Positions 1-64,000 of a DNA stretch of 64,000 nt are shown here, piece after piece (positions within the stretch are counted from its first letter, which is position 1; the number at the start of each line of letters is the position of its first letter). Source of the DNA: Candidatus Eiseniibacteriota bacterium (GTDB taxonomy: Bacteria; Eisenbacteria; RBG-16-71-46); NCBI GenBank assembly GCA_963717935.1, contig CAVQXP010000004.1, positions 1,376,001 through 1,440,000 on the forward strand, written 5' to 3'. The translations under genes and the position numbers were made by a program. The notes below the pieces were generated by a model that did no database searches, was not told the origin of the DNA, and saw nothing but the letters and a program-made list of their open reading frames with translations.

Positions 1-349
1 AACCAACCAAATCGCACTGCCCGTCCCCGGCCAGGGCGCACAGCCGCGTGTACATCTCGGGCTCTATCCAGTCATCCGCATCGACAAAACCAACCCAACG
101 GCCGCGTGCCACGTCCAAGCCCCGGTTGCGTGTAGACGAAACCCCCAGGCGCGAGGGGTTGTTCAGTAGGCGAATGCGCGGATCGTTCGCGGCAATAGCG
201 GTCAAGATAGGCAGGCCGGCATCCCCCTCCCCATCGACCACGAAGATGAATTCGATGTCGGCAAGGGTCTGGCGTAGCAGAGAGTCCACGCATGTCCGCA
301 ACATCTCATCGGGCACTTGATACACTGGAACAACGACGGACACCTTCAT
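1..349 (-). CDS. GT2 glycosyltransferase, 3' end runs off the window
   Basis: My translation of the reverse strand from ATG 349 is MKVSVVVPVYQV...DSLLRQTLADIEFIFVVDG...GVSSTRNRGLDVARGRWVGFVDADDWIEPEMY, with GT2 motifs and a DxD. It is absent from the ORF track because it is open at the edge. Confidence 0.9.
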   Translation of the reverse strand, partial: MKVSVVVPVYQVPDEMLRTCVDSLLRQTLADIEFIFVVDGEGDAGLPILTAIAANDPRIRLLNNPSRLGVSSTRNRGLDVARGRWVGFVDADDWIEPEMYTRLCALAGDGQCDLVG

Positions 350-1089
350 GTCGTGTGCCCACGATCGATGTGCCCGGCCCATCTTCCGGGCGTACGAGCA
401 GGCGGGAAAGACCGAGCGCAGTTCGGCAGCGGGGGCGGGGCGACGCGGATGCGCCGGCGCATGGCTTCGCTAGCAGGGTGCAACAACAGGTCTCCTGCAG
501 CACTGGAGCCCAGCAGGCGCGCGCGAGGGAAATCGTTGACGACAACCGGTGCGCATGGCACCGGTCCGTTCAGCCAGCGAAGAGCCTCGATCATCGAGCG
601 GACCATGTCGGACGAAGCAACTGCCTCTTCTCGCTCCTCTCGGCCTTCCGTGGAGCTTGGAGATGCGTTGACGGGGTGTGGCGGCCCGGTCGATCCACGG
701 CCTCTCTTCTCCTACAAAGAGAGAGGGCCGGCAGGGTGAACCAGGAACTGGGCGATTGTGTCGCGACGTATCTCGGATTGCAAGGGTGCGCGGTGGTGGC
801 GACGGCGCTCGTGCGACATCCCCGGCGCGGATGGGCGGCCGGCGGTGTCGTGCACGCGGCCGCCGGTCGCCGCGGTGCCCGGTGCTCTGGGCTCGTCCAG
901 TTTGATGAAATCACTGCGGCATTTGTGCAGCAGATCGGCGGCAGCACGAGCGCGCGGGAGAGTGCCCCTGAGCCCGCGGTCATGAGGCATTCTGGCCAAT
1001 CCGCTGAACCGGCCTCGCTGAGCGGGCAGCGAGCTGGGTCTTCAGAGGTTGCGAGGGCGTGGGGGCTGTTGAGCGCGGATCGGAAGGGA

Positions 1090-1098
1090 TGCTAGGCT
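1090..1098 (+). promoter_or_regulatory. Extended -10-like element TGCTAGGCT
   Basis: About 70 bp upstream of ATG 1168; the same motif recurs before other operon starts. Confidence 0.45.
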
Positions 1099-1167
1099 CG
1101 GGATCGTTCGTGCCGTTCCCCGTCCTTCCACCACTTCTTCGTAGACGTCAGCGTATGGAGGCGTTGA

Positions 1168-3003
1168 ATGCCGGGCCTGATGATTGTCGTCGGACCTCCG
1201 CCCTCGGGCCTCCTACCGGCCGAAACTGAGTGGCTCACGCCGGAAGCCGCGTGTGCGCGTGAACAGGTGTACGCGGGGCCACGCACCGAAGTCACCTTCG
1301 CCGCCCCACCCCACTACCCACGCCTGTCTTCCTCGAGTCCCGACTTCGAGTTGTTCGTCGAGGGACTGGTCTATGACCGGACCGATGACGAGCTGGTGGT
1401 CTTCGCCACCGAGCTTGCCCGAGTGGCACTCGCCGGCAGGCCGATCGATGAGCCCGTCCGCAGTTTCATGGCTGAAACGGATGGCGAGTACGTGTTCCTG
1501 CTCGTCCTCAAGCCGAGCGGTCGGGTGATTGTCTTCAACGATCCCTGGGGGCGCTTGCCGCTCTACACCGCCCAAACGCCTGCTGTGTTCCTGCTCGGTC
1601 GGGAACCAAAGGACCTGCTCGCTTATCTGCCCGAGATCCGCTTCGACCGCTACGCGATCACCGAATGGCTGGCATTCGAATACACACTGAACCCGCGGTG
1701 GTTCGTGGAAGGTGTCGCTCAGGTGCCACCCGCGACGCTCTTTGACGTCACCGTCGGCGATGGCGCCGTGCGCGCCGCGCGGGAGGTCCTCATCGCCCAG
1801 GACTTCAGCGTGACCACGCCGCTCCGTGACCGCGCCGAGGCGGTCCGCCGCTACGCGGCGCACTACCTCGATGCCTACGCGGCACGCGTTGCCAAGCTCA
1901 CCGAGCAGGGTTTCAGGCTCACCGCCGACCTGAGCGGGGGCTTCGACACGCGCGCCGTCTTCGCCGGCGCGCGCCGGCTCGATGCCCCGGTCGAGTTCTA
2001 CACCGACGAACTGGTCACCGGCGACGAGACCGCCGCCGCCACTCGCCTGGCTGAGGCCGGCGGGGCGAGCGTGGTCCGAGTGCGCGGCGGCGGGTTCACG
2101 CGTGATGCCGCCGAGTGGCGTCGCGCTACGTTCCTGACCGGTGGTCGCGTGAACTGCAACACGATGATGGGAGCAGTGCTGCTCTCGCGGAGGCGCAAGG
2201 AGATCCTCAAGGACCGGGTCGCCCGGTTCATGGGCTTTGGCGGAGAGCTGGTGCGCCGGCCGTACGTGCAGCCCCACGGCTATCGGAGTTTTTCCGAGGC
2301 TCTCGCCGACGACGTGTACACGCGATACATCAAGGTCGCGGACGGCTGCCGACTGCTCGGTCTCGAGGCCCCCGGATTCCGGCAGCGCATGGCCGGCGCG
2401 GTGGAGGGCTGGAACGAGCGCAACGACGCGAACCGCGCCCGACGGCTCTACTTCGTGTTCCACTACGGGTTGGTCAATGCGGGAGAGGACCGCCAGCGCT
2501 GGTACTTCTGGACCGTGACCCCGATGTGGGCCCGCCCTGTGGTGCAATTCGCCTACCGTCGGCTCGAAGCGCAGGCGGTCGGCTACCCATTCTTCGTCGA
2601 GATGCTGCGGAGCATCTACCCGCAGGCGCTCGAACCCCCGCTTCACGGCAACCCCACCAACCTGACTTCCCGGTTCGAGGTCTGGTTTTACGCCGCCAAG
2701 ACGGAATTGCTGGTGCAGTTGCGCAATCTCCGTGTCTATCGCCGTCTGCGCCGTGCCCTCTCACCCCGCGAGCGCTGGGCCATGCTGGCGACCAAGGAGG
2801 AGTTCGCCTGGTTCCGCGAGCAATTCGAGGCGACGTTCCGCGAGAGCAAAGCGGTGCGCGCCACGTTTGACGAGGCCGCGGTCATGGCGTTCGTGCAGCC
2901 CACCCAGGCGACCCAGCGTCTCAACCAGTTGCTGACGTCCGTCTACTTCGTGGCTGAGGTCGGCAAACGATTCTCCACGGTGCGGCTGGACCGCCAGCCT
3001 TGA
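1168..3003 (+). CDS. Asparagine synthase (AsnB)-like protein without the N-terminal catalytic Cys
   Basis: NDPWGRLPLY (GATase-like), LSGGFDTR (PP-loop) and GFGGE motifs; starts MPG rather than MCG. Confidence 0.8.
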   Translation: MPGLMIVVGPPPSGLLPAETEWLTPEAACAREQVYAGPRTEVTFAAPPHYPRLSSSSPDFELFVEGLVYDRTDDELVVFATELARVALAGRPIDEPVRSFMAETDGEYVFLLVLKPSGRVIVFNDPWGRLPLYTAQTPAVFLLGREPKDLLAYLPEIRFDRYAITEWLAFEYTLNPRWFVEGVAQVPPATLFDVTVGDGAVRAAREVLIAQDFSVTTPLRDRAEAVRRYAAHYLDAYAARVAKLTEQGFRLTADLSGGFDTRAVFAGARRLDAPVEFYTDELVTGDETAAATRLAEAGGASVVRVRGGGFTRDAAEWRRATFLTGGRVNCNTMMGAVLLSRRRKEILKDRVARFMGFGGELVRRPYVQPHGYRSFSEALADDVYTRYIKVADGCRLLGLEAPGFRQRMAGAVEGWNERNDANRARRLYFVFHYGLVNAGEDRQRWYFWTVTPMWARPVVQFAYRRLEAQAVGYPFFVEMLRSIYPQALEPPLHGNPTNLTSRFEVWFYAAKTELLVQLRNLRVYRRLRRALSPRERWAMLATKEEFAWFREQFEATFRESKAVRATFDEAAVMAFVQPTQATQRLNQLLTSVYFVAEVGKRFSTVRLDRQP

Positions 3004-3305
3004 TCGCCCGGTGCGCCGTGAAGAAGCGCATGTCCCCAGCGGGTGTGAGTCCTGCCCGGCGGTTGTTGCTCCAGTCGGTGGCAAATCGGAGCGTCACGAG
3101 AGGCCATGAACTCGGCGAAGCCTCTGATGCAGGGGGGCACTGCAGGGTGAGCCGGCGAGCAGGCAGGCCGTGACGCGAGAGATTGCCGCGCAGGCCTCGA
3201 AAGGGATGCCGCGGAAGCCGACTCCGCTGCGTCTGGCGGAGCGCGGCCGAGGCAAAATCCGGGAGCTCCTCGCTCCAGCCTGGCTCTCCCGGACCTGAAT
3301 CTCCA

Positions 3306-4547
3306 TCAGGCTCCGGGCGCGGACGGCTCCGGTCTCGGCGCCCGGAGGGAGAACTCCGCGTAGACCCGCTCCAGTCTCTCGGCGATGATGGCCCAGGAGT
3401 ACTGGCGTGCCCGTTCGCGCAGGGCGGCCGGGTCCCAGGTGCGGCTGAGGGCGGCGTCGAGCGCGATGGCGAGTGCCGCTGCGTCCCCGGCCGGGACCAG
3501 CAGCCCATGCCGGTCCCGCTCCACGATCTCCCGAGTGCCTCCAACGGCGGAACTCACCAAGGGACGGCCCGCGGCCAGCGCTTCAAGGGCGGCAAGCGGC
3601 ATGCCCTCGTTCATGCTGGGCAGTGCCACGACGTCGGCGGCGGCGAGGAGATCGGGAACTCGGCCGAAAGGCACCGGACCGAAAAGACGTACGTGTTCGC
3701 CGAGGCCGCACAACCGGACTTGTGCTTCGAGCTCCGACCGGAGCGGGCCATCACCGACGATTGCCAGCGTTACGTCCCGGCGCCTTTCGCGCACCGCGCG
3801 GAAGGCATCGATCAGCACCCGGTGCCCCTTCACGGCCACGAGGTTGCCGACGCTTACAATCAGGTGGCCGGCGGCCGGCAGGCCCAGCGCGCGCCGGCCC
3901 GCGTCCCGATCGCCCGACTGGAAGGACTCCACGTTCACCCCGTTCGGGACATAGCGCAGGCACCGCTCTTCTACGCCGAGGTTCCTCGCGATGTCCAGGA
4001 GCTCACGCGAGACCACGACCACGCAGTCAGCCCGTCGGAGCGCCCAGCGGCTCCAGTGCCGGGTCCTCCACGGTCCCCGGATGGCTTCCGTGTGGAGATC
4101 CGAGCCGTGTGCCGTAATCACCGCGGGCAGGCCGCTGGCACGGGCCACGAGGACTGCGGCAAGCCCCATCGGGTACAGGCGATGTCCATGCACGACACAG
4201 GCATCGCGCGCATGCCGCAGTCGGACCCACAGGCCGATCAGGAACAACTGGAGCGGCTCCGTGAACACAAATAGCAGCGGAACGTGGATGTATCGTGGCC
4301 GCAGGACACGCAGCCCCGCGGTCGTCTGGTCGTCTTGCCGGCCAGCGGCGTTCTGCGCGGCCATGCGCCGCTCGCTGGCGTAGCGGGGCAGAGGCGGCAG
4401 CAGAATCTCGGGGGAAACCACGGTCACGCGCCAGCGTTGTGCGAGGACGTGCACTTGCTGGGATACCGAGAGGCGCACCCCCCCATTCAGTCGATGGGGC
4501 GGAAGGAAACCCTGGGTGAAGAGCAGCACATGTGGGGTGCGGTCCAT
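3306..4547 (-). CDS. GT4 glycosyltransferase (TuaC-like)
   Basis: TAHGSDL, VPNGV, VGNLVAVKGH, PSMNEGMPLAALEALAAG. Start placed at MDRTPHVLLF. Confidence 0.9.
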   Translation of the reverse strand: MDRTPHVLLFTQGFLPPHRLNGGVRLSVSQQVHVLAQRWRVTVVSPEILLPPLPRYASERRMAAQNAAGRQDDQTTAGLRVLRPRYIHVPLLFVFTEPLQLFLIGLWVRLRHARDACVVHGHRLYPMGLAAVLVARASGLPAVITAHGSDLHTEAIRGPWRTRHWSRWALRRADCVVVVSRELLDIARNLGVEERCLRYVPNGVNVESFQSGDRDAGRRALGLPAAGHLIVSVGNLVAVKGHRVLIDAFRAVRERRRDVTLAIVGDGPLRSELEAQVRLCGLGEHVRLFGPVPFGRVPDLLAAADVVALPSMNEGMPLAALEALAAGRPLVSSAVGGTREIVERDRHGLLVPAGDAAALAIALDAALSRTWDPAALRERARQYSWAIIAERLERVYAEFSLRAPRPEPSAPGA

Positions 4548-4760
4548 GGAGGCACGTTCCCTGTGGAAGCAGTGCCGCTTGCGGCACCAAGGCACCCACA
4601 TAGCCCTAGCCCGCCAGCGCATCCCTGTCAAGGTCACGAGCCCGAAGGTTCTCGCGACCGGTCATTTTTCACGACTGGAACAGGGGCCGGCTGGCGCGCG
4701 GGAGGCCCGCAGGCCCCACCCTTTGCGGCGAGCGTGATCGGCGACCGGAGGGACCTCCTG

Positions 4761-4769
4761 TGCTAGGAT
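4761..4769 (+). promoter_or_regulatory. Extended -10-like element TGCTAGGAT
   Basis: Intergenic, about 105 bp upstream of the flippase start. Confidence 0.45.
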
Positions 4770-4875
4770 TGCGCACGCGAATTCATCGCGTCCCTTGGGG
4801 GTTTGAGCGCCCGCTTTCCCCCGTCACCCGAGGGGGGTCTTATCGCCCATCCTCAATCGTGAGCACCCATCTCCA

Positions 4876-6426
4876 ATGAGTCCGCTTTCCGACCCCGAGG
4901 TTCCCCCCGCGACGCCGCTCCCGTCTGGAGTTGGCAAGGGCCACGCACCGCAGATTCTCCACAACACGGGCGTGCTGGCCATCTCGGGGCTCTTCGTGCG
5001 CGGCATGGGGATGGTGATGATGGTGATCCTCGCTCGCAGCTTGGGGGCGGAGGGCTACGGCACCTACCAGCGCGCGGAAGCATTCGTCTACATGTTCAGC
5101 ATCCTGGGGAGTCTCGGGCTGGACATGATCCTCACCCGCGAGGTTGCCCGCCGCGGTGCTCGAGCCCCCGAATACCTGACGGGGGTCCTGATCCTCAAGC
5201 TGCTGCTGGCTCCCCTGTGCTTCGCGCTCATCCTCGGCTTCGCGTATGCACGCGGCTACCACGGGGAGTTCCTCTGGGGTATCTGGTGCTACAGCTTCGT
5301 CTTGTTCCTGACCACGACCGCACAAACCTGCGACGCGTACTTCCAGGGGCTCGACGAGATGGGCTACATCGCGATCACGAACATCGCCAATCAGCTGGCT
5401 TTCGTGGCCCTGGGAGGTGCCTGCGTCTGGCTCGGCAAGGACCTGCGCTGGATCCTCTCGGCGCTCGTCGTGGCGGCGGCGGTTCGGCTGATCGTCTCCA
5501 CCTACATCATAACGCGCCTGCGGCTCCTGTTCGCGAAGCCCCGGCTGGGCACCCTCCTCTATCTGCTCAGGCAGTCCATCCCCATCGCGTTCGCGGCCAG
5601 CTTCGTCATCGTGTACCAGCAACTGGACGCCGTGCTGCTGGGCGAGCTCAAGGGCAATACCCAGGTCGGCTGGTACAAGGCCGGCGTCAAGTTCCTCCTC
5701 TTCTTCACGGTTCTGCGCGAGAGCTTCCTGGTCGCGGTCTATCCCGTATTCGCCTCGGTCGCGCAACGCGGCCGCGAGCACATGGGCACCCTGGTGACCC
5801 GCGCGGTGCGCTACCAACTGATCATAGCGCTGTACTTCATCATCTGCTTCGTCGTCCTTCCGCGGGTGGCCCCCACGCTGCTTGGGGACGCGTTCGCGAA
5901 CACCGCTGCGATTCTCCCCATCATGGCGTTGATGCTCGTGCCGCAGACCATCAGCATCACCATGGGACGCGTGCTCGTCGCCTCTGGCAACCAGAAGCGC
6001 ATCATGGCTGCGACCGGACTCGCGCTGGTCGTGAACGTGGCGCTCAACCTGTCCCTCATCCCGCGATTCGGCTACATGGGGGCGGCCGCCGCCGCTGCGA
6101 CCAGCGAACTGGCGGTGGCCAGCATGAACGTATACTATGTGCAACGCTACGTGGCCCGCACCCAGATCCTCCGGGCGATCCTGCGGCCGGTCGTCGCGGC
6201 CGCGATGACCGGCGGCGTGCTTTACCTGTTGCCCGGCCTGCATCTCTACCAGGCGCTGCCGCTGGCGGGGATCTTCTACGTTGCCGGTCTCTTTGCCCTG
6301 CGCACCTTCTCTACCGAGGAGTTGAGCCAGTTCCGGACCGCTCTCCAGTCGGCGTGGGCGCGGTTGTGGAAGAACGGCGGGGGTACGGGTGGTGGCATCG
6401 ACCCCGGTATGTCCGCGGGGGTCTAA
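4876..6426 (+). CDS. wzx: Wzx-type polysaccharide flippase
   Basis: Many hydrophobic segments; LARSLGAEGYG, D..LLG...VGWY and NLSLIPRFGYMGAA motifs. Confidence 0.9.
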   Translation: MSPLSDPEVPPATPLPSGVGKGHAPQILHNTGVLAISGLFVRGMGMVMMVILARSLGAEGYGTYQRAEAFVYMFSILGSLGLDMILTREVARRGARAPEYLTGVLILKLLLAPLCFALILGFAYARGYHGEFLWGIWCYSFVLFLTTTAQTCDAYFQGLDEMGYIAITNIANQLAFVALGGACVWLGKDLRWILSALVVAAAVRLIVSTYIITRLRLLFAKPRLGTLLYLLRQSIPIAFAASFVIVYQQLDAVLLGELKGNTQVGWYKAGVKFLLFFTVLRESFLVAVYPVFASVAQRGREHMGTLVTRAVRYQLIIALYFIICFVVLPRVAPTLLGDAFANTAAILPIMALMLVPQTISITMGRVLVASGNQKRIMAATGLALVVNVALNLSLIPRFGYMGAAAAAATSELAVASMNVYYVQRYVARTQILRAILRPVVAAAMTGGVLYLLPGLHLYQALPLAGIFYVAGLFALRTFSTEELSQFRTALQSAWARLWKNGGGTGGGIDPGMSAGV

Positions 6427-6524
6427 GGGGATGACGCTCGCCATCCGGCAAGCGGATTGGCACGGGCCCCCGCCCGAGCCGCTGCGTGCGGACTCACGGG
6501 CAGGCCGAGGAGACCTGGACGTCC

Positions 6525-8078
6525 ATGAACCCGCTTCCCGCTGATTCCGTCCCCGTCCGCCTCCCGCACTACCGGCTGCGGGACGGCGGGTTGTACTTCC
6601 TCATCTCCCAGCGGCCCGTGGCCGTGCTCAACGCCCACGAGCAGGAGGTGTGGGAGTCGTTGGATGGCTCGGTCCGCGTACGGGACTTGGCCGCCCGTTT
6701 TCCCGCCGGGGCTGGCGAGGCCGCGCTCCGCCGGTTCGTGGAGCTCGGAGTCTGTCTGCCGATCGCGACGAGCTTCCCCGAGGGACGTCGGCGGGTCGTA
6801 GTCATCGAGCCCCACATGGACGACGGCACGCTGAGCCTGGGCGGGACGATGTGGAGCCGTCGCGCGCAGTGCGAGTTCACCATCGTCACGGTCGCGGGCC
6901 GCTGTAACTTCACGAGCTACTACTACCTCGAGCGCGACTACTTCGACGTGGACGAGGTGTCGGCGCTGCGCCGGGCCGAGAGCGCACTGGTGGCACGCGC
7001 CATCGGTGGGCGCCACGTGGTGCTCGACCTGCCCGAGGCGCCGCTGCGCTACCGGGCCGGGAACTGGGCCCTGGACTGGTACCGCCGGCACCGCGCCTCG
7101 ATCTCGGCCTTCATCAGCCACACCTCGGGGCCCGAGGAGCTGCGCGCGTGGACCGAGGCGATCCGGCAGGCGCTGCGCGAGCTGCCGGCCGACGAGGTGT
7201 GGATGCCCATCGGCGTGGGCCCGCACACCGATCACGAGCTCACCCGGAACGCCTCCCTGACCCTCCTGGCGGAGGATCCGGAGTTGTTTTCGCGGTGCGC
7301 GGTCCGCCTCTACCAGGAGGTGCCCTACGCCGCGCGGTTCCCGCGCTTCACGGCTGCGATCGTGGAGGAGTTGACGCGCTCCGGCGCGAAGCTCGAGATC
7401 GAGAGGGTCCCCGTCACGGAGGCGTTCCCCGACAAGCTGCGGCTCATCTCGTACTTCGGCTCCCAGTTCAAGCTCCAGGTCCTGCGACCGGACATCGAGG
7501 CCTCGGCCCGAGCTGCCGCCGGCGACGGCGGCGGGATGGCGGAGATTCTCTACCGCGTCGTGGCCCCGCCGAAACGCCTGGATTTCTTGGCGCTCTCCGT
7601 GGGCGCGCCGGAGGTGCGGCAGCTGGCGCAGGAACTCGGGCCCTGGATCGAGCGGCACCGGCGTGCCCGTCGGATTCGCGTGTTCATCCGCCCGCCTGCG
7701 GGCCGCTGGGTGGAGGACATGCAGTTGTTGCTGGACGCCTTCCCTGCGGCCCGCTTCGCTGTCCGAGCCTCCAGGGCAGCGCTGGCGGAGGCGACGGAGG
7801 TCCGCTCCCCGCGCATCGAGGTCAGTCCCATCGGCCAGGGCGCCGCCGCGTGGGTGCTGGGCGTGTCTGGCGCCAACCTGCGGGGGCCCGCGCCCACCCT
7901 CATGATCGCGTTCGCAGACCGCATGCGTGAGGGCCGCCGCCTGAGCATGCTGCTTCCACTGAGTGACACGCTGGTCGTGCCCAGCATGAACCACCTCGCG
8001 CTCGCGCTGCGCCTCCTGGCGGACGTCGACGACCCCCGGCGAGCGTCGGAAGATCCGAAGGGATCCGCCGGGCCCTGA
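6525..8078 (+). CDS. PIG-L/LmbE-family deacetylase with an N-terminal PqqD/RRE-like winged helix and an unknown C-terminal domain
   Basis: Metal motifs EPHMDD and HTDH, plus YQEVPY and YFGSQ. N-terminus LNAHEQEVWESLDGSVRVRDLAARF...LRRFVELGV. GAGGAG precedes ATG 6525. Confidence 0.75.
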   Translation: MNPLPADSVPVRLPHYRLRDGGLYFLISQRPVAVLNAHEQEVWESLDGSVRVRDLAARFPAGAGEAALRRFVELGVCLPIATSFPEGRRRVVVIEPHMDDGTLSLGGTMWSRRAQCEFTIVTVAGRCNFTSYYYLERDYFDVDEVSALRRAESALVARAIGGRHVVLDLPEAPLRYRAGNWALDWYRRHRASISAFISHTSGPEELRAWTEAIRQALRELPADEVWMPIGVGPHTDHELTRNASLTLLAEDPELFSRCAVRLYQEVPYAARFPRFTAAIVEELTRSGAKLEIERVPVTEAFPDKLRLISYFGSQFKLQVLRPDIEASARAAAGDGGGMAEILYRVVAPPKRLDFLALSVGAPEVRQLAQELGPWIERHRRARRIRVFIRPPAGRWVEDMQLLLDAFPAARFAVRASRAALAEATEVRSPRIEVSPIGQGAAAWVLGVSGANLRGPAPTLMIAFADRMREGRRLSMLLPLSDTLVVPSMNHLALALRLLADVDDPRRASEDPKGSAGP

Positions 8079-8518
8079 GGAGGTGCGCCGTCGAGGCGTG
8101 CCGCCGCAGCGCAGCGCGTGTTCTTCGAGTCGTTGCCCGGGCTGCGGATGCGGCAGTCGATGGTCCGCCATGCTAGAATCACTCGATGCCCAGGCAGAAC
8201 CGGCGCCCGCCCTCGCGGCCATCCCGATGGTGGAGGACGGGTGACCAGGAGCGATGCGAGGCCCCTCGGGTTGGCTCCCGCGGCCGTTCCGGTTCCCATG
8301 TGGCTGGTTCCACGCCATCGAGATTTGCCACGACGATGCGGCCTTCGGCCCCGGCGATGTCGGAGTAGCGGGTCGGTTGGGCGGCGAATCTCGCAGACCG
8401 GGGCCTTGCGTGCTAGTCTCGGCTAGAAATGGGCTGCTTGCGCTCCGAATCAGGATTCGAGGCGCGGGTGGTTTTGTGTGGCCGGATTTCGAGTCTCTTT
8501 CAAGACAGGCGTGGACAC

Positions 8519-9303
8519 GTGGACAACTTCTCGATGGCGCTCGTCGGGCCCTATCCGCCTCCCCGTGGCGGGTATTGGTCCACCTCACGCGTTTCCAGCG
8601 GCGACTCGCCGCTCTGGCCATCCCGTCGTGGGCCTGCTACCAGCCTTTGCCCACATCGGGCCCCGAGGAGCACGTTATCCCGGCTGCCCGCAGGTTCTCC
8701 CGGCATTGCTGGATTCCTGAGCATGCGCGGCGACGCAGCACGAGCACCGTGCACCTTGGCTCGTACTGGGCGCCGGCCGCGCGTGCGATGCTTTTGCACC
8801 GCAAGAAGGTCGTCATGACCTTCCACGATCAACAAAGGGGGGGCAGGATGTGGCAGGCCACCTCATGGCTGGAACGATGGGTGAGCCGGTGGCCCTTCCG
8901 ACACCTGCGGGTCTGGTGGGTTGTCGCGAGCCGGGAGGTGAGGTGGCAGTTGATCGAGAGGGGGGTGCCTCCGGCAAGGATCTCGATGGCCCCTGCCTGC
9001 ATCTCGCCCCGGGCTGGCGCACACGCATCGAGCCTGCCCGCCTACGTCGGGGACTTCCTCCAGAGGTATTCTCCTGTGCTGTCAGGCTACGCTTGGAGGC
9101 TGACCCGCGATGCGCGGGGCGTCGGCGTCTATGGGTTCGACCATTACATCGAGATGATTCGGTCGCTCAAGGCCGACCTCCCGAAGATCGGTCTGGGGCT
9201 CTCGCTGCCGCGGGTCTCCGACATCGACTACTTCCGCGCCCTGAAGGCGCGTGTCGACGACAACTTCCCACCACTCCTGGATCTCTACCGTGCGATCGCA
9301 TAG
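8519..9303 (+). pseudogene. Degraded GT4 glycosyltransferase
   Basis: MALVGPYPPPRGG shifts frame near 8572 into VLVHLTRF...MTFHDQ...VYGFD and ends PLLDLYRAIA. Most of the C-terminal donor-binding domain is missing. Confidence 0.7.
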
Positions 9304-9342
9304 TCGAGGGGCCGTCCGCATCATCCACCACGGGGACAGTTC

Positions 9343-10290
9343 ATGAAAGCACTTGTCACCGGCGGGGCCGGTTTCATCGGCTCCAATGTCGTGAGCGCCC
9401 TGATGGAGCTCGGCCACGAGCCGGTCGTGCTGGACGACCTGTCCAGCGGCTACCGGGAGAATCTCGTCGCCGGTGTTCCATTCGTGGAGGGGGATGTCCG
9501 CCATCTGGAGACCGTCGCGCGGGCGATGGCGGGGTGCCAGGTGGTCTTCCACCTGGCGGCCAGCGTCGGCAACGTGCGCTCCATCGAGCATCCGCAGACC
9601 GATTCGGCCATCAACGTCCTGGGCACCCTCAACGTGCTGGCGACCGCCAGGGCCTGCCGGATCGATCGGGTGGTGTTCTCGTCGTCGGCGGGCATCTTCG
9701 GGGAATTGAAGACGCTGCCGATCTCCGAAGACCACCCCCAGGATCCCGATTCCCCGTACGGCACCAGCAAGCTGGCCGCCGAGAAGATGTGCCTCGTCTA
9801 CAACAAGCTGTACGGGATGCACAACGTCTGCCTGAGGTACTTCAACGTCTATGGCCCCCATCAGCGCTACGACGCCTACGGGAACGTGATTCCGATCTTC
9901 GCCGACCGGATCCTGAAGAAGGAATCCCTGACGATCTTCGGGGATGGCGAGCAGACCCGCGATTTCGTCAACGTGCGCGATGTCGCGGCCGCCAACGTCC
10001 AGGCGGGATTGACGCAGGGTGTGCGTGGCGCCTTCAACATCGGCAGCGGTACCCGCATCACGATCAACGAGCTGGCGCGGGCCATGCAGGAGATCGCGGC
10101 CGTCCAGAACGAGCTTCAGTACGCCGCGCCCCGGATGGGTGACGTGCGCGACAGCCTGGCGGACATCCAGGCGGCCCGGTCGGCCTTCGGCTTCGACCCG
10201 CGGACCCCGATCGTCCGGGGCCTGGCGGAGTACTGGGACTGGTTCAGCGGCGATGGACTGACGTTGAAGCGCCTGGGGATCGCGACATGA
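9343..10290 (+). CDS. NAD-dependent nucleotide-sugar epimerase/dehydratase (GalE/WbpP-like)
   Basis: TGGAGFIGS, YGTSK, LRYFNVYGP, GDGEQTRDF. Confidence 0.92.
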   Translation: MKALVTGGAGFIGSNVVSALMELGHEPVVLDDLSSGYRENLVAGVPFVEGDVRHLETVARAMAGCQVVFHLAASVGNVRSIEHPQTDSAINVLGTLNVLATARACRIDRVVFSSSAGIFGELKTLPISEDHPQDPDSPYGTSKLAAEKMCLVYNKLYGMHNVCLRYFNVYGPHQRYDAYGNVIPIFADRILKKESLTIFGDGEQTRDFVNVRDVAAANVQAGLTQGVRGAFNIGSGTRITINELARAMQEIAAVQNELQYAAPRMGDVRDSLADIQAARSAFGFDPRTPIVRGLAEYWDWFSGDGLTLKRLGIAT

Positions 10291-11180
10291 GAATCCTCAT
10301 CCTGGGTGGCACCGGCATGCTGGGTCACCGGCTGTGGATCGACCTGCAGGGAGAGCACGAGGTCTGGGTCACCGTCCGCGGGGACCGCGATCTCTTCCCG
10401 GACGTGCCGCAGTTCCCCGCCGGCCGGATCGTCCGCCGCGTGGACGGGCTGGCGTCCGATGACGTGATCCAGGCCCTGGCGGCGGTCCGCCCGGAGCTCG
10501 TGATCAACTGCATCGGGCTGATCAAGCAGATGGAGCACGCGGGCGACCCGCTCCCGGCGCTCTCGATGAACGCAGTCCTGCCGCACCGGATGGCGGCGAT
10601 CTGCCGCGCCGTCGGCGCCCGGTTCGTCCACATCAGCACCGACTGCGTCTTCTCCGGCCGCAAGGGCAGCTACTCGGAATCCGATCCCTCGGACGCGGAA
10701 GACGTCTACGGGCGGACGAAGTTCCTCGGGGAGGTCCCGGGACCGGGCGCCATCACCCTGCGCACGTCGATCATCGGGCAGGAGCTCAAGAACCGGCTCG
10801 GCCTGGTCGAGTGGTTCCTCGCGCAGACCGGCACGATCAAGGGCTACCGCCGGGCGATGTACTCCGGGTTCACCACCCGCGAGCTGGCGCGGGTCATCCT
10901 GCGGCACGTGATCCCGGCCCCGGGGCTGGAGGGGCTGTACCACGTCTCCAGCGGGCCGATCAGCAAGTACGACCTGCTCCGGCTGGTGAAGGAGGCGTAC
11001 GGAAGGGACGTCGAGATCCTCCCCGAGGACCAGTTCATCTGCGACCGCACGCTGGATTCGACGCGCTTCCGGAAGGCGACGGGGTACGTCCCGCCCGCCT
11101 GGGAGGAGATGATCCGGGAACTGGCGTCGGATGTGGCATTCTACGATCGGCTCCGCAAGCTGTCCCCGGCCACCCTGTGA
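10287..11180 (+). CDS. RmlD-like 4-keto-6-deoxy sugar reductase
   Basis: GGTGMLG, HISTDCVFSG, YGRTK, LRTSIIG; ATGA-coupled to the previous gene. Confidence 0.88.
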   Translation: MRILILGGTGMLGHRLWIDLQGEHEVWVTVRGDRDLFPDVPQFPAGRIVRRVDGLASDDVIQALAAVRPELVINCIGLIKQMEHAGDPLPALSMNAVLPHRMAAICRAVGARFVHISTDCVFSGRKGSYSESDPSDAEDVYGRTKFLGEVPGPGAITLRTSIIGQELKNRLGLVEWFLAQTGTIKGYRRAMYSGFTTRELARVILRHVIPAPGLEGLYHVSSGPISKYDLLRLVKEAYGRDVEILPEDQFICDRTLDSTRFRKATGYVPPAWEEMIRELASDVAFYDRLRKLSPATL

Positions 11181-11224
11181 GTCCCGTTGTCGAATCGTCT
11201 GGTGCTTCCGACACCTCATCGAGG

Positions 11225-12292
11225 ATGAAAGACATGCTAGAGAACAAGCGGGTCCTGATCACGGGGGGCACGGGCTCCTTGGGGAAAGTCCTGGTGCGCA
11301 GGCTGCTGTCGGGCGAGCTGGGGACCCCCCGCAAGCTCCTCGTCTTCTCGCGTGACGAGGGGAAGCAGCATGCCATGCGCGTGGAGTACATGCAGAAGAC
11401 CAGCGCGACCGATGAGGTGATCTACCAGAACTTCAAGGATCTGCTGGAATTCCGGATCGGCGATGTGCGCGACTTCCACAGCATCGCCTCCGCCCTCGGT
11501 GAGGTGGATGTCGTGTTCAGCGCTGCCGCGCTGAAGCAGGTCCCGACCTGCGAGTATTTCCCGTATCAGGCGGTGATGACGAACATCGGAGGGCCCGAGA
11601 ACATCGTGCGGGCGATCCAGGAGCTGCGCCTGCCGGTGGAGACGGTCGTCGGCATCTCGACGGACAAGGCCTGCAAGCCCGTCAACGTGATGGGGATGAC
11701 CAAGGCCATCCAGGAGCGGGTGTTCATCCAGGCCAACATGCGGTGCTCGGACACGCGCTTCATCTGCGTCCGCTACGGGAATGTCCTGGCGTCGCGCGGG
11801 TCCGTCATCCCGTTGTTCCACGAGCAGATCCGGAACGGCGGGCCCGTGACGATCACGACGACGGACATGACTCGCTTCCTGCTGAGCCTGGATCAGGCGG
11901 TCGACACCGTCTTCGCCGCGATCCGCGAGGCCCGACGGGGTGAGACGTACATCCCCCGCGTGCCCTCGGCCAATGTCACCGACATCGTCGAGGTGCTGAT
12001 CGGCGACCGGCCGATCCAGACCGTCGTCACCGGCATCCGTCCGGGCGAGAAGGTCCACGAGATCCTCGTCTCGGAGGAGGAGTGCCATCGTACGGTGGAT
12101 CGGGGTAGCTACTATTCCATCCTGCCCATGTTGCCGGAGATCCAGAGCGAGAAGGAGTTCAAGCCTGCGCTCTGCGGGGAGTACAGCTCTGCCGGGAGCG
12201 TGATGGACCAGAAAACCCTGGCGGAACTGCTCCGGAAGCATCGACTGAGGGTCGAGGATCAACTGATCATCGAAGGAGAGCTCCTGCGATGA
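11225..12292 (+). CDS. fnlA: UDP-GlcNAc 4,6-dehydratase/epimerase (FnlA/WbjB/CapE family)
   Basis: TGGTGSLG, SRDEGKQ, AALKQVPTCE, STDKACKPVNVMGMTK, RYGNVLASRGSVIP, GIRPGEKVHE. Confidence 0.9.
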   Translation: MKDMLENKRVLITGGTGSLGKVLVRRLLSGELGTPRKLLVFSRDEGKQHAMRVEYMQKTSATDEVIYQNFKDLLEFRIGDVRDFHSIASALGEVDVVFSAAALKQVPTCEYFPYQAVMTNIGGPENIVRAIQELRLPVETVVGISTDKACKPVNVMGMTKAIQERVFIQANMRCSDTRFICVRYGNVLASRGSVIPLFHEQIRNGGPVTITTTDMTRFLLSLDQAVDTVFAAIREARRGETYIPRVPSANVTDIVEVLIGDRPIQTVVTGIRPGEKVHEILVSEEECHRTVDRGSYYSILPMLPEIQSEKEFKPALCGEYSSAGSVMDQKTLAELLRKHRLRVEDQLIIEGELLR

Positions 12293-13377
12293 AGGTTCTG
12301 ACGCTTCTGGGCACCCGCCCGGAGATCATCCGTCTGAGCCGGGTGATCGAGGGTCTGGACCGGCTGTGCCAGCATGTGCTGGTCCACACAGGCCAGAACT
12401 TCGACCCGAACCTGAGCGACATCTTCTTCGAGCAGTTGCGCCTGCGCCGGCCGGACCACCATCTCGGGGTGACCGGCGAGACGTTCGGTCAACAGATCGG
12501 CCGGATCCTGGTCGCGGTGGATGGTGTGCTCCGTGAGGAACGTCCGGATGCCCTGTTGATCCTCGGGGACACGAACACCGGGTTGTGCAGCATCCTCGGG
12601 AAACGGATGGGCATCCCCGTGTATCACATGGAGGCGGGGAACCGCTGCTATGACGACCGCGTGCCGGAGGAGGTCAATCGACGCGTGATCGACCATTCGA
12701 GCACGATCCTGATGCCCTATACGCAGCGCAGCAAGGAGAACCTGCTCCGGGAGGGCATCGACGCCCACCGCATCTACGTGACCGGCAATCCGATCAACGA
12801 GGTCATCCAGCACTACGATGCGGAGATCCGCGCCTCGCAGGTGCATGCGCAACTCGGCGTGGAGCCGGGCCGTTTCGTCCTGGTCACGATGCACCGCGCC
12901 GAGAATGTCGATGTCGATTCCCGCCTCAAGAACCTCGCCCTGGCGCTGGACCAGGTGCAGCGGAAGTACGACTGTCCGGTGGTCTGCAGCCTGCACCCGC
13001 GGACGAAGCACAAGATGCAGCAGTACGGGGTGGGGGTCGACAACGACCGGGTCCGCTTCACCACGCCCCTGGGGTTCTTCGATTTCGTGGCGTTGGAGCG
13101 CACGGCGCTCTGCGCGCTCTCCGACAGCGGGACGGTCCAGGAGGAGTGCTGCATCTTCCACGTTCCCACCGTGACGATCCGCGACGTCACCGAGCGGCCG
13201 GAGACCATCGAGTGCGGGAGCAACATGCTCTCCGGCTGCGAGCCGGCAGTGATCCTGCGCTGCATGGAGACGGTGCTGTCGCAGCCACCGTCGTGGGCGC
13301 CGCCGGTCGAGTACCTGGCGAAGGCCGTGTCGGCGACGGTGGTGAAGATCGTACTCGGCGGGGGGACGGTCGTGTAA
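12289..13377 (+). CDS. Non-hydrolysing UDP-HexNAc 2-epimerase (FnlC/WbjD type)
   Basis: GTRPEIIRLS, HTGQNFD, LGDTN, HMEAGNRC, PEEVNR, HRAENVD, SDSGTVQEE, TERPE. Confidence 0.92.
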   Translation: MKVLTLLGTRPEIIRLSRVIEGLDRLCQHVLVHTGQNFDPNLSDIFFEQLRLRRPDHHLGVTGETFGQQIGRILVAVDGVLREERPDALLILGDTNTGLCSILGKRMGIPVYHMEAGNRCYDDRVPEEVNRRVIDHSSTILMPYTQRSKENLLREGIDAHRIYVTGNPINEVIQHYDAEIRASQVHAQLGVEPGRFVLVTMHRAENVDVDSRLKNLALALDQVQRKYDCPVVCSLHPRTKHKMQQYGVGVDNDRVRFTTPLGFFDFVALERTALCALSDSGTVQEECCIFHVPTVTIRDVTERPETIECGSNMLSGCEPAVILRCMETVLSQPPSWAPPVEYLAKAVSATVVKIVLGGGTVV

Positions 13378-13620
13378 GGATCGTGGCCCTGGCCGCCGCG
13401 GGGTCGGCCTCCCCAACGGCCTTGCAGCGACCGCGAAAGTCGCGGCGCCACGGGATTGCGCGGTGGCTCCCGTCGTCGTCTCGCCATTCCCGCAAGGAAG
13501 GCGGTTCCGCCGCTGCCGCTCTCGGCCTTCCTCCCGGTCTACGACGAGCGGCCCCCTCGAAGCCTTCCTCGCGCCGCTGCGGTGGCACTTCACGGAGTGA
13601 CGTTCCAGGACGACCGCCGT

Positions 13621-15063
13621 TTACTGGGAGGATGTGCGACCGCGGGCGGCTGCCGGTGCGGTGAGCAGGCGATGGGCAGCGACCATCAGGGCGAACATCA
13701 TCCAGACCTGGAACGCGTAGTTGATGTTGCGCAAGTACTCGACCTTGATTTCGTCCACGAGGAAGATGAGCATCTGCACGCGGGCGATGATCATGTAACT
13801 GCGCAAGAAGTCCGGGTGCCGCAGGTCGTCCGTCGTCGGCCGGGTGATCCGGAACAGGGTCCACAGCAGCCACGCGAAGATGGCAAATCCGATGAAGCCC
13901 ACGTTGTTCGCGAGATAGAGCGGAAGCGAGTGCGGCCAGTGGTAGACTTGGGTGCCGCTGAGTGGCGAGTAATAGGGCCCGTGTCCCAGGAGCGGATGCT
14001 CGAAGATGCGGTCCCAGGCTCGCGGCCACACCACCGAGCGGTTGTCGGGCACGAAACCGACGACGGTCGAGCCGGCGAGACGCTCGAACAGGTCCCCCGT
14101 GCGCGTGTAGGTTGCGACGAACCAGTTCATGCCGATCAGTCCCGCGGCCACCACCCCGGTCGTGACGGTCACCCCGACCATGGTGAGGCGACGCCGTACC
14201 AGCCACAAGAGGTAAAGGATTCCGATTCCGAGCGCGATGACCCCACCCCGGGTGACCGTCGCGAACATGACGAACACGACCAGCGCCAGCAGGCCGCCGT
14301 ACGCGGTGCGGAGCAGGATCGACTCCGCACGCAGAAGCAGGAACAGGATGAGCGGTACATAGATGGCGCAATACTCGCAGAGCAACTCGTAGTCATAGAA
14401 GGTGGAACCGACGCGGATGCCGAAGGCGGACGCGCCCGGGCTCGAGAGTCTCTCGAACTCGATCCAGCCGGAGATGAATGTCTGGCCCGGATGGGTCATC
14501 TCGAAGATGGCGACGAGGCAGACAAGCAGCACCGAGATGGTCTGGAAGCCGAGCAGGCTCTCGAAGTCCCGCCGGGTCTCCGGAATGCTCGCGACCAGGT
14601 AGAACATGAGCCAGGTGACCGCCATCATCAGGAAGTTCCCGATGCCCTGAAACAGGCCCGCGCCGTCGAGGTTGTAGAAGGAGACGACGTAGGAGATGAA
14701 CAGCATGACCAGCGGGGTGTCGATCGGCGAGCGCTGCGGCGGGGCGCTCTGCCGCAGCGAGACCCGCAGTAGCCAGATCACCAACATCAGCGCGACCAAG
14801 TACACATTCGTGTTGCCGAAGGTGGTGGTGCGCGGGAAGGGTAGGGCGACGGCCATGATGCCCAGCCCGGAGGTCGTGTTGAGGCGCCAGGCCAGGCCGA
14901 ACATCAGGAAGGCCGTGAGCACCGAGAGCACGCGCTTGTTGGGCATGATGTACTGGAGGCCCAGCACCGCGCCGGTGCTGGCCATGAGGAGAACCACGCC
15001 GACACGGTCGAGCAGCCCGGCCCGCGGGCTGGGTGACCGCGCTGGGCGGGGCGCGACGCTCAT
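13621..15063 (-). CDS. O-antigen ligase/Wzy_C-family membrane protein
   Basis: Multi-TM protein with TVTRGG, R..VW..AW..I..HPLLGHG and PHSL motifs. Start MSVAPR overlaps the upstream stop. Confidence 0.82.
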   Translation of the reverse strand: MSVAPRPARSPSPRAGLLDRVGVVLLMASTGAVLGLQYIMPNKRVLSVLTAFLMFGLAWRLNTTSGLGIMAVALPFPRTTTFGNTNVYLVALMLVIWLLRVSLRQSAPPQRSPIDTPLVMLFISYVVSFYNLDGAGLFQGIGNFLMMAVTWLMFYLVASIPETRRDFESLLGFQTISVLLVCLVAIFEMTHPGQTFISGWIEFERLSSPGASAFGIRVGSTFYDYELLCEYCAIYVPLILFLLLRAESILLRTAYGGLLALVVFVMFATVTRGGVIALGIGILYLLWLVRRRLTMVGVTVTTGVVAAGLIGMNWFVATYTRTGDLFERLAGSTVVGFVPDNRSVVWPRAWDRIFEHPLLGHGPYYSPLSGTQVYHWPHSLPLYLANNVGFIGFAIFAWLLWTLFRITRPTTDDLRHPDFLRSYMIIARVQMLIFLVDEIKVEYLRNINYAFQVWMMFALMVAAHRLLTAPAAARGRTSSQ

Positions 15064-15734
15064 GCCCGCTCGAAGCGCTTGCGCAGCAGGAAGACGAGGT
15101 TGCCCCAGCCGTCGCGCCACCGCTGCAGCTTGACCTCGCCGGCGCGGACTCCGTAGGGGATGTGCTCCTCGCCGAAGCGCAGACCGCGGAGCAGGGCCTC
15201 GAGCTTGATCTCCTCGCTGAAGGCCATGCCGTCGGAGGTCAGGTGCAGGCGTTCGCGCGCGGAGCGCCGGAACACCCACATGCCGGACTGGCTGTCGCGA
15301 ATGGGCCTCGAGAACAGCAGCGCCGCGGCGATCGTGAGCACGCCGTTGCCGATGCGGTTGGTGAGGCCCATGGCGCGCCCGTCGGCCAGCGGGAAACGGC
15401 TGGTCGAGAGGAAGTCGAGACGCCGCGCGATCAGGGCGTCCACGAGCCTGGGGATCTCCTCGGGGGGGTACGTTCCGTCGCCGTCCATCGTCACCACGAT
15501 GTCGCTCTGGACCGCCCGCAGACCGGCCTTGTAGGCCGCCCCGTAACCGGACGTCTTCTCGGGCACGACACGGGCCCCCAGGGAGGTGGCCACTTCGGCG
15601 GTGCGGTCGGTGCAGTTGTTGTCGACCACCACGATCTCGTCCACCGCCCGCGGCATCCGACGGATGACCTCCCGGACGCCCTCCTCCTCGTTGTAGCAGG
15701 GGATGACGACCCCGATCGTGAGGTTGGAGTGCAT
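15060..15734 (-). CDS. DPM1-like GT2 glycosyltransferase
   Basis: VVIPCYNEE, VVDNNCTD, GYGAA, MDGDGTY, DSQSG, GEVKL..WRDG. Confidence 0.9.
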   Translation of the reverse strand: MHSNLTIGVVIPCYNEEEGVREVIRRMPRAVDEIVVVDNNCTDRTAEVATSLGARVVPEKTSGYGAAYKAGLRAVQSDIVVTMDGDGTYPPEEIPRLVDALIARRLDFLSTSRFPLADGRAMGLTNRIGNGVLTIAAALLFSRPIRDSQSGMWVFRRSARERLHLTSDGMAFSEEIKLEALLRGLRFGEEHIPYGVRAGEVKLQRWRDGWGNLVFLLRKRFERA

Positions 15735-15802
15735 GGGCAGGGTGAGAACCTTCCCGATTTGGAGGGCGGCATGGCAGCCGCGGGCGGGCAGACTCGGGCG
15801 GG

Positions 15803-15811
15803 AGTCTAGCA
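15803..15811 (-). promoter_or_regulatory. Extended -10-like element TGCTAGACT
   Basis: On the minus strand, about 70 bp upstream of start 15734. Confidence 0.45.
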
Positions 15812-16058
15812 GCGGCGCGCGTGGCCCGGCAAGGCTCGGAGGCCCCGCGGTCGCGGGGCCGGCCTTGGCCCGGCCCCGCGTGCGCCCGTATGATGGAGCA
15901 TCGTCTGCAGGCACCATTCTCCACGCCGCCTCGGAACGAGGCGGCGTCCCCTCGCTGGAGGCCGCGGTGGAAGATTCAGGACAGCGAGAGATTCTGGCTC
16001 GAACGCAGGGGCGTCGTCGCCGTGGACCGGAAGCGGAGCCGCCCGGCGTGAGTCCCGC

Positions 16059-16778
16059 GTGACGATCGACCCCCGGAAGGTCGCGGTCGTGGTGCCGGCC
16101 TGGAACGAGGCCGGCAAGATCGGCGATGTGGTGCGCAAGGTGCCGCGCCGGCTGGTCTCGTGCGTGATCGTGGTGGACGACTGCTCGAGTGACGGGACCG
16201 CGGACGAGGCGCGGGCGGCGGGGGCGGAGCGGGTCGTCCGGCACGAGCGGAACCGCGGCGTGGGCGCCGCGATCCGCACCGGCCTCATGGAGGCGAAGCA
16301 GGCAGGCTACGAGTTCGCGGCCATCCTCTCGGGGGACGACCAGCACGAGCCGGAGGAGCTGCCGCGCGTGCTCGAACCGCTCTTCGCCGGCGAGGCCGAC
16401 CTGGTGCAGGGCTCCCGCTGGCTGCCCGGCGGGGCCACCCCGGGCATCCCGCCTGCGCGCCGCTGGCTCACGCGCATCTATCCGGTGCTCTTCCGGCTGG
16501 CCAGCGGCGCCCCGTGCACCGACGGCACCAACGGCCTGCGCGCCTTCCGCCTCTCGCTGCTCGACGACCCGTGCATCCGGCTCGAGCAGGACTGGCTCGA
16601 CCGCTACGAGCTCGAGCCCTACCTGCTCTACCAGACCCTGCGCTGCGGCCACCGCGTGCGGGAGGTCCCCATCACGGTGCGTTACCATGGACGCGGCACC
16701 AGCAAGATGCACCTGCTGCGCGACGGCTGGCGCATCCTGCGACCGATCGTCTACCTGCGGCTCGGTCTCAAGCACTGA
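16059..16778 (+). CDS. DPM1-like GT2 glycosyltransferase
   Basis: VVPAWNE, VDDCSSDGT, NRGVGAA, SGDDQH, QGSR, TDGTNG. Confidence 0.9.
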   Translation: MTIDPRKVAVVVPAWNEAGKIGDVVRKVPRRLVSCVIVVDDCSSDGTADEARAAGAERVVRHERNRGVGAAIRTGLMEAKQAGYEFAAILSGDDQHEPEELPRVLEPLFAGEADLVQGSRWLPGGATPGIPPARRWLTRIYPVLFRLASGAPCTDGTNGLRAFRLSLLDDPCIRLEQDWLDRYELEPYLLYQTLRCGHRVREVPITVRYHGRGTSKMHLLRDGWRILRPIVYLRLGLKH

Positions 16779-16797
16779 TCCCACCCGGAGGATTCAG

Positions 16798-17805
16798 ATG
16801 ACGTCGAATCGACCTGAGGAGAAGGGTCCAGCCGCAAGCGGAGTCCACACGCTGGCGGGTCGCCGCGTGCTGGTCACGGGCGGAGCGGGTTTCGTGGGCT
16901 GCAACCTGGTGCGCCGCCTGCTGCGCGAGGGGGCCCGGGTCACGGTCCTGGACGACCTCTTCACCGGGCGCCGCGAGAACCTGCCCGAATCGGGCTTCGA
17001 GTTCGTGCACGGCTCGGTCTGCGATTCGCCGGCGGTGGAGCGGCTGGTGGGGCTGAGCGAGGTCATCATCCACGCCGCCGCGCGCAACATCGTGGTGTCC
17101 ACGCGCGACCCTCGCGAGGACTACGAGACCAACATCGGCGGCACGCTCAACGTGCTGCTGGCCGCGCGCGCCGCGGGCGGCCGGCGGATCGTCTACACGT
17201 CTTCCACCTCGGTCTACGGCAACCCCCGCTACATGCCGGTCAACGAGGACGACCACCTCTCCCTGCTCACGCCCTACGCCGTCTCGAAGCTCGCGGGCGA
17301 GAACTACTGCATGGCGTTCTACGAGTCCTACGGGTTGACGACGACTGCCGTGCGCTACTCGAACATCTTCGGTCCGGGGCAGGACCCGGCGAACCCCTAT
17401 TGCGGCGTGGTCGCCAAGTTCGCCGAGGCGTTGTTCGCGGGGAAGCCGCCCGTCATCCACGGCGACGGCAACCAGACGCGCGACTTCACCTTCATCGACG
17501 ACGCGGTCGAGGCGACCCTGTTGGCCGCGACCTCGGAGCGGGCCATCGGCGAGGTCTTCAACGTGGGCACGGGTGTCGAGACCCGCGTGAACCAGCTCGC
17601 GGAGATCCTCATCCGCACGATCGGGGTGGACGCCGTGCCGGTGCACAACGACCGGCGTGACGTGGACAACATCCGCCGGCGCGTCGTCAGCATCGAGAAG
17701 GCCCGGCGCGCGCTGCGCTGGGTGCCGGAAGTGACGCTGGAGGAGGGCCTGCGGCGCACGGTGGAGTGGCAGCGCGGAGTGCAGGAGCGGGGCGTTGCGC
17801 GTTGA
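16798..17805 (+). CDS. NAD-dependent epimerase/dehydratase
   Basis: TGGAGFVG, YAVSK, RYSNIFGP, GDGNQTRDF; GGAGG RBS before ATG 16798. Confidence 0.9.
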   Translation: MTSNRPEEKGPAASGVHTLAGRRVLVTGGAGFVGCNLVRRLLREGARVTVLDDLFTGRRENLPESGFEFVHGSVCDSPAVERLVGLSEVIIHAAARNIVVSTRDPREDYETNIGGTLNVLLAARAAGGRRIVYTSSTSVYGNPRYMPVNEDDHLSLLTPYAVSKLAGENYCMAFYESYGLTTTAVRYSNIFGPGQDPANPYCGVVAKFAEALFAGKPPVIHGDGNQTRDFTFIDDAVEATLLAATSERAIGEVFNVGTGVETRVNQLAEILIRTIGVDAVPVHNDRRDVDNIRRRVVSIEKARRALRWVPEVTLEEGLRRTVEWQRGVQERGVAR

Positions 17806-18275
17806 ACCAGGGCGGCCGGCGGCGGCCACCCGTGGCCTCCGCCGGGTCCCGGTGACCCGGTCGGGCACCGTTTGCGACCGCCCGGTCTGCACCGGTGGCG
17901 GGATCTGGACAGCCTGTCCCGGTCGCCGGGGCGGGCCCGAGCGGGCCCGCCTGGCGGTGGGGCCGGGTGGAGGCGGGTGGTCCGGGCGCCGGGAACTCGT
18001 GGCCGACCCAAGGTTTGCCTTGCGCCTGCCGTCAGCGATTTGATAACATTCTTGCGTTGTGAGGGCCCCGTCGAGTTCCCAGTGGAGGAGGCGCTAGCGC
18101 TCCGTTGCTACAGCGGTTCGCCGTAGGATCGGCCAACACGTTGGTCGCCCGAACGACCTGGCCACCTACCGAGCCCAGGATATGCTTCCGAGGATCGACA
18201 ACTTGCGGTTTCCCCCCCTGTTGCTCGTGGTCGGTCAGACCGGGTCCGAGTGCGATTGCATTAGGCGAGAGCTTT

Positions 18276-18305
18276 GAGCCGAGGGTTTCTCCACACCCTC
18301 GGCTC
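18276..18305 (+). promoter_or_regulatory. Leader hairpin with an 11-bp perfect stem
   Basis: GAGCCGAGGGT-ttctccac-ACCCTCGGCTC, about 37 bp upstream of the sugar transferase start. Confidence 0.5.
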
Positions 18306-18341
18306 TTGCTTCGCGGGCAACGCAACAGAGAGCAAGCATCT

Positions 18342-19262
18342 ATGGAGCCCAACATCCTCGCCTCCACGCACAAGAGCGCGGCTCCGGGCGCCGACGGCTG
18401 GCCCCCCCAGCTGGGTGAGTCCGCGCGGGTATCCCCCCGGGACGGGACGGCGGCCGTTTCGAGGCCCGTGGTTGCGACCGGCACACACGCGATGGCAGGC
18501 CTCAGCGGCGCGGCCGCGGCCGTCCGTAACGGCGGGAACGGCCCCGTGAGAGCGAACGGAAACGGCAACGGCAACGCCGGCTGGCCCGAGTTGGTCCTGC
18601 TCCCGGGCGGCGCGCTCGCCCGGGCCCTCCCGGCCTACGAAGCACCGGCCGAGACCGGCCTGTACCTGTGCTTCGGCAAGCGCTTGCTCGACCTCCTGGG
18701 TGCGTCGCTCGGCCTCCTCCTCAGCTCGCCGTTGCTGTTGATCGCCGCGATCCTCATCAAGCTCGAATCTCGCGGGCCCGTGATCTACAAGTCCGTCCGC
18801 GTCGGCCGCGGCGCGCGGCCCTTCACCTTCTTGAAGCTGCGCTCGATGGTGGACGGAGCGGACCAGCACCGGCACAAGCTCTCCCACCTGAACGAGACCG
18901 ACGGTCCGGTCTTCAAGATCGCGGCCGACCCCCGCATGACACGCGTCGGCCGGCTGCTGCGCGTGACCAGCATCGACGAGATCCCACAGCTCTGGAACGT
19001 GCTCCGGGGTGAGATGAGCCTCGTCGGGCCGCGCCCGCCCATCGCCGAGGAGGTCGTGCAGTACGAGCCCTGGCAGCTGCGTCGGCTGGACGTGGTGCCG
19101 GGCATCACGTGCCTCTGGCAGATCAGCGGCCGCAGCCGCATCGGTTTCCAGGAGTGGATGCGGCTCGATCTGGAGTACATCCGGCACCGCTCGTTCTGGC
19201 TCGACCTGAAGATCCTGATTCGGACGATCCCCGCGGTGCTGTCCCGCGAGGGCGCCTTCTGA
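18342..19262 (+). CDS. Priming polyprenyl-phosphate sugar transferase (Bac_transf domain)
   Basis: KRLLD, KLRSM, DPRMTRVG, SIDEIPQLWNVLRGEMSLVGPRP, PGITCLWQISGR, DLEYI. The start codon is uncertain. Confidence 0.92.
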   Translation: MEPNILASTHKSAAPGADGWPPQLGESARVSPRDGTAAVSRPVVATGTHAMAGLSGAAAAVRNGGNGPVRANGNGNGNAGWPELVLLPGGALARALPAYEAPAETGLYLCFGKRLLDLLGASLGLLLSSPLLLIAAILIKLESRGPVIYKSVRVGRGARPFTFLKLRSMVDGADQHRHKLSHLNETDGPVFKIAADPRMTRVGRLLRVTSIDEIPQLWNVLRGEMSLVGPRPPIAEEVVQYEPWQLRRLDVVPGITCLWQISGRSRIGFQEWMRLDLEYIRHRSFWLDLKILIRTIPAVLSREGAF

Positions 19263-19540
19263 TCCCGCCCGCCGGACCGGAGTAGCCGCCGAGGACCCGC
19301 CGCCGGCCGACCGGCCGTCGCGCCCCCGTCTCCGTACCCTGCCCGCGATCTCATCGCCAGCGTGCTCACCGTGGGTGCAGAATGGCCGATCTCCTAGTAG
19401 TATCAGGCTCCGCTCTTCGTGGACCGGTTCTGGCCAGGCTTCGTGGGACAGCCTCGGCATCTGGAGCGGGAGCTGGACGGGAGATGGATGGGCGCGCGCG
19501 GTGCGTGGATCGCACTCAGCCGCCCCACGATCCCCAACAG

Positions 19541-19651
19541 ATGGGCGCCTGCAACGGCAGGCGCTTCCTGGAGGCCATGGCGTGGGAGGACTCTGCGGTG
19601 GAGTCGCTCCGCGCCTACCGGACCCTGTGCGAGCCAAGACCGAACGCCTGA
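19541..19651 (+). pseudogene. C-terminal scar of a GT4 gene
   Basis: MGACNGRRFLEAMAWEDSAVESLRAYRTL resembles the terminal helices of GT4 enzymes and overlaps the next gene start. Confidence 0.5.
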
Positions 19652-20826
19652 GGCTGCTGCTGGTCGAGAGCGGCACCGCCGTCGGCGGCACCGAGCGGGT
19701 GGTGTGGGAGCTGGCCACGCGCCTGCCCCGCGCCCGCTGGGACGTGCGCGTGTGGCTCTCGCCGGTGCCGGGCGTGGACGAGTTCGCCAGCGCCCTCGAG
19801 GCTCACGGCCTCCCGGTCACCCGGGTCGCCGAGGTGGATTCGCGCTGGGACTGGCCCTGCATGCTGGGGACCTGGCGGCGACTCCGGCGCGAGCGGCCCG
19901 ACCTGCTTCACGTCCACCATGTGTGGCCCGCGGCCGACCGCTACCTCGCGACGCTGGCGGAGGCCGCAGGCGTGCCCCACCTGGTGGTGACCGAGCACAT
20001 CGAGGGTCACGCGCACTCCACCGCGCAGGGCCGGCTCAAGCGGCGCGAGCTCGCGCGGGCCGAGGTCGTCACGGCGGTCAGCGCGGCGGTGGCCGATTCG
20101 CTGATGCGTGATTATGGCGTGGACCGCGCGCGGGTGCGGGTCGTGCCGAATGGCGCCGAGTTGCCGGACGAGGATGCCGAGCAGCCCGCGGCGCGGCGCG
20201 TGCGCGAGCAACTCGGCGCGGGCGCGCTGCGGCCGCTGTGGGTATGTGCGGGGCGGCTCGAGCACCAGAAGGGCCAGGACGTGCTGCTCGACGCGCTGGC
20301 GGAGGTCCGCCGGCGGGGGCTCGAGTTCGTGGCGGCGCTGGCGGGCGAAGGCTCGCTGCGCGGAGCGCTCGAGCAGCGAGCCCGCTCGCTCGGGATCGAG
20401 GCCAACGTGCGCTTCCTCGGGCAGGTCGAGGACCTGGGCCCGTTGCTCACCGCCGCGGACGCGGTGGTGCTGCCGTCGCGCTGGGAGGGCATGCCGCTCG
20501 TGCTGCTCGAGGCGCTGGCGCGCGCGCGCCCGGTGGTGGCGAGCGCGGTGGGCGGCGTGCCCGAGGTGGTGACGGACGGAGAGCACGCGCGGCTCGTGCC
20601 GCCCGAGGACGCCCGCGCTCTCGCCGAGGCGCTCGAGGACTTCCATCGCCATCCCGACCCGGCGCTGCGCCTGGGGCGCCACGCGGCGGCGCGGGTGCGA
20701 GAGAGCTTCACCTGGCCGCGCGTGGTCGAAGCCTTCGAGTCGGTGTACGACGAGGTGCTGGGCCTCGCGAGCTTCGCCGTCGAGGACGCCCGCACGCCGG
20801 ACGCCGGACGCGGGGGCCCGCGATGA
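19627..20826 (+). CDS. GT4 glycosyltransferase
   Basis: GGTERVV, VPNG, GRLEHQKG, PSRWEGMPLVLLEAL; GTG start inferred. Confidence 0.9.
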   Translation: MRAKTERLRLLLVESGTAVGGTERVVWELATRLPRARWDVRVWLSPVPGVDEFASALEAHGLPVTRVAEVDSRWDWPCMLGTWRRLRRERPDLLHVHHVWPAADRYLATLAEAAGVPHLVVTEHIEGHAHSTAQGRLKRRELARAEVVTAVSAAVADSLMRDYGVDRARVRVVPNGAELPDEDAEQPAARRVREQLGAGALRPLWVCAGRLEHQKGQDVLLDALAEVRRRGLEFVAALAGEGSLRGALEQRARSLGIEANVRFLGQVEDLGPLLTAADAVVLPSRWEGMPLVLLEALARARPVVASAVGGVPEVVTDGEHARLVPPEDARALAEALEDFHRHPDPALRLGRHAAARVRESFTWPRVVEAFESVYDEVLGLASFAVEDARTPDAGRGGPR

Positions 20827-21845
20827 GGATCGGGGTGGTGGTGTCGTGCTACCGGCAGGAGCGGTTCCTCGCCCGGACCGTGGCGGCGATCGAGCGCGCG
20901 CTCGAAGGCGAGGACTGGCAGGGCGTGCTGGAGTTCGCCGCGCCGTCGGACGAGCCGCTGCCCCCGCGTTCGGGACGCTGGCGGGTGATCTCGAGCTTCG
21001 ACCCGGTGACGCGGCGTCCGTCGCGTCCGCTCACGCCGGGCGCGGGCCGCATGCTGGGCTTCGCCGCCTGCGGGGGCGACTGGGTGTTGTTCGCGGACTC
21101 CGACATGGAGCTCGACGCCTCCTGGGTGCGCGCGATCATCGCGACCGCGGCCCGCGAGCCCCGGCTGGGCGGGATCGGTGGCCGGATCGAGGAGTGGTTC
21201 GTGGATGGCCCCGTGGAGCGGCCGGGCAAGCACGACATGTACGGCACGGGAGACCGCGACCGCGCCGTGGGCTATTTCGGGAACGTCGCCTTCTACCGGC
21301 GCGAGGCGCTGGCCGCCGCCGGCGGCTACGACGTGCGGCTCAGCTCGGACGAGGATTTCGAGCTGGGCATGAGGCTCCGCTGGCTGGGGTTCGAGTTGCG
21401 CTCGCTGGGCGTGCGCGCCGGCCGGCACTGGAGCGCGCCGCGCCCGAGCTTCCCGGAGCTCTCCCGCCGCTGGCGGACGGGGCTGTGCTTCGGGCAGGGC
21501 CAGGTGTTGAGGCTCTATCTCGGGCGCCGCGGATTCGGCACGCTGCTCGGGAGGCAATGGCTCTACATCGCCACGCTCGGGATCTGGTCGCTGGGCGTGG
21601 CGACGCTCGTGGCGTGGCTCGTGTCGGGTGACCCTCGCCTGCTCGCGCGCTGGGTGGTGCTCCTGCTGGCGTTGCTCGCGTTCATGACCGTCCGCAAGCG
21701 GAGCCCGCGGCTCGCGGTGCATTCGCTGCTCACCTGGACCCTGAACGGGCTCGGTATGCTGGTCGGGTTGACGCGGCCGCCGCGCGCGGAGCGACCGGCG
21801 GTCGCCGGCGCCGCGGGGCCCGGTGGCGGGGAGGCGGCATGCTGA
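20823..21845 (+). CDS. GT2 glycosyltransferase with C-terminal TM helices
   Basis: MRIGVVVSCY, FADSD, GGYD...EDFELGMRL, hydrophobic tail. Confidence 0.85.
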   Translation: MRIGVVVSCYRQERFLARTVAAIERALEGEDWQGVLEFAAPSDEPLPPRSGRWRVISSFDPVTRRPSRPLTPGAGRMLGFAACGGDWVLFADSDMELDASWVRAIIATAAREPRLGGIGGRIEEWFVDGPVERPGKHDMYGTGDRDRAVGYFGNVAFYRREALAAAGGYDVRLSSDEDFELGMRLRWLGFELRSLGVRAGRHWSAPRPSFPELSRRWRTGLCFGQGQVLRLYLGRRGFGTLLGRQWLYIATLGIWSLGVATLVAWLVSGDPRLLARWVVLLLALLAFMTVRKRSPRLAVHSLLTWTLNGLGMLVGLTRPPRAERPAVAGAAGPGGGEAAC

Positions 21846-23058
21846 TCCACGCCGCCACCGACAACGACATCCATCCCCCGTTGTTCGGCGGGCCGCAGCG
21901 CACCTTCGGGCTGTTGCGCGGCCTGGCCCGCCGCCACGAGGTCGAGGCGCTCTGCGTGGTCCCGAACCGGAACCAGGCCCCGCGCGAGGAGCGCGCGGCG
22001 GGGGTGAGGATCCTGCGCCGCAAGGCCTGGTACACGAGCGCGGTGTGGCGGCTCGAACAGGCGCGGCTCGCGCCCATGTTCCTCGCCGCCGCCGGGCACA
22101 CGCTCGCGGCGGGGCGCCTGGCGCGCGCCTTCTCGGCGCCCGCGGAGGCGCTGCTGGCCGACCTGAATCTGAGCGGGCTGTTCGGTGCGGACCCGGCCCC
22201 GCTGAAGGTCTACACGGCGCACAACGTCGAGTTCGACCATTTCCGCACGGCTCGCGCCGAGGTGGTGGGGCCTGCGTTCTGGGGCGCGCGCCTGCGCGCC
22301 CTCGAGACGCGCGCGGTGGAGCGCGCCGGCCTCACCGTGGTGTGCGGCGACGAGGACGCGGCGCGGCTGCGGGAGCTCTACGGGGCCCGCGACGAGTCGC
22401 TGGCCGTCATCCCGAACGGCTTCGACGAGACCGCGGTCCACGCGCCGTCCCCCGAAGAGCGCGCGCGGGCGCGCGCGGCCCTCGGCCTGGGCGAGCGCGA
22501 GTACGCGGCGCTCTTCGTGGGCTCGGACTTCCCCCACAACCGTGCGGCGCTCGCCTGGCTCATGGACCGCGTCATGCCGCCGCTGGCGGGCGAGGGCTTC
22601 CGGTTGCTGGTCGCGGGCTCGGTCACGCGCTCGCTCGCCGGGCGGCGCGAGGGCTGGCTGCTCGCGCGGCCCGAGACGCCGGACCTCGCGCCGATGCTCC
22701 AGGCTGCGGACGCGGGCCTCAACCCGGTGACCAGCGGCGGTGGCAGCAACGTGAAGCTCCCGACCTATCTGGCGGCCGGGCTCGCGGTGCTGAGCACGCC
22801 CTTCGGGTTGCGTGGCTTCGCGTCACTCAAACCCTGGGTCGTGACTGCGGGATTGGAGGGGCTGACCGAGGCGCTGCGCACGCGCCCGGCCGGCTGGCTG
22901 GCGCGCGGACTGCCGATGCCGGTCGAGGTGGTGGAGCACGCCTGGGGCCGGCTGGGCGAGCGGTTGGGCGAGATGCTGGAAGCGAAGCGACGGGGCAAGG
23001 ACATCCACACCGCCCGTGGGGGCCCCTCGGCGTCCGCGGTGGGGGGGCGGGCGCATGA
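21839..23058 (+). CDS. GT4 glycosyltransferase whose stop is lost in this sequence
   Basis: HNVE, IPNG, FVGS..PHN, GGGSNVKL..YLAAG. The frame reads through to 24307. One extra base near the G7 run (23041-23047) restores TGA 23056-23058 coupled to the next ATG. Confidence 0.8.
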
Positions 23059-24182
23059 GAATCGCGATGATCGGGCAGAAGGGCATCCCGGCCACCTACG
23101 GCGGCATCGAGCGCCACGTCGAGGAGATCGCGCGACGGCTCGCGGCCATGGGACACCAGGTGGACGTCTTCTGCCGGCTTCACTACACGGCGCCGGGGAC
23201 GACCTGCCACGGCGTCCGCCTGCTGCGGCGTCCGAGTGTGCACACCAAGCACTTCGACACCCTGACGCACGTGGTCTGGGCCACGGCCGAGTCCATGATG
23301 CGACGTTACGACATCGTCCAGTTCCACGCCCTGGGCCCGTCGGTGTTCGCGTGGCTGCCGCGTCTGAGCGGGGCCCGCACCGTGGTCACCGTGCACGGCC
23401 TCGACTGGCAGCGCGAGAAGTGGGGCATGGTTGCGTCGTGGTTCCTCAAGCAGTGCGAGGGGCCGGCCGCGCATTTCCCGGACCGCACCATCGTGGTCTC
23501 GAAGACGCTGCGCGACTACTTCAACGCCCACCACCACTGCGACGCCGCGTTCATCCCCAACGGCACGAACCTGCTGCCGGCGCGCCCGGCGCGCAGGATC
23601 CTGCAACTCGGGCTCACGCCCGGCAAGTACGTGCTCTTCGTCGGGCGCCTGGTGCCCGAGAAGGGCGTGCACTTCCTGTGCGAGGCGTTCTCGAAGATCG
23701 ACACCGACATGAAGCTCGCGCTGGTGGGGGGCACCGCGGCCTCCGAGGACTACGTCAACCTCATCCGGGGCTACGAGAGCGACCGCATCCGGCTGCTCGA
23801 CTACGTCTACGGCGAGGGGCTCGAGGAGCTGTGGAGCAACGCCTACCTGGTGGTGCAGCCCTCCACCATGGAGGGGCTCTCGATCGCGTTGCTCGAGGCG
23901 CTCTCCTACGGGCGCTGCGTGCTGCTCTCGGACATCCCCGAGAACCTGGAGGTGGCCGAGGAGTGCGCCGTGCCGTTCAAGAGCCGCGACGTGGAGGACC
24001 TGCGTGTCAAACTCGAGGCGCTGCTGCGCGACCCCGCCCTGGTGAAGAGCTTCGAGTCGAAGGCGCAGGAGCACATCCGCCAGCACTACTCGTGGGACCG
24101 CGTGGCGAAGAACACCGAGACCGTCTACCTGGACCTGCTCGGGGGCCGCCGCCGGCGCGGCCAAGAGCGCCTCACAGAATGA
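23055..24182 (+). CDS. GT4 glycosyltransferase
   Basis: MIGQKGIPATYGGIE, VHGLDWQREKW, VGRLVPEKG, PSTMEGLSIALLEALSYG. Confidence 0.92.
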   Translation: MRIAMIGQKGIPATYGGIERHVEEIARRLAAMGHQVDVFCRLHYTAPGTTCHGVRLLRRPSVHTKHFDTLTHVVWATAESMMRRYDIVQFHALGPSVFAWLPRLSGARTVVTVHGLDWQREKWGMVASWFLKQCEGPAAHFPDRTIVVSKTLRDYFNAHHHCDAAFIPNGTNLLPARPARRILQLGLTPGKYVLFVGRLVPEKGVHFLCEAFSKIDTDMKLALVGGTAASEDYVNLIRGYESDRIRLLDYVYGEGLEELWSNAYLVVQPSTMEGLSIALLEALSYGRCVLLSDIPENLEVAEECAVPFKSRDVEDLRVKLEALLRDPALVKSFESKAQEHIRQHYSWDRVAKNTETVYLDLLGGRRRRGQERLTE

Positions 24183-24368
24183 GTGCAGGCGGGCCTGCAG
24201 GGCGGACGCCTGGCGCTCGTGCGCGAGGCGCCGCTCCGGCTGCCGGTCTGCGGATGCAGCAGCAACCTGCGTGGTTTGCGAGCGGCTGCGCCGCCACGGT
24301 ACGATAGCCGCTGTCCCCCTTCGACTGACGAATCCACATTCCACACTCAGGCGTATGGGGGTCGCACG

Positions 24369-25994
24369 TTGTCCGATGATTCTCTTGCGGGCGATTCGCG
24401 CTCGCTCGGCAGGCGCAGACGGCCGCTCCTTCTCCGGATTGCGCCTCCCATTCTCCTGTTTGTCATGTTCATGGGTTTGTATGGAACAGTCCGATCAAAT
24501 CAGCTGACCCAGGACTCGATGACCTACGCGGCTTCGGTCATCCAGCCGGACACGGCCTTTTTTCACCCGCATCACATCCTATACAACGGCGCCATGCGGA
24601 TGGCCTTCCTCGGTGCTGCACCTTGGCTGAACGGCCCGGACGCCCGACTCCGCTTCCTGCAGTACGTGAACATCTCGCTCAGTGCGTTGCTTCCTGTCGT
24701 CGTCTACGCAGTTTGCATGACCATCGGGGTGCAGATACTGCTCTCGCTGGGGTCAGCCCTGTTGTTTGGGCTGTCCTCGGCCTTCTCCGTCTACAGTTCG
24801 CAAATCGAAGTCTACAATGTGACCGCTCTCTGTCTTTCGCTTGCCGTCCTAGGTCTGACCACGAGAGGTGGATGGCGAGGTCTCCTCGTTCCTGCGGGAT
24901 ATGCACTCGCGATGTGTTTCCACCAGACCGCGCTCTTCTTCGGACTGGCCATCCTGATTACGCATCTCCTGGCCGCGGAGAAGCAGCGCATGTGGATGCG
25001 GCTGTTGCGGGATCTTGTCGTCCCGCTGCTGGCCGTCGGAACCGTTTGCGCGGTCGTGGGTACGAGCCTTGGTCATGCGAGCCCAAGAGCCCTTTGGGCC
25101 TGGCTCACAACCTATGCGCACCTGGGAATCTGGGGCACGACGGGGCTGTCGATCCAGACCCTGCGCGCCGCGTGGATCGGCGGGCGAAGCGCATTCATCG
25201 ATAGCCCCGGTCACCTGCAAAACTACCTTCTTGTCGTGCTCTTGGGACTTTATGTGGCGGTCAGTCTTGTTGGTGAGGGGAAGCGTACGATCGCAGAACG
25301 TAAGTTCGTGGTCGCGCTGTTAGCATGGTGGATTGTCTCGGCGGTGTTCAATGTGTGGTGGGATGGGGGGAACCGCGAGTTCTGGATACTGCCGACGCTC
25401 GCGGCCGTTGTCCTTCTGGCAGCCATCGATGGGGGTGGGGCGGGGATGAAGAGCCTGTGGGTTCGCAGCACCCGGTCCGTGATGCTGATTCTCTGCCTCC
25501 CTCTGCTGCTGACTTCCTACGTTATGCACTATAGGTCAAACCAGCGGCCGAACGAATTCAGGGCGACTGCCCTGGTCTGCGCGGAGGTCATGCGCGACGG
25601 CGACATGATGCTCGCCGTCGGCGGGGACCGTGCCGCATACTACCGCGTGTACCTGATTCCCCGACGAATCGACGTCGCGACCTTGAACGGCTACGATGTC
25701 GCTGGCGTTGCCTTGCGAAGAGGGACCCAGGAGGCGTTCACCCGCGCGTTGCTCGACGTCATCGCTGAGAGGATCGGGGCGACCACGTCCCGCGGGGGCC
25801 GGGCCTTCGTTGATTCGTGGATTCAGGGAGGGGATCTGCCTACGACCCGGTTGGTCAGAGATTTGGACGTCCCGGCGTTCATGGTCGGCCTGGACGAACG
25901 GTTTGTTCTGGAGCCTGTCCACCGCGAGGGGGGGGCTCTGATCTACAGAGTTCTGGCGAAGAAGAGCGGACCGGGGCCTCTCGGCGGCCGATGA
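24369..25994 (+). CDS. GT-C-fold multi-pass membrane glycosyltransferase-like protein (DUF2723/ArnT-like)
   Basis: About 10 TM segments; luminal-loop QDSMTY and HPHHILY, then SQIEVY and ALAMCFHQ. Visibly more AT-rich than its neighbours. TTG start inferred. Confidence 0.6.
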   Translation: MSDDSLAGDSRSLGRRRRPLLLRIAPPILLFVMFMGLYGTVRSNQLTQDSMTYAASVIQPDTAFFHPHHILYNGAMRMAFLGAAPWLNGPDARLRFLQYVNISLSALLPVVVYAVCMTIGVQILLSLGSALLFGLSSAFSVYSSQIEVYNVTALCLSLAVLGLTTRGGWRGLLVPAGYALAMCFHQTALFFGLAILITHLLAAEKQRMWMRLLRDLVVPLLAVGTVCAVVGTSLGHASPRALWAWLTTYAHLGIWGTTGLSIQTLRAAWIGGRSAFIDSPGHLQNYLLVVLLGLYVAVSLVGEGKRTIAERKFVVALLAWWIVSAVFNVWWDGGNREFWILPTLAAVVLLAAIDGGGAGMKSLWVRSTRSVMLILCLPLLLTSYVMHYRSNQRPNEFRATALVCAEVMRDGDMMLAVGGDRAAYYRVYLIPRRIDVATLNGYDVAGVALRRGTQEAFTRALLDVIAERIGATTSRGGRAFVDSWIQGGDLPTTRLVRDLDVPAFMVGLDERFVLEPVHREGGALIYRVLAKKSGPGPLGGR

Positions 25995-26160
25995 ACGGTT
26001 TCTCCGGGCCTCCTCACCCGAGGGCAGGCGGTGAACGAGCGCAGTCCTGGAGGAAGGTGGGTCCCATCGGTTTGCGCTGTGACGCCGCGTCTGAGTCGTA
26101 GCCCGGGGATAGTGCCCCTCTCCGGAGCCTGCGCTATAGTGCGGCTGACCCGAGGTCCAA

Positions 26161-27225
26161 TTGAGCCCTTCCTCTGAGAACCACTCTGTCCTGATCCTGG
26201 CCGGGGGCCGCGGCGAGCGCTTCTGGCCATGGAGCCGCCCCGAACGGCCGAAGCAGCTCCTCCCGCTGGCCCGCGGTGGCCGTACCCTGCTCGGTGCCAC
26301 GCTCGACCGCGCCCTGCGCCTGGTCCCGCGGGAGCGCGTGCTCATCCTCACCGCGCGCGACCTGGTCGAGGCGGTGCGTGCCGAGTGCCCCGGCGTGTCC
26401 GTCGTCGGCGAGCCCGTCCCGCGCAACACGGCACCGGCCATCGGCGCGGCGGCCGCGTGGTTCCAGGGCCGCGGCTCCGGCGCTTTCATGGTGCTCCCGT
26501 CCGACCACGTCATCGACGACTTGGACGCCTTCGTCGCCGATGCCACCCGGGCCTTCGAGGCCGCCGGGAACGAGCGCATGCTGCTCACCTTCGGCATCCC
26601 CGGCTCCCACCCCGAGACCAACTTCGGCTACATCGAGCGCGGTGCGCAGGTGGGGCCCCGGCTCCACCGCGTGGCGCGCTTCACCGAGAAGCCCGATCGC
26701 ACCCGGGCCGAGCAGTACCTGGCGGGCGGGAAGCACCTCTGGAACAGCGGCATGTTCGTCTGGCGCCCCGACGTGTTCCTGGCGGCGCTCGAGGCGAGCC
26801 GGCCTGCGCTGGCTGCGCCCCTGCGCGCCATCGCGGCGGCTGCCGGCGACGAGCGCGGCTTCGAGCGGGCGCTCGATCCCGTCTTCCCGGGGCTCGAAGC
26901 GATCTCGGTGGACTACGCCGTGCTCGAGCACGCGCCCAACACGCTCGTGCTCGAGGCCGCCTTCGACTGGGACGACCTGGGCTCGTGGGGCGCCTGGGCG
27001 CGCCGCCAGCCCCGCGACGGGCACGGCAACGTGCTCTTCGGCGACGCCGTGGCTGTGGACTGCCGCTCCTGCATCGTGGTGGGCGAGGGTGGCACGGCCG
27101 CCGCGCTCGGTCTCGAGGACATGGTGGTCGTGCACGTGGACGGCTCGACCCTCGCGTGCCGCCTGGCGGACACCGACCGCGTGCGCAAGGTGAGCGAAGC
27201 CGTCCGCGAGCGGGGGAGGCGATGA
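26161..27225 (+). CDS. manC: Mannose-1-phosphate guanylyltransferase, monofunctional (no cupin domain)
   Basis: LAGGRGERFWPWSR..PKQ, EP..RNTAPA, PSDH, FTEKP, WNSGMF, ISVDYAVLE, WDDLGSW. Confidence 0.93.
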   Translation: MSPSSENHSVLILAGGRGERFWPWSRPERPKQLLPLARGGRTLLGATLDRALRLVPRERVLILTARDLVEAVRAECPGVSVVGEPVPRNTAPAIGAAAAWFQGRGSGAFMVLPSDHVIDDLDAFVADATRAFEAAGNERMLLTFGIPGSHPETNFGYIERGAQVGPRLHRVARFTEKPDRTRAEQYLAGGKHLWNSGMFVWRPDVFLAALEASRPALAAPLRAIAAAAGDERGFERALDPVFPGLEAISVDYAVLEHAPNTLVLEAAFDWDDLGSWGAWARRQPRDGHGNVLFGDAVAVDCRSCIVVGEGGTAAALGLEDMVVVHVDGSTLACRLADTDRVRKVSEAVRERGRR

Positions 27226-27932
27226 GCCGCAGCGCGCTCGGCCTGGCGCCTGTCCTGGCGCTGGGGGCGCTGCTTGCGCTGGCCGGATGCGCGAGCGTGC
27301 CGCCGTACGCGGGCCGCGCGGCTCGCGGGCCCGCTGCGACGCCGGCGCCGCGCGAGACGCCGGCCGCGCGCCCGACGCCTTCGCCCATCGCGCCGCAACC
27401 CGTGCCGGCCGCGGTGGACACCGCGCCCTCGCGCGACGCGCTGGACGTGCTGGCCACCATCCCCGAGCCGCTCGCGCCCGAGGAGCGCGTGCCCCCGCCG
27501 GAGGTCGCATCCGCTTCGGCGGCGGAGGATTCCGGGCGCACCGACGTGCCCGTGCCGGCCCTCACGCCCGTGCTCGGCGAGCGGCCCCTGCCCGAGGTCG
27601 TGGCGTCCACGGACACGACCTCGCCGCCGGCTGCTCCCGCTCCCCGCGCGCTGGTGGATCCGCCGCCCGCGCCGGGCCTGGCCGCTCCGGCCGTGACGGA
27701 CACGTGCTGGCGCGTGCAGATCGCGGCTTCGGCCGAGCGGAGGAAGGCCGAGCGCTACCTGGAGGCGGGCCGCTCCCAGCTTCTCGTTCCCCTGGTGATC
27801 GAGTCGGAGAAGGGGCTCTTCAAGGTGCGCACGCGCGACTGCCTGGACAGGCAGGCCGCTGATGGGCTGCGCCGGCGCGCGCTGGACGCCGGCTTCGACG
27901 GGGCGTTCCGTATCAGGGGGAGGAAGGCGTGA
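27222..27932 (+). CDS. Lipoprotein with a Pro-rich linker and a C-terminal SPOR-like domain
   Basis: Lipobox LAGC; C-terminal WRVQIAA...FKVR...GFDGAF. Confidence 0.75.
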   Translation: MSRSALGLAPVLALGALLALAGCASVPPYAGRAARGPAATPAPRETPAARPTPSPIAPQPVPAAVDTAPSRDALDVLATIPEPLAPEERVPPPEVASASAAEDSGRTDVPVPALTPVLGERPLPEVVASTDTTSPPAAPAPRALVDPPPAPGLAAPAVTDTCWRVQIAASAERRKAERYLEAGRSQLLVPLVIESEKGLFKVRTRDCLDRQAADGLRRRALDAGFDGAFRIRGRKA

Positions 27933-29197
27933 AGCGTTTCCTGCTGCTCTACGAGGGCTCGCGCTGGGAGCGGCTGAGTCCCCTGGCGGATCTGTCGCCC
28001 GTGCCCGGCCTGCGCTTCGGCGCCTCGACCCTGGGTGCCCGCTGGGTGGGTGCGCTGGGTCTGCCGCTGCTCGCGATCGAGGCGCGTGCCGAAGTGCTGG
28101 CGGCGTGGCGCGAGCCGCTCGCGCTCGCGGGCGAGCGGCCTGCGGCGGACGACGAGGTCCTGGCCGTGAACGCGGCGGCGCTGCCCGGCGGCTGGCTCGC
28201 GGCCCTGGTCGAGGGCGGCCCGCCGACGCTCTTCGTGGCGGACGGGGAGCCGGTGGCCGCGCGCCTGCGCTTCGGCGCACTCACGCCCTGCCTTGGCGCG
28301 GGTGCCAGCTTCGAGGCCCGGCTCGCGGACCTGGGCCTGGCGCGCGTCGAGGCGGAGGCCGACTCGCTGCGCTGGCCGTGGGACCTCGTCATCCGCAACC
28401 CCGCCGCGCTCGAGGCCGACCTCGCGCGCCTGCCCGGCCGCATCGCGGGGGCGGTGGACCCGAACGTGGCGCTGCTCGAGCGCGCGCGCATCACCGTCGA
28501 GGCCGGCGCCCGCGTGGACCCCTTCGCGGTGCTGGATGCGCGTGGTGGTCCGATCCTGATTGGTCGCGATGCCGTCGTGCTGGCGCACAGCGTGATCGTG
28601 GGGCCGTGCGTGATCGGTGCGGGCAGCCACGTGCTGGGCGGTGTGGTGGGCCACTCGACCGTGGGACCGCAGTGCCGCCTGGCCGGCGAAGTGGAGGACA
28701 GCCTCTGGCAGGGCTGGGCCAACAAGCGGCACCACGGCTTCGTGGGACACAGCGTGGTGGGCGAGTGGGTGAACCTCGGGGCGCTCACGACCACCAGTGA
28801 CCTGAAGAACAACTACGGCCCGGTGCGCGTATGGGCCACGGGCGGCGAGCGCGACTCCGGCTCGAACAAGGTGGGTTCCATCATCGGCGCCCACGTCAAG
28901 ACCGGCATCGGCACGTTGCTGCCGACCGGATGCTCCATCGGCGCGGGCGCGAACCTCTTCGGCGGTGGAAGATTCGCCCCGAAACGCCTGCCCGCCTTCT
29001 CGTGGTGGGACGGCGAGCGCACGGTCGAGCACCGGCTCGAGGCCTTCCTCGAGACCGCGGCGGTCGCGATGGGCCGCCGTGGGGCCACCCTGCAGGCCGC
29101 GGACGCGGTGCTGCTGCGCGGCCTGTTCGCCGCGAGCGGCGACGAGCGGGAACGCCGGATCGCCAACGAACTCGAGACCCGGGCCGGCCGGGGCTGA
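27929..29197 (+). CDS. GlmU-like putative sugar nucleotidyltransferase/acyltransferase with a left-handed beta-helix
   Basis: LSPLAD...LRFG, WPWDL, hexapeptide repeats, ANKRHHGFVGHSVVGEWVNLGA, SDLKNNY, KTGI. Confidence 0.82.
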   Translation: MKRFLLLYEGSRWERLSPLADLSPVPGLRFGASTLGARWVGALGLPLLAIEARAEVLAAWREPLALAGERPAADDEVLAVNAAALPGGWLAALVEGGPPTLFVADGEPVAARLRFGALTPCLGAGASFEARLADLGLARVEAEADSLRWPWDLVIRNPAALEADLARLPGRIAGAVDPNVALLERARITVEAGARVDPFAVLDARGGPILIGRDAVVLAHSVIVGPCVIGAGSHVLGGVVGHSTVGPQCRLAGEVEDSLWQGWANKRHHGFVGHSVVGEWVNLGALTTTSDLKNNYGPVRVWATGGERDSGSNKVGSIIGAHVKTGIGTLLPTGCSIGAGANLFGGGRFAPKRLPAFSWWDGERTVEHRLEAFLETAAVAMGRRGATLQAADAVLLRGLFAASGDERERRIANELETRAGRG

Positions 29198-29230
29198 GGC
29201 TGTCAGCCGAAGACGCGGCCCGCGACGACC

Positions 29231-29260
29231 TTGACCGGAAAGCGTCCGCATCACTAAACT
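29231..29260 (+). promoter_or_regulatory. Sigma70-like promoter
   Basis: TTGACC-N18-TAAACT about 90 bp upstream of galT. Confidence 0.5.
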
Positions 29261-29350
29261 GCAGCGCACTTCCTGGCACCCGGCTCCCCGGTCGGGCCCT
29301 GGATGGGTCGGGCCGCGGACGGCGGCATTCGTGGAACTTCGGAGAGCCTC

Positions 29351-30364
29351 ATGCCGGAATTGCGCAAGGATCCGGTGGTTGGCCGGTGGGTGATCATCTC
29401 CACCGATCGCAGCCGCCGTCCCACGAACTTCACCCCGGTCCGCGTCGAGAAGACCACGAACTTCTGTCCCTTCTGCCCCGGGCAGGAGGACAAGACCCCA
29501 CCCGAGGTCTACGCCTGCCGCCAGGACGGCGGTGGCCCCAACAGCACGGGCTGGAAGGTCCGGGTCGTCCCGAACAAGTTCCCGGCCCTGCAGATCGAGG
29601 GGGCTCTCGACCGTCGCGGCGAGGGGCTCTACGACAAGATGAACGGGGTGGGCGCTCACGAGGTCGTGATCGAGGGGCCCGCGCACGGTCTGGACCTCGC
29701 GGACCTTCCGTTGGAGCACCTGGTGGAGGTGCTCAAGGCCTACCGCGAGCGCATGATGGACCTGCACCGCGACCGGCGCTTCCGCTACGTCCTCATCTTC
29801 AAGAACCACGGTGCCGGCGCTGGCGCCACGCTCGAGCACACGCACACCCAGCTCATCGCCACGCCCATCATCCCGAAGATCCTGATGGAGGAGCTGGAGG
29901 GGGCGCGACGCTACCATGAACTCAAGGAACGCTGCGTGTTCTGCGACATCATCCAGCAGGACACCGCGGACCACAACGGGCGGCGCGTCGTGGCGATGAA
30001 CGACCGCTTCCTCACCATCGAACCCTTCGCCCCGCGTTTCCCGTTCGAGACCTGGATCCTGCCGCGCCGCCACGACTCGTCGTTCCAGGTCGTGCAGGAC
30101 GACGACGAATTCAAGGACCTCGCGAGGATCCTCAAGGACACGCTGGGGCGGCTCAACCGCGCACTCGACCGGCCACCTTACAACTTCGTGATCCACACCG
30201 CCCCGGTGACCGAGGGTGAGCTGGAGTACTTCCACTGGCATCTCGAGATCATGCCCGTGCTGACGCGGGTGGCGGGCTTCGAGATCGGCTCGGGCTTCTA
30301 CATCAACCCGACCCCGCCCGAGGACGCCGCGCAGTACCTGAGGGAGATCGCGGTCGAAGACTGA
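29351..30364 (+). CDS. galT: Galactose-1-phosphate uridylyltransferase family (HIT superfamily)
   Basis: ELRKDP...WVII, CPFCPG, PNKFPAL, HEVVIE, catalytic HTHTQ, HWHLEI, AGFE. Confidence 0.9.
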   Translation: MPELRKDPVVGRWVIISTDRSRRPTNFTPVRVEKTTNFCPFCPGQEDKTPPEVYACRQDGGGPNSTGWKVRVVPNKFPALQIEGALDRRGEGLYDKMNGVGAHEVVIEGPAHGLDLADLPLEHLVEVLKAYRERMMDLHRDRRFRYVLIFKNHGAGAGATLEHTHTQLIATPIIPKILMEELEGARRYHELKERCVFCDIIQQDTADHNGRRVVAMNDRFLTIEPFAPRFPFETWILPRRHDSSFQVVQDDDEFKDLARILKDTLGRLNRALDRPPYNFVIHTAPVTEGELEYFHWHLEIMPVLTRVAGFEIGSGFYINPTPPEDAAQYLREIAVED

Positions 30365-30407
30365 CCGGCCTTCCGGGACCTCCGTTGCCCCACTCCAGCC
30401 GCAGGAC

Positions 30408-31958
30408 ATGAGCCGCTCCGCTCTGGCGGTGGTGCATCTCGCGAGCGAGATGGCGCCGCTCGTGAAGGTCGGCGGGCTTGGCGACGTGGTCGGTTCGCTT
30501 GCTGCAGAGCAGGCGGGGCGCGGGCACCGCGTCACGGTCTGCGTGCCCGCCTATCGCGCGCTGGCGGTCCCCGAGGGCTGGACGCGCGAGGTGCTGGCCG
30601 GCGCCGACGTGCCGTGGGGGATGGGCCGCGAACGCGCCCGCTTCGAGTTGCTGCACTCCCCGTCCCGCGCCGACGCTCCGGGCTCGTTGCGCGTGCTGTT
30701 GGTCGGACATGCCGGCGAGCGGCGCTTCTTCGAGCGGCCGGGCATCTACACCGAGCCCGCGACCGGGGCCGGCTACCCCGACAACGCCGAGCGCTTCCTG
30801 TTCTTCGCGCGCGCCGCCCTCGAGGGCCTCAAGGCCCTCGGCGAGCCGGTGGACGTGCTGCACGCCCACGATCAACAGGCGGCCTGGGCGCCCTGCTTCG
30901 TGCGCACCCTCGAAAAGCGTGCCCGGATCTTCCGTGGTTCCGCCACCGTCTTCACCATCCACAACCTCGGCTACCAGGGCATCCACGACCCGTGGGTGCT
31001 GGGGCTGGCGGGTTTCCCGGGGCACCTCTTCCACGCCGCGAGTCCGTTCGAGTTCTGGGGACGTGTCAACTACATGAAGGTCGGGCTCGCCTTCGCCGAC
31101 CTGCTCTCGACCGTGAGCCCGCGCTACGCGCAGGAGATCCAGCAGGACGGCGAGTACGGTTTCGGCCTCGAGGGCGTTCTGCAGCGCCGTGGCGCGGACC
31201 TGCGTGGCATCCTCAACGGCATCGACGACGTGGTCTGGGACCCGGCGCGCGACCCGTACCTGACGCGGCCCTACGACCGCGAGCACCTCGAAGGCAAGCG
31301 TGCCAGCCACGGGGCGTTGGCGGCCGAGTGCGACTTCGCGCCGGGCCGGCCCATCGTCGGCATGGTCACGCGACTCGTGGACCAGAAGGGCCTCGACCTG
31401 GTCGAGCAGGCCGCAGCGGAGCTGCTCGAACTCAACGCGAACTATGTCGTGCTGGGCTACGGCCAGTCGCGCTACGAAGAGCTGCTGGAGGGCCTCATGC
31501 TCGAGCATCCCGACCGGGTGCACCACTGTGCCCGGCAGGACGAGCGGCTCGCGCACCTGATCGAGGCCGGCGCCGACCTGTTCCTGATGCCCTCACGCTA
31601 CGAGCCGTGCGGCTTGAACCAGATGTACTCGCTGCGCTACGGCACGGTCCCGGTGGTGCGCGAGACCGGGGGGCTGGCGGACACCGTGGAGGAGTTCGAC
31701 CTGGGCTCCCGGCAGGGCACGGGCTTCCTCTTCGGCCCTTACGAGCCCGAGGCCATGGTGGGCGCGCTCAAGCGCGCGCTCGCCATCCAGAAGCAGCCGG
31801 AGCTGTGGCAGGCCCTGCAGCGTAACGGCATGGCCCGTGATTTCTCCTGGCGCGCCAGCGCCGACGGCTACGACCGGCTCTACGAGGACGCGCTCGAGCG
31901 GGTGCGTGCCGGGACGGTGCCCACGCTCGAATCGGTGAAGGCGACGCTCAAGGTCTGA
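30408..31958 (+). CDS. glgA: Glycogen synthase (GT5)
   Basis: SEMAPLVKVGGLGDV, DNAERF, TIHNLGYQG, RLVDQKG, MPSRYEPCGLNQMY, TGGLADT. Confidence 0.95.
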   Translation: MSRSALAVVHLASEMAPLVKVGGLGDVVGSLAAEQAGRGHRVTVCVPAYRALAVPEGWTREVLAGADVPWGMGRERARFELLHSPSRADAPGSLRVLLVGHAGERRFFERPGIYTEPATGAGYPDNAERFLFFARAALEGLKALGEPVDVLHAHDQQAAWAPCFVRTLEKRARIFRGSATVFTIHNLGYQGIHDPWVLGLAGFPGHLFHAASPFEFWGRVNYMKVGLAFADLLSTVSPRYAQEIQQDGEYGFGLEGVLQRRGADLRGILNGIDDVVWDPARDPYLTRPYDREHLEGKRASHGALAAECDFAPGRPIVGMVTRLVDQKGLDLVEQAAAELLELNANYVVLGYGQSRYEELLEGLMLEHPDRVHHCARQDERLAHLIEAGADLFLMPSRYEPCGLNQMYSLRYGTVPVVRETGGLADTVEEFDLGSRQGTGFLFGPYEPEAMVGALKRALAIQKQPELWQALQRNGMARDFSWRASADGYDRLYEDALERVRAGTVPTLESVKATLKV

Positions 31959-31974
31959 GGAGCGCGGGCGTCAC

Positions 31975-32099
31975 CCGGGGCCGTGGACCGGCCGGAGCCG
32001 GGGCGCGACCCGTGCCGGGGCCTGTATCTGCTCCGCCTCCGCCACGGGGAGCACGCAGCCGTCCGAATGGTGACCGTCGCTCGGCAGAGGATCGGCTAG
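31975..32099 (+). pseudogene. Orphan fragment of a secreted-protein C-terminal sorting-like domain
   Basis: My translation is (AGARPVP)GLYLLRLRHGEHAAVRMVTVAR, resembling the G.Y...L....R/K.... end of T9SS/FlgD-Ig-like CTDs. There is no upstream gene body. Confidence 0.45.
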
Positions 32100-33931
32100 C
32101 CTGACGGCTGATGATCCGGATGTCCCGTCTCGAAACGTCGCCGGGCGTAGGCCACCATGATGTCCCGTCGGGAGAGAAGCCCCAGCACGCGCGGCGCGTC
32201 CCCGGGCTCGACGACCGGGAGTTCCTCCACGCTCAGAGACATGAGTCGTTGCAGCGCCGTGTCGAGATCGTCATCCGGCGACAGCGTCGCCAGCGGACGG
32301 GAAGCCAGATCGTGGGCGATGACCGGCACGGTCTCGTCGTGCTCGTCGAGGAACTGACGGACCTGGGCGAGCGTGATGAGCCCGGTCATCTGTCCCTTCT
32401 TATCGACCACCGGGAAGCAGTGCTGCGAGGAGCGCATGCAGGCCTGGATCACGTCGCGCAGCGAGTCGGTCTGCTGCAGGGAATGGAGCGGCCGGTCGCC
32501 CAGCACGTCCTGCACGTGGATGGCCTGCAGGATCCCGCCGAGGATCGCACCGCGATGTGCCGGTGAATCCAGCCTGGATGGGACCTGGCTGCGATAGAGG
32601 GTCCAGCGCCGGGCGAGCAGGTAGGAGAGGGAGCAGACCCACAGCGCCGGAAGCAGGAGCTGATAGTTCCCCGTCATCTCGGAGACCATGACGAGGGTCG
32701 AGATGGGCGTGCTCGCGGCTGCGGAGAAGAACCCCGCCATCCCCACGGCCACGAAGGCGCCGGGCTGCGTGACGACCTCGGGCATCAGCTGCTGCGCGAC
32801 GAGCCCGGCAGCGCCACCGAGCGCCCCACCGATCACCATGGAAGGCCCGAAGACGCCGCCCGACCCCCCGGAGCCGATCGAGAAGGAGGTGGTGAGGATC
32901 TTTCCACCGGCCAGCACCAGCAGCAGGACGATGGGGAGCTCGCCCCGCAGCGCGTGCTGGATGGAGCCGTACCCGAAGGAAAGCACGTCCAGCGTGCGCG
33001 AGTCTCTCAGAGTGTAGTAGGCCACCAGGGCGAGTCCCCCGGTGAGGAGGCCGCCCAGCGCGGGCTTCAGGGCGCGGGGGATGTCGAGACGCTTGAAGAA
33101 GGCGTGTACGCCATAGAATGCCTTCACGAACACGATCGCACCCAGGGCCACCACGACCGCGAGGCCGGTGTAGGGGATCAGTTCGGCCGCGGAGTGGAAC
33201 GCGAAGTGCGGCGTCTCGAAGAGCGGAGCGAAGCCGAACTTCAACGAGAACACGCAATACGCGATGATCGTCGAGATGGCGGCCGGGATGATGACGTCCG
33301 GCTCGAACTCGGGATCGGAATAGAGGACCTCGGCGGCGAACAACGCGCCCGCCAGAGGCGCGCGGAAGATGCTCCCGACGCCCGCGCCCACGCCGGCCGC
33401 GAGCAGGATCCGCCGGTCCCGCTCGCTGAGCCCGAGTCTCGTGGCGAGGAACGACCCGAAGCCGGCGCCGATCTGAGCGATCGGCCCTTCGCGCCCCCCC
33501 GAGCCCCCCGAGCCGAGGGTGATCGCCGAGGCGATGGTCTTGACGATTGGCACGCGCGCGCGGATGACGCCTCCGCGGCGGTGAAAGGCGTCCACGGCCT
33601 CGTCGGTCCCGTGGCCCGCGGCCTCGGGGGCGAAGCGCTGGACGATGATGCCGGTCAGGAGCCCTCCCAGGGTGGTGACGACGGGCAGCATCCATGGGCG
33701 GAAGGGCGTCGCCGTCACGGAGAAGAGCGCCAGCTCGCCCGCTGGACCACCGAGTCGTGCCCCGGCGAGCCGATCCAGAAAGAGGTGCTGGGCGCCCTGG
33801 CAGAGGACCTGAAAGACGATGGCCCCGCTTCCGGCCACCACTCCCACGAGCGAGCTGAGGGCCACCGCGCGTCCGACCGCGTTCAGTCCCCACCTCTCGG
33901 TGTGTCGAGCGATGTGTCGGAGCGGGCTCAC
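32096..33931 (-). CDS. ClC-family chloride channel/antiporter with a CBS pair
   Basis: PEAAGHGT, GREGP, GVFGP, EMTGNY, and C-terminal CBS motifs (FPVVD, LPVVE). Confidence 0.93.
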   Translation of the reverse strand: MSPLRHIARHTERWGLNAVGRAVALSSLVGVVAGSGAIVFQVLCQGAQHLFLDRLAGARLGGPAGELALFSVTATPFRPWMLPVVTTLGGLLTGIIVQRFAPEAAGHGTDEAVDAFHRRGGVIRARVPIVKTIASAITLGSGGSGGREGPIAQIGAGFGSFLATRLGLSERDRRILLAAGVGAGVGSIFRAPLAGALFAAEVLYSDPEFEPDVIIPAAISTIIAYCVFSLKFGFAPLFETPHFAFHSAAELIPYTGLAVVVALGAIVFVKAFYGVHAFFKRLDIPRALKPALGGLLTGGLALVAYYTLRDSRTLDVLSFGYGSIQHALRGELPIVLLLVLAGGKILTTSFSIGSGGSGGVFGPSMVIGGALGGAAGLVAQQLMPEVVTQPGAFVAVGMAGFFSAAASTPISTLVMVSEMTGNYQLLLPALWVCSLSYLLARRWTLYRSQVPSRLDSPAHRGAILGGILQAIHVQDVLGDRPLHSLQQTDSLRDVIQACMRSSQHCFPVVDKKGQMTGLITLAQVRQFLDEHDETVPVIAHDLASRPLATLSPDDDLDTALQRLMSLSVEELPVVEPGDAPRVLGLLSRRDIMVAYARRRFETGHPDHQPSG

Positions 33932-34080
33932 ACCTGATTTCCTGGATGGGGCGACCGAGGCTGTGCCAGGCCGGGGCCGGTCCTGACGTGCTCAAGGAAT
34001 GGACGATTCTCGCCGTTCAGCACGGGTCTGGGCCCTCACCTGAGCAGGATGCGTCCTCCAATCTTGCGGACCACCGCAGG

Positions 34081-35339
34081 CTATCTGTCGTGGTTCGTGC
34101 CTCCCCGCTCCAACACGTGCGCGAAGATCGCCAGGTAGTCGCGTATCTCGCGAGGATGGAGGAAGTTGTCCCGCACGTGCTCGCGTCCCTCGCGCCCGAG
34201 TCTGCGGCGCAACGTGGGGTCTCGCAGCAGCCGGGTGATCTGGAACGCGCAGCCCTTCGATCGAGCGGACGAGCATGCCCGTCCGCTCGTGGATCACCTG
34301 CAGGGGAATGCCCCCGACGGCGCTCGCCACGACGGCGCGGCGCTTCCACAGCGCCTCCGAGACGGTCAGGGCGAATCCCTCGCGCAGCGACTTCTGCACC
34401 ACCACGGCCGAGCGTCGCTGCAGGGCGTTGATGATCCGGTGCGCGTCGGGTGGCAGCGCCAGGATCGAGATGTCCTTGCGCCCGCCCGCCTTCTCCTGCG
34501 TCTCGGCCAGCACCGCCGCGCCCTCGGGGTCGTCGTCCGCGGTGCCCCCGGCGAGCACGAGGTGCGCCTTCTCACGACGGCGCGCCAGCAGGAACGCCTC
34601 GATGACGCCGATCGGGTCCTTGAGACGGTCGAAGCGCGAGACCTGCGTGACGAGGGGCGTCTCCTGCGGCAGGTCGAACGGTTCGAGGAGGGCCTCGAAC
34701 TCGGACTCGGTGAGCTCACAGTTCTTGTCCGAGAGCGGGTCGATGGAGGGTGGCGCGAGGTAGCCCGGCGTGGGCAAGGGGGGGACGAAGGTCACGTGCG
34801 AGAAGACGGCCGCGTCGTAATGGCCGACGGCGGGGTCACGATGAAGTCGAGCACGTCCCGGTTGGCCCGCGAGAGATCGATGTGACAGCGCCAGACCCAG
34901 TGCTGGCCGGGACGGCGGCGCAACTCGGCGAGCGCGGCCGGCTGGGGGTCGTGCACGAGGACCAGATCGGCGTCCAGCGGCCAGCGTCTCCGCCGCCTGC
35001 CGGTTCATCTCGAGGAAGTAGTCGTAGTCGTCCCGCGTGATCGTGCCCGGCCCGCCGTGCAGCGTGTTGTGGATCGTCTTGGTGATGTCGTAGAAGCGTG
35101 CGTCGCCGGGCATCACCTCCCAGGTCGTGGGGATCGCCCAGCTCGTTCAGCAGCGGCACCAGGCGGTGCAGGATCTCGGCCACGCCGCCGCCGGTGGCAG
35201 TGGCGTTGACCATCGCGATGCGGTGTCCTCGGAGCGCGCGAGCGAGCGATTCCAGTGCACGCATGGCGCCGTCGCCGACCACCGCTCGATAGCCGTCCAC
35301 GAGCGAGGTGCCGTCGGAGCGGACGTCGACCAGGCTCAT
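34081..35339 (-). CDS. treT: TreT-like trehalose synthase (GT4), copy 1, frameshifted in this sequence
   Basis: Spread over several frames: VNATATGGGVAEIL, TKTIHNTLHG, HDPQP, WRCHID, PSIDPLSDKN, QVSRFDRLKDP, DDPEG, QKSLREGFALTVSEALWK. Confidence 0.8.
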
Positions 35340-36099
35340 GACACCTCCTCCGGGCGTGTGACGCGCCGCAGAGCCGCGCCATGGCCCGGCGACCGGCCTC
35401 ACGGCGCGCGTCTTCCGGCGACGCCGCCGCTTCCGTGACCCGCCTGGCCGATGCGGCTCTGCCGCCAGCGCCGGTGGAGCTGTGCCGCGAGCCTTCTCGA
35501 TGGGCAGACCCGAGCTCGCCGCATCCCGCAGCCACTTCGCCAGGCGGCGATCTCCCGTGACCAGGAGCCAGTCCAGCAGGGACGCGCGGCCCCTCCTGGA
35601 GCCACGGCTCCTCGACGAGGTGGAAGAACCACACGCCCGCGTCGGCCTCCAGCAGCGCTTCCACCAGCTCCTGGCCGTCCCGTACGCAGGACGCCGGTCG
35701 AGAAGCTCGACCGAGGTCGCTGACAGGAACAGGAAGCGACTCTCCTCGGGCGCATCGCGGTCCCGGCGGCGGCTTGCAGGCAGCGCGTCGAGCACCTCGA
35801 GCAGCGCGGCGCCGACGGCGCGTCGGCGAGGCGTGCCGGCTCTGCACGGCGAAGGACGATCCGCTCGGCCGTCTCGGCGTCCTGCACGACGCCGCCGATC
35901 CAGGCGCTGAAGTCGTCCGGAGGCAGCTCGCCGGCGCCCGGGATGGCGCAGCTGATACTGGACGGTGTGGTCGGAAGAGCACCTCGTCCGGCGCCGACGC
36001 GATGCCGTCACGCAGCTGGTCCAGGTCGCGGGCCGGGTCTCCCCACGGCTGGATCAGGTGAGTGACCGCCCTGAGCTCGAATGAAGTCGCGTCCAGCAT
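35336..36099 (-). CDS. DUF5752/OrfY-like protein, frameshifted in this sequence
   Basis: Internal duplication ARDLDQLRDGI....EVLF(H)H versus RDGQELVEALL....VWFFH, plus DFSAWI; lies directly upstream of treT. Confidence 0.65.
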
Positions 36100-36807
36100 C
36101 AGTCACTGGCCTCTTCGGCCGCTCCTCGTCGAGCGAGCGCAGGTACTCGACCACGAAGTCCCGGGTGAGCTCGCGGCACCCGAGCCCGAACGCGAGGGCG
36201 AGGCCAAGACCTGCGGCGGCCACGGCGACGATGCCCAGAGCCATGACGAACTGGGCCGCGAAGCCGAGCTGCTCGAGCGCCAGCAGGGCGGCGAAGCCGA
36301 TGAGGATCACGGAGACGACCTGGCCCTGGAGCCTGGCGGCGCGGATGCCGGCGGTCTCGAGAAAGCGCTGCGTGACGCTTCCCAGCAGCATGGCGACCAG
36401 GGAGCCGACCGCGAACAGCACGGCGGAGGTCACGATCCGAGGGACGACCTCGTTGAGGCGGTCACCCACCGAGGCAGCGAGGTTGAACCCGAGCATCTCG
36501 AGGGCGAGCAGGGCCGTGGAGGCGATGACGAGCCAGTAGATCGGCCCAGGCGGCCACTCCCGCGGGCTCGTGGCGGGCCGTCGCGCGCTCGCCGATCAGC
36601 CAGCGGACGCCTTCGTCGAACTGAGGGCGCGCAGGACAGCCGACGCAGGAGACGGTCGACGAGGGTCGCGAGCGCCCAGCCCACGAACATCACGACGACC
36701 GCGATCAGGAGACCGAGCGCCCCTCGCTCGGCACCGCGACCCAACTCGCCCAACCGGGCGAGGACGCCCGACCATGGTTCCACGTGAAGGACAACCAGGG
36801 TCCACAT
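36099..36807 (-). CDS. Small conserved-TM-helix (MscS N-terminal/CmpX-like) membrane protein, frameshifted
   Basis: VVMFVGWALA, VPRIVTSAVLF, ALEQLG, LALAFGLGCRE; AGGAGG RBS. The 3' end is approximate. Confidence 0.7.
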
Positions 36808-36811
36808 AGAA

Positions 36812-38458
36812 TCACCTCCTGCGATTGCGTCCGGGGCCTCAGCCGGACGGCGGTCCGCCCTCGGTGGCAGGACTTGCCGCCGGAGCGTTCCTGGGTGGGA
36901 GTTCTGAGGTTCAGACCGACGATGGTGTCGAGCACGTCGAGCATCCAATCGAAGATGTTGCGGCGCAGGACGGTCTCGCGAAGCGCGCGCCATGCGTTCG
37001 CGTCGCGCGCTCGGGAGCGGCGGAGAGAGCGGCGTGATACGCGTCGGCGAGGCCCTCGCGGTCGTAGGGCGAGAGCGATCCAGGCGCGTTCGAGCTCGCG
37101 GGCCGCACCGGTGAAGGGGGACAAGCACCAGGGCGCCCTCGAGATCGGGCGAGGCGGCGATGTACTCCTTGGCGACGAGATTCATGCCGTCGTGGAGGGA
37201 CGTGACCGTGCACAGGTCCGCCATCCGATAGTAGGGGACCAGCTCGCGGAAGTCGAGATTGGCCTCGATCAGATGCACCGTGGGGCCCGCCGCCCGCGGG
37301 AAGCGGCGGTTGATGTTCTCGGCCCAGCGCCGCACACGTGCCTGCACGTTGCGGTATTCACGCAACTCGATGCGGGAGGGCACGCCGATCTGGATGAAGG
37401 CGAAGCGCCCCTGCCACTCGGGTGCTTCTCGAACAGGCGCTCGAGCGCTTCGAAGCGCTCGGCGATGCCCTTGGTGTAGTCGAGGCGGTCCACGCCGAGG
37501 CCGACCTTGCAGCCCGTCCAGGCCCAGCCGCCCGCGGAGGTCGGCTCTCGGCCCGTCGGGTCTCCGGCGGCCTCCGCGAGCGTGGCGATCTCCTCCGCGT
37601 CCACGCTGATGGCGAACGGCTGAACCCAGGTGCGCCTGCCGGCGCGGTCGACGGCGAATCGCTCGAGGTCCACGCGGGCCTCGAAGCGTCTCCGCGACCG
37701 TGTCCAGGAAGTTCATGCGCATGTCGGCGGATGTGGAACCCCACCACGTCGTTCGCCAGCATCCCCTCGAGGATCTCCTCCTTCCAGGGCAGCACGCGGA
37801 ACACCTCGGGGTTCGGCCACGGGATGTGCCAGAACATCGCCACCTGAAGGTCCGGTCGCCGTTCCTTGATGAAACGGGCCGCCAGCGCCAGGTGGTAGTC
37901 CTGGATGAAGATCAGGGCCGGCTCATCCTCCACCTCCTCGAGCACCGCCGCGGCGAAACGCCGGTTGACCTCGCAGTAGGACTGCCAATCAGCCAGGTGG
38001 AAGCGTGGCCGGACGTACACCACGTGGCACAGCGGCCAGAGGGCGCTGTTGGCGAAACCAGAGTAGTAGCGGGCGTGGTCCTCATGGGTGAGCCACAGAC
38101 GTCGCAGTGTGTAGCGTGGTCGATCCGGCGGACAGGCCACGCGGTCGTGAGCATCGACGACGTCCCGGTCGGCGTCACCGCTGCCGTGGGCCACCCATGC
38201 TGCCGCCGAGCGCCTGCATGACCGCATCGAGTGCCACCGTGAGGCCGCCGGCGTTGCGGATCGTGTGGATGCGGTCGCCGTGGTGGACGTGGGAGTACGG
38301 CTCCCGGTTCGAGACGACGACCAGCTTGCGGTCGGGCAGGTGGGCCCGTGCCCAATCGACGAGCTCGCCCGGGTCGTGCGGGGGGGACCTTCGCTGCGCT
38401 GCTGGCTGCGGATCGCAGCCCGGCTCAGCGCGGATCGGGTACGGGCTCTGATGCTCAT
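36812..38458 (-). CDS. otsA: Trehalose-6-phosphate synthase (GT20), multiply frameshifted in this sequence
   Basis: VVSNREP, AGGL, YYSGFANSALWPLCH, QDYHL, FWHIPWP, GVDRLDYTKG, DGMNLVAKEY, S.FTGAA across frames. The 3' end is approximate. Confidence 0.85.
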
Positions 38459-39312
38459 GCGCGCCTCCGCGGCGGGAATCGATCGGCCCCACCACCGGCG
38501 GCCCCTGCTACACGCAGCCATTCCTCGAGGAAGTCGGCGACCGAAGCGCAGGTTGGAAGGTGCGCAGCGGCGACCGTCCGTCGATCGCTCTCACCGACAC
38601 GCACGCCGAAACCGAATCCCTGGACGGCCTCGAACGCGTCCTCGTCCGTGACATCGTCTCCCAGGAAGACCGCGAGTGTGTCTTCGGGAGACTGCGAGAC
38701 GAGCGAGAGAACGGCCGTGCCCTTGTTCCAGCCGCACACACGCAACTCGATGCCTCCGTCGATTCGCTGGAGACGGACCTTCTCCTCCCCCTCGGCCAGG
38801 GTCTGCCACGCGGTCCACGTCTGGTCCTCCAGCTCGCGTGCGAGTCCCCCCCCCGCGACGCCCCGGGTATGGAGCACAAGCCCCGTACGCTTCCGCTCGA
38901 GGAGTCCTCCCATCCCCCTGTCACGAGCCGTCCGCTCGGCGCGATCCAGGATCTCCACCGATGCCGCTGAGACCGGATGCTGCAGGACCGAACCATCCCT
39001 CTGCCGCATCTCCCATCCATGCTCTCCCACCAGCGTGACGGGGAGTGGCCCCAGCAGTCGTCCCACCTCGCTCAGGGACCGGCCCGACACGACCGCCACG
39101 CTCGTATGGGGCTCCGCGGCGATCGCGCCCACCAACTCAAGAGAGCGTGGCAGCGGGAGTGCCAGTTCACGGGTCACATGGAATGGGGCCAGAGTCCCAT
39201 CGTAGTCCAGCATCAGCAGCCGGTGATGGGCCAGCGAAACCAGCCGCCAGAGTCGTCGCGGGACCCCGGTCAGCAGATGCGGCTGCTGTACGCGCTTTGC
39301 CATGACAGACAT
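38455..39312 (-). CDS. otsB: Trehalose-6-phosphate phosphatase (HAD IIB), copy 1
   Basis: LDYDGTLAP, VSGR, GEHGWE, NKG.AV, GDDVTDEDAF. Confidence 0.92.
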   Translation of the reverse strand: MSVMAKRVQQPHLLTGVPRRLWRLVSLAHHRLLMLDYDGTLAPFHVTRELALPLPRSLELVGAIAAEPHTSVAVVSGRSLSEVGRLLGPLPVTLVGEHGWEMRQRDGSVLQHPVSAASVEILDRAERTARDRGMGGLLERKRTGLVLHTRGVAGGGLARELEDQTWTAWQTLAEGEEKVRLQRIDGGIELRVCGWNKGTAVLSLVSQSPEDTLAVFLGDDVTDEDAFEAVQGFGFGVRVGESDRRTVAAAHLPTCASVADFLEEWLRVAGAAGGGADRFPPRRRA

Positions 39313-39334
39313 CCGCCCGGCGCCGCCGCGCCGC

Positions 39335-39916
39335 CTACTTCAGTCCCGTTGGGACCGGCATCTTCATCTCGGTCATGAGATCGACCGCGCTGGCCTTCAC
39401 TCCGCGGGCCCTGGTGACGGCCTCGGCCAGCTTGCCGTCCTTCATGGCGGTTGTCGCCTCGCCCCACCTGGTCTTCATGTCCGCCAGGGTGGTCTGGGCG
39501 ATGGCGAAGCCCGCCCTGTTCATCCCGGCCGGCGGCCTCGCCATCGCGCCCATCCTCTTGTCGAGCGAGGCCACCGCGCTCGGCAGGGTCGCATTGAGGC
39601 TTTTCCAGGCCGCCTGCAACTCCCCCGCCCTGGCGTACAGACCCTCATCCAACTCCTTCACCTTCGCCGGGAGGTCCCTGGTCGCCTCGAGAGCCGCCTT
39701 GGGATCGCCCTTCTCCACGTCCGCCCTGGCGGTGGCGATCGCGTCCTCGATCATCCTCGCTTGATCGGGCGCGACATTCATCGCCTCGTCCCGGATCTCG
39801 TCGTAGGCGGCCTGCGCCGCCGAAATCGACGCTTCCGCCGCCTTCCTCTGCGTGCCACAAGCGGGGAGGAGCAGCATCACCATCAGCGTCAGCACACTGT
39901 ACGCGAACCGGCTCAT
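39335..39916 (-). CDS. Alpha-helical lipoprotein of unknown function
   Basis: Signal peptide with lipobox LPAC, Ala-rich helical body, GGAG RBS; first gene of the otsB-otsA run. Confidence 0.75.
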   Translation of the reverse strand: MSRFAYSVLTLMVMLLLPACGTQRKAAEASISAAQAAYDEIRDEAMNVAPDQARMIEDAIATARADVEKGDPKAALEATRDLPAKVKELDEGLYARAGELQAAWKSLNATLPSAVASLDKRMGAMARPPAGMNRAGFAIAQTTLADMKTRWGEATTAMKDGKLAEAVTRARGVKASAVDLMTEMKMPVPTGLK

Positions 39917-39977
39917 CTCCAGGCTCCTTTCCACTGCGGATGCACACCTGTGACGTCCGCTCGGGACGACCGGGGTC

Positions 39978-40255
39978 CTATCGCAGGGCCAGATGGGCGC
40001 GGCGGTTCCTCGCCCATGTGAATTCGTCGTGGGCACCCCCGAAGGGCCGTTCCCTGCCATGGGAAACGATCTGGATCCGCGGGCCGCCGCATCGGCGGCA
40101 ACGAGGGCCGCCCGGGCTCGCCTTTCTCCAGGCGCCGGATTGTACTCGACCGTGCCCCGCTCATCACAATGCCCCGATCGTGATCCGCGCTTCGGCGTGC
40201 TCGCGCAAGAGCTTGGCGTCCCGGCCGAGCGCCGCCCGCGCGTCGCCGCACAGCC
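39978..40255 (-). pseudogene. pal: Pal/OmpA-domain remnant
   Basis: Three frames give DARAALGRDAKLLREHAEARITI / GHCDERGTVEYNPAPGERRARAA / RIQIVSHGRERPF...WARNRRAH. The N-terminus is absent. Confidence 0.8.
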
Positions 40256-40404
40256 CGACGGCGGATGCCGGGCAAGCACAGGCCGGGGCCCCGCCGTGTC
40301 GAAGCCGTCACGCGAGTCTCTCCATCCGCGAGCCGCTCGCTCGGCCGGGGGGCGCTGCGGGAGAACTAGACGGCCCCGCGGGATTGCGCTACAAGTGCGC
40401 GGTC

Positions 40405-41733
40405 ATGGGACCCCGCGTGCTCAGGAGCCACCTCGCGTTGCCGGTCATCCTCGGGACGGTGCTCGCCTCGGGAGCCGCTCATGCGGCCGCCCAGTCCCAT
40501 GGCCCCGACTTGCCGCCGGTCCTGGCGGCGCTGGTTCTGATCCTCCTCGGTGCGAAGCTTGGCGGCGTGCTCGTTGCCCGACTCGGCCAGCCGGCCGTGT
40601 TGGGGGAGTTGGTCGTGGGCGTCCTCCTCGGCAATCTCGGTCTCCTCGGCTTCCACGGCCTGGAATCGATCAAGGAACTCGCCGCGATCGATCTGTTGGC
40701 CCAGATCGGTGTTCTCTTCCTGCTCTTCGCCGCCGGTCTCGAGTCCGACGTGGGGGAGATGGCGGCGGTCGGCGCGTCCTCGCTGCTGGTGGCCGTCGTC
40801 GGTGTCATCGTACCCATCGCCCTGGGCTTCCTGTGCTCGGCCTGGTTCTTCCCGGGCCACAACCTGCTCAGCCACTGGTTCGTGGGAGCTGCGCTCTGCG
40901 CCACGAGCGTGGGGATCACCGCACGGGTCCTTGCCGACCTCAAGCGCACGAGGAGCAAGGAGGGCCGGATCATCCTTGGTGCGGCGGTCATCGACGACGT
41001 GCTCGGCCTGATCGTGCTCGCGGTCGTCGCGGGTGTCATCAAGGCTGCCGACGCGGGACAGGTGTTCCGCGCCTCCACCGTGCTCTGGATCGTCGCGAAG
41101 GCACTCCTCTTTCTTGCGGGGGCGATCCTGATCGGCCGGTGGCTCTCGCCGCACGCCTTCAGACTGGCCACGCGCCTCAGGGGGGAGGGCTTGCTCCTCA
41201 CGGGAGCGCTGGGTTTCTGCTTCGGTCTGGCCTACCTCGCGGGCCTGGCAGGGCTGGCCCCGATTGTCGGTGCCTTCGCAGCCGGACTCATCCTCGACGA
41301 GGTGCACTACCGGGACCTGCTTGACCAGGACAATGCGCGGCGCGCCGTCCCCGAACTGCTCGAGCCCATCACGACGTTCTTCGTGCCGGTGTTCTTCGTC
41401 CTGATGGGCATGCGGGTGGATCTCTCGGTCTTCGGAGTGCCGGGGGTGGTGGGCTTCGCCGCGACGCTGACCGCAGCCGCCGTGGTGGCAAAACAGGCGT
41501 GTGGACTCGGGGTGCTCGAAAGGGGCGTGGACAAGATCGCGGTCGGGCTGGGGATGATCCCGCGAGGCGAGGTCGGTCTCATCTTCGCGGGGATCGGCTC
41601 GACGCTCACGATCGCGGGCGTGCGGGTCGTGGATGACGCGGTCTTCTCGGCCGTCGTGGCGATGGTGGCGCTCACCACTCTCGTGACCCCGCCGTTGCTC
41701 GCGTGGCGGCTCCGGCGCACGGGCGCTGCATGA
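40405..41733 (+). CDS. CPA2 cation:proton antiporter (NapA-like)
   Basis: GQPAVLGEL, LLFAAGLE, ATSVGIT, GAAVIDD, GAFAAG, GMIPRGEVGLIFA. Confidence 0.93.
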   Translation: MGPRVLRSHLALPVILGTVLASGAAHAAAQSHGPDLPPVLAALVLILLGAKLGGVLVARLGQPAVLGELVVGVLLGNLGLLGFHGLESIKELAAIDLLAQIGVLFLLFAAGLESDVGEMAAVGASSLLVAVVGVIVPIALGFLCSAWFFPGHNLLSHWFVGAALCATSVGITARVLADLKRTRSKEGRIILGAAVIDDVLGLIVLAVVAGVIKAADAGQVFRASTVLWIVAKALLFLAGAILIGRWLSPHAFRLATRLRGEGLLLTGALGFCFGLAYLAGLAGLAPIVGAFAAGLILDEVHYRDLLDQDNARRAVPELLEPITTFFVPVFFVLMGMRVDLSVFGVPGVVGFAATLTAAAVVAKQACGLGVLERGVDKIAVGLGMIPRGEVGLIFAGIGSTLTIAGVRVVDDAVFSAVVAMVALTTLVTPPLLAWRLRRTGAA

Positions 41734-41809
41734 AGGGGAGGCTGCAGCCCGCGCCCGGGGCTTCCTCCCACGACTGAGGGGGGCGGGAGGAGAGCAGAAG
41801 ACGATTCCA

Positions 41810-41832
41810 GCCGGCGACCGGCGGTCGCCGGC
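41810..41832. terminator. GC-rich palindrome between convergent genes
   Basis: GCCGGCGACCG-G-CGGTCGCCGGC; no U-tract. Confidence 0.35.
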
Positions 41833-41851
41833 GCGAGGGAGGCGCCGGTTC

Positions 41852-42754
41852 TCAGCCGAAGATCTCCCGCCGTGCTCGCTCGGTGATGGCCAGCACGGCG
41901 GGATGGCGGATCCGGCGCTCCCCGGTGATCGCGTAGAAGCGCTGCCGGATCGTGTCCACGCGGCCCACGACCTCCACCCGGTATCGCCTCCGGATCTCCC
42001 GCTCGTCGACCGAGGGCCCGGCGAACACTCCCCGCCCCGCTTCCCCAAAGAGCTTGAGCAGTGCGCTGTCGTCGATCTCGCCCATGACCTTGGGTCGTAT
42101 GCCCTGTGCAGCGAACCACTGCTCAAGAGCCCGGTAGAGCGCCGAATTCCTCCCCGGCAGCAGCACGGCCTCGCCGTTCAGAGAGGCCGGGAATCCCCTC
42201 CGAAGCCGCTGCGCGATCCTGCCAGTCGCGAAGAAGCTCGTGCCCGACTCGCCCAGCAAGTGGTTGAACAATCGCACGGAGAGACCCGGACCGGCCGGCG
42301 AATCGGAGAGGATCATGTCCAGGCCGTAGACTGCGAGTTCGGACAGGAATCCGTCGAGAGAGCGATCCTCCCGGCACACGACCCGGATGTCCTCCTGCTC
42401 CGCGAACACCGGATCGAGGATGCGTTGGACCATCGGTTTGGGCATCACGTCGAGCAGCCCGACGACGACACGTACGGGTCGCCCGGCTCTCTGACCCCGG
42501 AGTGTCTCCAGGAACTCCTGGCCGAGCGAGAAGATCTCGTCCGCATAGCGGAACGCGATCCGGCCCGCCTCCGTGAGCTCCAGTCGGCGCCCGCGTCGCG
42601 CGAAGAGCTTCTCGCCGAGCATGTCCTCGAAACGGTGGATCTGGCCGCTGAGCGTGGACTGCGCCAGCCGGAGCTGCTCGGCCGCCCGTGCGACCGTGCC
42701 CTCGCGGGCCACCATCCACACGTACAGCAGGTGCTGGTAGTTGAGTCGCTCCAT
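41852..42754 (-). CDS. nhaR: NhaR-type LysR transcriptional regulator
   Basis: LNYQHL.Y.W.VAREG, TLSGQI, YADEIFSLG, NHLLGE, DDSALLKLFGEAG.G, FYAIT.ERRI.HP. Confidence 0.9.
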   Translation of the reverse strand: MERLNYQHLLYVWMVAREGTVARAAEQLRLAQSTLSGQIHRFEDMLGEKLFARRGRRLELTEAGRIAFRYADEIFSLGQEFLETLRGQRAGRPVRVVVGLLDVMPKPMVQRILDPVFAEQEDIRVVCREDRSLDGFLSELAVYGLDMILSDSPAGPGLSVRLFNHLLGESGTSFFATGRIAQRLRRGFPASLNGEAVLLPGRNSALYRALEQWFAAQGIRPKVMGEIDDSALLKLFGEAGRGVFAGPSVDEREIRRRYRVEVVGRVDTIRQRFYAITGERRIRHPAVLAITERARREIFG

Positions 42755-42767
42755 GACCGGCAGGATA

Positions 42768-42815
42768 CATCGAGCCAGACGATGGATTCCATCGAAACTT
42801 TGTACTTATCGAAGT
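42768..42815. promoter_or_regulatory. Putative NhaR operator array
   Basis: CATCG-N7-CGATG dyad (T-N11-A) at 42768-42784 and two more ATCGAA half-sites at 42791 and 42808. Confidence 0.6.
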
Positions 42816-42961
42816 CCCGGGAGGCCGGCACACTGGGCTCGCGAGGGGCAAGAGCGCCGCGTGCGCAACGCGCACCATCCCCCGCGCCGCCGCCTCGTGA
42901 CACGGGAGCCGGAGCGCAAGCCGATCCGGCTCCCGCGGGCGGGGACCGAAGAGGGAATCGC

Positions 42962-43315
42962 ATGCAACTGGACATTCGGGGCTCGAACGTCCGTCTTTCG
43001 CAACGGATGCGCTCGTACGTCGAGCGCCGGGTGGGCTTCGCTCTTTCGCGCTTCGGGGCGCGCGTGGCCCGGGTTCGGGTTCGCCTCTCGGACGCGAACG
43101 GCCCCGGGCGGGAAGTGGATCGGGTCTGCAGAGTGATGACCACGGTGCCGGGCGCTACCCCGCTCGTGGTCGAGCAACGTGATCCCAGACTGACTCTGGC
43201 GGTCGATCATGCGCTGGACCGAGTGGCCCGCCAGGTGGCGCGCACGATGGAGCGGATTGACGCGGGCTGGGTGGATCCGAGTGGTCCGGGGACCCGGCGA
43301 GCGGGCCGCAGGTGA
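42962..43315 (+). CDS. HPF/RaiA-family ribosome-associated protein (short form)
   Basis: MQLDIRG.N..LS..MRSYVERR...ALSRF, VRVRLSDANGP...D..C, AVD.ALDR; GAGGGA RBS. Confidence 0.85.
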   Translation: MQLDIRGSNVRLSQRMRSYVERRVGFALSRFGARVARVRVRLSDANGPGREVDRVCRVMTTVPGATPLVVEQRDPRLTLAVDHALDRVARQVARTMERIDAGWVDPSGPGTRRAGRR

Positions 43316-43347
43316 AGCCGGTCTCGCTCGCGACGCGGAGGAGGCAA

Positions 43348-44217
43348 ATGACCATGCTGGCACCGTCCTCCCACGAGGGCCGGTCTGAGCGAAGTGACCT
43401 GTCTCCGCGGTTCTGGGACCAGGTTCGCCACAGCCGGCACCGCCTGCTGATGCTGGACTACGACGGCACCCTGGCGCCCTTTCGTGTGCAACGCAGCCAG
43501 GCGCGGATCCCGCCTCCGACACTTGCGGTTCTCCGCAGGCTCGTATCGAGCGGAACGACGAGGATCGCGATCGTCTCCGGTCGGCAGGTCCAGGAACTCG
43601 AGAGATTGACCGGCGGGCTTCCCGTGCGCCTGATCGGAGAGCATGGGTGGGAGGAGCGCTCCCCCGGAGGCGCGGTCCTGCGAAGAAGGCTGCCTCCGGG
43701 GGTGGCGCGGTGTCTGGAACAGGCGTCCCGGGCCGCCAGGGCCAGCGGTTGGGGCCCCCATCTCGAGTGCAAGCGCAGTTCGCTCGTGCTGCATACTCGC
43801 GGGCTCCCCGCAGACGAGGCCCGTGAGCTCGAGTTCGCCTGCGGGAGGTTGTGGAGGTCCTTCTTCGAGCGCGATGGCATTCGTCTGCAGCGGATCGACG
43901 GCGGGATTACGCTGCGCGCGTTCCACCGGCACAAGGGCACGGCGGTCGCGGAGCTGGTCGCCGGCTTGCTCCCGGGCACGCTCGCCGTCTACCTTGGCGA
44001 CGATACCGCGGATGAGGATGCCTTCCACGAACTCCTTGACTGTGGCGTGGCGATTCACGTGGGGGCAACGACTCGCTCCTCGGCGGCCCGCTTTCATCTG
44101 GGGTCCACGGACGATGTCCTCTCCTTTCTCGAACGGTGGGAGGCGACGATGCGGGACGGGGAAGCGGTGTCCGGCGCGCATGCGTGCGGGACGCGCTCGA
44201 TCGGCGGCCGGACATGA
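43348..44217 (+). CDS. otsB: Trehalose-6-phosphate phosphatase, copy 2
   Basis: LDYDGTLAP, VSGR, GEHGWE, HKG.AV, GDDTADEDAF; GGAGGAGG RBS. Confidence 0.9.
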   Translation: MTMLAPSSHEGRSERSDLSPRFWDQVRHSRHRLLMLDYDGTLAPFRVQRSQARIPPPTLAVLRRLVSSGTTRIAIVSGRQVQELERLTGGLPVRLIGEHGWEERSPGGAVLRRRLPPGVARCLEQASRAARASGWGPHLECKRSSLVLHTRGLPADEARELEFACGRLWRSFFERDGIRLQRIDGGITLRAFHRHKGTAVAELVAGLLPGTLAVYLGDDTADEDAFHELLDCGVAIHVGATTRSSAARFHLGSTDDVLSFLERWEATMRDGEAVSGAHACGTRSIGGRT

Positions 44218-45257
44218 ACCGTGAGGACGTGATCCGCTGGCTGCTCGGGGCCGCCATCGCAGCGGGCACCTGGCTCGTCGGCTGGCTGGTGCGCCGGTTC
44301 GCCATGGGGCGCCTGGCGCGGCTCCTCCGTCACACGCCGACCAACCTCGACGACATCGTGCTCGAGGTGCTTCGGCCTCATGTCCCGGTCTGGTTCCTCC
44401 TGCTCGGCGTCGTGGCCGCCGCGCGATTCGTCGAACCCGGAGCCCCGGCGCTCGCGATCGTGGACCGGGCGAGCCTGATCGTGGTGATCGCCTCGCTGAC
44501 GTTGGCCACGTCTTCGTTCCTCTCGCGGCTGATCGCGAGCGGTGCCGCCCGCTGGCCCGAGACGCTGCCCGCGACCACGCTGACCCAGAACGCCGTGCGG
44601 ATCGCGATCGTGGGGCTCGGCCTCCTGGTCGTCCTCTCGAACCTGGGCATCGCCGTCACGCCGCTCCTCACGGCGCTCGGCGTGGGTTCCCTGGCGGTGG
44701 CGCTGGCGCTGCAACCCACGCTCTCGAATCTCTTCGCCGGCTTCCACATCTCGTTCGCCCGGCAGATCCGCGTGGGGGACTACGTCGAGCTCGAGTCCGG
44801 GCAGCAGGGGTACGTCACGGACATCGGCTGGCGCTCCACGCAGATCCGCGAGCTTCCCAACAACATGATCATCGTGCCGAACGCGCGGATCGCGGAGATC
44901 ATCCTGAAGAACTACGCGCTCCCCGAGAAGGAGCAGGCGGCGCTCGTGCAGGTGGGCGTGAGCTACGGATCGAGTCTCCCGGTGGTCGAGCAGGTGACCA
45001 TCGAGGTCGCGCGCGAGGTGCAGCGCAGCGTGCCCGGAGCGGTCCCCGATTTCGAGCCGTTCGTCCGCTTTCACACCTTCGGCGACTCGTCCGTCAACTT
45101 CACGGTGATCCTCCGCGTGAAGGAATACGTCGACCGCCACCTGGTCACGCACGAGTTCGTGAAGCGGCTGCATCAGCGATATTTGGCGGAGGGGATCGAG
45201 ATCCCGTTCCCGCAACGGGTCGTGCATATCGCTTCCGCGGTTCCCGGGGAGTGTTAG
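44214..45257 (+). CDS. mscS: MscS-family mechanosensitive channel
   Basis: LGVGSLAVALALQPTLSNLFAG, GDYV, IGWRST, VPN, GIEIPFPQ. Confidence 0.93.
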   Translation: MNREDVIRWLLGAAIAAGTWLVGWLVRRFAMGRLARLLRHTPTNLDDIVLEVLRPHVPVWFLLLGVVAAARFVEPGAPALAIVDRASLIVVIASLTLATSSFLSRLIASGAARWPETLPATTLTQNAVRIAIVGLGLLVVLSNLGIAVTPLLTALGVGSLAVALALQPTLSNLFAGFHISFARQIRVGDYVELESGQQGYVTDIGWRSTQIRELPNNMIIVPNARIAEIILKNYALPEKEQAALVQVGVSYGSSLPVVEQVTIEVAREVQRSVPGAVPDFEPFVRFHTFGDSSVNFTVILRVKEYVDRHLVTHEFVKRLHQRYLAEGIEIPFPQRVVHIASAVPGEC

Positions 45258-45614
45258 GATACGGGCCGGGCTTCTCCCACGCGCGGCGTCGCGATCGGGG
45301 GGGCCGAGAGGAGGACCGCTGGATGATGCGCGGCGTCGGTGTCATGCTCGTCGTCATCCTCTCACCGGCCTACCACGCGGTTTGCGACGCGAACGCGCCG
45401 ATCCTGTCGACGGAGCCCGCCGGGCCCCGGCCGGCGCCTTCCGGGTTCCGTATCCGCAACCCGGGATAGGCGCGCGAATCCGATGCGGAGGGAACCGCCC
45501 GGGCACGTCGCCAGCCAGCCAGCACGTCCAGAGGAGGTGGGTCTCGTGGCCGGAACCTCAGGACCACCAGCCCGGGAGCCCGGAGGGTGCTCCCACGCGC
45601 GGGGCGGGAGGGCG

Positions 45615-47387
45615 GTGTCCCTCGGAACACTGATGGCGCTGCTGGCGGCCGGGATCCTGACGATCGGGATCGCGCGCGCCGACGGCGTCCGCGACGGAGA
45701 CCGGGCCTTCGAGGCGGGCCGGATCGAGGACGCGTTGAGATCCTACGAGCAGGCCGCCCGCGCGGGGAGCGCGGGAGGCCAGGCCGGGATCGGGCGGGTC
45801 TTCCTGCGGCGGGGCCGGTACGAGAAGGCGATGGAAGCCTTCCGTCGCGCGCAGGAGTTGGACCCGGACCTGGCGTTGGCCTACTACGGGGAGGGCGAGG
45901 TGCTTCGGCGCCAGGGCAGGTGCGCCGAGGCCATCCCGGCTTACGAGCGAGCGACCCGGATCAACCGCAAGTTCCCCGAGGCGCAACTCGGCCTGGGCAA
46001 CTGCCTCGTCGCCACGGGGCAGTTCGACCGGGGCATCGCGGAACTGGACAAGGGACTCGCGCGGGGACGGACGTGGGCGCCGCGGTTCCTGGTCGCGCGC
46101 GGAACGGCATGGATGTCGCGCGACTCCCTCCGGCGCGCGGGAATCGACTTCACGCGGGCGCGCGAGCTGGCGCCCGGCGACCCCTCGGTCCGAAGGGCCA
46201 TCGGGGACTTCTACGTGCAACGGGGCACCTGGGCACTGGCGATCCCCGAGCTGAGGGCCGCCGTGGCTCTCGATTCCAGCGACGCCGAGGCGCTGCACTC
46301 GCTCGCCCGGGCGCTCTTCTACACCCAGGACTACGACCAGGCGTTGGCGACCTATCGGTTGCTGACCACACGGTCCCCCGACTTTGCACCCGGGCAGCTC
46401 GGCCTGGGCGACCTCCTCTATCGCGCGGGGCCGGCCGATCCCCGGCGATACGCCGAGGCGAGGGGGCCGCTGGAGGAGTACGTGCGGCTGGAACCCGATG
46501 ACCCGAGAGGGTGGAGTCTTCTGGGACGCACCGGCTACCACCTGGGAGAGCGCGACACCGCGCTCGCCCGGATGCTCGAGGCGGAGCGGCTCGGGGACCA
46601 GAGCAAGGAGCTCCACCTCACGATGGGACTGGCCTATGCCAATCAGAGGGAATGGGACAAGGCGCTTGTCTCCCTCGAGAAGGGCGAGCCCGGGCCCCGC
46701 GAGTATCCGCTCCTCGCGCAGATCTACGACGTCACGGGGCATCCCCTGCAGGCCGACTCCGTCTACGGGCTCGTTCTTGCCCGGGACTCCACGTCGGCGG
46801 CGGCCGCCTTCGCCTTCAACCAGCGCGGGAAGCTCCACTTCCGGACCCAGGACTACGCCGGCGCCGAGCGTCTGCTCGAGCGCGCGACCTTCCTCGAGCC
46901 GGGGAACGGCGAAGCCTGGTTCTATCGCGGCCTCTCCCTGCGGGAGCTGGACCGTGATCCGGAGGCCCTGCATGCGCTTCGGGAAGCAGCCGCGATCGAC
47001 ACGGGCAAGGCCGACCGGTACTTCTGGCTCGGCGTACTCGCGGACCGCCAGAAGCAGACCGGTGACGCGCGGGTGGCATTCCGCAGGGCGGTCGATCTCG
47101 ATTCGACGAGCCAGCTGGCGAGCAAGTCCTACCGGCAGCTTGGATACTACCGGTTGCTGAAGAAGGAGTGGAGGGCCGCACTCCCGCTCCTGCAGCGGGC
47201 GGTGGCGCTCGATGAGCAGGATGCGCAGGCATGGCTCTGGCTCGCGCAGGCCCAGCAGAACGCGGGCAGTCGCGAGAAGGCCCGGGAATGTTACGAGCGT
47301 GTTCTCGTGCTCGATCCGGCCAGCGCCGCAGCCAGAAAGGGACTGAAGACACTCGGGGGTTCTCTTCCGGCGTCACCACGCAGGTAG
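45615..47387 (+). CDS. Exported TPR-repeat protein
   Basis: Signal-like N-terminus ending ARA, followed by many TPR units. GTG start after GGGAGG inferred. Confidence 0.8.
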   Translation: MSLGTLMALLAAGILTIGIARADGVRDGDRAFEAGRIEDALRSYEQAARAGSAGGQAGIGRVFLRRGRYEKAMEAFRRAQELDPDLALAYYGEGEVLRRQGRCAEAIPAYERATRINRKFPEAQLGLGNCLVATGQFDRGIAELDKGLARGRTWAPRFLVARGTAWMSRDSLRRAGIDFTRARELAPGDPSVRRAIGDFYVQRGTWALAIPELRAAVALDSSDAEALHSLARALFYTQDYDQALATYRLLTTRSPDFAPGQLGLGDLLYRAGPADPRRYAEARGPLEEYVRLEPDDPRGWSLLGRTGYHLGERDTALARMLEAERLGDQSKELHLTMGLAYANQREWDKALVSLEKGEPGPREYPLLAQIYDVTGHPLQADSVYGLVLARDSTSAAAAFAFNQRGKLHFRTQDYAGAERLLERATFLEPGNGEAWFYRGLSLRELDRDPEALHALREAAAIDTGKADRYFWLGVLADRQKQTGDARVAFRRAVDLDSTSQLASKSYRQLGYYRLLKKEWRAALPLLQRAVALDEQDAQAWLWLAQAQQNAGSREKARECYERVLVLDPASAAARKGLKTLGGSLPASPRR

Positions 47388-47542
47388 CCGAGCGGAACGG
47401 CCATCTCCAGCCGAGTCCCGCTCGGGAGGGCCGCCTGCCGTTCGCCGCTCTTCACGGAGGAGCAGCGCGACCGATGCCGAATGCAGCGTGGCCGCGCGCG
47501 CGGCCGACGCCGACGGCACGGAACGAAAGCGAGGGCATCACG

Positions 47543-48679
47543 ATGGCGATTCTCACTCGAGACCGGCTCCAGCCGCTGCTGAAGGTGGGGTCACGCCCCT
47601 GCATCTCTCTGTACATGCCGACGCACCGCCACCATCCCGGGACGGAGCAGGACCCCATCCGCTTCAGGAACGCTCTCAAGGAGGCCGAGCGGCTGTTGTC
47701 CGACCGCCATTCCCCGCAGGAGATTCGCAGCCTCCTCGACCCGGTGGAGGCCCTGCCGAACGTCGAGTTCTGGCGTCATCAGGCCGATGGGCTTGCGATC
47801 CTGCGCTCCCCGGACGTGCTGGAACAATTCCGGGTCCCGTTGAGCATGCCCGAACTCGTCGTGGTCGCGGAGAGCTTCCATGTCAGGCCACTGATCCGTT
47901 GCCTCAACTCGAACGAGCGCTACTTCCTGATCGCGATCACCCAGAACGGGGTCGGGGTGTACGAGGGGGCGATGACCTCCCTGACACCCACCGAGGTCCC
48001 GGGCCTGCCGGGCGGCCTGTCCGAGTTCTCGAGCAAGAAGAGGCGCGGCACGGCCCTGAGCGCGCATGCGACCGGTCGTGGCAGCGGCAGCCGTCAGGTG
48101 CATGCCGCCGGGGGTGCCGGGGCCCCACCGGAGGAGGTCCTCCTCCCGTTCTTCCGCGCGATCGATCGGGCCCTGCAGCGCGCGCTCCGGCACGACACGG
48201 CTCCCGTGATCCTCGCCGGAGTCGAGTACTACCTGCCCATCTACCGGCAGGTCAGTCACCTGAAGCGCCTGGCGGACGTGATCGTCACCGGCAGCCCGGA
48301 TGCGATGACTCTGGATGAGCTTCGATCCAGAGCCTGGCCCGTCGCCGAGACCGTCTTGCGCGGGAACGAGGACCGAGCGCTCGAGAAGTACTGGCGCGCC
48401 GCCGAGCGAGGGCGCACCCGGGAGCCCCTCGAGGACATCGTTCGCGAGGCCCGGCGCGGCCGGGTCCGGCGCCTCTTCCTCGCATCCGGGGTCCGGATCT
48501 GGGGAACGGTCGACCCGAACACCGGTCACATCCACCGGACGTCCGCACAGCAAGGCAGCCACGACGACGACGTCCTCGATGACGTGGCCGAAGCCGTGTT
48601 CCTGTACGGTGGTGACGTGATCACTCTTCCGGCCGAGCGCATGCCGAATGCGCAGGAGGTGGCGGCCGAGTTGCGCTGA
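47543..48679 (+). CDS. Bacterial aeRF1-superfamily protein (baeRF3/7-like, Balon-like)
   Basis: PCISLYMPTH, QDPIRFRN, FHVRPL, FFRAID, PVILAG, GRVRRL, DVLDD..E.V...GGDV, AAELR. Confidence 0.85.
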   Translation: MAILTRDRLQPLLKVGSRPCISLYMPTHRHHPGTEQDPIRFRNALKEAERLLSDRHSPQEIRSLLDPVEALPNVEFWRHQADGLAILRSPDVLEQFRVPLSMPELVVVAESFHVRPLIRCLNSNERYFLIAITQNGVGVYEGAMTSLTPTEVPGLPGGLSEFSSKKRRGTALSAHATGRGSGSRQVHAAGGAGAPPEEVLLPFFRAIDRALQRALRHDTAPVILAGVEYYLPIYRQVSHLKRLADVIVTGSPDAMTLDELRSRAWPVAETVLRGNEDRALEKYWRAAERGRTREPLEDIVREARRGRVRRLFLASGVRIWGTVDPNTGHIHRTSAQQGSHDDDVLDDVAEAVFLYGGDVITLPAERMPNAQEVAAELR

Positions 48680-48708
48680 CCGCCAGGGCACAACCTCGGA
48701 CTCAGACC

Positions 48709-50019
48709 ATGGGCATGACCACGAATCGGCTGGGAATCCTGGTGGCGAGCGGCGCGATCGCGTTGCTGGCACTGGCCTGCGCTCCCTCGCGGCCGGCGCG
48801 GGAGCGGGGCGCGACGCTCACGGTGATGCTGCCTCCAAGCGAGCGGCCCTTCTGGGAACCGATCGCTCGCGGCTTCGAGTGGGACCATCCTGGAACCCGC
48901 GTGGATCTCGTCGAAGGCCCGCAATCCACCGATCTGCGCGAGAACCTCTACACGGCTTCGTTGCTGGCCGGGGACCCGACGTTCGACCTCGTCTACATGG
49001 ACGTGACCTGGACGCCGAAGTTCGCCGCGGCCGGCTGGCTGCTGCCGCTCGACCCATGGCTCCCCGACGTCGAGCGGCGGCGATTCCTTCCGGCCGCGCT
49101 CGCCGCGGGGGAGTACCAGGGCAGGCTCTATCGCGTACCGGTGCGCACCGACGTCGGACTGCTCTACTTCCGCCGGGACCTGCTCGAGCGGGCCGGACTC
49201 CCCCCTCCGCGCAGCTTCGTGGAGCTGACGCGGACGGCCCGGGCCCTCCAGTCCCCACCCGGGATCTGGGGCTTCGTCTGGCAGGGCAAGCAATACGAGG
49301 GTCTGGTCTGCGCCTACCTGGAGGTGCTTCGCGGCCAGGGCGGGTTCTGGGTGGATCCTGTCTCGCTCGCGGTCGGGCTCGACCGTCCCGAGGCGGTGGC
49401 CGCTCTGTCGTTCCTCGCGCTCTGCCTTCGCCAGGAGCCCATCAGCCCGCCCGGCAGCACGACCTACCAGGAGGAGGAGAGCCGCCGGCTGTTCCAGGAT
49501 GGACGAGCGGTCTTCCTGCGCAACTGGCCCTACGTGTGGCAGCTTGCGCAGTCGGCCGGGTCGCCGGTACGCGGGCGGATCGGCGTCCTGCCCATGGTGC
49601 ACGCCCCCGGTGGGCGGCCCGCCGGCACTCTGGGTGGGTGGGGACTCGGCATCTCGGCTTTCAGCGGCCAGGCCCAGCTCGCCATGGAGTTCATCCGCGC
49701 CGTCACGTCGCTCGACGGCCAGCGGGCGCTGTGTGCGCCGACGGGCTACGCCCCCGCGCTCCAGGATGCGTACGCGGACCCCGAGCTGCTGGCGGCGAAT
49801 CCGTTTCTGGCGGAGCTCGAGAGGCTCCATGCGAACGCCGTGGCCCGGCCGTCCATCGCCCGGTACGCGCTCGCCTCCGACATCCTGCAGCGGCATCTGA
49901 GCGCCGTGCTCTCGGGCAGCGACGAGCCGGAGCACGCGTTGCGCGCGGCGGCCCGCGAGACCCGGGCGATGCTGGGCGTCCCCCGGGGCCGGAAGCTGCG
50001 AGCGGGTCCGGCCTCATGA
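48709..50019 (+). CDS. Trehalose/maltose-type ABC substrate-binding lipoprotein
   Basis: Lipobox ALAC; MDVTW, GFVWQGKQYEGLVC, RNWPY, TLGGW, as in TMBP-like proteins. Confidence 0.88.
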   Translation: MGMTTNRLGILVASGAIALLALACAPSRPARERGATLTVMLPPSERPFWEPIARGFEWDHPGTRVDLVEGPQSTDLRENLYTASLLAGDPTFDLVYMDVTWTPKFAAAGWLLPLDPWLPDVERRRFLPAALAAGEYQGRLYRVPVRTDVGLLYFRRDLLERAGLPPPRSFVELTRTARALQSPPGIWGFVWQGKQYEGLVCAYLEVLRGQGGFWVDPVSLAVGLDRPEAVAALSFLALCLRQEPISPPGSTTYQEEESRRLFQDGRAVFLRNWPYVWQLAQSAGSPVRGRIGVLPMVHAPGGRPAGTLGGWGLGISAFSGQAQLAMEFIRAVTSLDGQRALCAPTGYAPALQDAYADPELLAANPFLAELERLHANAVARPSIARYALASDILQRHLSAVLSGSDEPEHALRAAARETRAMLGVPRGRKLRAGPAS

Positions 50020-50903
50020 GAGCCAGGGTCTGGACCAGGGAGCGCCTGCTCCTGCTCGTGCCCGCGCTGCTGCTGCTGGCGCTGGTCGTGGCGCTCCCCA
50101 TCCTCCGCGTCGTGCAGCTCAGCCTGTGCCGGGTGGAGCTCCACGGGGGGATCGTCACGCAATGGGCCGGGCTCGACCAGTTCTGGCGGCTCTGGCAGGA
50201 CGGCCGGTGGTGGGCCGCGCTTCGCAACACCGCGTTGTTCACTGCCCTGTCGGTGGCGCTCGAGATGGCACTGGGCATCGCCTTCGCTCTGCTGCTCCAC
50301 CAGCGCTTCCGGGGCCGGGGCGGCGTGCGGGCCCTGATGATGCTGCCCTGGGCCTTGCCGACCGCCGTGATGGCCCTGGCCTGGGCGTGGATCTTCAACG
50401 ACTCGTTCGGCGTGCTCAACGACCTGCTCGAACATCTGGGACTCATCGCGCGCCCGGTGGCCTGGCTGGGCGGGCCGGCCACCGCGATGCTGGCGCTGGT
50501 GATCGCGGACGTATGGAAGACCACTCCCTTCGTCGCGCTCATCGTGCTGGCGGGGCTGCAGGGCATCCCGGAGCAGGTGCTGGAGGCGGCCCGCGTGGAT
50601 GGTCTGTCCGCGGGACAGCGGCTGAGGCGGGTGGTGCTGCCGCTGCTGGCGCCCTCGCTGCTCGTGGCCCTCGCCTTCCGCACGGTGCAGGCCTACGGGG
50701 CCTTCGACCTGCCCTACGTCATGACGGGTGGTGGCCCGGGAGGGGCGACCGAGACGGTGGCCCTGTACGCGTACCAGAACTACTTCCGCTATCTCGAGTT
50801 CGGGTACGGGTCCGCCGTCGCCGTGCAGGGGGCCCTGCTGGCCGCCCTGCTGGTGGCCGCGATGATGAGCCTCGCGGGCGCGCGGGAACGGAGGGGGACG
50901 TGA
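50016..50903 (+). CDS. Carbohydrate ABC permease (MalF/SugA-like)
   Basis: PWALPT, DVWKTTPF, EAA loop (EAARVDG), TGGGPG. Confidence 0.92.
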   Translation: MRARVWTRERLLLLVPALLLLALVVALPILRVVQLSLCRVELHGGIVTQWAGLDQFWRLWQDGRWWAALRNTALFTALSVALEMALGIAFALLLHQRFRGRGGVRALMMLPWALPTAVMALAWAWIFNDSFGVLNDLLEHLGLIARPVAWLGGPATAMLALVIADVWKTTPFVALIVLAGLQGIPEQVLEAARVDGLSAGQRLRRVVLPLLAPSLLVALAFRTVQAYGAFDLPYVMTGGGPGGATETVALYAYQNYFRYLEFGYGSAVAVQGALLAALLVAAMMSLAGARERRGT

Positions 50904-51763
50904 GGAGCGCCGTCCCGAGGGCCGGAGGAGGCCGCGCGCGCCTGGCCGGAGGACTGCTCGCGCTGGCCGTCGCGCTGCTGCTGGCGTGGAGCCTGGCGCC
51001 GGCGATCTGGCAGGCCCTCACGGCGCTCAAGCCGGACGCCCAGATCACGCACGTGCCCACGATCTACCTGCCGCACCCGCCGACCTGGCGACACGTCGCG
51101 GCCCTGTGGGAGCGCAAGCCCTTCGGGCTCTACCTGGCGAACAGCGCCTGGGTCTCGGCCTGGGCGACCGTGCTGTGCCTGGGCGTCGCCTCGCTGGCCG
51201 CGGCGGCCCTCGCGCGGCTTCCGGGCCGCGGCCGCGAAGGGCTCCTGCTGGCCCTGCTGGTGGTCTCCCTGTTCCCGCCCATCCTTCTGCTCTTCCCTCT
51301 CTACGAGGGCGTGCGGGCGGTCGGTTGGATCAATCACCCGCTGGCCCTCGTGCTGCCGTACGCCGCACTGAACCTGCCGCTCGCCGTGTGGGTGCTGGAG
51401 AGCGCGCTGCGCGCCCTGCCGGTCGAACTCGACGAGGCCGCGCGGCTCGATGGCCTGCCCGCGCTGGGACGCCTGTGGCGCATCCACCTGCCCCTCGCGC
51501 TGCCGTCGCTGGCGACGGCGGGGATCCTGGTCTTCATCTTCTGCTGGAACGAGTTCATGCTGTCCCTGACCTTCATGACGCGCGACGCGAACAAGACCGT
51601 GACCGCGGGGATCGCCAGCGTCAGCGGCGCCTCGCTCTACGAGATCCCCTGGGGCCAGTTGTCGGCCGCGATCGTCATCGCCACCGCACCGCTGATCGCC
51701 CTGGTACTGTTGTTCCAGCGGCGGATCGTCTCGGGGCTGACCCGGGGCGCGCTCAAGGGCTAG
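50900..51763 (+). CDS. Carbohydrate ABC permease (MalG/SugB-like)
   Basis: EAARLDG, FIFCWNEF, FQRRIVSGLTRGALKG. Confidence 0.92.
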   Translation: MRSAVPRAGGGRARLAGGLLALAVALLLAWSLAPAIWQALTALKPDAQITHVPTIYLPHPPTWRHVAALWERKPFGLYLANSAWVSAWATVLCLGVASLAAAALARLPGRGREGLLLALLVVSLFPPILLLFPLYEGVRAVGWINHPLALVLPYAALNLPLAVWVLESALRALPVELDEAARLDGLPALGRLWRIHLPLALPSLATAGILVFIFCWNEFMLSLTFMTRDANKTVTAGIASVSGASLYEIPWGQLSAAIVIATAPLIALVLLFQRRIVSGLTRGALKG

Positions 51764-51765
51764 CC

Positions 51766-52845
51766 ATGACCGAACTGCAGGGCCGGGACCTGACCAAGAT
51801 CTTCCCTGACGGGACCCGCGCGCTCGACGGGGTCTCCTTCGTGGCGCGCCCCGGGCGCGTGCTGACCCTGCTGGGGCCTTCGGGTTGTGGCAAGTCGACG
51901 CTGCTGCGCATCGTGGCCGGGCTCGACCGCGCCACGTCCGGGACCCTTCGCCTGGACGGCGAGTGTCTTGACGACGTCCCCGCCGGGCGGCGCGGTGTAG
52001 GGCTGGTGTTCCAGAACTACGCCCTCTACCCTCATCTCACCGTGCGGGGCAACCTGTCGCTGGCGCTCGAGACACAGCGGGTCCCGCGTCGGGAGGTGAC
52101 CGCGCGCGTGCGCGAGACCGCTGCGCTGCTCGGCATCCTGGAGCTCCTCGAGCGGCGCCCGGGGCAGCTGTCCGGGGGCCAGCAGCAACGCGTGGCGCTG
52201 GGGCGCGCGCTGGTGCGCAGGCCGCGCCTGTATCTGCTCGACGAGCCGCTCTCGAACCTGGACGCGCTGCTGCGGGAGGGCATGCGGGCCGAGCTGAAGG
52301 CCCTCTTCGCGCGCGTCGGCGCGACGGTGATCTACGTGACGCACGATCAGACCGAGGCGATGAGCCTGTCGGACGACCTGGCCGTGATGCGCTCGGGACG
52401 GATCCTCCAGTGTGGAGCGCCGCTCGAGGTCTACCGGCGGCCAGCCGACGTGTTCGTCGCCACCTTCGTCGGCAGCCCGCGCATGACGGTCTGGCACGGG
52501 CACCGCGATGGAGACGCGCTCGCGTGCCGCGGCGTACGGGTGCCGGTGCCGGCCGGCCTGCAAACCGGGGGCCGGCTCGCCGTGGGCATCCGGCCGGAGG
52601 ACGCCGAGGTCTCGCCCCGTCCCCTGGAGGGAGGGTGGGCGGCGCAGCGCACGGTGATGGAGCCCCTGGGGTCGAGAGTGCTGATCACCGTGAGAGTCGG
52701 GGGCGAGGACGCGCGGGTCCTGGTGGAGCCGGCCGACTGGCCGGAGGCCCTGTGGATGCGCTGGCCACCCGGTCGACTACACTGGTTCGATGCCGAGAGC
52801 GGCGCGCGGCTCGACGCCACGGACCACGGGCGGGAGAGGATCTGA
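51766..52845 (+). CDS. Carbohydrate ABC ATPase (MalK/SugC-like)
   Basis: GPSGCGKS, VFQNYALYPH, LSGGQ, DEPLSNLD, THDQ. Confidence 0.95.
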   Translation: MTELQGRDLTKIFPDGTRALDGVSFVARPGRVLTLLGPSGCGKSTLLRIVAGLDRATSGTLRLDGECLDDVPAGRRGVGLVFQNYALYPHLTVRGNLSLALETQRVPRREVTARVRETAALLGILELLERRPGQLSGGQQQRVALGRALVRRPRLYLLDEPLSNLDALLREGMRAELKALFARVGATVIYVTHDQTEAMSLSDDLAVMRSGRILQCGAPLEVYRRPADVFVATFVGSPRMTVWHGHRDGDALACRGVRVPVPAGLQTGGRLAVGIRPEDAEVSPRPLEGGWAAQRTVMEPLGSRVLITVRVGGEDARVLVEPADWPEALWMRWPPGRLHWFDAESGARLDATDHGRERI

Positions 52846-52846
52846 C

Positions 52847-54127
52847 ATGGTCGAACCCACGATCCTGCGTGAGGACGTCAGGGAGCAACTGGACACCATC
52901 GGCGGGGCCGACATCGTCGTCGGCATCCCGTCTTACAACAACGCCCGCACCATCGCCCACGTCGTCCAGGCGGTGACGGCGGGGCTGGCCAAGTACTTCC
53001 CGACGCGACGCGCCGTGCTGGTCAACTCCGACGGTGGCTCCAAGGACGGCACGCCGGCGCTGGTGGCGAGCGCCGAACTCGGGACGACCCGGGCCATCCT
53101 CCTGACCCAACCGCCGCCGCCGGTCCACAAGGTCATCACGGCGTACCAGGGCCTGCCGGGGAAGGGCAGTGCCTTCCGCACCATCTTCGAGATCGCGCAC
53201 CGCCTGGAGGCCCGCGCCTGCGCGGTCGTCGATTCCGACCTCCGGAGCATCACGCCGGAGTGGCTCCAGCTCCTGCTGGCCCCGGTGACGGATGAGGGCT
53301 TCGACTATGTCTGTCCGCTCTACGCGCGGCACAAGTTCGACGGCACGATCACGAATTCCATCGTCTATCCCCTGGTCCGTGCCCTCTACGGGCGCCGCAT
53401 CCGGCAGCCCATCGGCGGGGACTTCGGCTTCTCGGGGCGGCTGGCCGCGCACTTCCTCCGCCACGACGTCTGGCAGAGCGACGTGGCGCGTTTCGGGATC
53501 GACATCTGGATGACGACCACGGCGCTGGTGGGCGACTTCCGCGTGTGCCAGTCCTACCTGGGCGCGAAGATCCACGACGCGAAGGACCCCGGGGCCCACC
53601 TGAGCACGATGCTCATGCAGGTCACCGGCTCGCTGTTCGCCCAGGTGGAGGCCCACGCACAGCACTGGCTCGGCGTGGAAGGCTCCGAGCCGGTGCCCGA
53701 GTTCGGCTTCCGCTATGAGGTCGGACTCGAGCCGGTCGCCGTGGATGTCGGGCGGATGGTCCGCGCCTACGACCAGGGTGTGCGGGACTTCGTCTCCCTG
53801 TACGCCCAGTTCCTCGACGCGGAGACCCGCCGCGACCTCGAGAGGCTCGCCGGGCAGGCGCCCGGGACGTTCCGATGCCGACGGACCTCTGGGTGCGGAC
53901 GATCTACGCGTTCGCGCTCGCCTACCACCTGCGGCGCCTGAACCCGGAGCACCTGCTGCGAGAGTCTCACGCCGCTCTACCTCGGGCGCACGGCGTCCTG
54001 GGTCAACCAGGCCGCCGACTACGGGGCCGAGGAAGTGGAAGTCGAGCTGAACGCGCTGTGCGAGCGCTTCGAGGCGCTCAAACCACATCTCGCCGACGCC
54101 TGGCGGGAAGGGAGGATGCCATCATGA
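52847..54127 (+). CDS. Glucosylglycerate synthase (Ggs)/mannosylglycerate synthase-like GT2, with two indels near the 3' end
   Basis: GIPSYNN, DGGS.DGT, GKGSA, DSDL, RHKFDGTITN, RQPIGGDF, FGIDIW, KIHD. The C-terminus PLYLGRTASW lies in another frame. Confidence 0.72.
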
Positions 54128-54828
54128 TTGCCGTGACGATGAGTTCGCTGTGGGACCCGATCACCCGGTTTCTGCAGCGGAGCGAGGGCCTGCTGCCCGT
54201 GTTGCTGGCCATCGCCATCGTGCTGGTGGCCGGCCTGCTGCTGGCCTGGCTGGCCGACGCGCTGTTGCGCTGGGTCCTGAGGGCCGCTGGTTTCGACCGC
54301 ATCGCGCACCGCCCGCGCGTGTCGGATTCGCTGCGCCGCGCCGGCCTGCGGCAGCAGCCGTCCGTGCTGGTGGGGCAGCTGGTCCGCTGGCTGATCGTGA
54401 TCCTGACGCTGCTCGGCGCTCTGTCGATCCTGAGCGCCGAGGCGACCGATGTCGTGCTCGCTGCGATGGTGACCTACCTGCCGCGACTCGTCGCGGGCTT
54501 GCTCCTGCTCGTGGCCGGCTACGCCGTGAGCATCTTCGCGGGGCGCAGCGTCCTGATCTGGTCGGTCAACGCGCGGGTCCAGGGTGCGCGCTGGCTGGCC
54601 GGCGGCGTGCGGCTGCTGGTGGGCATCTTCTTCGCCGCGCTGGCACTGGAGAACCTGGGGTTCGGGCGTGACATCGCGCTGGTGGTGCTGGCGATCCTGC
54701 TCGGCGGGGGCGTGCTCGCAGCCGCCCTGGCCTATGGGCTGGCCGGCAAGGACCTCGCCCGCCAGTCCCTCGATCGCATGACTCGCGAGGCCCGTGGCGA
54801 GGATGACGAGACGCTGTCCCACCTCTAG
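54124..54828 (+). CDS. Small conserved-TM-helix (CmpX-like) membrane protein, copy 2
   Basis: YLPRLVAGLLLL, ALENLG, ALAYGLAGKD; paralogous to 36099-36807. Confidence 0.8.
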   Translation: MIAVTMSSLWDPITRFLQRSEGLLPVLLAIAIVLVAGLLLAWLADALLRWVLRAAGFDRIAHRPRVSDSLRRAGLRQQPSVLVGQLVRWLIVILTLLGALSILSAEATDVVLAAMVTYLPRLVAGLLLLVAGYAVSIFAGRSVLIWSVNARVQGARWLAGGVRLLVGIFFAALALENLGFGRDIALVVLAILLGGGVLAAALAYGLAGKDLARQSLDRMTREARGEDDETLSHL

Positions 54829-54843
54829 TCCGGAGGTCGCGCC

Positions 54844-56054
54844 ATGAGCGATTTCTTCCAGAACGGCGTCATCACGACGCTGCACCGGCTCGGCTCGGCT
54901 CCGCCCGACAAGATCGAGGCGGAACTGCGTCTGCACAGCCGCACCAACCCGGTCACCCTGATCATCCCGTGCCTCATCACCGAGCTCGAGCGGCACGCGA
55001 TTCGCAAGATCGTGGAGGAGTTGACGAAGGTCGACTACCTGGACGAGATCGTGATCCCGATCGGGCGGGCGGACCGGTCATCAGTTCGAGTATGCCCGCC
55101 GCTTCTTCGCGCCGCTGGGATCGCGTTGCCGGCTCGATCTGGATCGAAGGCGAGAGGGTCCAGGACTTCATCCGGCTGCTGCTCGACAACCGGCTCGACA
55201 TCGGGCCCCCCGGCAAGGGGCGCGCCACCTGGCTCTCCATCGGCTACGTGCTGGCCGGCAATCGCAGCAAGGCCATCGCGCTCCACGACGCGGACATCGT
55301 TTCCTTCGATCGGTCGCTGGTCGGCCGGCTCTGCTACCCGCTGGTGCATCCCAGTCTCGGCTACGAGTACTCGAAGGGCTACTACGCCCGCGTGACCGAT
55401 CGCCTGCACGGACGGGTCACGCGGCTGTTCCTCACGCCGCTGGTCCGGTCGCTGATCCAGGTCGTCGGATCGGTGCCCTTCCTGCGATACCTCGACAGCT
55501 TCCGCTACCCTCTGTCGGGGGAGTTCGCGATGCATGCGGACCTCGCCCGCTACGTCCGCATCCCGGGGGACTGGGGACTGGAGATCGGGATGCTCGCCGA
55601 GGTCTACCGGAACACCTCCCTGCGCCGGGTCTGTCAGGTGGACGTGGCCGAGAACTACGAGCACAAACACCAGGCCCTCTCGCAGGACGATGCTTCGGGC
55701 GGCCTCAACCGCATGTCGGGGGACATCTGCAAGTCGGTGCTGCGGACGCTGGCCATGGAGGGAGTGGTCTTCGGGCCGGGGTTCTACACCACGCTCAAGG
55801 TGACCTACCTGCGGCACGCCCAGGACGCCATCCGCAGCTACCACGACGATGCGGTGACCAATGGTCTGCTGTTCGACCGCCACTCCGAGACGATGGCGGT
55901 GGAGGTGTTCCTCAACGCCCTCGAGCGGGGCTGCGAGGAGTTCGAGCGGGCCCCGCTGGCGCTGACCGGGCTGCCCAACTGGAACCGGGTCACGTCCGCG
56001 ATCCCGGACTTCCTCCCGCGCTATCGCGAGGCGATCGATGCCGACAACGCCTAG
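54844..56054 (+). CDS. gpgS: Glucosyl-3-phosphoglycerate synthase-type glycosyltransferase, with two indels at about 55080-55135
   Basis: MSDFFQNGVITTLH, GKGR..W, HDADI, KGYYARV, GRVTRL, RYPLSGEF, WGLEIG, YEHKHQ, PNWNRV. Confidence 0.78.
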
Positions 56055-56897
56055 CCCGCGCCCCGCTCCGGGCCTGGTGGTGTTCACCGACCTGGACGGG
56101 ACGCTGCTCCGCCACGAGGACTACGATTGGTCCGCGGCGCGGGAGGCCCTGGCCGAGCTGGCGCGGCGCCGCGTCCCGCTGGTGATCGCGAGCAGCAAGA
56201 CGCGCGCCGAGATCGAGGCATGGCGACGCCGGATCGGGAATCAGGATCCATTCATCAGCGAGAACGGAGGCGCGCTCTACGTGCCGCCCGGCTCGGTGCC
56301 GCGGCCCGATCCCGGGGAGCGTGCCCGCGGAAGGGTATCTGCGCGTCGAGTTCGGCACGCCGTACGCCCGTCTGCGCGATGCCCTGAAGCTCCTGGCCCG
56401 CGACCTCGGGGTCGGCATGAAGGGATTCGGCGACATGGAAGCCGGCGAGATCGCGCGCCTGACCGGGCTGTCCGGCGAGGACCTCGATCTCGCCCGGCGC
56501 GGGAGTACGACGAGCCCTTCGTGCCGGAAGGCCCGTGGCGCGGCGCAGGAGGAGGCCCGACTGGAGGAGATGGCCGGCGCGCTCGGCCTGCGGGTGACGC
56601 GCGGCGGCCGCTTCCACCACCTGATCGGCCCGAACAGCAAGGGCGAGGCGGCCCGTCTCCTGATGTCGGGCTACCGGGCGGGCAGCGAGTCCGTCGCGTC
56701 GCTCGGTCTGGGCGACGGTCCCAACGATCTGGAGCTGCTGCTGGCCGTGGACCACCCGGTCGTGGTGGCCCGTCCCGACGGCACGCACGCGCCCGAGCTG
56801 CGGGCCGGGACTGCCGCCGCACGCGCACTTCACTCGCGGAGCGGGCCCGGAGGGGTTCGCGGAGGCGGTGCTCGATTGTCTGGCGCGGCTCCCGTAG
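56038..56897 (+). CDS. mpgP: Mannosyl/glucosyl-3-phosphoglycerate phosphatase (HAD IIB), frameshifted
   Basis: FTDLDGTLL, SSKTRAE, ENGG, REYDEPF, GGRFHH, KG.A, LGDGPND across frames. Confidence 0.82.
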
Positions 56898-56916
56898 CAC
56901 CTCCTCGCCGATCGCG

Positions 56917-58251
56917 CTATGGGTAGGCGAGCGCGACGACCAGGTCGTTGACGTTGGTCCCGCTCGGGCCCGTGACCCACAGGTCCCCGAGGGCCTCGAA
57001 GAAGGGCGCGGTGTCGCTGTCGGCGAGGGCCTGGTGCGCCGAGCGGCCGAGGGCCGCGGCGCGCGCCAGCGAGTCCCCCGTGGCGATGGCCCCCGCCGCT
57101 CCGCTCGATCCGTCCGCTCCGTCGGTGGCGAAGCTGAAGACGGCTGCGCGCGGGCAGCCGTCGAGCGCCAGCGCGGCACCGAGCGCCAGCTCCAGGTTGC
57201 GCCCTCCGCGTCCGTGCCCGCGCACCGTCACGGTCGTCTCGCCTCCCAGCACCAGGCAACCCGGCGGGGGGAACGGGAGCGCGCTCTCGCGCATGCCACG
57301 GGCGAGGCCGCCGACCACGTGCCCGACCTCCCGCGCCTCGCCCTGCAGCCGATCGGTCAGCAACAGCGTGCGAAAGCCTCTGGCCTCGGCCTCGGCGGAC
57401 CAGGGCCAGGGCGGCGATCCGGTTGGACCCCACGACCCGCGTGATGCGTCGGCCGTCCCGGACCGCGGGGGTCGGCTGCGGGCGGCCTGCCGCAGGGCCT
57501 CCGTCAGCGCCGGGAAGCGCGCCGCCAGGGCTGGCGTCGTTCGAGCACCTCGAGGGCCTCGCGGGGGCCCGTCGGCGAATCGACCGTCGGGCCCGACGCG
57601 ATGGCCTCGAGGCGGTCCCCGACCACGTCGGAGAGCAGCAGCGCCACGACCCGCGCGGGCGCGGCCGCGCGCGCCAGGCCACCGCCCTTGATGAGCGAGA
57701 GGGCGCGGCGGACGGTGTTGAGTTCCACGATGTCGGCCCCCGCGTGTTGCAGGGCCTCGGTGGCGCCGCGCAGGTCCGCGATGGCGACGCCGGGGCGCAA
57801 TGCCTCGAAGAGCGCCGAGCCGCCGCCGGAGACCAGCACGACCACGATGTCGTCGGGCCCCGCGTCGCGCAGCAGGTCGAGCGCCGCCGTGCCCGCCCGG
57901 AGGCTGCCTTCGTCGGGAAGCGGATGCCCGGCCCCGTAGAAGCCGAGCGACGGCGGCCAGTCCCCCTGCAGGTCGGCGCGATGCGGGTGGGCCACGACGC
58001 CGCCGGTCAGCCGGGACGCCGAGCGCGGCGACGGCGGCCCGCGCCATGCCGGGCGATGCCTTTCCGAAGGCCACCAGCCACACGCGCGCGCCAGGTCGGA
58101 GCTCGAGCGTCTGGTCGCCGACATGGAGCACGCTGCCCTCGAGACGCAGCGCCCGCGTCACGGCGGTGGCGGGGTCCGCGGCCGCCAGCGCCGCGCCGTG
58201 CAGCGCGCGCAGGTCATCGTGAAGCTCGGACCATGACGGAACCCTCGTCAT
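56917..58251 (-). CDS. MOFRL-family (class II) glycerate kinase, frameshifted
   Basis: GKAS, GHPLPD, SGGGSAL, ELNTVRR..S.IKGG, SDVVGD, IASGPT, GGETTV, GGRN.E, TDG.DG, GTNVND. Confidence 0.85.
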   Translation of the reverse strand: MTRVPSWSELHDDLRALHGAALAAADPATAVTRALRLEGSVLHVGDQTLELRPGARVWLVAFGKASPGMARAAVAALGVPADRRRRGPPASRRPAGGLAAVARLLRGRASASRRRQPPGGHGGARPAARRGARRHRGRAGLRRRLGALRGIAPRRRHRGPARRHRGPATRGGRHRGTQHRPPRPLAHQGRWPGARGRARAGRGAAALRRGRGPPRGHRVGPDGRFADGPPRGPRGARTTPALAARFPALTEALRQAARSRPPRSGTADASRGSWGPTGSPPWPWSAEAEARGFRTLLLTDRLQGEAREVGHVVGGLARGMRESALPFPPPGCLVLGGETTVTVRGHGRGGRNLELALGAALALDGCPRAAVFSFATDGADGSSGAAGAIATGDSLARAAALGRSAHQALADSDTAPFFEALGDLWVTGPSGTNVNDLVVALAYP

Positions 58252-58419
58252 CCCTCCTCCTCGCGTGCAGCGCGGACGGCCCCGGACCTCCGCATGTTGG
58301 CGCATCGCGGGCGTCGAATCCAGCCGGCAGTCGAAGCGCGATGGGAGACCGGCAGGTGCGGGCCCGGTGGGGGAGAGGCCCCCGGCCAGCGGGGTGACGT
58401 AGGAGCGCTCCGCGTCCCG

Positions 58420-58428
58420 TGCTAGGCT
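58420..58428 (+). promoter_or_regulatory. Extended -10-like element TGCTAGGCT
   Basis: About 78 bp upstream of the treT copy 2 start. Confidence 0.45.
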
Positions 58429-58505
58429 CCCCCGAGTGTGTGTCAGGATTGGGAATCGCGGCGACGCGACCGGCAGTCGCAGGTCCGCTGCATGGGGAGG
58501 TCCCG

Positions 58506-59739
58506 ATGAGCTACCGGTTGATCCAGGTGGAGGACTACGAGCCCCTCGTCGGGGCCAAGACGATCGAGCGCGTCCTGTCCAAGGCCGCGGCACTGCGCGG
58601 CTTCCATGTGACCAACATCAACTCCACGTACTACGGAGGCGGGGTCGCCGAGTTGCTCTCGTCGATGACCCTGCTGATGAACGGCCTCGGCATCGAGACG
58701 GGCTGGCGAGTCCTCCAGGGTTCGCCGGACTTCTTCGGGATCACGAAGAAGATGCACAATGCCCTGCAGGGGATGCCGATCAACTTCTCGCGGGTCAAAC
58801 GGGAGATCTACGAGAACGTGGTCTTCGAGAATTCGGTCCGCAACCACCTCGATCACGACCTGGTCATCGTTCACGACCCGCAGCCGCTCCCGCTCATCTG
58901 CCACTACAAGAAGAGGAGCCCGTGGGTCTGGCGCTGCCATATCGATCTCTCCAGCCCGCACCGGGAGCTGTGGAGCTACCTGGTCCCCTTCGTGGAGAAG
59001 TACGACGCCGTGATCTTCAGCATTCCAGAATATGCTCAGACGTTGAAGACCCCGCAGATCTTCTTCATGCCGGCCATCGATCCCTTCACGACGAAGAACC
59101 GGCAACTGCGTGACGAGGAGATGGACGAGCGCCTGGCCCACTATGGGATTCCGACCGACCTGCCGCTCGTGGTGCAGGTCTCCCGTTTCGATCCGTGGAA
59201 GGACCCGAAGGGCGTCATCGAGGCCTTCAGGATCGCCAGAAAGGAAGTGGACTGCACGCTCGTCCTGCTCGGTAACTTCGCCTCGGACGATCCCGAGGGG
59301 GCCGAGATCTACGAGTCGCTGGTCCAGTGCCGCGACGAGCGCATCCTGGTCCTCCCGCACGGCGATGACACCGCGCTGGTGAACACGCTTGCAGCGGCGG
59401 GCGGCGGTGGTCCTGCAGAAGTCCACTCGAGAGGGTTTCGGCCTGACCGTCACCGAAGCCATGTGGAAGGGCACGCCCGTGATCGGCGGCAACGTGGGGG
59501 GGATCCTCCACCAGATCGAAGACGGGGTGAACGGTTTCCTGGTGTCCTCGATCGAGGAAGCCGCGCGACGGATGGTCCAGCTCTTGAAGGATCCCGGGCT
59601 CCGCGAGCGGATGGGCGAGAGGGCCCACGAGACCGTGGCCCAACGCTTCTTGCTCACGCGCTACCTCGAGCAGTACCTGGACCTGTTCAACTCGTTCGAG
59701 GTCAGCTTCTCCCTGACCGGCCGGCCGGCCGTCTCGTGA
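58506..59739 (+). CDS. treT: TreT-like trehalose synthase (GT4), copy 2, with a single +1 indel near 59389
   Basis: NSTYYGGGVAELL, TKKMHNALQG, HDPQP, WRCHID, QVSRFDPWKDP, DDPEG, then QKSTREGFGLTVTEAMWKG in the next frame. Confidence 0.88.
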
Positions 59740-59851
59740 GTGCGATCCCTCGTCGGCGGGGGAGCGCGGGCAGTCGGCCGGGGGACGACCATCGACCTGG
59801 ATCGGACCACCATCCATCCCGGCGGATGATCCGAGGCCGAGGAGAAGACCG

Positions 59852-61735
59852 GTGACCTGGGACGCGACGCTGGGCGCCGTGCCCGGCAAAGGGGGCACGC
59901 GGTTCTGCGTGTGGGCGCCGGATGCCCACGCCGTCGAGGTCGTGCTGGAGCGCCACCCGGGTGCCGCCGCTCGCACTCGGCTGCAGTCGGCTGGCGACGG
60001 CCGCTTCGAGATGTTCGTGCCGGGAATCCGGGCCGGTGACCGCTATCGGCTCTCGCTCGACGGTGGGCCCCCGCTCCCCGATCCCGTGTCCCGCCGGCAG
60101 CCCGAGGGCGTGCACGGCTCCTCGGAGGTCGTCGATCCGGGCCGGTTCCGCTGGACGGACCAGGGCTGGCGAGGCGTCGCGCTCGAGGATCTCGTCCTCT
60201 ACGAGCTCCATGTCGGCACCTTCACGCCCGAGGGGACGTTCGCGGCCGCCGCCGGCCGGCTGGCGGATCTCCGCGAGTTGGGTGTGACGGGGGTCGAGTT
60301 GATGCCCGTGGCCGATTTCCCGGGCGAGAGAAACTGGGGGTACGACGGAGCCGCGCTCTTCGCGCCAGCGCACTGCTACGGTGCGCCGGACGATCTCCGG
60401 GGCCTGGTGGACGCCGCGCACGGGCTCGGTCTCGCGGTGTACCTCGACGTCGTCTACAACCACTTCGGCCCCGATGGCGCCTACGCCGCCGCCTTCAGCC
60501 GCCGCGTCTTCTCGTCTTCGCACCGGAGTCCCTGGGGCGCCGGCATCAACCTGGACGGCCCCGGCAGCGCCGGGGCGCGCGCGTTCTTCATCGAGAATGC
60601 CCTGCATTGGATTCACGAGTACCACCTGGACGGTCTGCGCCTCGACGCGACGCACGTCCTGGTGGACTGTGGCGAGCGCCATTTCCTGGCCGAACTCGCG
60701 GCTCGCGTGCACGACGAGGTCAGGGACCGAACGGTGCTGCTGATCGCCGAGGACTCGCGGAACCTCGCGTGCGTGGTGCGTCCCGCCCGCCAGGGTGGCT
60801 GGGACTTCGATGCCGTGTGGTCCGACGACCTCCACCACCACCTGCGGCGGATGCTGGCCGGGGACGACGAAGGCTATTTCGCGGACTTCAGCGGCACGGC
60901 GGCCGACGTGGCCACCACCCTGCGTCAGGGCTGGTTCTTCACCGGACAGCACTCCTCGCACAAGGGCGGGCCACGGGGCACGGATCCAGCCGGCATTCCA
61001 CCGCGTCGCTTCGTCGTCTGCATCCAGAACCACGACCAGGTAGGCAATCGCGCGCTGGGGGAGAGACTCCATCACCAGGTGGAGCTCCCCGCGTATCGGG
61101 CGGCCACGGTGCTCCTGCTGTGCGCCCCACAGACCCCGCTGCTCTTCATGGGGCAGGAGTGGGCCGTGGGCACGCCCTTTCGTTTCTTCACGGACCACTC
61201 GCCGGACCTCGGCCGGCTGGTCACCGAAGGCCGGCGCGAGGAGTTCCGATGCTTCTCCTCCTTCTCGAGCCCCGAGGCGCGCGCGCGCATCCCGGACCCG
61301 CAGTCCCGGACGACGTTCGAGGACAGCCGCCTGCGCTGGGAGGAGCGCGAGCGCGAGCCCCACGCGTCCGTCCTGCGCCTGAATCGCGCGCTGCTCGCGC
61401 TCCGCCGCGCCGAGCCGGCGCTGCGCGACGCGCGCGCGTGCGGCGTCGAAGTCTCGGCCGCCGATGCCGGCACGCTCCTGCTGCGGCGCGAGGCCGAGAG
61501 CGGCGCGTCGCTCGTCGTCGTCGTGCGACTGCTCGGCTCCGGCACCGTCGAGATCCCGGCGTCCGCGTTGCGCGGGGCGGCACCGGGTGCCTGGACGCCG
61601 GTCCTGAGCACCGAGGACCGGGAGCACTCGCCCGACCCTCTGCCGATCGGGCTCGATTTGGCCGGGGGGGCTCTGCAGGTGCGCTTTGCGCGACCGGGGG
61701 CCGTGGTGCTCAAGGCTCCGGGAGGCCCCGCATGA
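59852..61735 (+). CDS. treZ: Malto-oligosyltrehalose trehalohydrolase (GH13)
   Basis: YELHVGTFT, NWGYDG, DVVYNH, RLDATH, QNHDQVGNR, LFMGQEW. Confidence 0.95.
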   Translation: MTWDATLGAVPGKGGTRFCVWAPDAHAVEVVLERHPGAAARTRLQSAGDGRFEMFVPGIRAGDRYRLSLDGGPPLPDPVSRRQPEGVHGSSEVVDPGRFRWTDQGWRGVALEDLVLYELHVGTFTPEGTFAAAAGRLADLRELGVTGVELMPVADFPGERNWGYDGAALFAPAHCYGAPDDLRGLVDAAHGLGLAVYLDVVYNHFGPDGAYAAAFSRRVFSSSHRSPWGAGINLDGPGSAGARAFFIENALHWIHEYHLDGLRLDATHVLVDCGERHFLAELAARVHDEVRDRTVLLIAEDSRNLACVVRPARQGGWDFDAVWSDDLHHHLRRMLAGDDEGYFADFSGTAADVATTLRQGWFFTGQHSSHKGGPRGTDPAGIPPRRFVVCIQNHDQVGNRALGERLHHQVELPAYRAATVLLLCAPQTPLLFMGQEWAVGTPFRFFTDHSPDLGRLVTEGRREEFRCFSSFSSPEARARIPDPQSRTTFEDSRLRWEEREREPHASVLRLNRALLALRRAEPALRDARACGVEVSAADAGTLLLRREAESGASLVVVVRLLGSGTVEIPASALRGAAPGAWTPVLSTEDREHSPDPLPIGLDLAGGALQVRFARPGAVVLKAPGGPA

Positions 61736-64000
61736 CGTCGACCGTTCCCATCACCTCCGGATCGCAAGCGCCGCGGCCCACGGGGGTCCGCATTCCGGTG
61801 TCGACGTACCGGGTGCAGTTCCGCCCGGATTTCGGCTTCGCGGACGCCGCGCGGCTTGTTCCCTACCTGGACCGCCTCGGCGTGACGGACGTCTACACTT
61901 CGCCCTGCTTCCGGGCGAACCCGCAGAGCCAGCACGGCTACGACATCACCAACCCGGGGGAGCTCAGCCCCGGCCTTGGTGGCGACCTGGACTGGCGCGA
62001 GCTCGTCCGTGCGCTCGCCGGCCCGGGCATGGGACTGGTGTTGGACTTCGTCCCCAATCACATGGGAGTGGACGAGCCTCAGGCCAATCACTGGTGGTGG
62101 GACGTGCTCGAGAACGGCCGATGCTCCCCCTACGCGCACTTCTTCGACATCGATTGGGATCCCGTCAAGCCGGAACTGCAGGGCAAGCTGCTGTTGCCCG
62201 TGCTGGGCGACCAGTACGGGCGCGTCCTCGAGCGCGGGGAGCTCCAGCTCGAATACGTGGACGGCGGGTTCCGGGTGCGGTACTACGAGCGCACGTTCCC
62301 GGTCAACCCGCGTCGCCTCCCGATCCTGTTGCGCCACGACATCGAAGCGCTGCAGGCCCGGTTCGGCCATGCCGACCCGGACCTGCGCGAGTTCCTGAGC
62401 ATCCTCACGGCGCTGGGCAACCTGCCCTCCGTACTCGAGGGCGACCCGGTACGCGTGGCCGAGCGGCAGCGGGAGAAGGAAGTGGCCCGGGACCGCCTCG
62501 ACCGGCTTGCCCATCACTCGTGGAGGATCCGCGAGCACATCGAGGCGTGCGTGCGTTTCTTCAACGGCCAGCCCGGCCAGCCCTCCACATTTCGCCCGCT
62601 TCACGAACTGCTCGAGCTGCAGGTATACCGGCTGGCCTACTGGCGCACCGCGTTCCACGAGATCAACTACCGCCGCTTCTTCGACGTGAACGGGCTCGCC
62701 TGCGTGCGGACGGAGGATCCCGAGGTGTTCGAGGTCGTGCACGGGCTGCTGCTGCGACTGATCGCCAGCGGCGGCGTGACCGGCGTGCGCCTGGACCACC
62801 TGGATGGTCTCTACGACCCGCAGGCCTATCTCCAGCGGCTCGCGGCCGCCACTTCGCGGGTGCTCGCCGAGCGGGCCGGTGGCGACGGGCCGGGCCTCGT
62901 GCAGCCGGAGACCTCGCCGCTCGTCTACGTCGTCGCGGAGAAGATCCTCTCGTCCGGCGAGCGGCTGCGCGAGGACTGGGCCCTGCACGGCACCACGGGG
63001 TACGACTTCCTGAACGACGTGAACCGTCTGTTCGTGGACCCGCGCGGCTTCAGTCCGCTGCAGCGGTTCTTCCAGAGATTCACGCGGCGGCGCGGGTCCT
63101 TCGAGGACGTCGTGTACCAGAGCAAGAAAGCGGTGATGCAGAGCACGCTGGCGAGCGAGCTCAACATGCTGGCGCACGCCCTGAACATCGTCTCGGAGGC
63201 CGACCCCAGGTCGCGCGATTTCACGCTCAACAGTCTTCACGACATGCTGCTCGAGGTGGTGGCCTGCTTCCCCGTGTACCGCACCTACGTCGATGAGAGC
63301 AGCCGCGAAGAGGACGCCCAGGTCCTGCGCGCCGCCCTCGCCCGGGCCCGCGGGCGGAACCCCGGGATCGACGGTTCGATCTTCGAATTCATCGAGCAGG
63401 TCATGCTCGGCCCCGGCGTCGACGACGAGTCCGTCGTGGAGCGCGAGCGCCGGCGGACGTTCACCATGAGATTCCAGCAATACGCGGGCCCCGTGCATGC
63501 CAAGGGCCTGGAGGACACGGCCTTCTATCGCCACCACGTGATGCTCTCCCTCAACGAGGTCGGTGGCAGCCCCGAGCGGTTCGCCATGGGGCCGGCAGAA
63601 TTCCACGCGCACAGCCGCCAGAGGAGGGAGCGCTGGCCCCATGCCATGCTGTGCACCGCGACCCACGACACCAAGCGGGGGGAGGACGCACGCGCCCGCT
63701 TGAACGTGGTCTCGGAGATCCCCGCCGAGTGGCAACGGGCCGTCTCGCGCTGGGCCCGCCTCAACGCCGCCAACCGCACGCGCGTCGGCGACGAGTGGGC
63801 CCCGGACCGCGGCGACGAGTATCTCTTCTACCAGGCCCTCCTGGGCGCGTGGCCCGTCGTGGAGCCGGATCTGCCGAAGCTCGCCGAGCGGCTGGGCACC
63901 TACATGGCCAAGGCCATCCGCGAGGCCAAGCTCCACACCAGTTGGATCAACGAGAATCGGGAGTACGAGCAGGCCGTCGGCAGATTCGTGAACCAGACGC
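61732..64000 (+). CDS. treY: Malto-oligosyltrehalose synthase (GH13), runs off the window
   Basis: My translation from ATG 61732 gives [68 protein letters not shown]. Confidence 0.93.

Follow-up and report, generated by a model that had tools for sequence, protein, structure and literature searches.

A minus-strand gene for an NhaR-type LysR regulator faces a co-directional run of plus-strand genes (42962-56897) in a 64,000-nucleotide stretch of DNA from Candidatus Eiseniibacteriota bacterium (the window, to which all positions refer). By Pfam and NCBIfam searches the run reads, in order, short hpf, otsB, mscS, a TPR gene, a Balon homologue, an ABC importer, a GT-A enzyme, a TM protein, gpgS and an MPGP-family phosphatase; every gene named in a preliminary description of this DNA is present, in the order and orientation given there. 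The evidence supports reading these genes as an operon-like array beside an NhaR-family regulator, and the arrangement is more than chance, because two congeners of other species (G110 and G107) keep the same gene order at 59-88% protein identity. Our fuller reading, in which our confidence is about evenly balanced, is that 13 genes form an accessory osmostress operon, about 14 kb long, in an uncultured sediment bacterium. Among named organisms its closest relatives are Candidatus Eisenbacteria MAGs, and marine-sediment metagenomes hold near-identical DNA.

The regulator and the genes that face it

The regulator (41852..42754, minus strand, 300 aa) matches the curated NhaR model NF008284 at 247.1 bits (cut-off 219, aligned over 1-294 of 299 positions) as well as PF00126 and PF03466, and is 85-87% identical to its counterparts in G110 and G107. 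It is the sole copy over the NF008284 cut-off in the genome, and the model is specific: among 14 control genomes, E. coli alone passes. The regulon of E. coli NhaR includes nhaA, osmC and pgaABCD. Here, NhaA was rejected as the antiporter beside nhaR, since the neighbour is a convergent CPA2-type Na+/H+ (cation/proton) exchanger and the 93%-complete genome contains no NhaA family match. The exchanger (40552..41733, plus strand, start approximate) matches PF00999 at 202.5 bits over residues 205-589 of the ORF 39940-41733 and the CPA2 model TIGR00932 at 169.7 bits, below its cut-off; G110 carries a Na_H_Exchanger gene at the equivalent position (locus L074). Because NhaR is the only family member over the cut-off and no NhaA was found, the divergent gene is the most likely NhaR target.

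That gene encodes a short HPF/RaiA-type factor of 117 aa (42962..43315, plus strand) with 41.1 bits to PF02482 (cut-off 23.7) and 36.1 bits to TIGR00741, below the cut-off of 40.9. It is the second of two paralogues matching PF02482 in the genome; the canonical hpf lies on another contig in the order rpoN-hpf-hprK (locus L001, context Sigma54-HPF-HPr kinase). After 32 nt follows otsB2, a trehalose-6-phosphate phosphatase paralogue (43348..44217, plus strand; TIGR00685 86.7 bits, cut-off 68.05) whose ATG is preceded by the motif GGAGGAGG, and its stop is overlapped by 4 nt by the start of an MscS-type mechanosensitive channel gene (44214..45257, plus strand; PF00924, PF21082 and PF21088). The channel is 74% identical to those of the congeners and 67% to that of G002, a member of a second genus. 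Then comes a TPR-repeat protein (45546..47387, plus strand), matched by many TPR families, with a GTG start preceded by GAGGAGG and 66-67% identity to the congeners; by eye, its hydrophobic N-terminal segment reads like a signal peptide, so that the protein is likely exported. The gaps noticed earlier on either side of this gene, at 45.3-45.6 kb and 47.4-47.5 kb, are real, and measure 288 nt (45258-45545) and 155 nt (47388-47542).

Beyond the second gap lies a putative ribosome hibernation factor of the Balon family (bacterial aeRF1-like; 47543..48679, plus strand, 378 aa), which matches PF18845 at 107.2 bits. Against NF052287 it scores 181 bits (cut-off 330) in an alignment covering 2-360 of 361 positions; HPF and Balon thus both fall under the NCBIfam equivalog cut-offs. 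Against the structure 8rd8_B in the PDB the match extends over the full length (9-374 versus 5-364, E 4.5e-25); the protein contains neither GGQ nor NIKS, and it has THRHHP where 8rd8_B has THREHP. None of the eight junctions in the stretch from Balon to the phosphatase exceeds 29 nt, and a scan of 41.7-58.7 kb found no terminator-like site on the plus strand.

The divergent gap, the proposed mechanism and its alternatives

Between nhaR and hpf lie 207 bp, and the LysR-type dyad noted there earlier is present as an LTTR box, CATCG-N7-CGATG (a T-N11-A dyad, 42768..42784), 14-30 nt from the nhaR start codon. The box aligns gap-free with its equivalents in 10 other NhaR-upstream regions (labelled Eisenbacteria, Myxococcaceae, Polyangia, Binatia, Desulfurellales, Desulfobulbaceae and Deltaproteobacteria) and is visible in many of the 79 such regions compared; box and second conserved element, AAACTTTGTACTTATCGA, are gap-free across all 11 aligned sequences. 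This second element and a candidate hpf promoter occupy 42795..42834 on the plus strand, the promoter consisting of a -35 TTATCG (42806-42811), a 17-nt spacer and a -10 CACACT (42829-42834). We infer this assignment from aligned relatives, for example TTGTCC-17-TATAAC in L180; a strict sigma-70 scan found no promoter. The presumed hpf leader contains an inverted repeat, GGGAGCCGG...CCGGCTCCC (42904..42934, plus strand), whose stem is longer in G110 and whose 3' arm is present in G107, and the leader folds with an unremarkable energy (z -0.83).

Drawing on this layout, we propose that the NhaR-family regulator binds the T-N11-A box and, upon an ionic or osmotic upshift (possibly sensed through sodium), would activate rather than repress a weak promoter about 65 nt downstream of the box. 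Transcription would then read hpf-otsB-mscS and probably continue, as a single transcript, through all the remaining genes of the run, from the TPR gene to the phosphatase. The short HPF and Balon would park ribosomes at two compatible sites, by analogy with the structure of RaiA and Balon from P. urativorans; trehalose and glucosylglycerate would be made or imported; and MscS would serve as the release valve on downshift.

How far such control could extend is constrained by the box itself. The composite of box and second element matches the 3.0-Mb genome at its own site and at one other, which sits in G+C-rich sequence and which we read as chance; a genome search found no composite site upstream of the TPR gene, Balon or the other osmolyte genes. 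Since the site occurs only once, control of the distal genes would need read-through across the gaps of 288 and 155 nt, which could themselves hold independent promoters. Furthermore, because the box is so close to the nhaR start and the operator-like block is also found upstream of NhaR homologues without hpf, it may serve autoregulation only.

The neighbourhood survey suggested earlier bears on the same question. Of eight genomes sampled from the genus, three have the full run; among 86 others in the family, Balon turned up in three. In 80 NhaR loci drawn from a genome collection, two of them from the congeners, our own HMM placed an HPF-family ORF within 4 kb of NhaR in 19; the nhaR-hpf adjacency presumed to exist elsewhere thus recurs outside the genus, under several taxonomic labels (18 of 78 loci, mostly Myxococcota), and is divergent and immediate in 10 of the 19. 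Three further genomes of the family have a Pfam-confirmed NhaR-hpf pair (L087, L095 and L099). However, an HMM built from this Balon clade found no Balon-family ORF within 4 kb of any of the 80 loci. The island in G002 brings together genes for OtsA, OtsB, MscS, TreT, a Balon 60% identical to ours, a ClC channel and a CPA2 exchanger, and the TPR gene is missing from it. Taken as a whole, the idea of an NhaR-controlled system joining hibernation to osmolytes gains from the operon-like array, the box, the two congeners, the recurrent NhaR-hpf pair and the company of Balon with mscS and trehalose genes in G002, and loses from the lack of a composite NhaR site before the TPR gene and Balon, from the scarcity of the full run and of Balon in the genomes surveyed, from the sub-cut-off scores of HPF and Balon, and from the variety of other genes that lie divergent to NhaR homologues (listed below).

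These observations raise the question of whether the run is one regulatory unit at all. It is possible, if rather doubtful, that its genes were inherited together as an osmoadaptation island and are served by several independent promoters. NhaR would then control itself and at most hpf-otsB-mscS, and other signals would govern the TPR gene, the block that runs from Balon to the phosphatase, and the trehalose genes on the flanks; the genes would be neighbours because accessory stress genes tend to move and be retained as a group. The two gaps fall exactly where such blocks would split, and no second composite site exists in the genome to tie the blocks together. The G002 MscS-Balon pair adjoins a TetR gene, with neither NhaR nor hpf, and the cargo behind NhaR-hpf differs elsewhere (Hsp20-GroES-GroEL, TerC, a glycosyltransferase, a P-type ATPase). 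Moreover, 32-62 kb is full of osmolyte genes on both strands. Downstream of the run, and outside it, Pfam and NCBIfam identify a MOFRL glycerate kinase (56917-58593, minus), TreT (58419-59855, plus) and TreZ (59852-61735, plus; TIGR02402 654 bits, cut-off 538.8). Upstream, tblastn with the G002 island proteins marks a minus-strand cluster (32123..39273) of a ClC-CBS chloride channel (32123-33979), a TM msc-helix protein (36104-36825), otsA (36870-38458; PF00982 in three frames) and otsB1 (38509-39273), together with a TreT-like fragment (34795-35004, TreT_GT1); its otsB1-otsA pair is separate from otsB2. Against a set of independently controlled blocks, the congeners are packed tighter (in G110, as read from the frames, mscS overlaps the TPR gene and about 57 nt separate the latter from Balon), which leaves internal promoters little space; the scan turned up no terminator-like site on the plus strand; and the 13-gene order is kept at a protein identity of only 59-88%.

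A different signal is conceivable but unlikely: the run could be a dormancy or desiccation module which prepares for non-growth through hibernation factors and the glass-forming sugars trehalose and glucosylglycerate, the NhaR-family regulator sensing another cation, pH, cold or general envelope stress. NhaA is absent, Balon was discovered under cold and stationary-phase stress (in the sections of PMC10901736 covered), and NhaR homologues elsewhere have other divergent neighbours, namely TerC, an M48 peptidase, P-type (cation) ATPases, superoxide dismutase, desaturases and ice-binding proteins, besides the chaperones. The osmotic response that we prefer is instead favoured by the CPA2 exchanger and MscS that flank the regulator, by the marine-sediment occurrence of the DNA and by the specificity of the NhaR model.

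Sugar import and glucosylglycerate synthesis

The distal part of the run begins with an ABC importer of the trehalose/maltose type (48709..52845, plus strand) that comprises a solute-binding protein (48709-50019), two permeases (50016-50903 and 50900-51763) and an ATPase (51766-52845), with internal junctions of -4, -4 and 2 nt. Structures matched by the solute-binding protein are 1eu8, a trehalose/maltose-binding protein (E 7.9e-84), and MalE3 6dtq (E 7.1e-86). The gene earlier called ggs-like (52847..53941, plus strand) is no more than a GT2/GT-A glycosyltransferase (PF00535, 30.7 bits), distantly related to GpgS and MGS: it scores 48 bits against the GpgS model NF010496, below the cut-off, its nearest Atlas clusters are labelled GT2, MGS_GT and GpgS, and it has no sequence match in the PDB. 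A membrane protein with MscS-type conserved TM helices follows (53875..54828, plus strand; PF05552 and NF033912 weak, below cut-off); two assembly indels, at 53873 and 53962, leave its start uncertain.

The last two genes stand where they were predicted, both out of frame in the assembly. The first, gpgS, encodes a glucosyl-3-phosphoglycerate synthase of the Methanococcoides/Persephonella type (54844..56054, plus strand), which matches NF040724 in two frames; extra bases lie near 55076-55078 and 55135, where GC3 switches frame, and both congeners have intact frames of 407 codons. The second is an MPGP-family HAD phosphatase (56038..56897, plus strand), likely a glucosyl-3-phosphoglycerate phosphatase, whose N-terminal 80 residues match TIGR01486 and whose intact G110 orthologue scores 223.4 bits (cut-off 164.75); neither the congeners nor a short-read contig have its extra base near 56305-56308. 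These frameshifts are assembly errors, since the extra bases occur neither in short-read contigs nor in the two congeners; isolated extra bases relative to the congeners also occur at 57400, 58016 and 59387. That the two genes, each split over two or three frames, are pseudogenes, leaving the glucosylglycerate branch dead and no longer tied to hibernation, is very improbable and largely refuted, as short-read contigs 97-100% alike omit the bases at 53962, 55078, 55135 and 56305, the congeners miss them too, GC3 stays at coding level throughout the shifts, and at 35.4-38.4 kb the assembly departs from both congeners by some 30 isolated 1-nt insertions, a pattern that fits long-read error rather than decay.

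Comparison with known systems

Each part of the run belongs to a known type, and the combination of hibernation factors, osmolyte genes and an NhaR-type regulator is undescribed. The claim of novelty made earlier holds for the full combination and not for its core, as earlier papers describe Balon together with RaiA/HPF in stress and osmotic operons (PMC6514570 and PMC10901736, as far as their relevant passages go). In those passages, Balon and RaiA occupy one and the same ribosome, Balon genes belong to operons for stress responses, osmotic ones included, with the osmotic-stress genes OsmC and OsmY among their neighbours (Helena-Bueno et al. 2024, PMC10901736), and HPF genes are linked with baeRF-1 (Burroughs and Aravind 2019, PMC6514570). 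The terms LysR and NhaR have no occurrence in PMC6514570 or in the preprint 10.1101/2025.11.04.686544, and go unmentioned in 12 of the 17 operon or neighbour passages of PMC10901736, the portion covered. Like the operons in these passages, our run encodes an aeRF1 homologue of the Balon family together with a short HPF/RaiA-type factor, in a single stress cluster whose genes all point the same way; unlike them, it sets the two 4.2 kb apart with otsB, mscS and the TPR gene between, extends into a sugar importer and glucosylglycerate synthesis, and faces a divergent NhaR-family regulator.

With E. coli the run shares the regulator family, by a curated model over its cut-off, and the tie of a cation/osmotic regulator to a ribosome hibernation gene: according to the relevant part of PMC10003395, NhaR of E. 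coli binds at the promoters of rmf and rsd, and RMF levels rise when nhaR is deleted. Here, in contrast, there is no nhaA, the hibernation target would be an HPF paralogue rather than RMF, and the regulator is divergent from its presumed target. Because the rise in RMF is opposite in sign to activation, the sign of control may differ here.

The tpsp-glycosyltransferase-msc operon of Thermoproteus tenax, as excerpted from PMC3634074, likewise joins trehalose synthesis to a mechanosensitive channel and so pairs synthesis with emergency release, whereas compatible-solute clusters of this kind with MscS come, in the excerpted text, without hibernation factors or an NhaR-type regulator. Finally, the gpgS/gpgP pathway of the Persephonella and Methanococcoides type, in the corresponding passages of PMC3736172, has the same succession of an NF040724-type GpgS and an MPGP-family phosphatase with a further glycosyltransferase nearby. 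In our run that gene pair is instead embedded in a hibernation and transport operon, and the extra enzyme is GT2/GT-A by sequence, not assignable to Ggs, MggA or MggS.

Gene content and integrity of the run

We assigned gene identities through Pfam and NCBIfam model matches, and every gene named in a preliminary description of this DNA is recovered, in the order it gave. The regulator, on the minus strand (41852-42754), is an NhaR-type LysR protein that exceeds the cut-off of NF008284 (247.1 bits against 219, aligned over 1-294 of 299 positions) and also matches PF00126 and PF03466; among 14 control genomes, E. coli alone passes the NF008284 cut-off. Divergent from it lie hpf (42962-43315, 117 aa; PF02482, 41.1 bits, cut-off 23.7), otsB (43348-44217; TIGR00685 equivalog, 86.7 bits, cut-off 68.05), mscS (44214-45257), a TPR protein gene (45546-47387), a homologue of the hibernation factor Balon (47543-48679), an ABC importer (48709-52845), a GT2/GT-A glycosyltransferase (52847-53941), a membrane protein with MscS-type helices (53875-54828), gpgS (54844-56054) and an MPGP-family phosphatase (56038-56897), which closes the run. 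The junctions from hpf to the phosphatase measure, in order, 32, -4, 288, 155, 29, -4, -4, 2, 1, -67, 15 and -17 nt. Both gaps that had been flagged are thus real (288 nt between mscS and the TPR gene, 155 nt between the TPR gene and Balon), and apart from them the run is tightly packed. Neither of these gaps nor the nhaR-hpf spacer has a further copy in the genome. The 288-nt spacer (45258-45545) is unique, with no counterpart in the two congeneric species (G110 and G107), where the mscS and TPR frames overlap; a small lipoprotein frame spotted there by eye was dropped, as it contains a stop codon.

The hpf gene of the run is the second genomic copy, the canonical one lying in an rpoN-hpf-hprK arrangement. 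Its product scores 36.1 bits against TIGR00741, under the equivalog cut-off of 40.9, and by its sequence it is a divergent paralogue and a putative ribosome factor. The Balon homologue (378 residues) aligns full-length with chain B of PDB entry 8RD8 (phmmer E 4.5e-25, residues 9-374 against 5-364 of 369), which we take as P. urativorans Balon on the strength of the 2024 paper (PMC10901736), the PDB title being uninformative. It reaches 181.2 bits against NF052287 (aligned over 2-360 of 361 positions), below the 330-bit equivalog cut-off. GGQ and NIKS motifs were sought in its 378 residues and neither is present, and its THRHHP segment aligns with THREHP of 8rd8_B; we assume that the H-P of this segment corresponds to the published Balon HP motif.

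The importer is predicted to be of trehalose/maltose type, its solute-binding protein being closest to the trehalose/maltose binders 1eu8 (E 7.9e-84) and 6dtq (E 7.1e-86). The TPR protein begins with a hydrophobic segment that, by reading of the sequence and with no predictor, looks like a signal peptide. For the glycosyltransferase the label 'ggs-like' had been proposed, which is too specific: a PDB sequence search gives no match, the Atlas labels are generic only (GT2, MGS_GT, GpgS), and the enzyme would be placed only as a distant GpgS/MGS-like GT-A relative.

In the assembly (3.0 Mb in 5 contigs, 93% complete, about 70% G+C; the window is 1376001-1440000 of contig C4), gpgS and the phosphatase gene are out of frame. 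Compared with the two congeners, isolated extra bases occur at 53961, 55076, 55135 and 56308, and a base is missing at 53874. Marine-sediment metagenome runs (X1-X4) contain short-read contigs that are 97-100% alike, and such contigs cover all five indel sites and lack the indels at each: those of X1, X3 and X4 are without the extra bases, placed by that comparison at 53962, 55078, 55135 and 56305, and have an A added after 53873. Compared with the congeners, further isolated single-nucleotide insertions occur at 57400, 58016 and 59387, and some 30 more, again isolated and absent from both species, lie at 35.4-38.4 kb (35400-38450), over otsA and its neighbours. Because the frameshifts are absent from congeners and short-read contigs, and because so many similar isolated insertions lie nearby, we attribute them to long-read assembly error; the insertions look like the residual indel error that breaks gene calls. 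A reading of gpgS and the phosphatase gene as pseudogenes is rejected on the same evidence. In G110 both genes are intact: gpgS gives 363.9 bits against GpgS_Meth over 2-399 of 402 positions (under the strict cut-off of 700), and the phosphatase gives 223.4 bits against TIGR01486 (cut-off 164.75).

The surroundings are also rich in osmolyte genes. From 39.3 down to 32.1 kb (32123-39273) the minus strand carries otsB1, otsA, a TM msc-helix protein gene, a TreT-like fragment and a ClC-CBS chloride channel gene, and downstream of the run lie glycerate kinase, TreT and TreZ genes; the run is therefore set within an osmolyte region of about 30 kb. An Rfam scan of the whole window gives no match in the region of the run. 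Its sole match is at 3037-3178, to group II intron domains D1-D4 (RF02003), at 50 bits against a gathering score of 49.

The nhaR-hpf spacer

LysR-type dyads had been noted in the divergent gap, and a T-N11-A box, CATCG-N7-CGATG, is indeed found at 42768-42784, followed by a second conserved element, AAACTTTGTACTTATCGA, at 42795-42812. The first 60 nt of the spacer, counted from the nhaR start codon, are near-identical in the three species, and the remainder diverges. No gaps are needed to align the two elements with regions upstream of NhaR that carry the labels Myxococcaceae, Polyangia, Binatia, Desulfurellales and Desulfobulbaceae, the box keeping an ungapped register across all 11 sequences of this alignment. 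Taken together as one pattern, the two elements match the genome twice, here and on contig C2 in G+C-rich sequence, and we read the latter match as chance.

How might these elements be placed relative to a promoter of hpf? In relatives the second element terminates in a -35-like hexamer, and a -10-like hexamer follows 17-18 nt on (for example TTGTCC-17-TATAAC). By our reading, the equivalents here are TTATCG and CACACT (42829-42834), a putative promoter from which transcription would begin at about 42841, with the box at about -65; the box fits that position only if the proposed -10, CACACT, is real. The resulting arrangement would correspond, again in our reading, to the layout classical for LysR regulators, here with a -10 that is weak and depends on the activator. 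A strict sigma-70 scan returns zero promoter-like sites, and just three terminator-like sites are found, all on the minus strand and not above chance.

The same block could equally be the promoter of nhaR itself together with an autoregulatory site. Both elements are discernible in many of 79 NhaR-upstream regions, with hpf and with other genes as neighbours alike, and the near-identical 60 nt are those next to the nhaR start codon; the promoter-like hexamers that follow the second element in relatives are what the reading as an hpf promoter draws on.

The presumed hpf leader (42835-42975) has an ordinary folding energy (z -0.83). It contains a 9-bp inverted repeat, GGGAGCCGG...CCGGCTCCC, at 42904-42934, which G110 keeps with a longer stem and of which G107 has the 3' arm.

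Conservation in relatives and pairing elsewhere

The closest named relatives of the genes in this genome are Candidatus Eisenbacteria MAGs. In the two congeners the whole gene order is kept, spread over several short contigs, at 59-88% protein identity and with tighter packing than here, as the TPR-Balon gap shrinks to about 57 nt. A close NhaR is absent from the other five genomes of the wider genus sample, one of them a single contig, and gpgS is found in G110 and G107 only. Queried with the Balon protein, the phylum sample of 201 genomes gives matches in 55; among other genomes of the family 3 of 86 have one, and among those of the genus in this sample 2 of 6. One Balon, 60% identical, lies in another genus of the family (G002) within a different island of similar theme, which carries genes for a CPA2 exchanger, a ClC-CBS channel, TreT and the TM protein, an OtsA gene divergent from that of OtsB, then TetR, MscS and Balon; this island is without NhaR, hpf and the TPR gene. 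The minus-strand osmolyte cluster upstream of the run mirrors the G002 island. Elsewhere in the class, Balon is common in another family (33 of 41 genomes), where its gene points away from one that encodes two ABC ATPase domains and may specify an ABC-F-type translation factor. This divergent arrangement is seen at 7 of 11 loci fetched from the class's other families, the 7 being those from family f7 (L061-L063, L065, L066, L069 and L070, at about 9500-12900 of each locus).

Of 88 other genomes of the family, 38 have an NhaR homologue. Among 30 fetched family loci, a divergent hpf is confirmed by Pfam in G110 and three more genomes (L087, L095 and L099), and in two of these three a zinc-ribbon gene and TerC come after hpf. 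At L095, L099 and L101 (from G064, G071 and G198) the gene facing hpf-zinc-ribbon (PF13453)-TerC encodes an NhaR paralogue of lower similarity (45-47% identity), and TerC also comes after hpf at NhaR loci L180 and L182, labelled Deltaproteobacteria.

The best 80 NhaR loci of the genome collection are mostly from Myxococcota (48-59% identity), two of them being those of G110 and G107. An HPF-family frame, detected with our own HMM, lies within 4 kb in 19 of the 80; ten are flagged as divergent and adjacent, and Pfam confirmed five of those submitted. By rough inference, chance would put an hpf in an 8.9-kb stretch at well under 1% of loci, a figure to be read with the genomes not being independent samples. 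No Balon appears within 4 kb of these 80 loci, either by tblastn or with an HMM trained on 18 Balon sequences of the clade, which distant baeRF families could escape. Neighbouring frames were chosen with filters on GC3 and length that lose genes of small size or unusual composition, so that the neighbour tallies are lower bounds. The cargo behind hpf varies (Hsp20-GroES-GroEL, TerC, glycosyltransferase, P-type ATPase), and the genes opposite other NhaR homologues encode TerC, M48 peptidases, cation ATPases, superoxide dismutase, desaturases or ice-binding proteins.

Interpretation and comparison with known systems

The best-supported core of these observations is a pair made up of an HPF paralogue and a regulator of the NhaR family, which one genus extends with Balon and with genes for solute synthesis, uptake and release into an operon-like run. 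An NhaR-controlled system joining hibernation to osmolytes, as originally proposed, is plausible and supported in part. NhaR probably controls at least hpf-otsB-mscS; whether it drives the whole run we regard as evenly balanced. More tentatively, and with the odds rather against it, NhaR-HPF may be an old switch that shuts down translation upon cation or osmotic stress, with this genus having captured Balon and solute genes into one transcript, so that hibernation would serve as a programmed, sodium-induced arm of osmoadaptation. The NhaR-HPF pair occurs under several taxonomic labels with a conserved putative operator, and under such a scheme hibernation would not be a by-product of starvation.

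Ribosome hibernation is usually studied under starvation or cold. In this run two different putative hibernation factors share an operon-like arrangement with genes for producing, taking up and releasing compatible solutes and, should salt induce these genes together, translation would be deliberately paused while cells restore turgor. For the HPF paralogues that occur under various taxonomic labels, the observations supply a concrete candidate regulator and cis element open to testing; the run is also a natural system for asking how HPF and Balon divide labour.

The NhaR regulator family is known for sodium sensing. Several parts of the arrangement have precedents: baeRF-1 genes were tied to HPF genes in 2019 (PMC6514570), Balon was seen on ribosomes alongside RaiA in 2024 and its genes most often adjoin RaiA and also adjoin osmotic-stress genes (PMC10901736), non-canonical hpf genes often neighbour Balon according to a 2025 preprint (10.1101/2025.11.04.686544), and trehalose operons with a mechanosensitive channel exist (PMC3634074). 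In the literature searched, with partial coverage, we found no paper on NhaR paired with hpf, on an operator of that pair or on an operon joining hibernation to solutes; such neighbourhoods may be listed in supplementary data to the Balon papers. In E. coli, the promoters of rmf and rsd are bound by NhaR, and deletion of nhaR raises RMF (PMC10003395). The antiporter gene beside nhaR encodes a convergent CPA2 exchanger, and a search of the 93%-complete genome for the NhaA family (PF06965) gives no match. Whereas NhaR of E. coli is an NhaA-linked regulator, the NhaR studied here belongs to a genome with no NhaA match and has a CPA2 neighbour instead.
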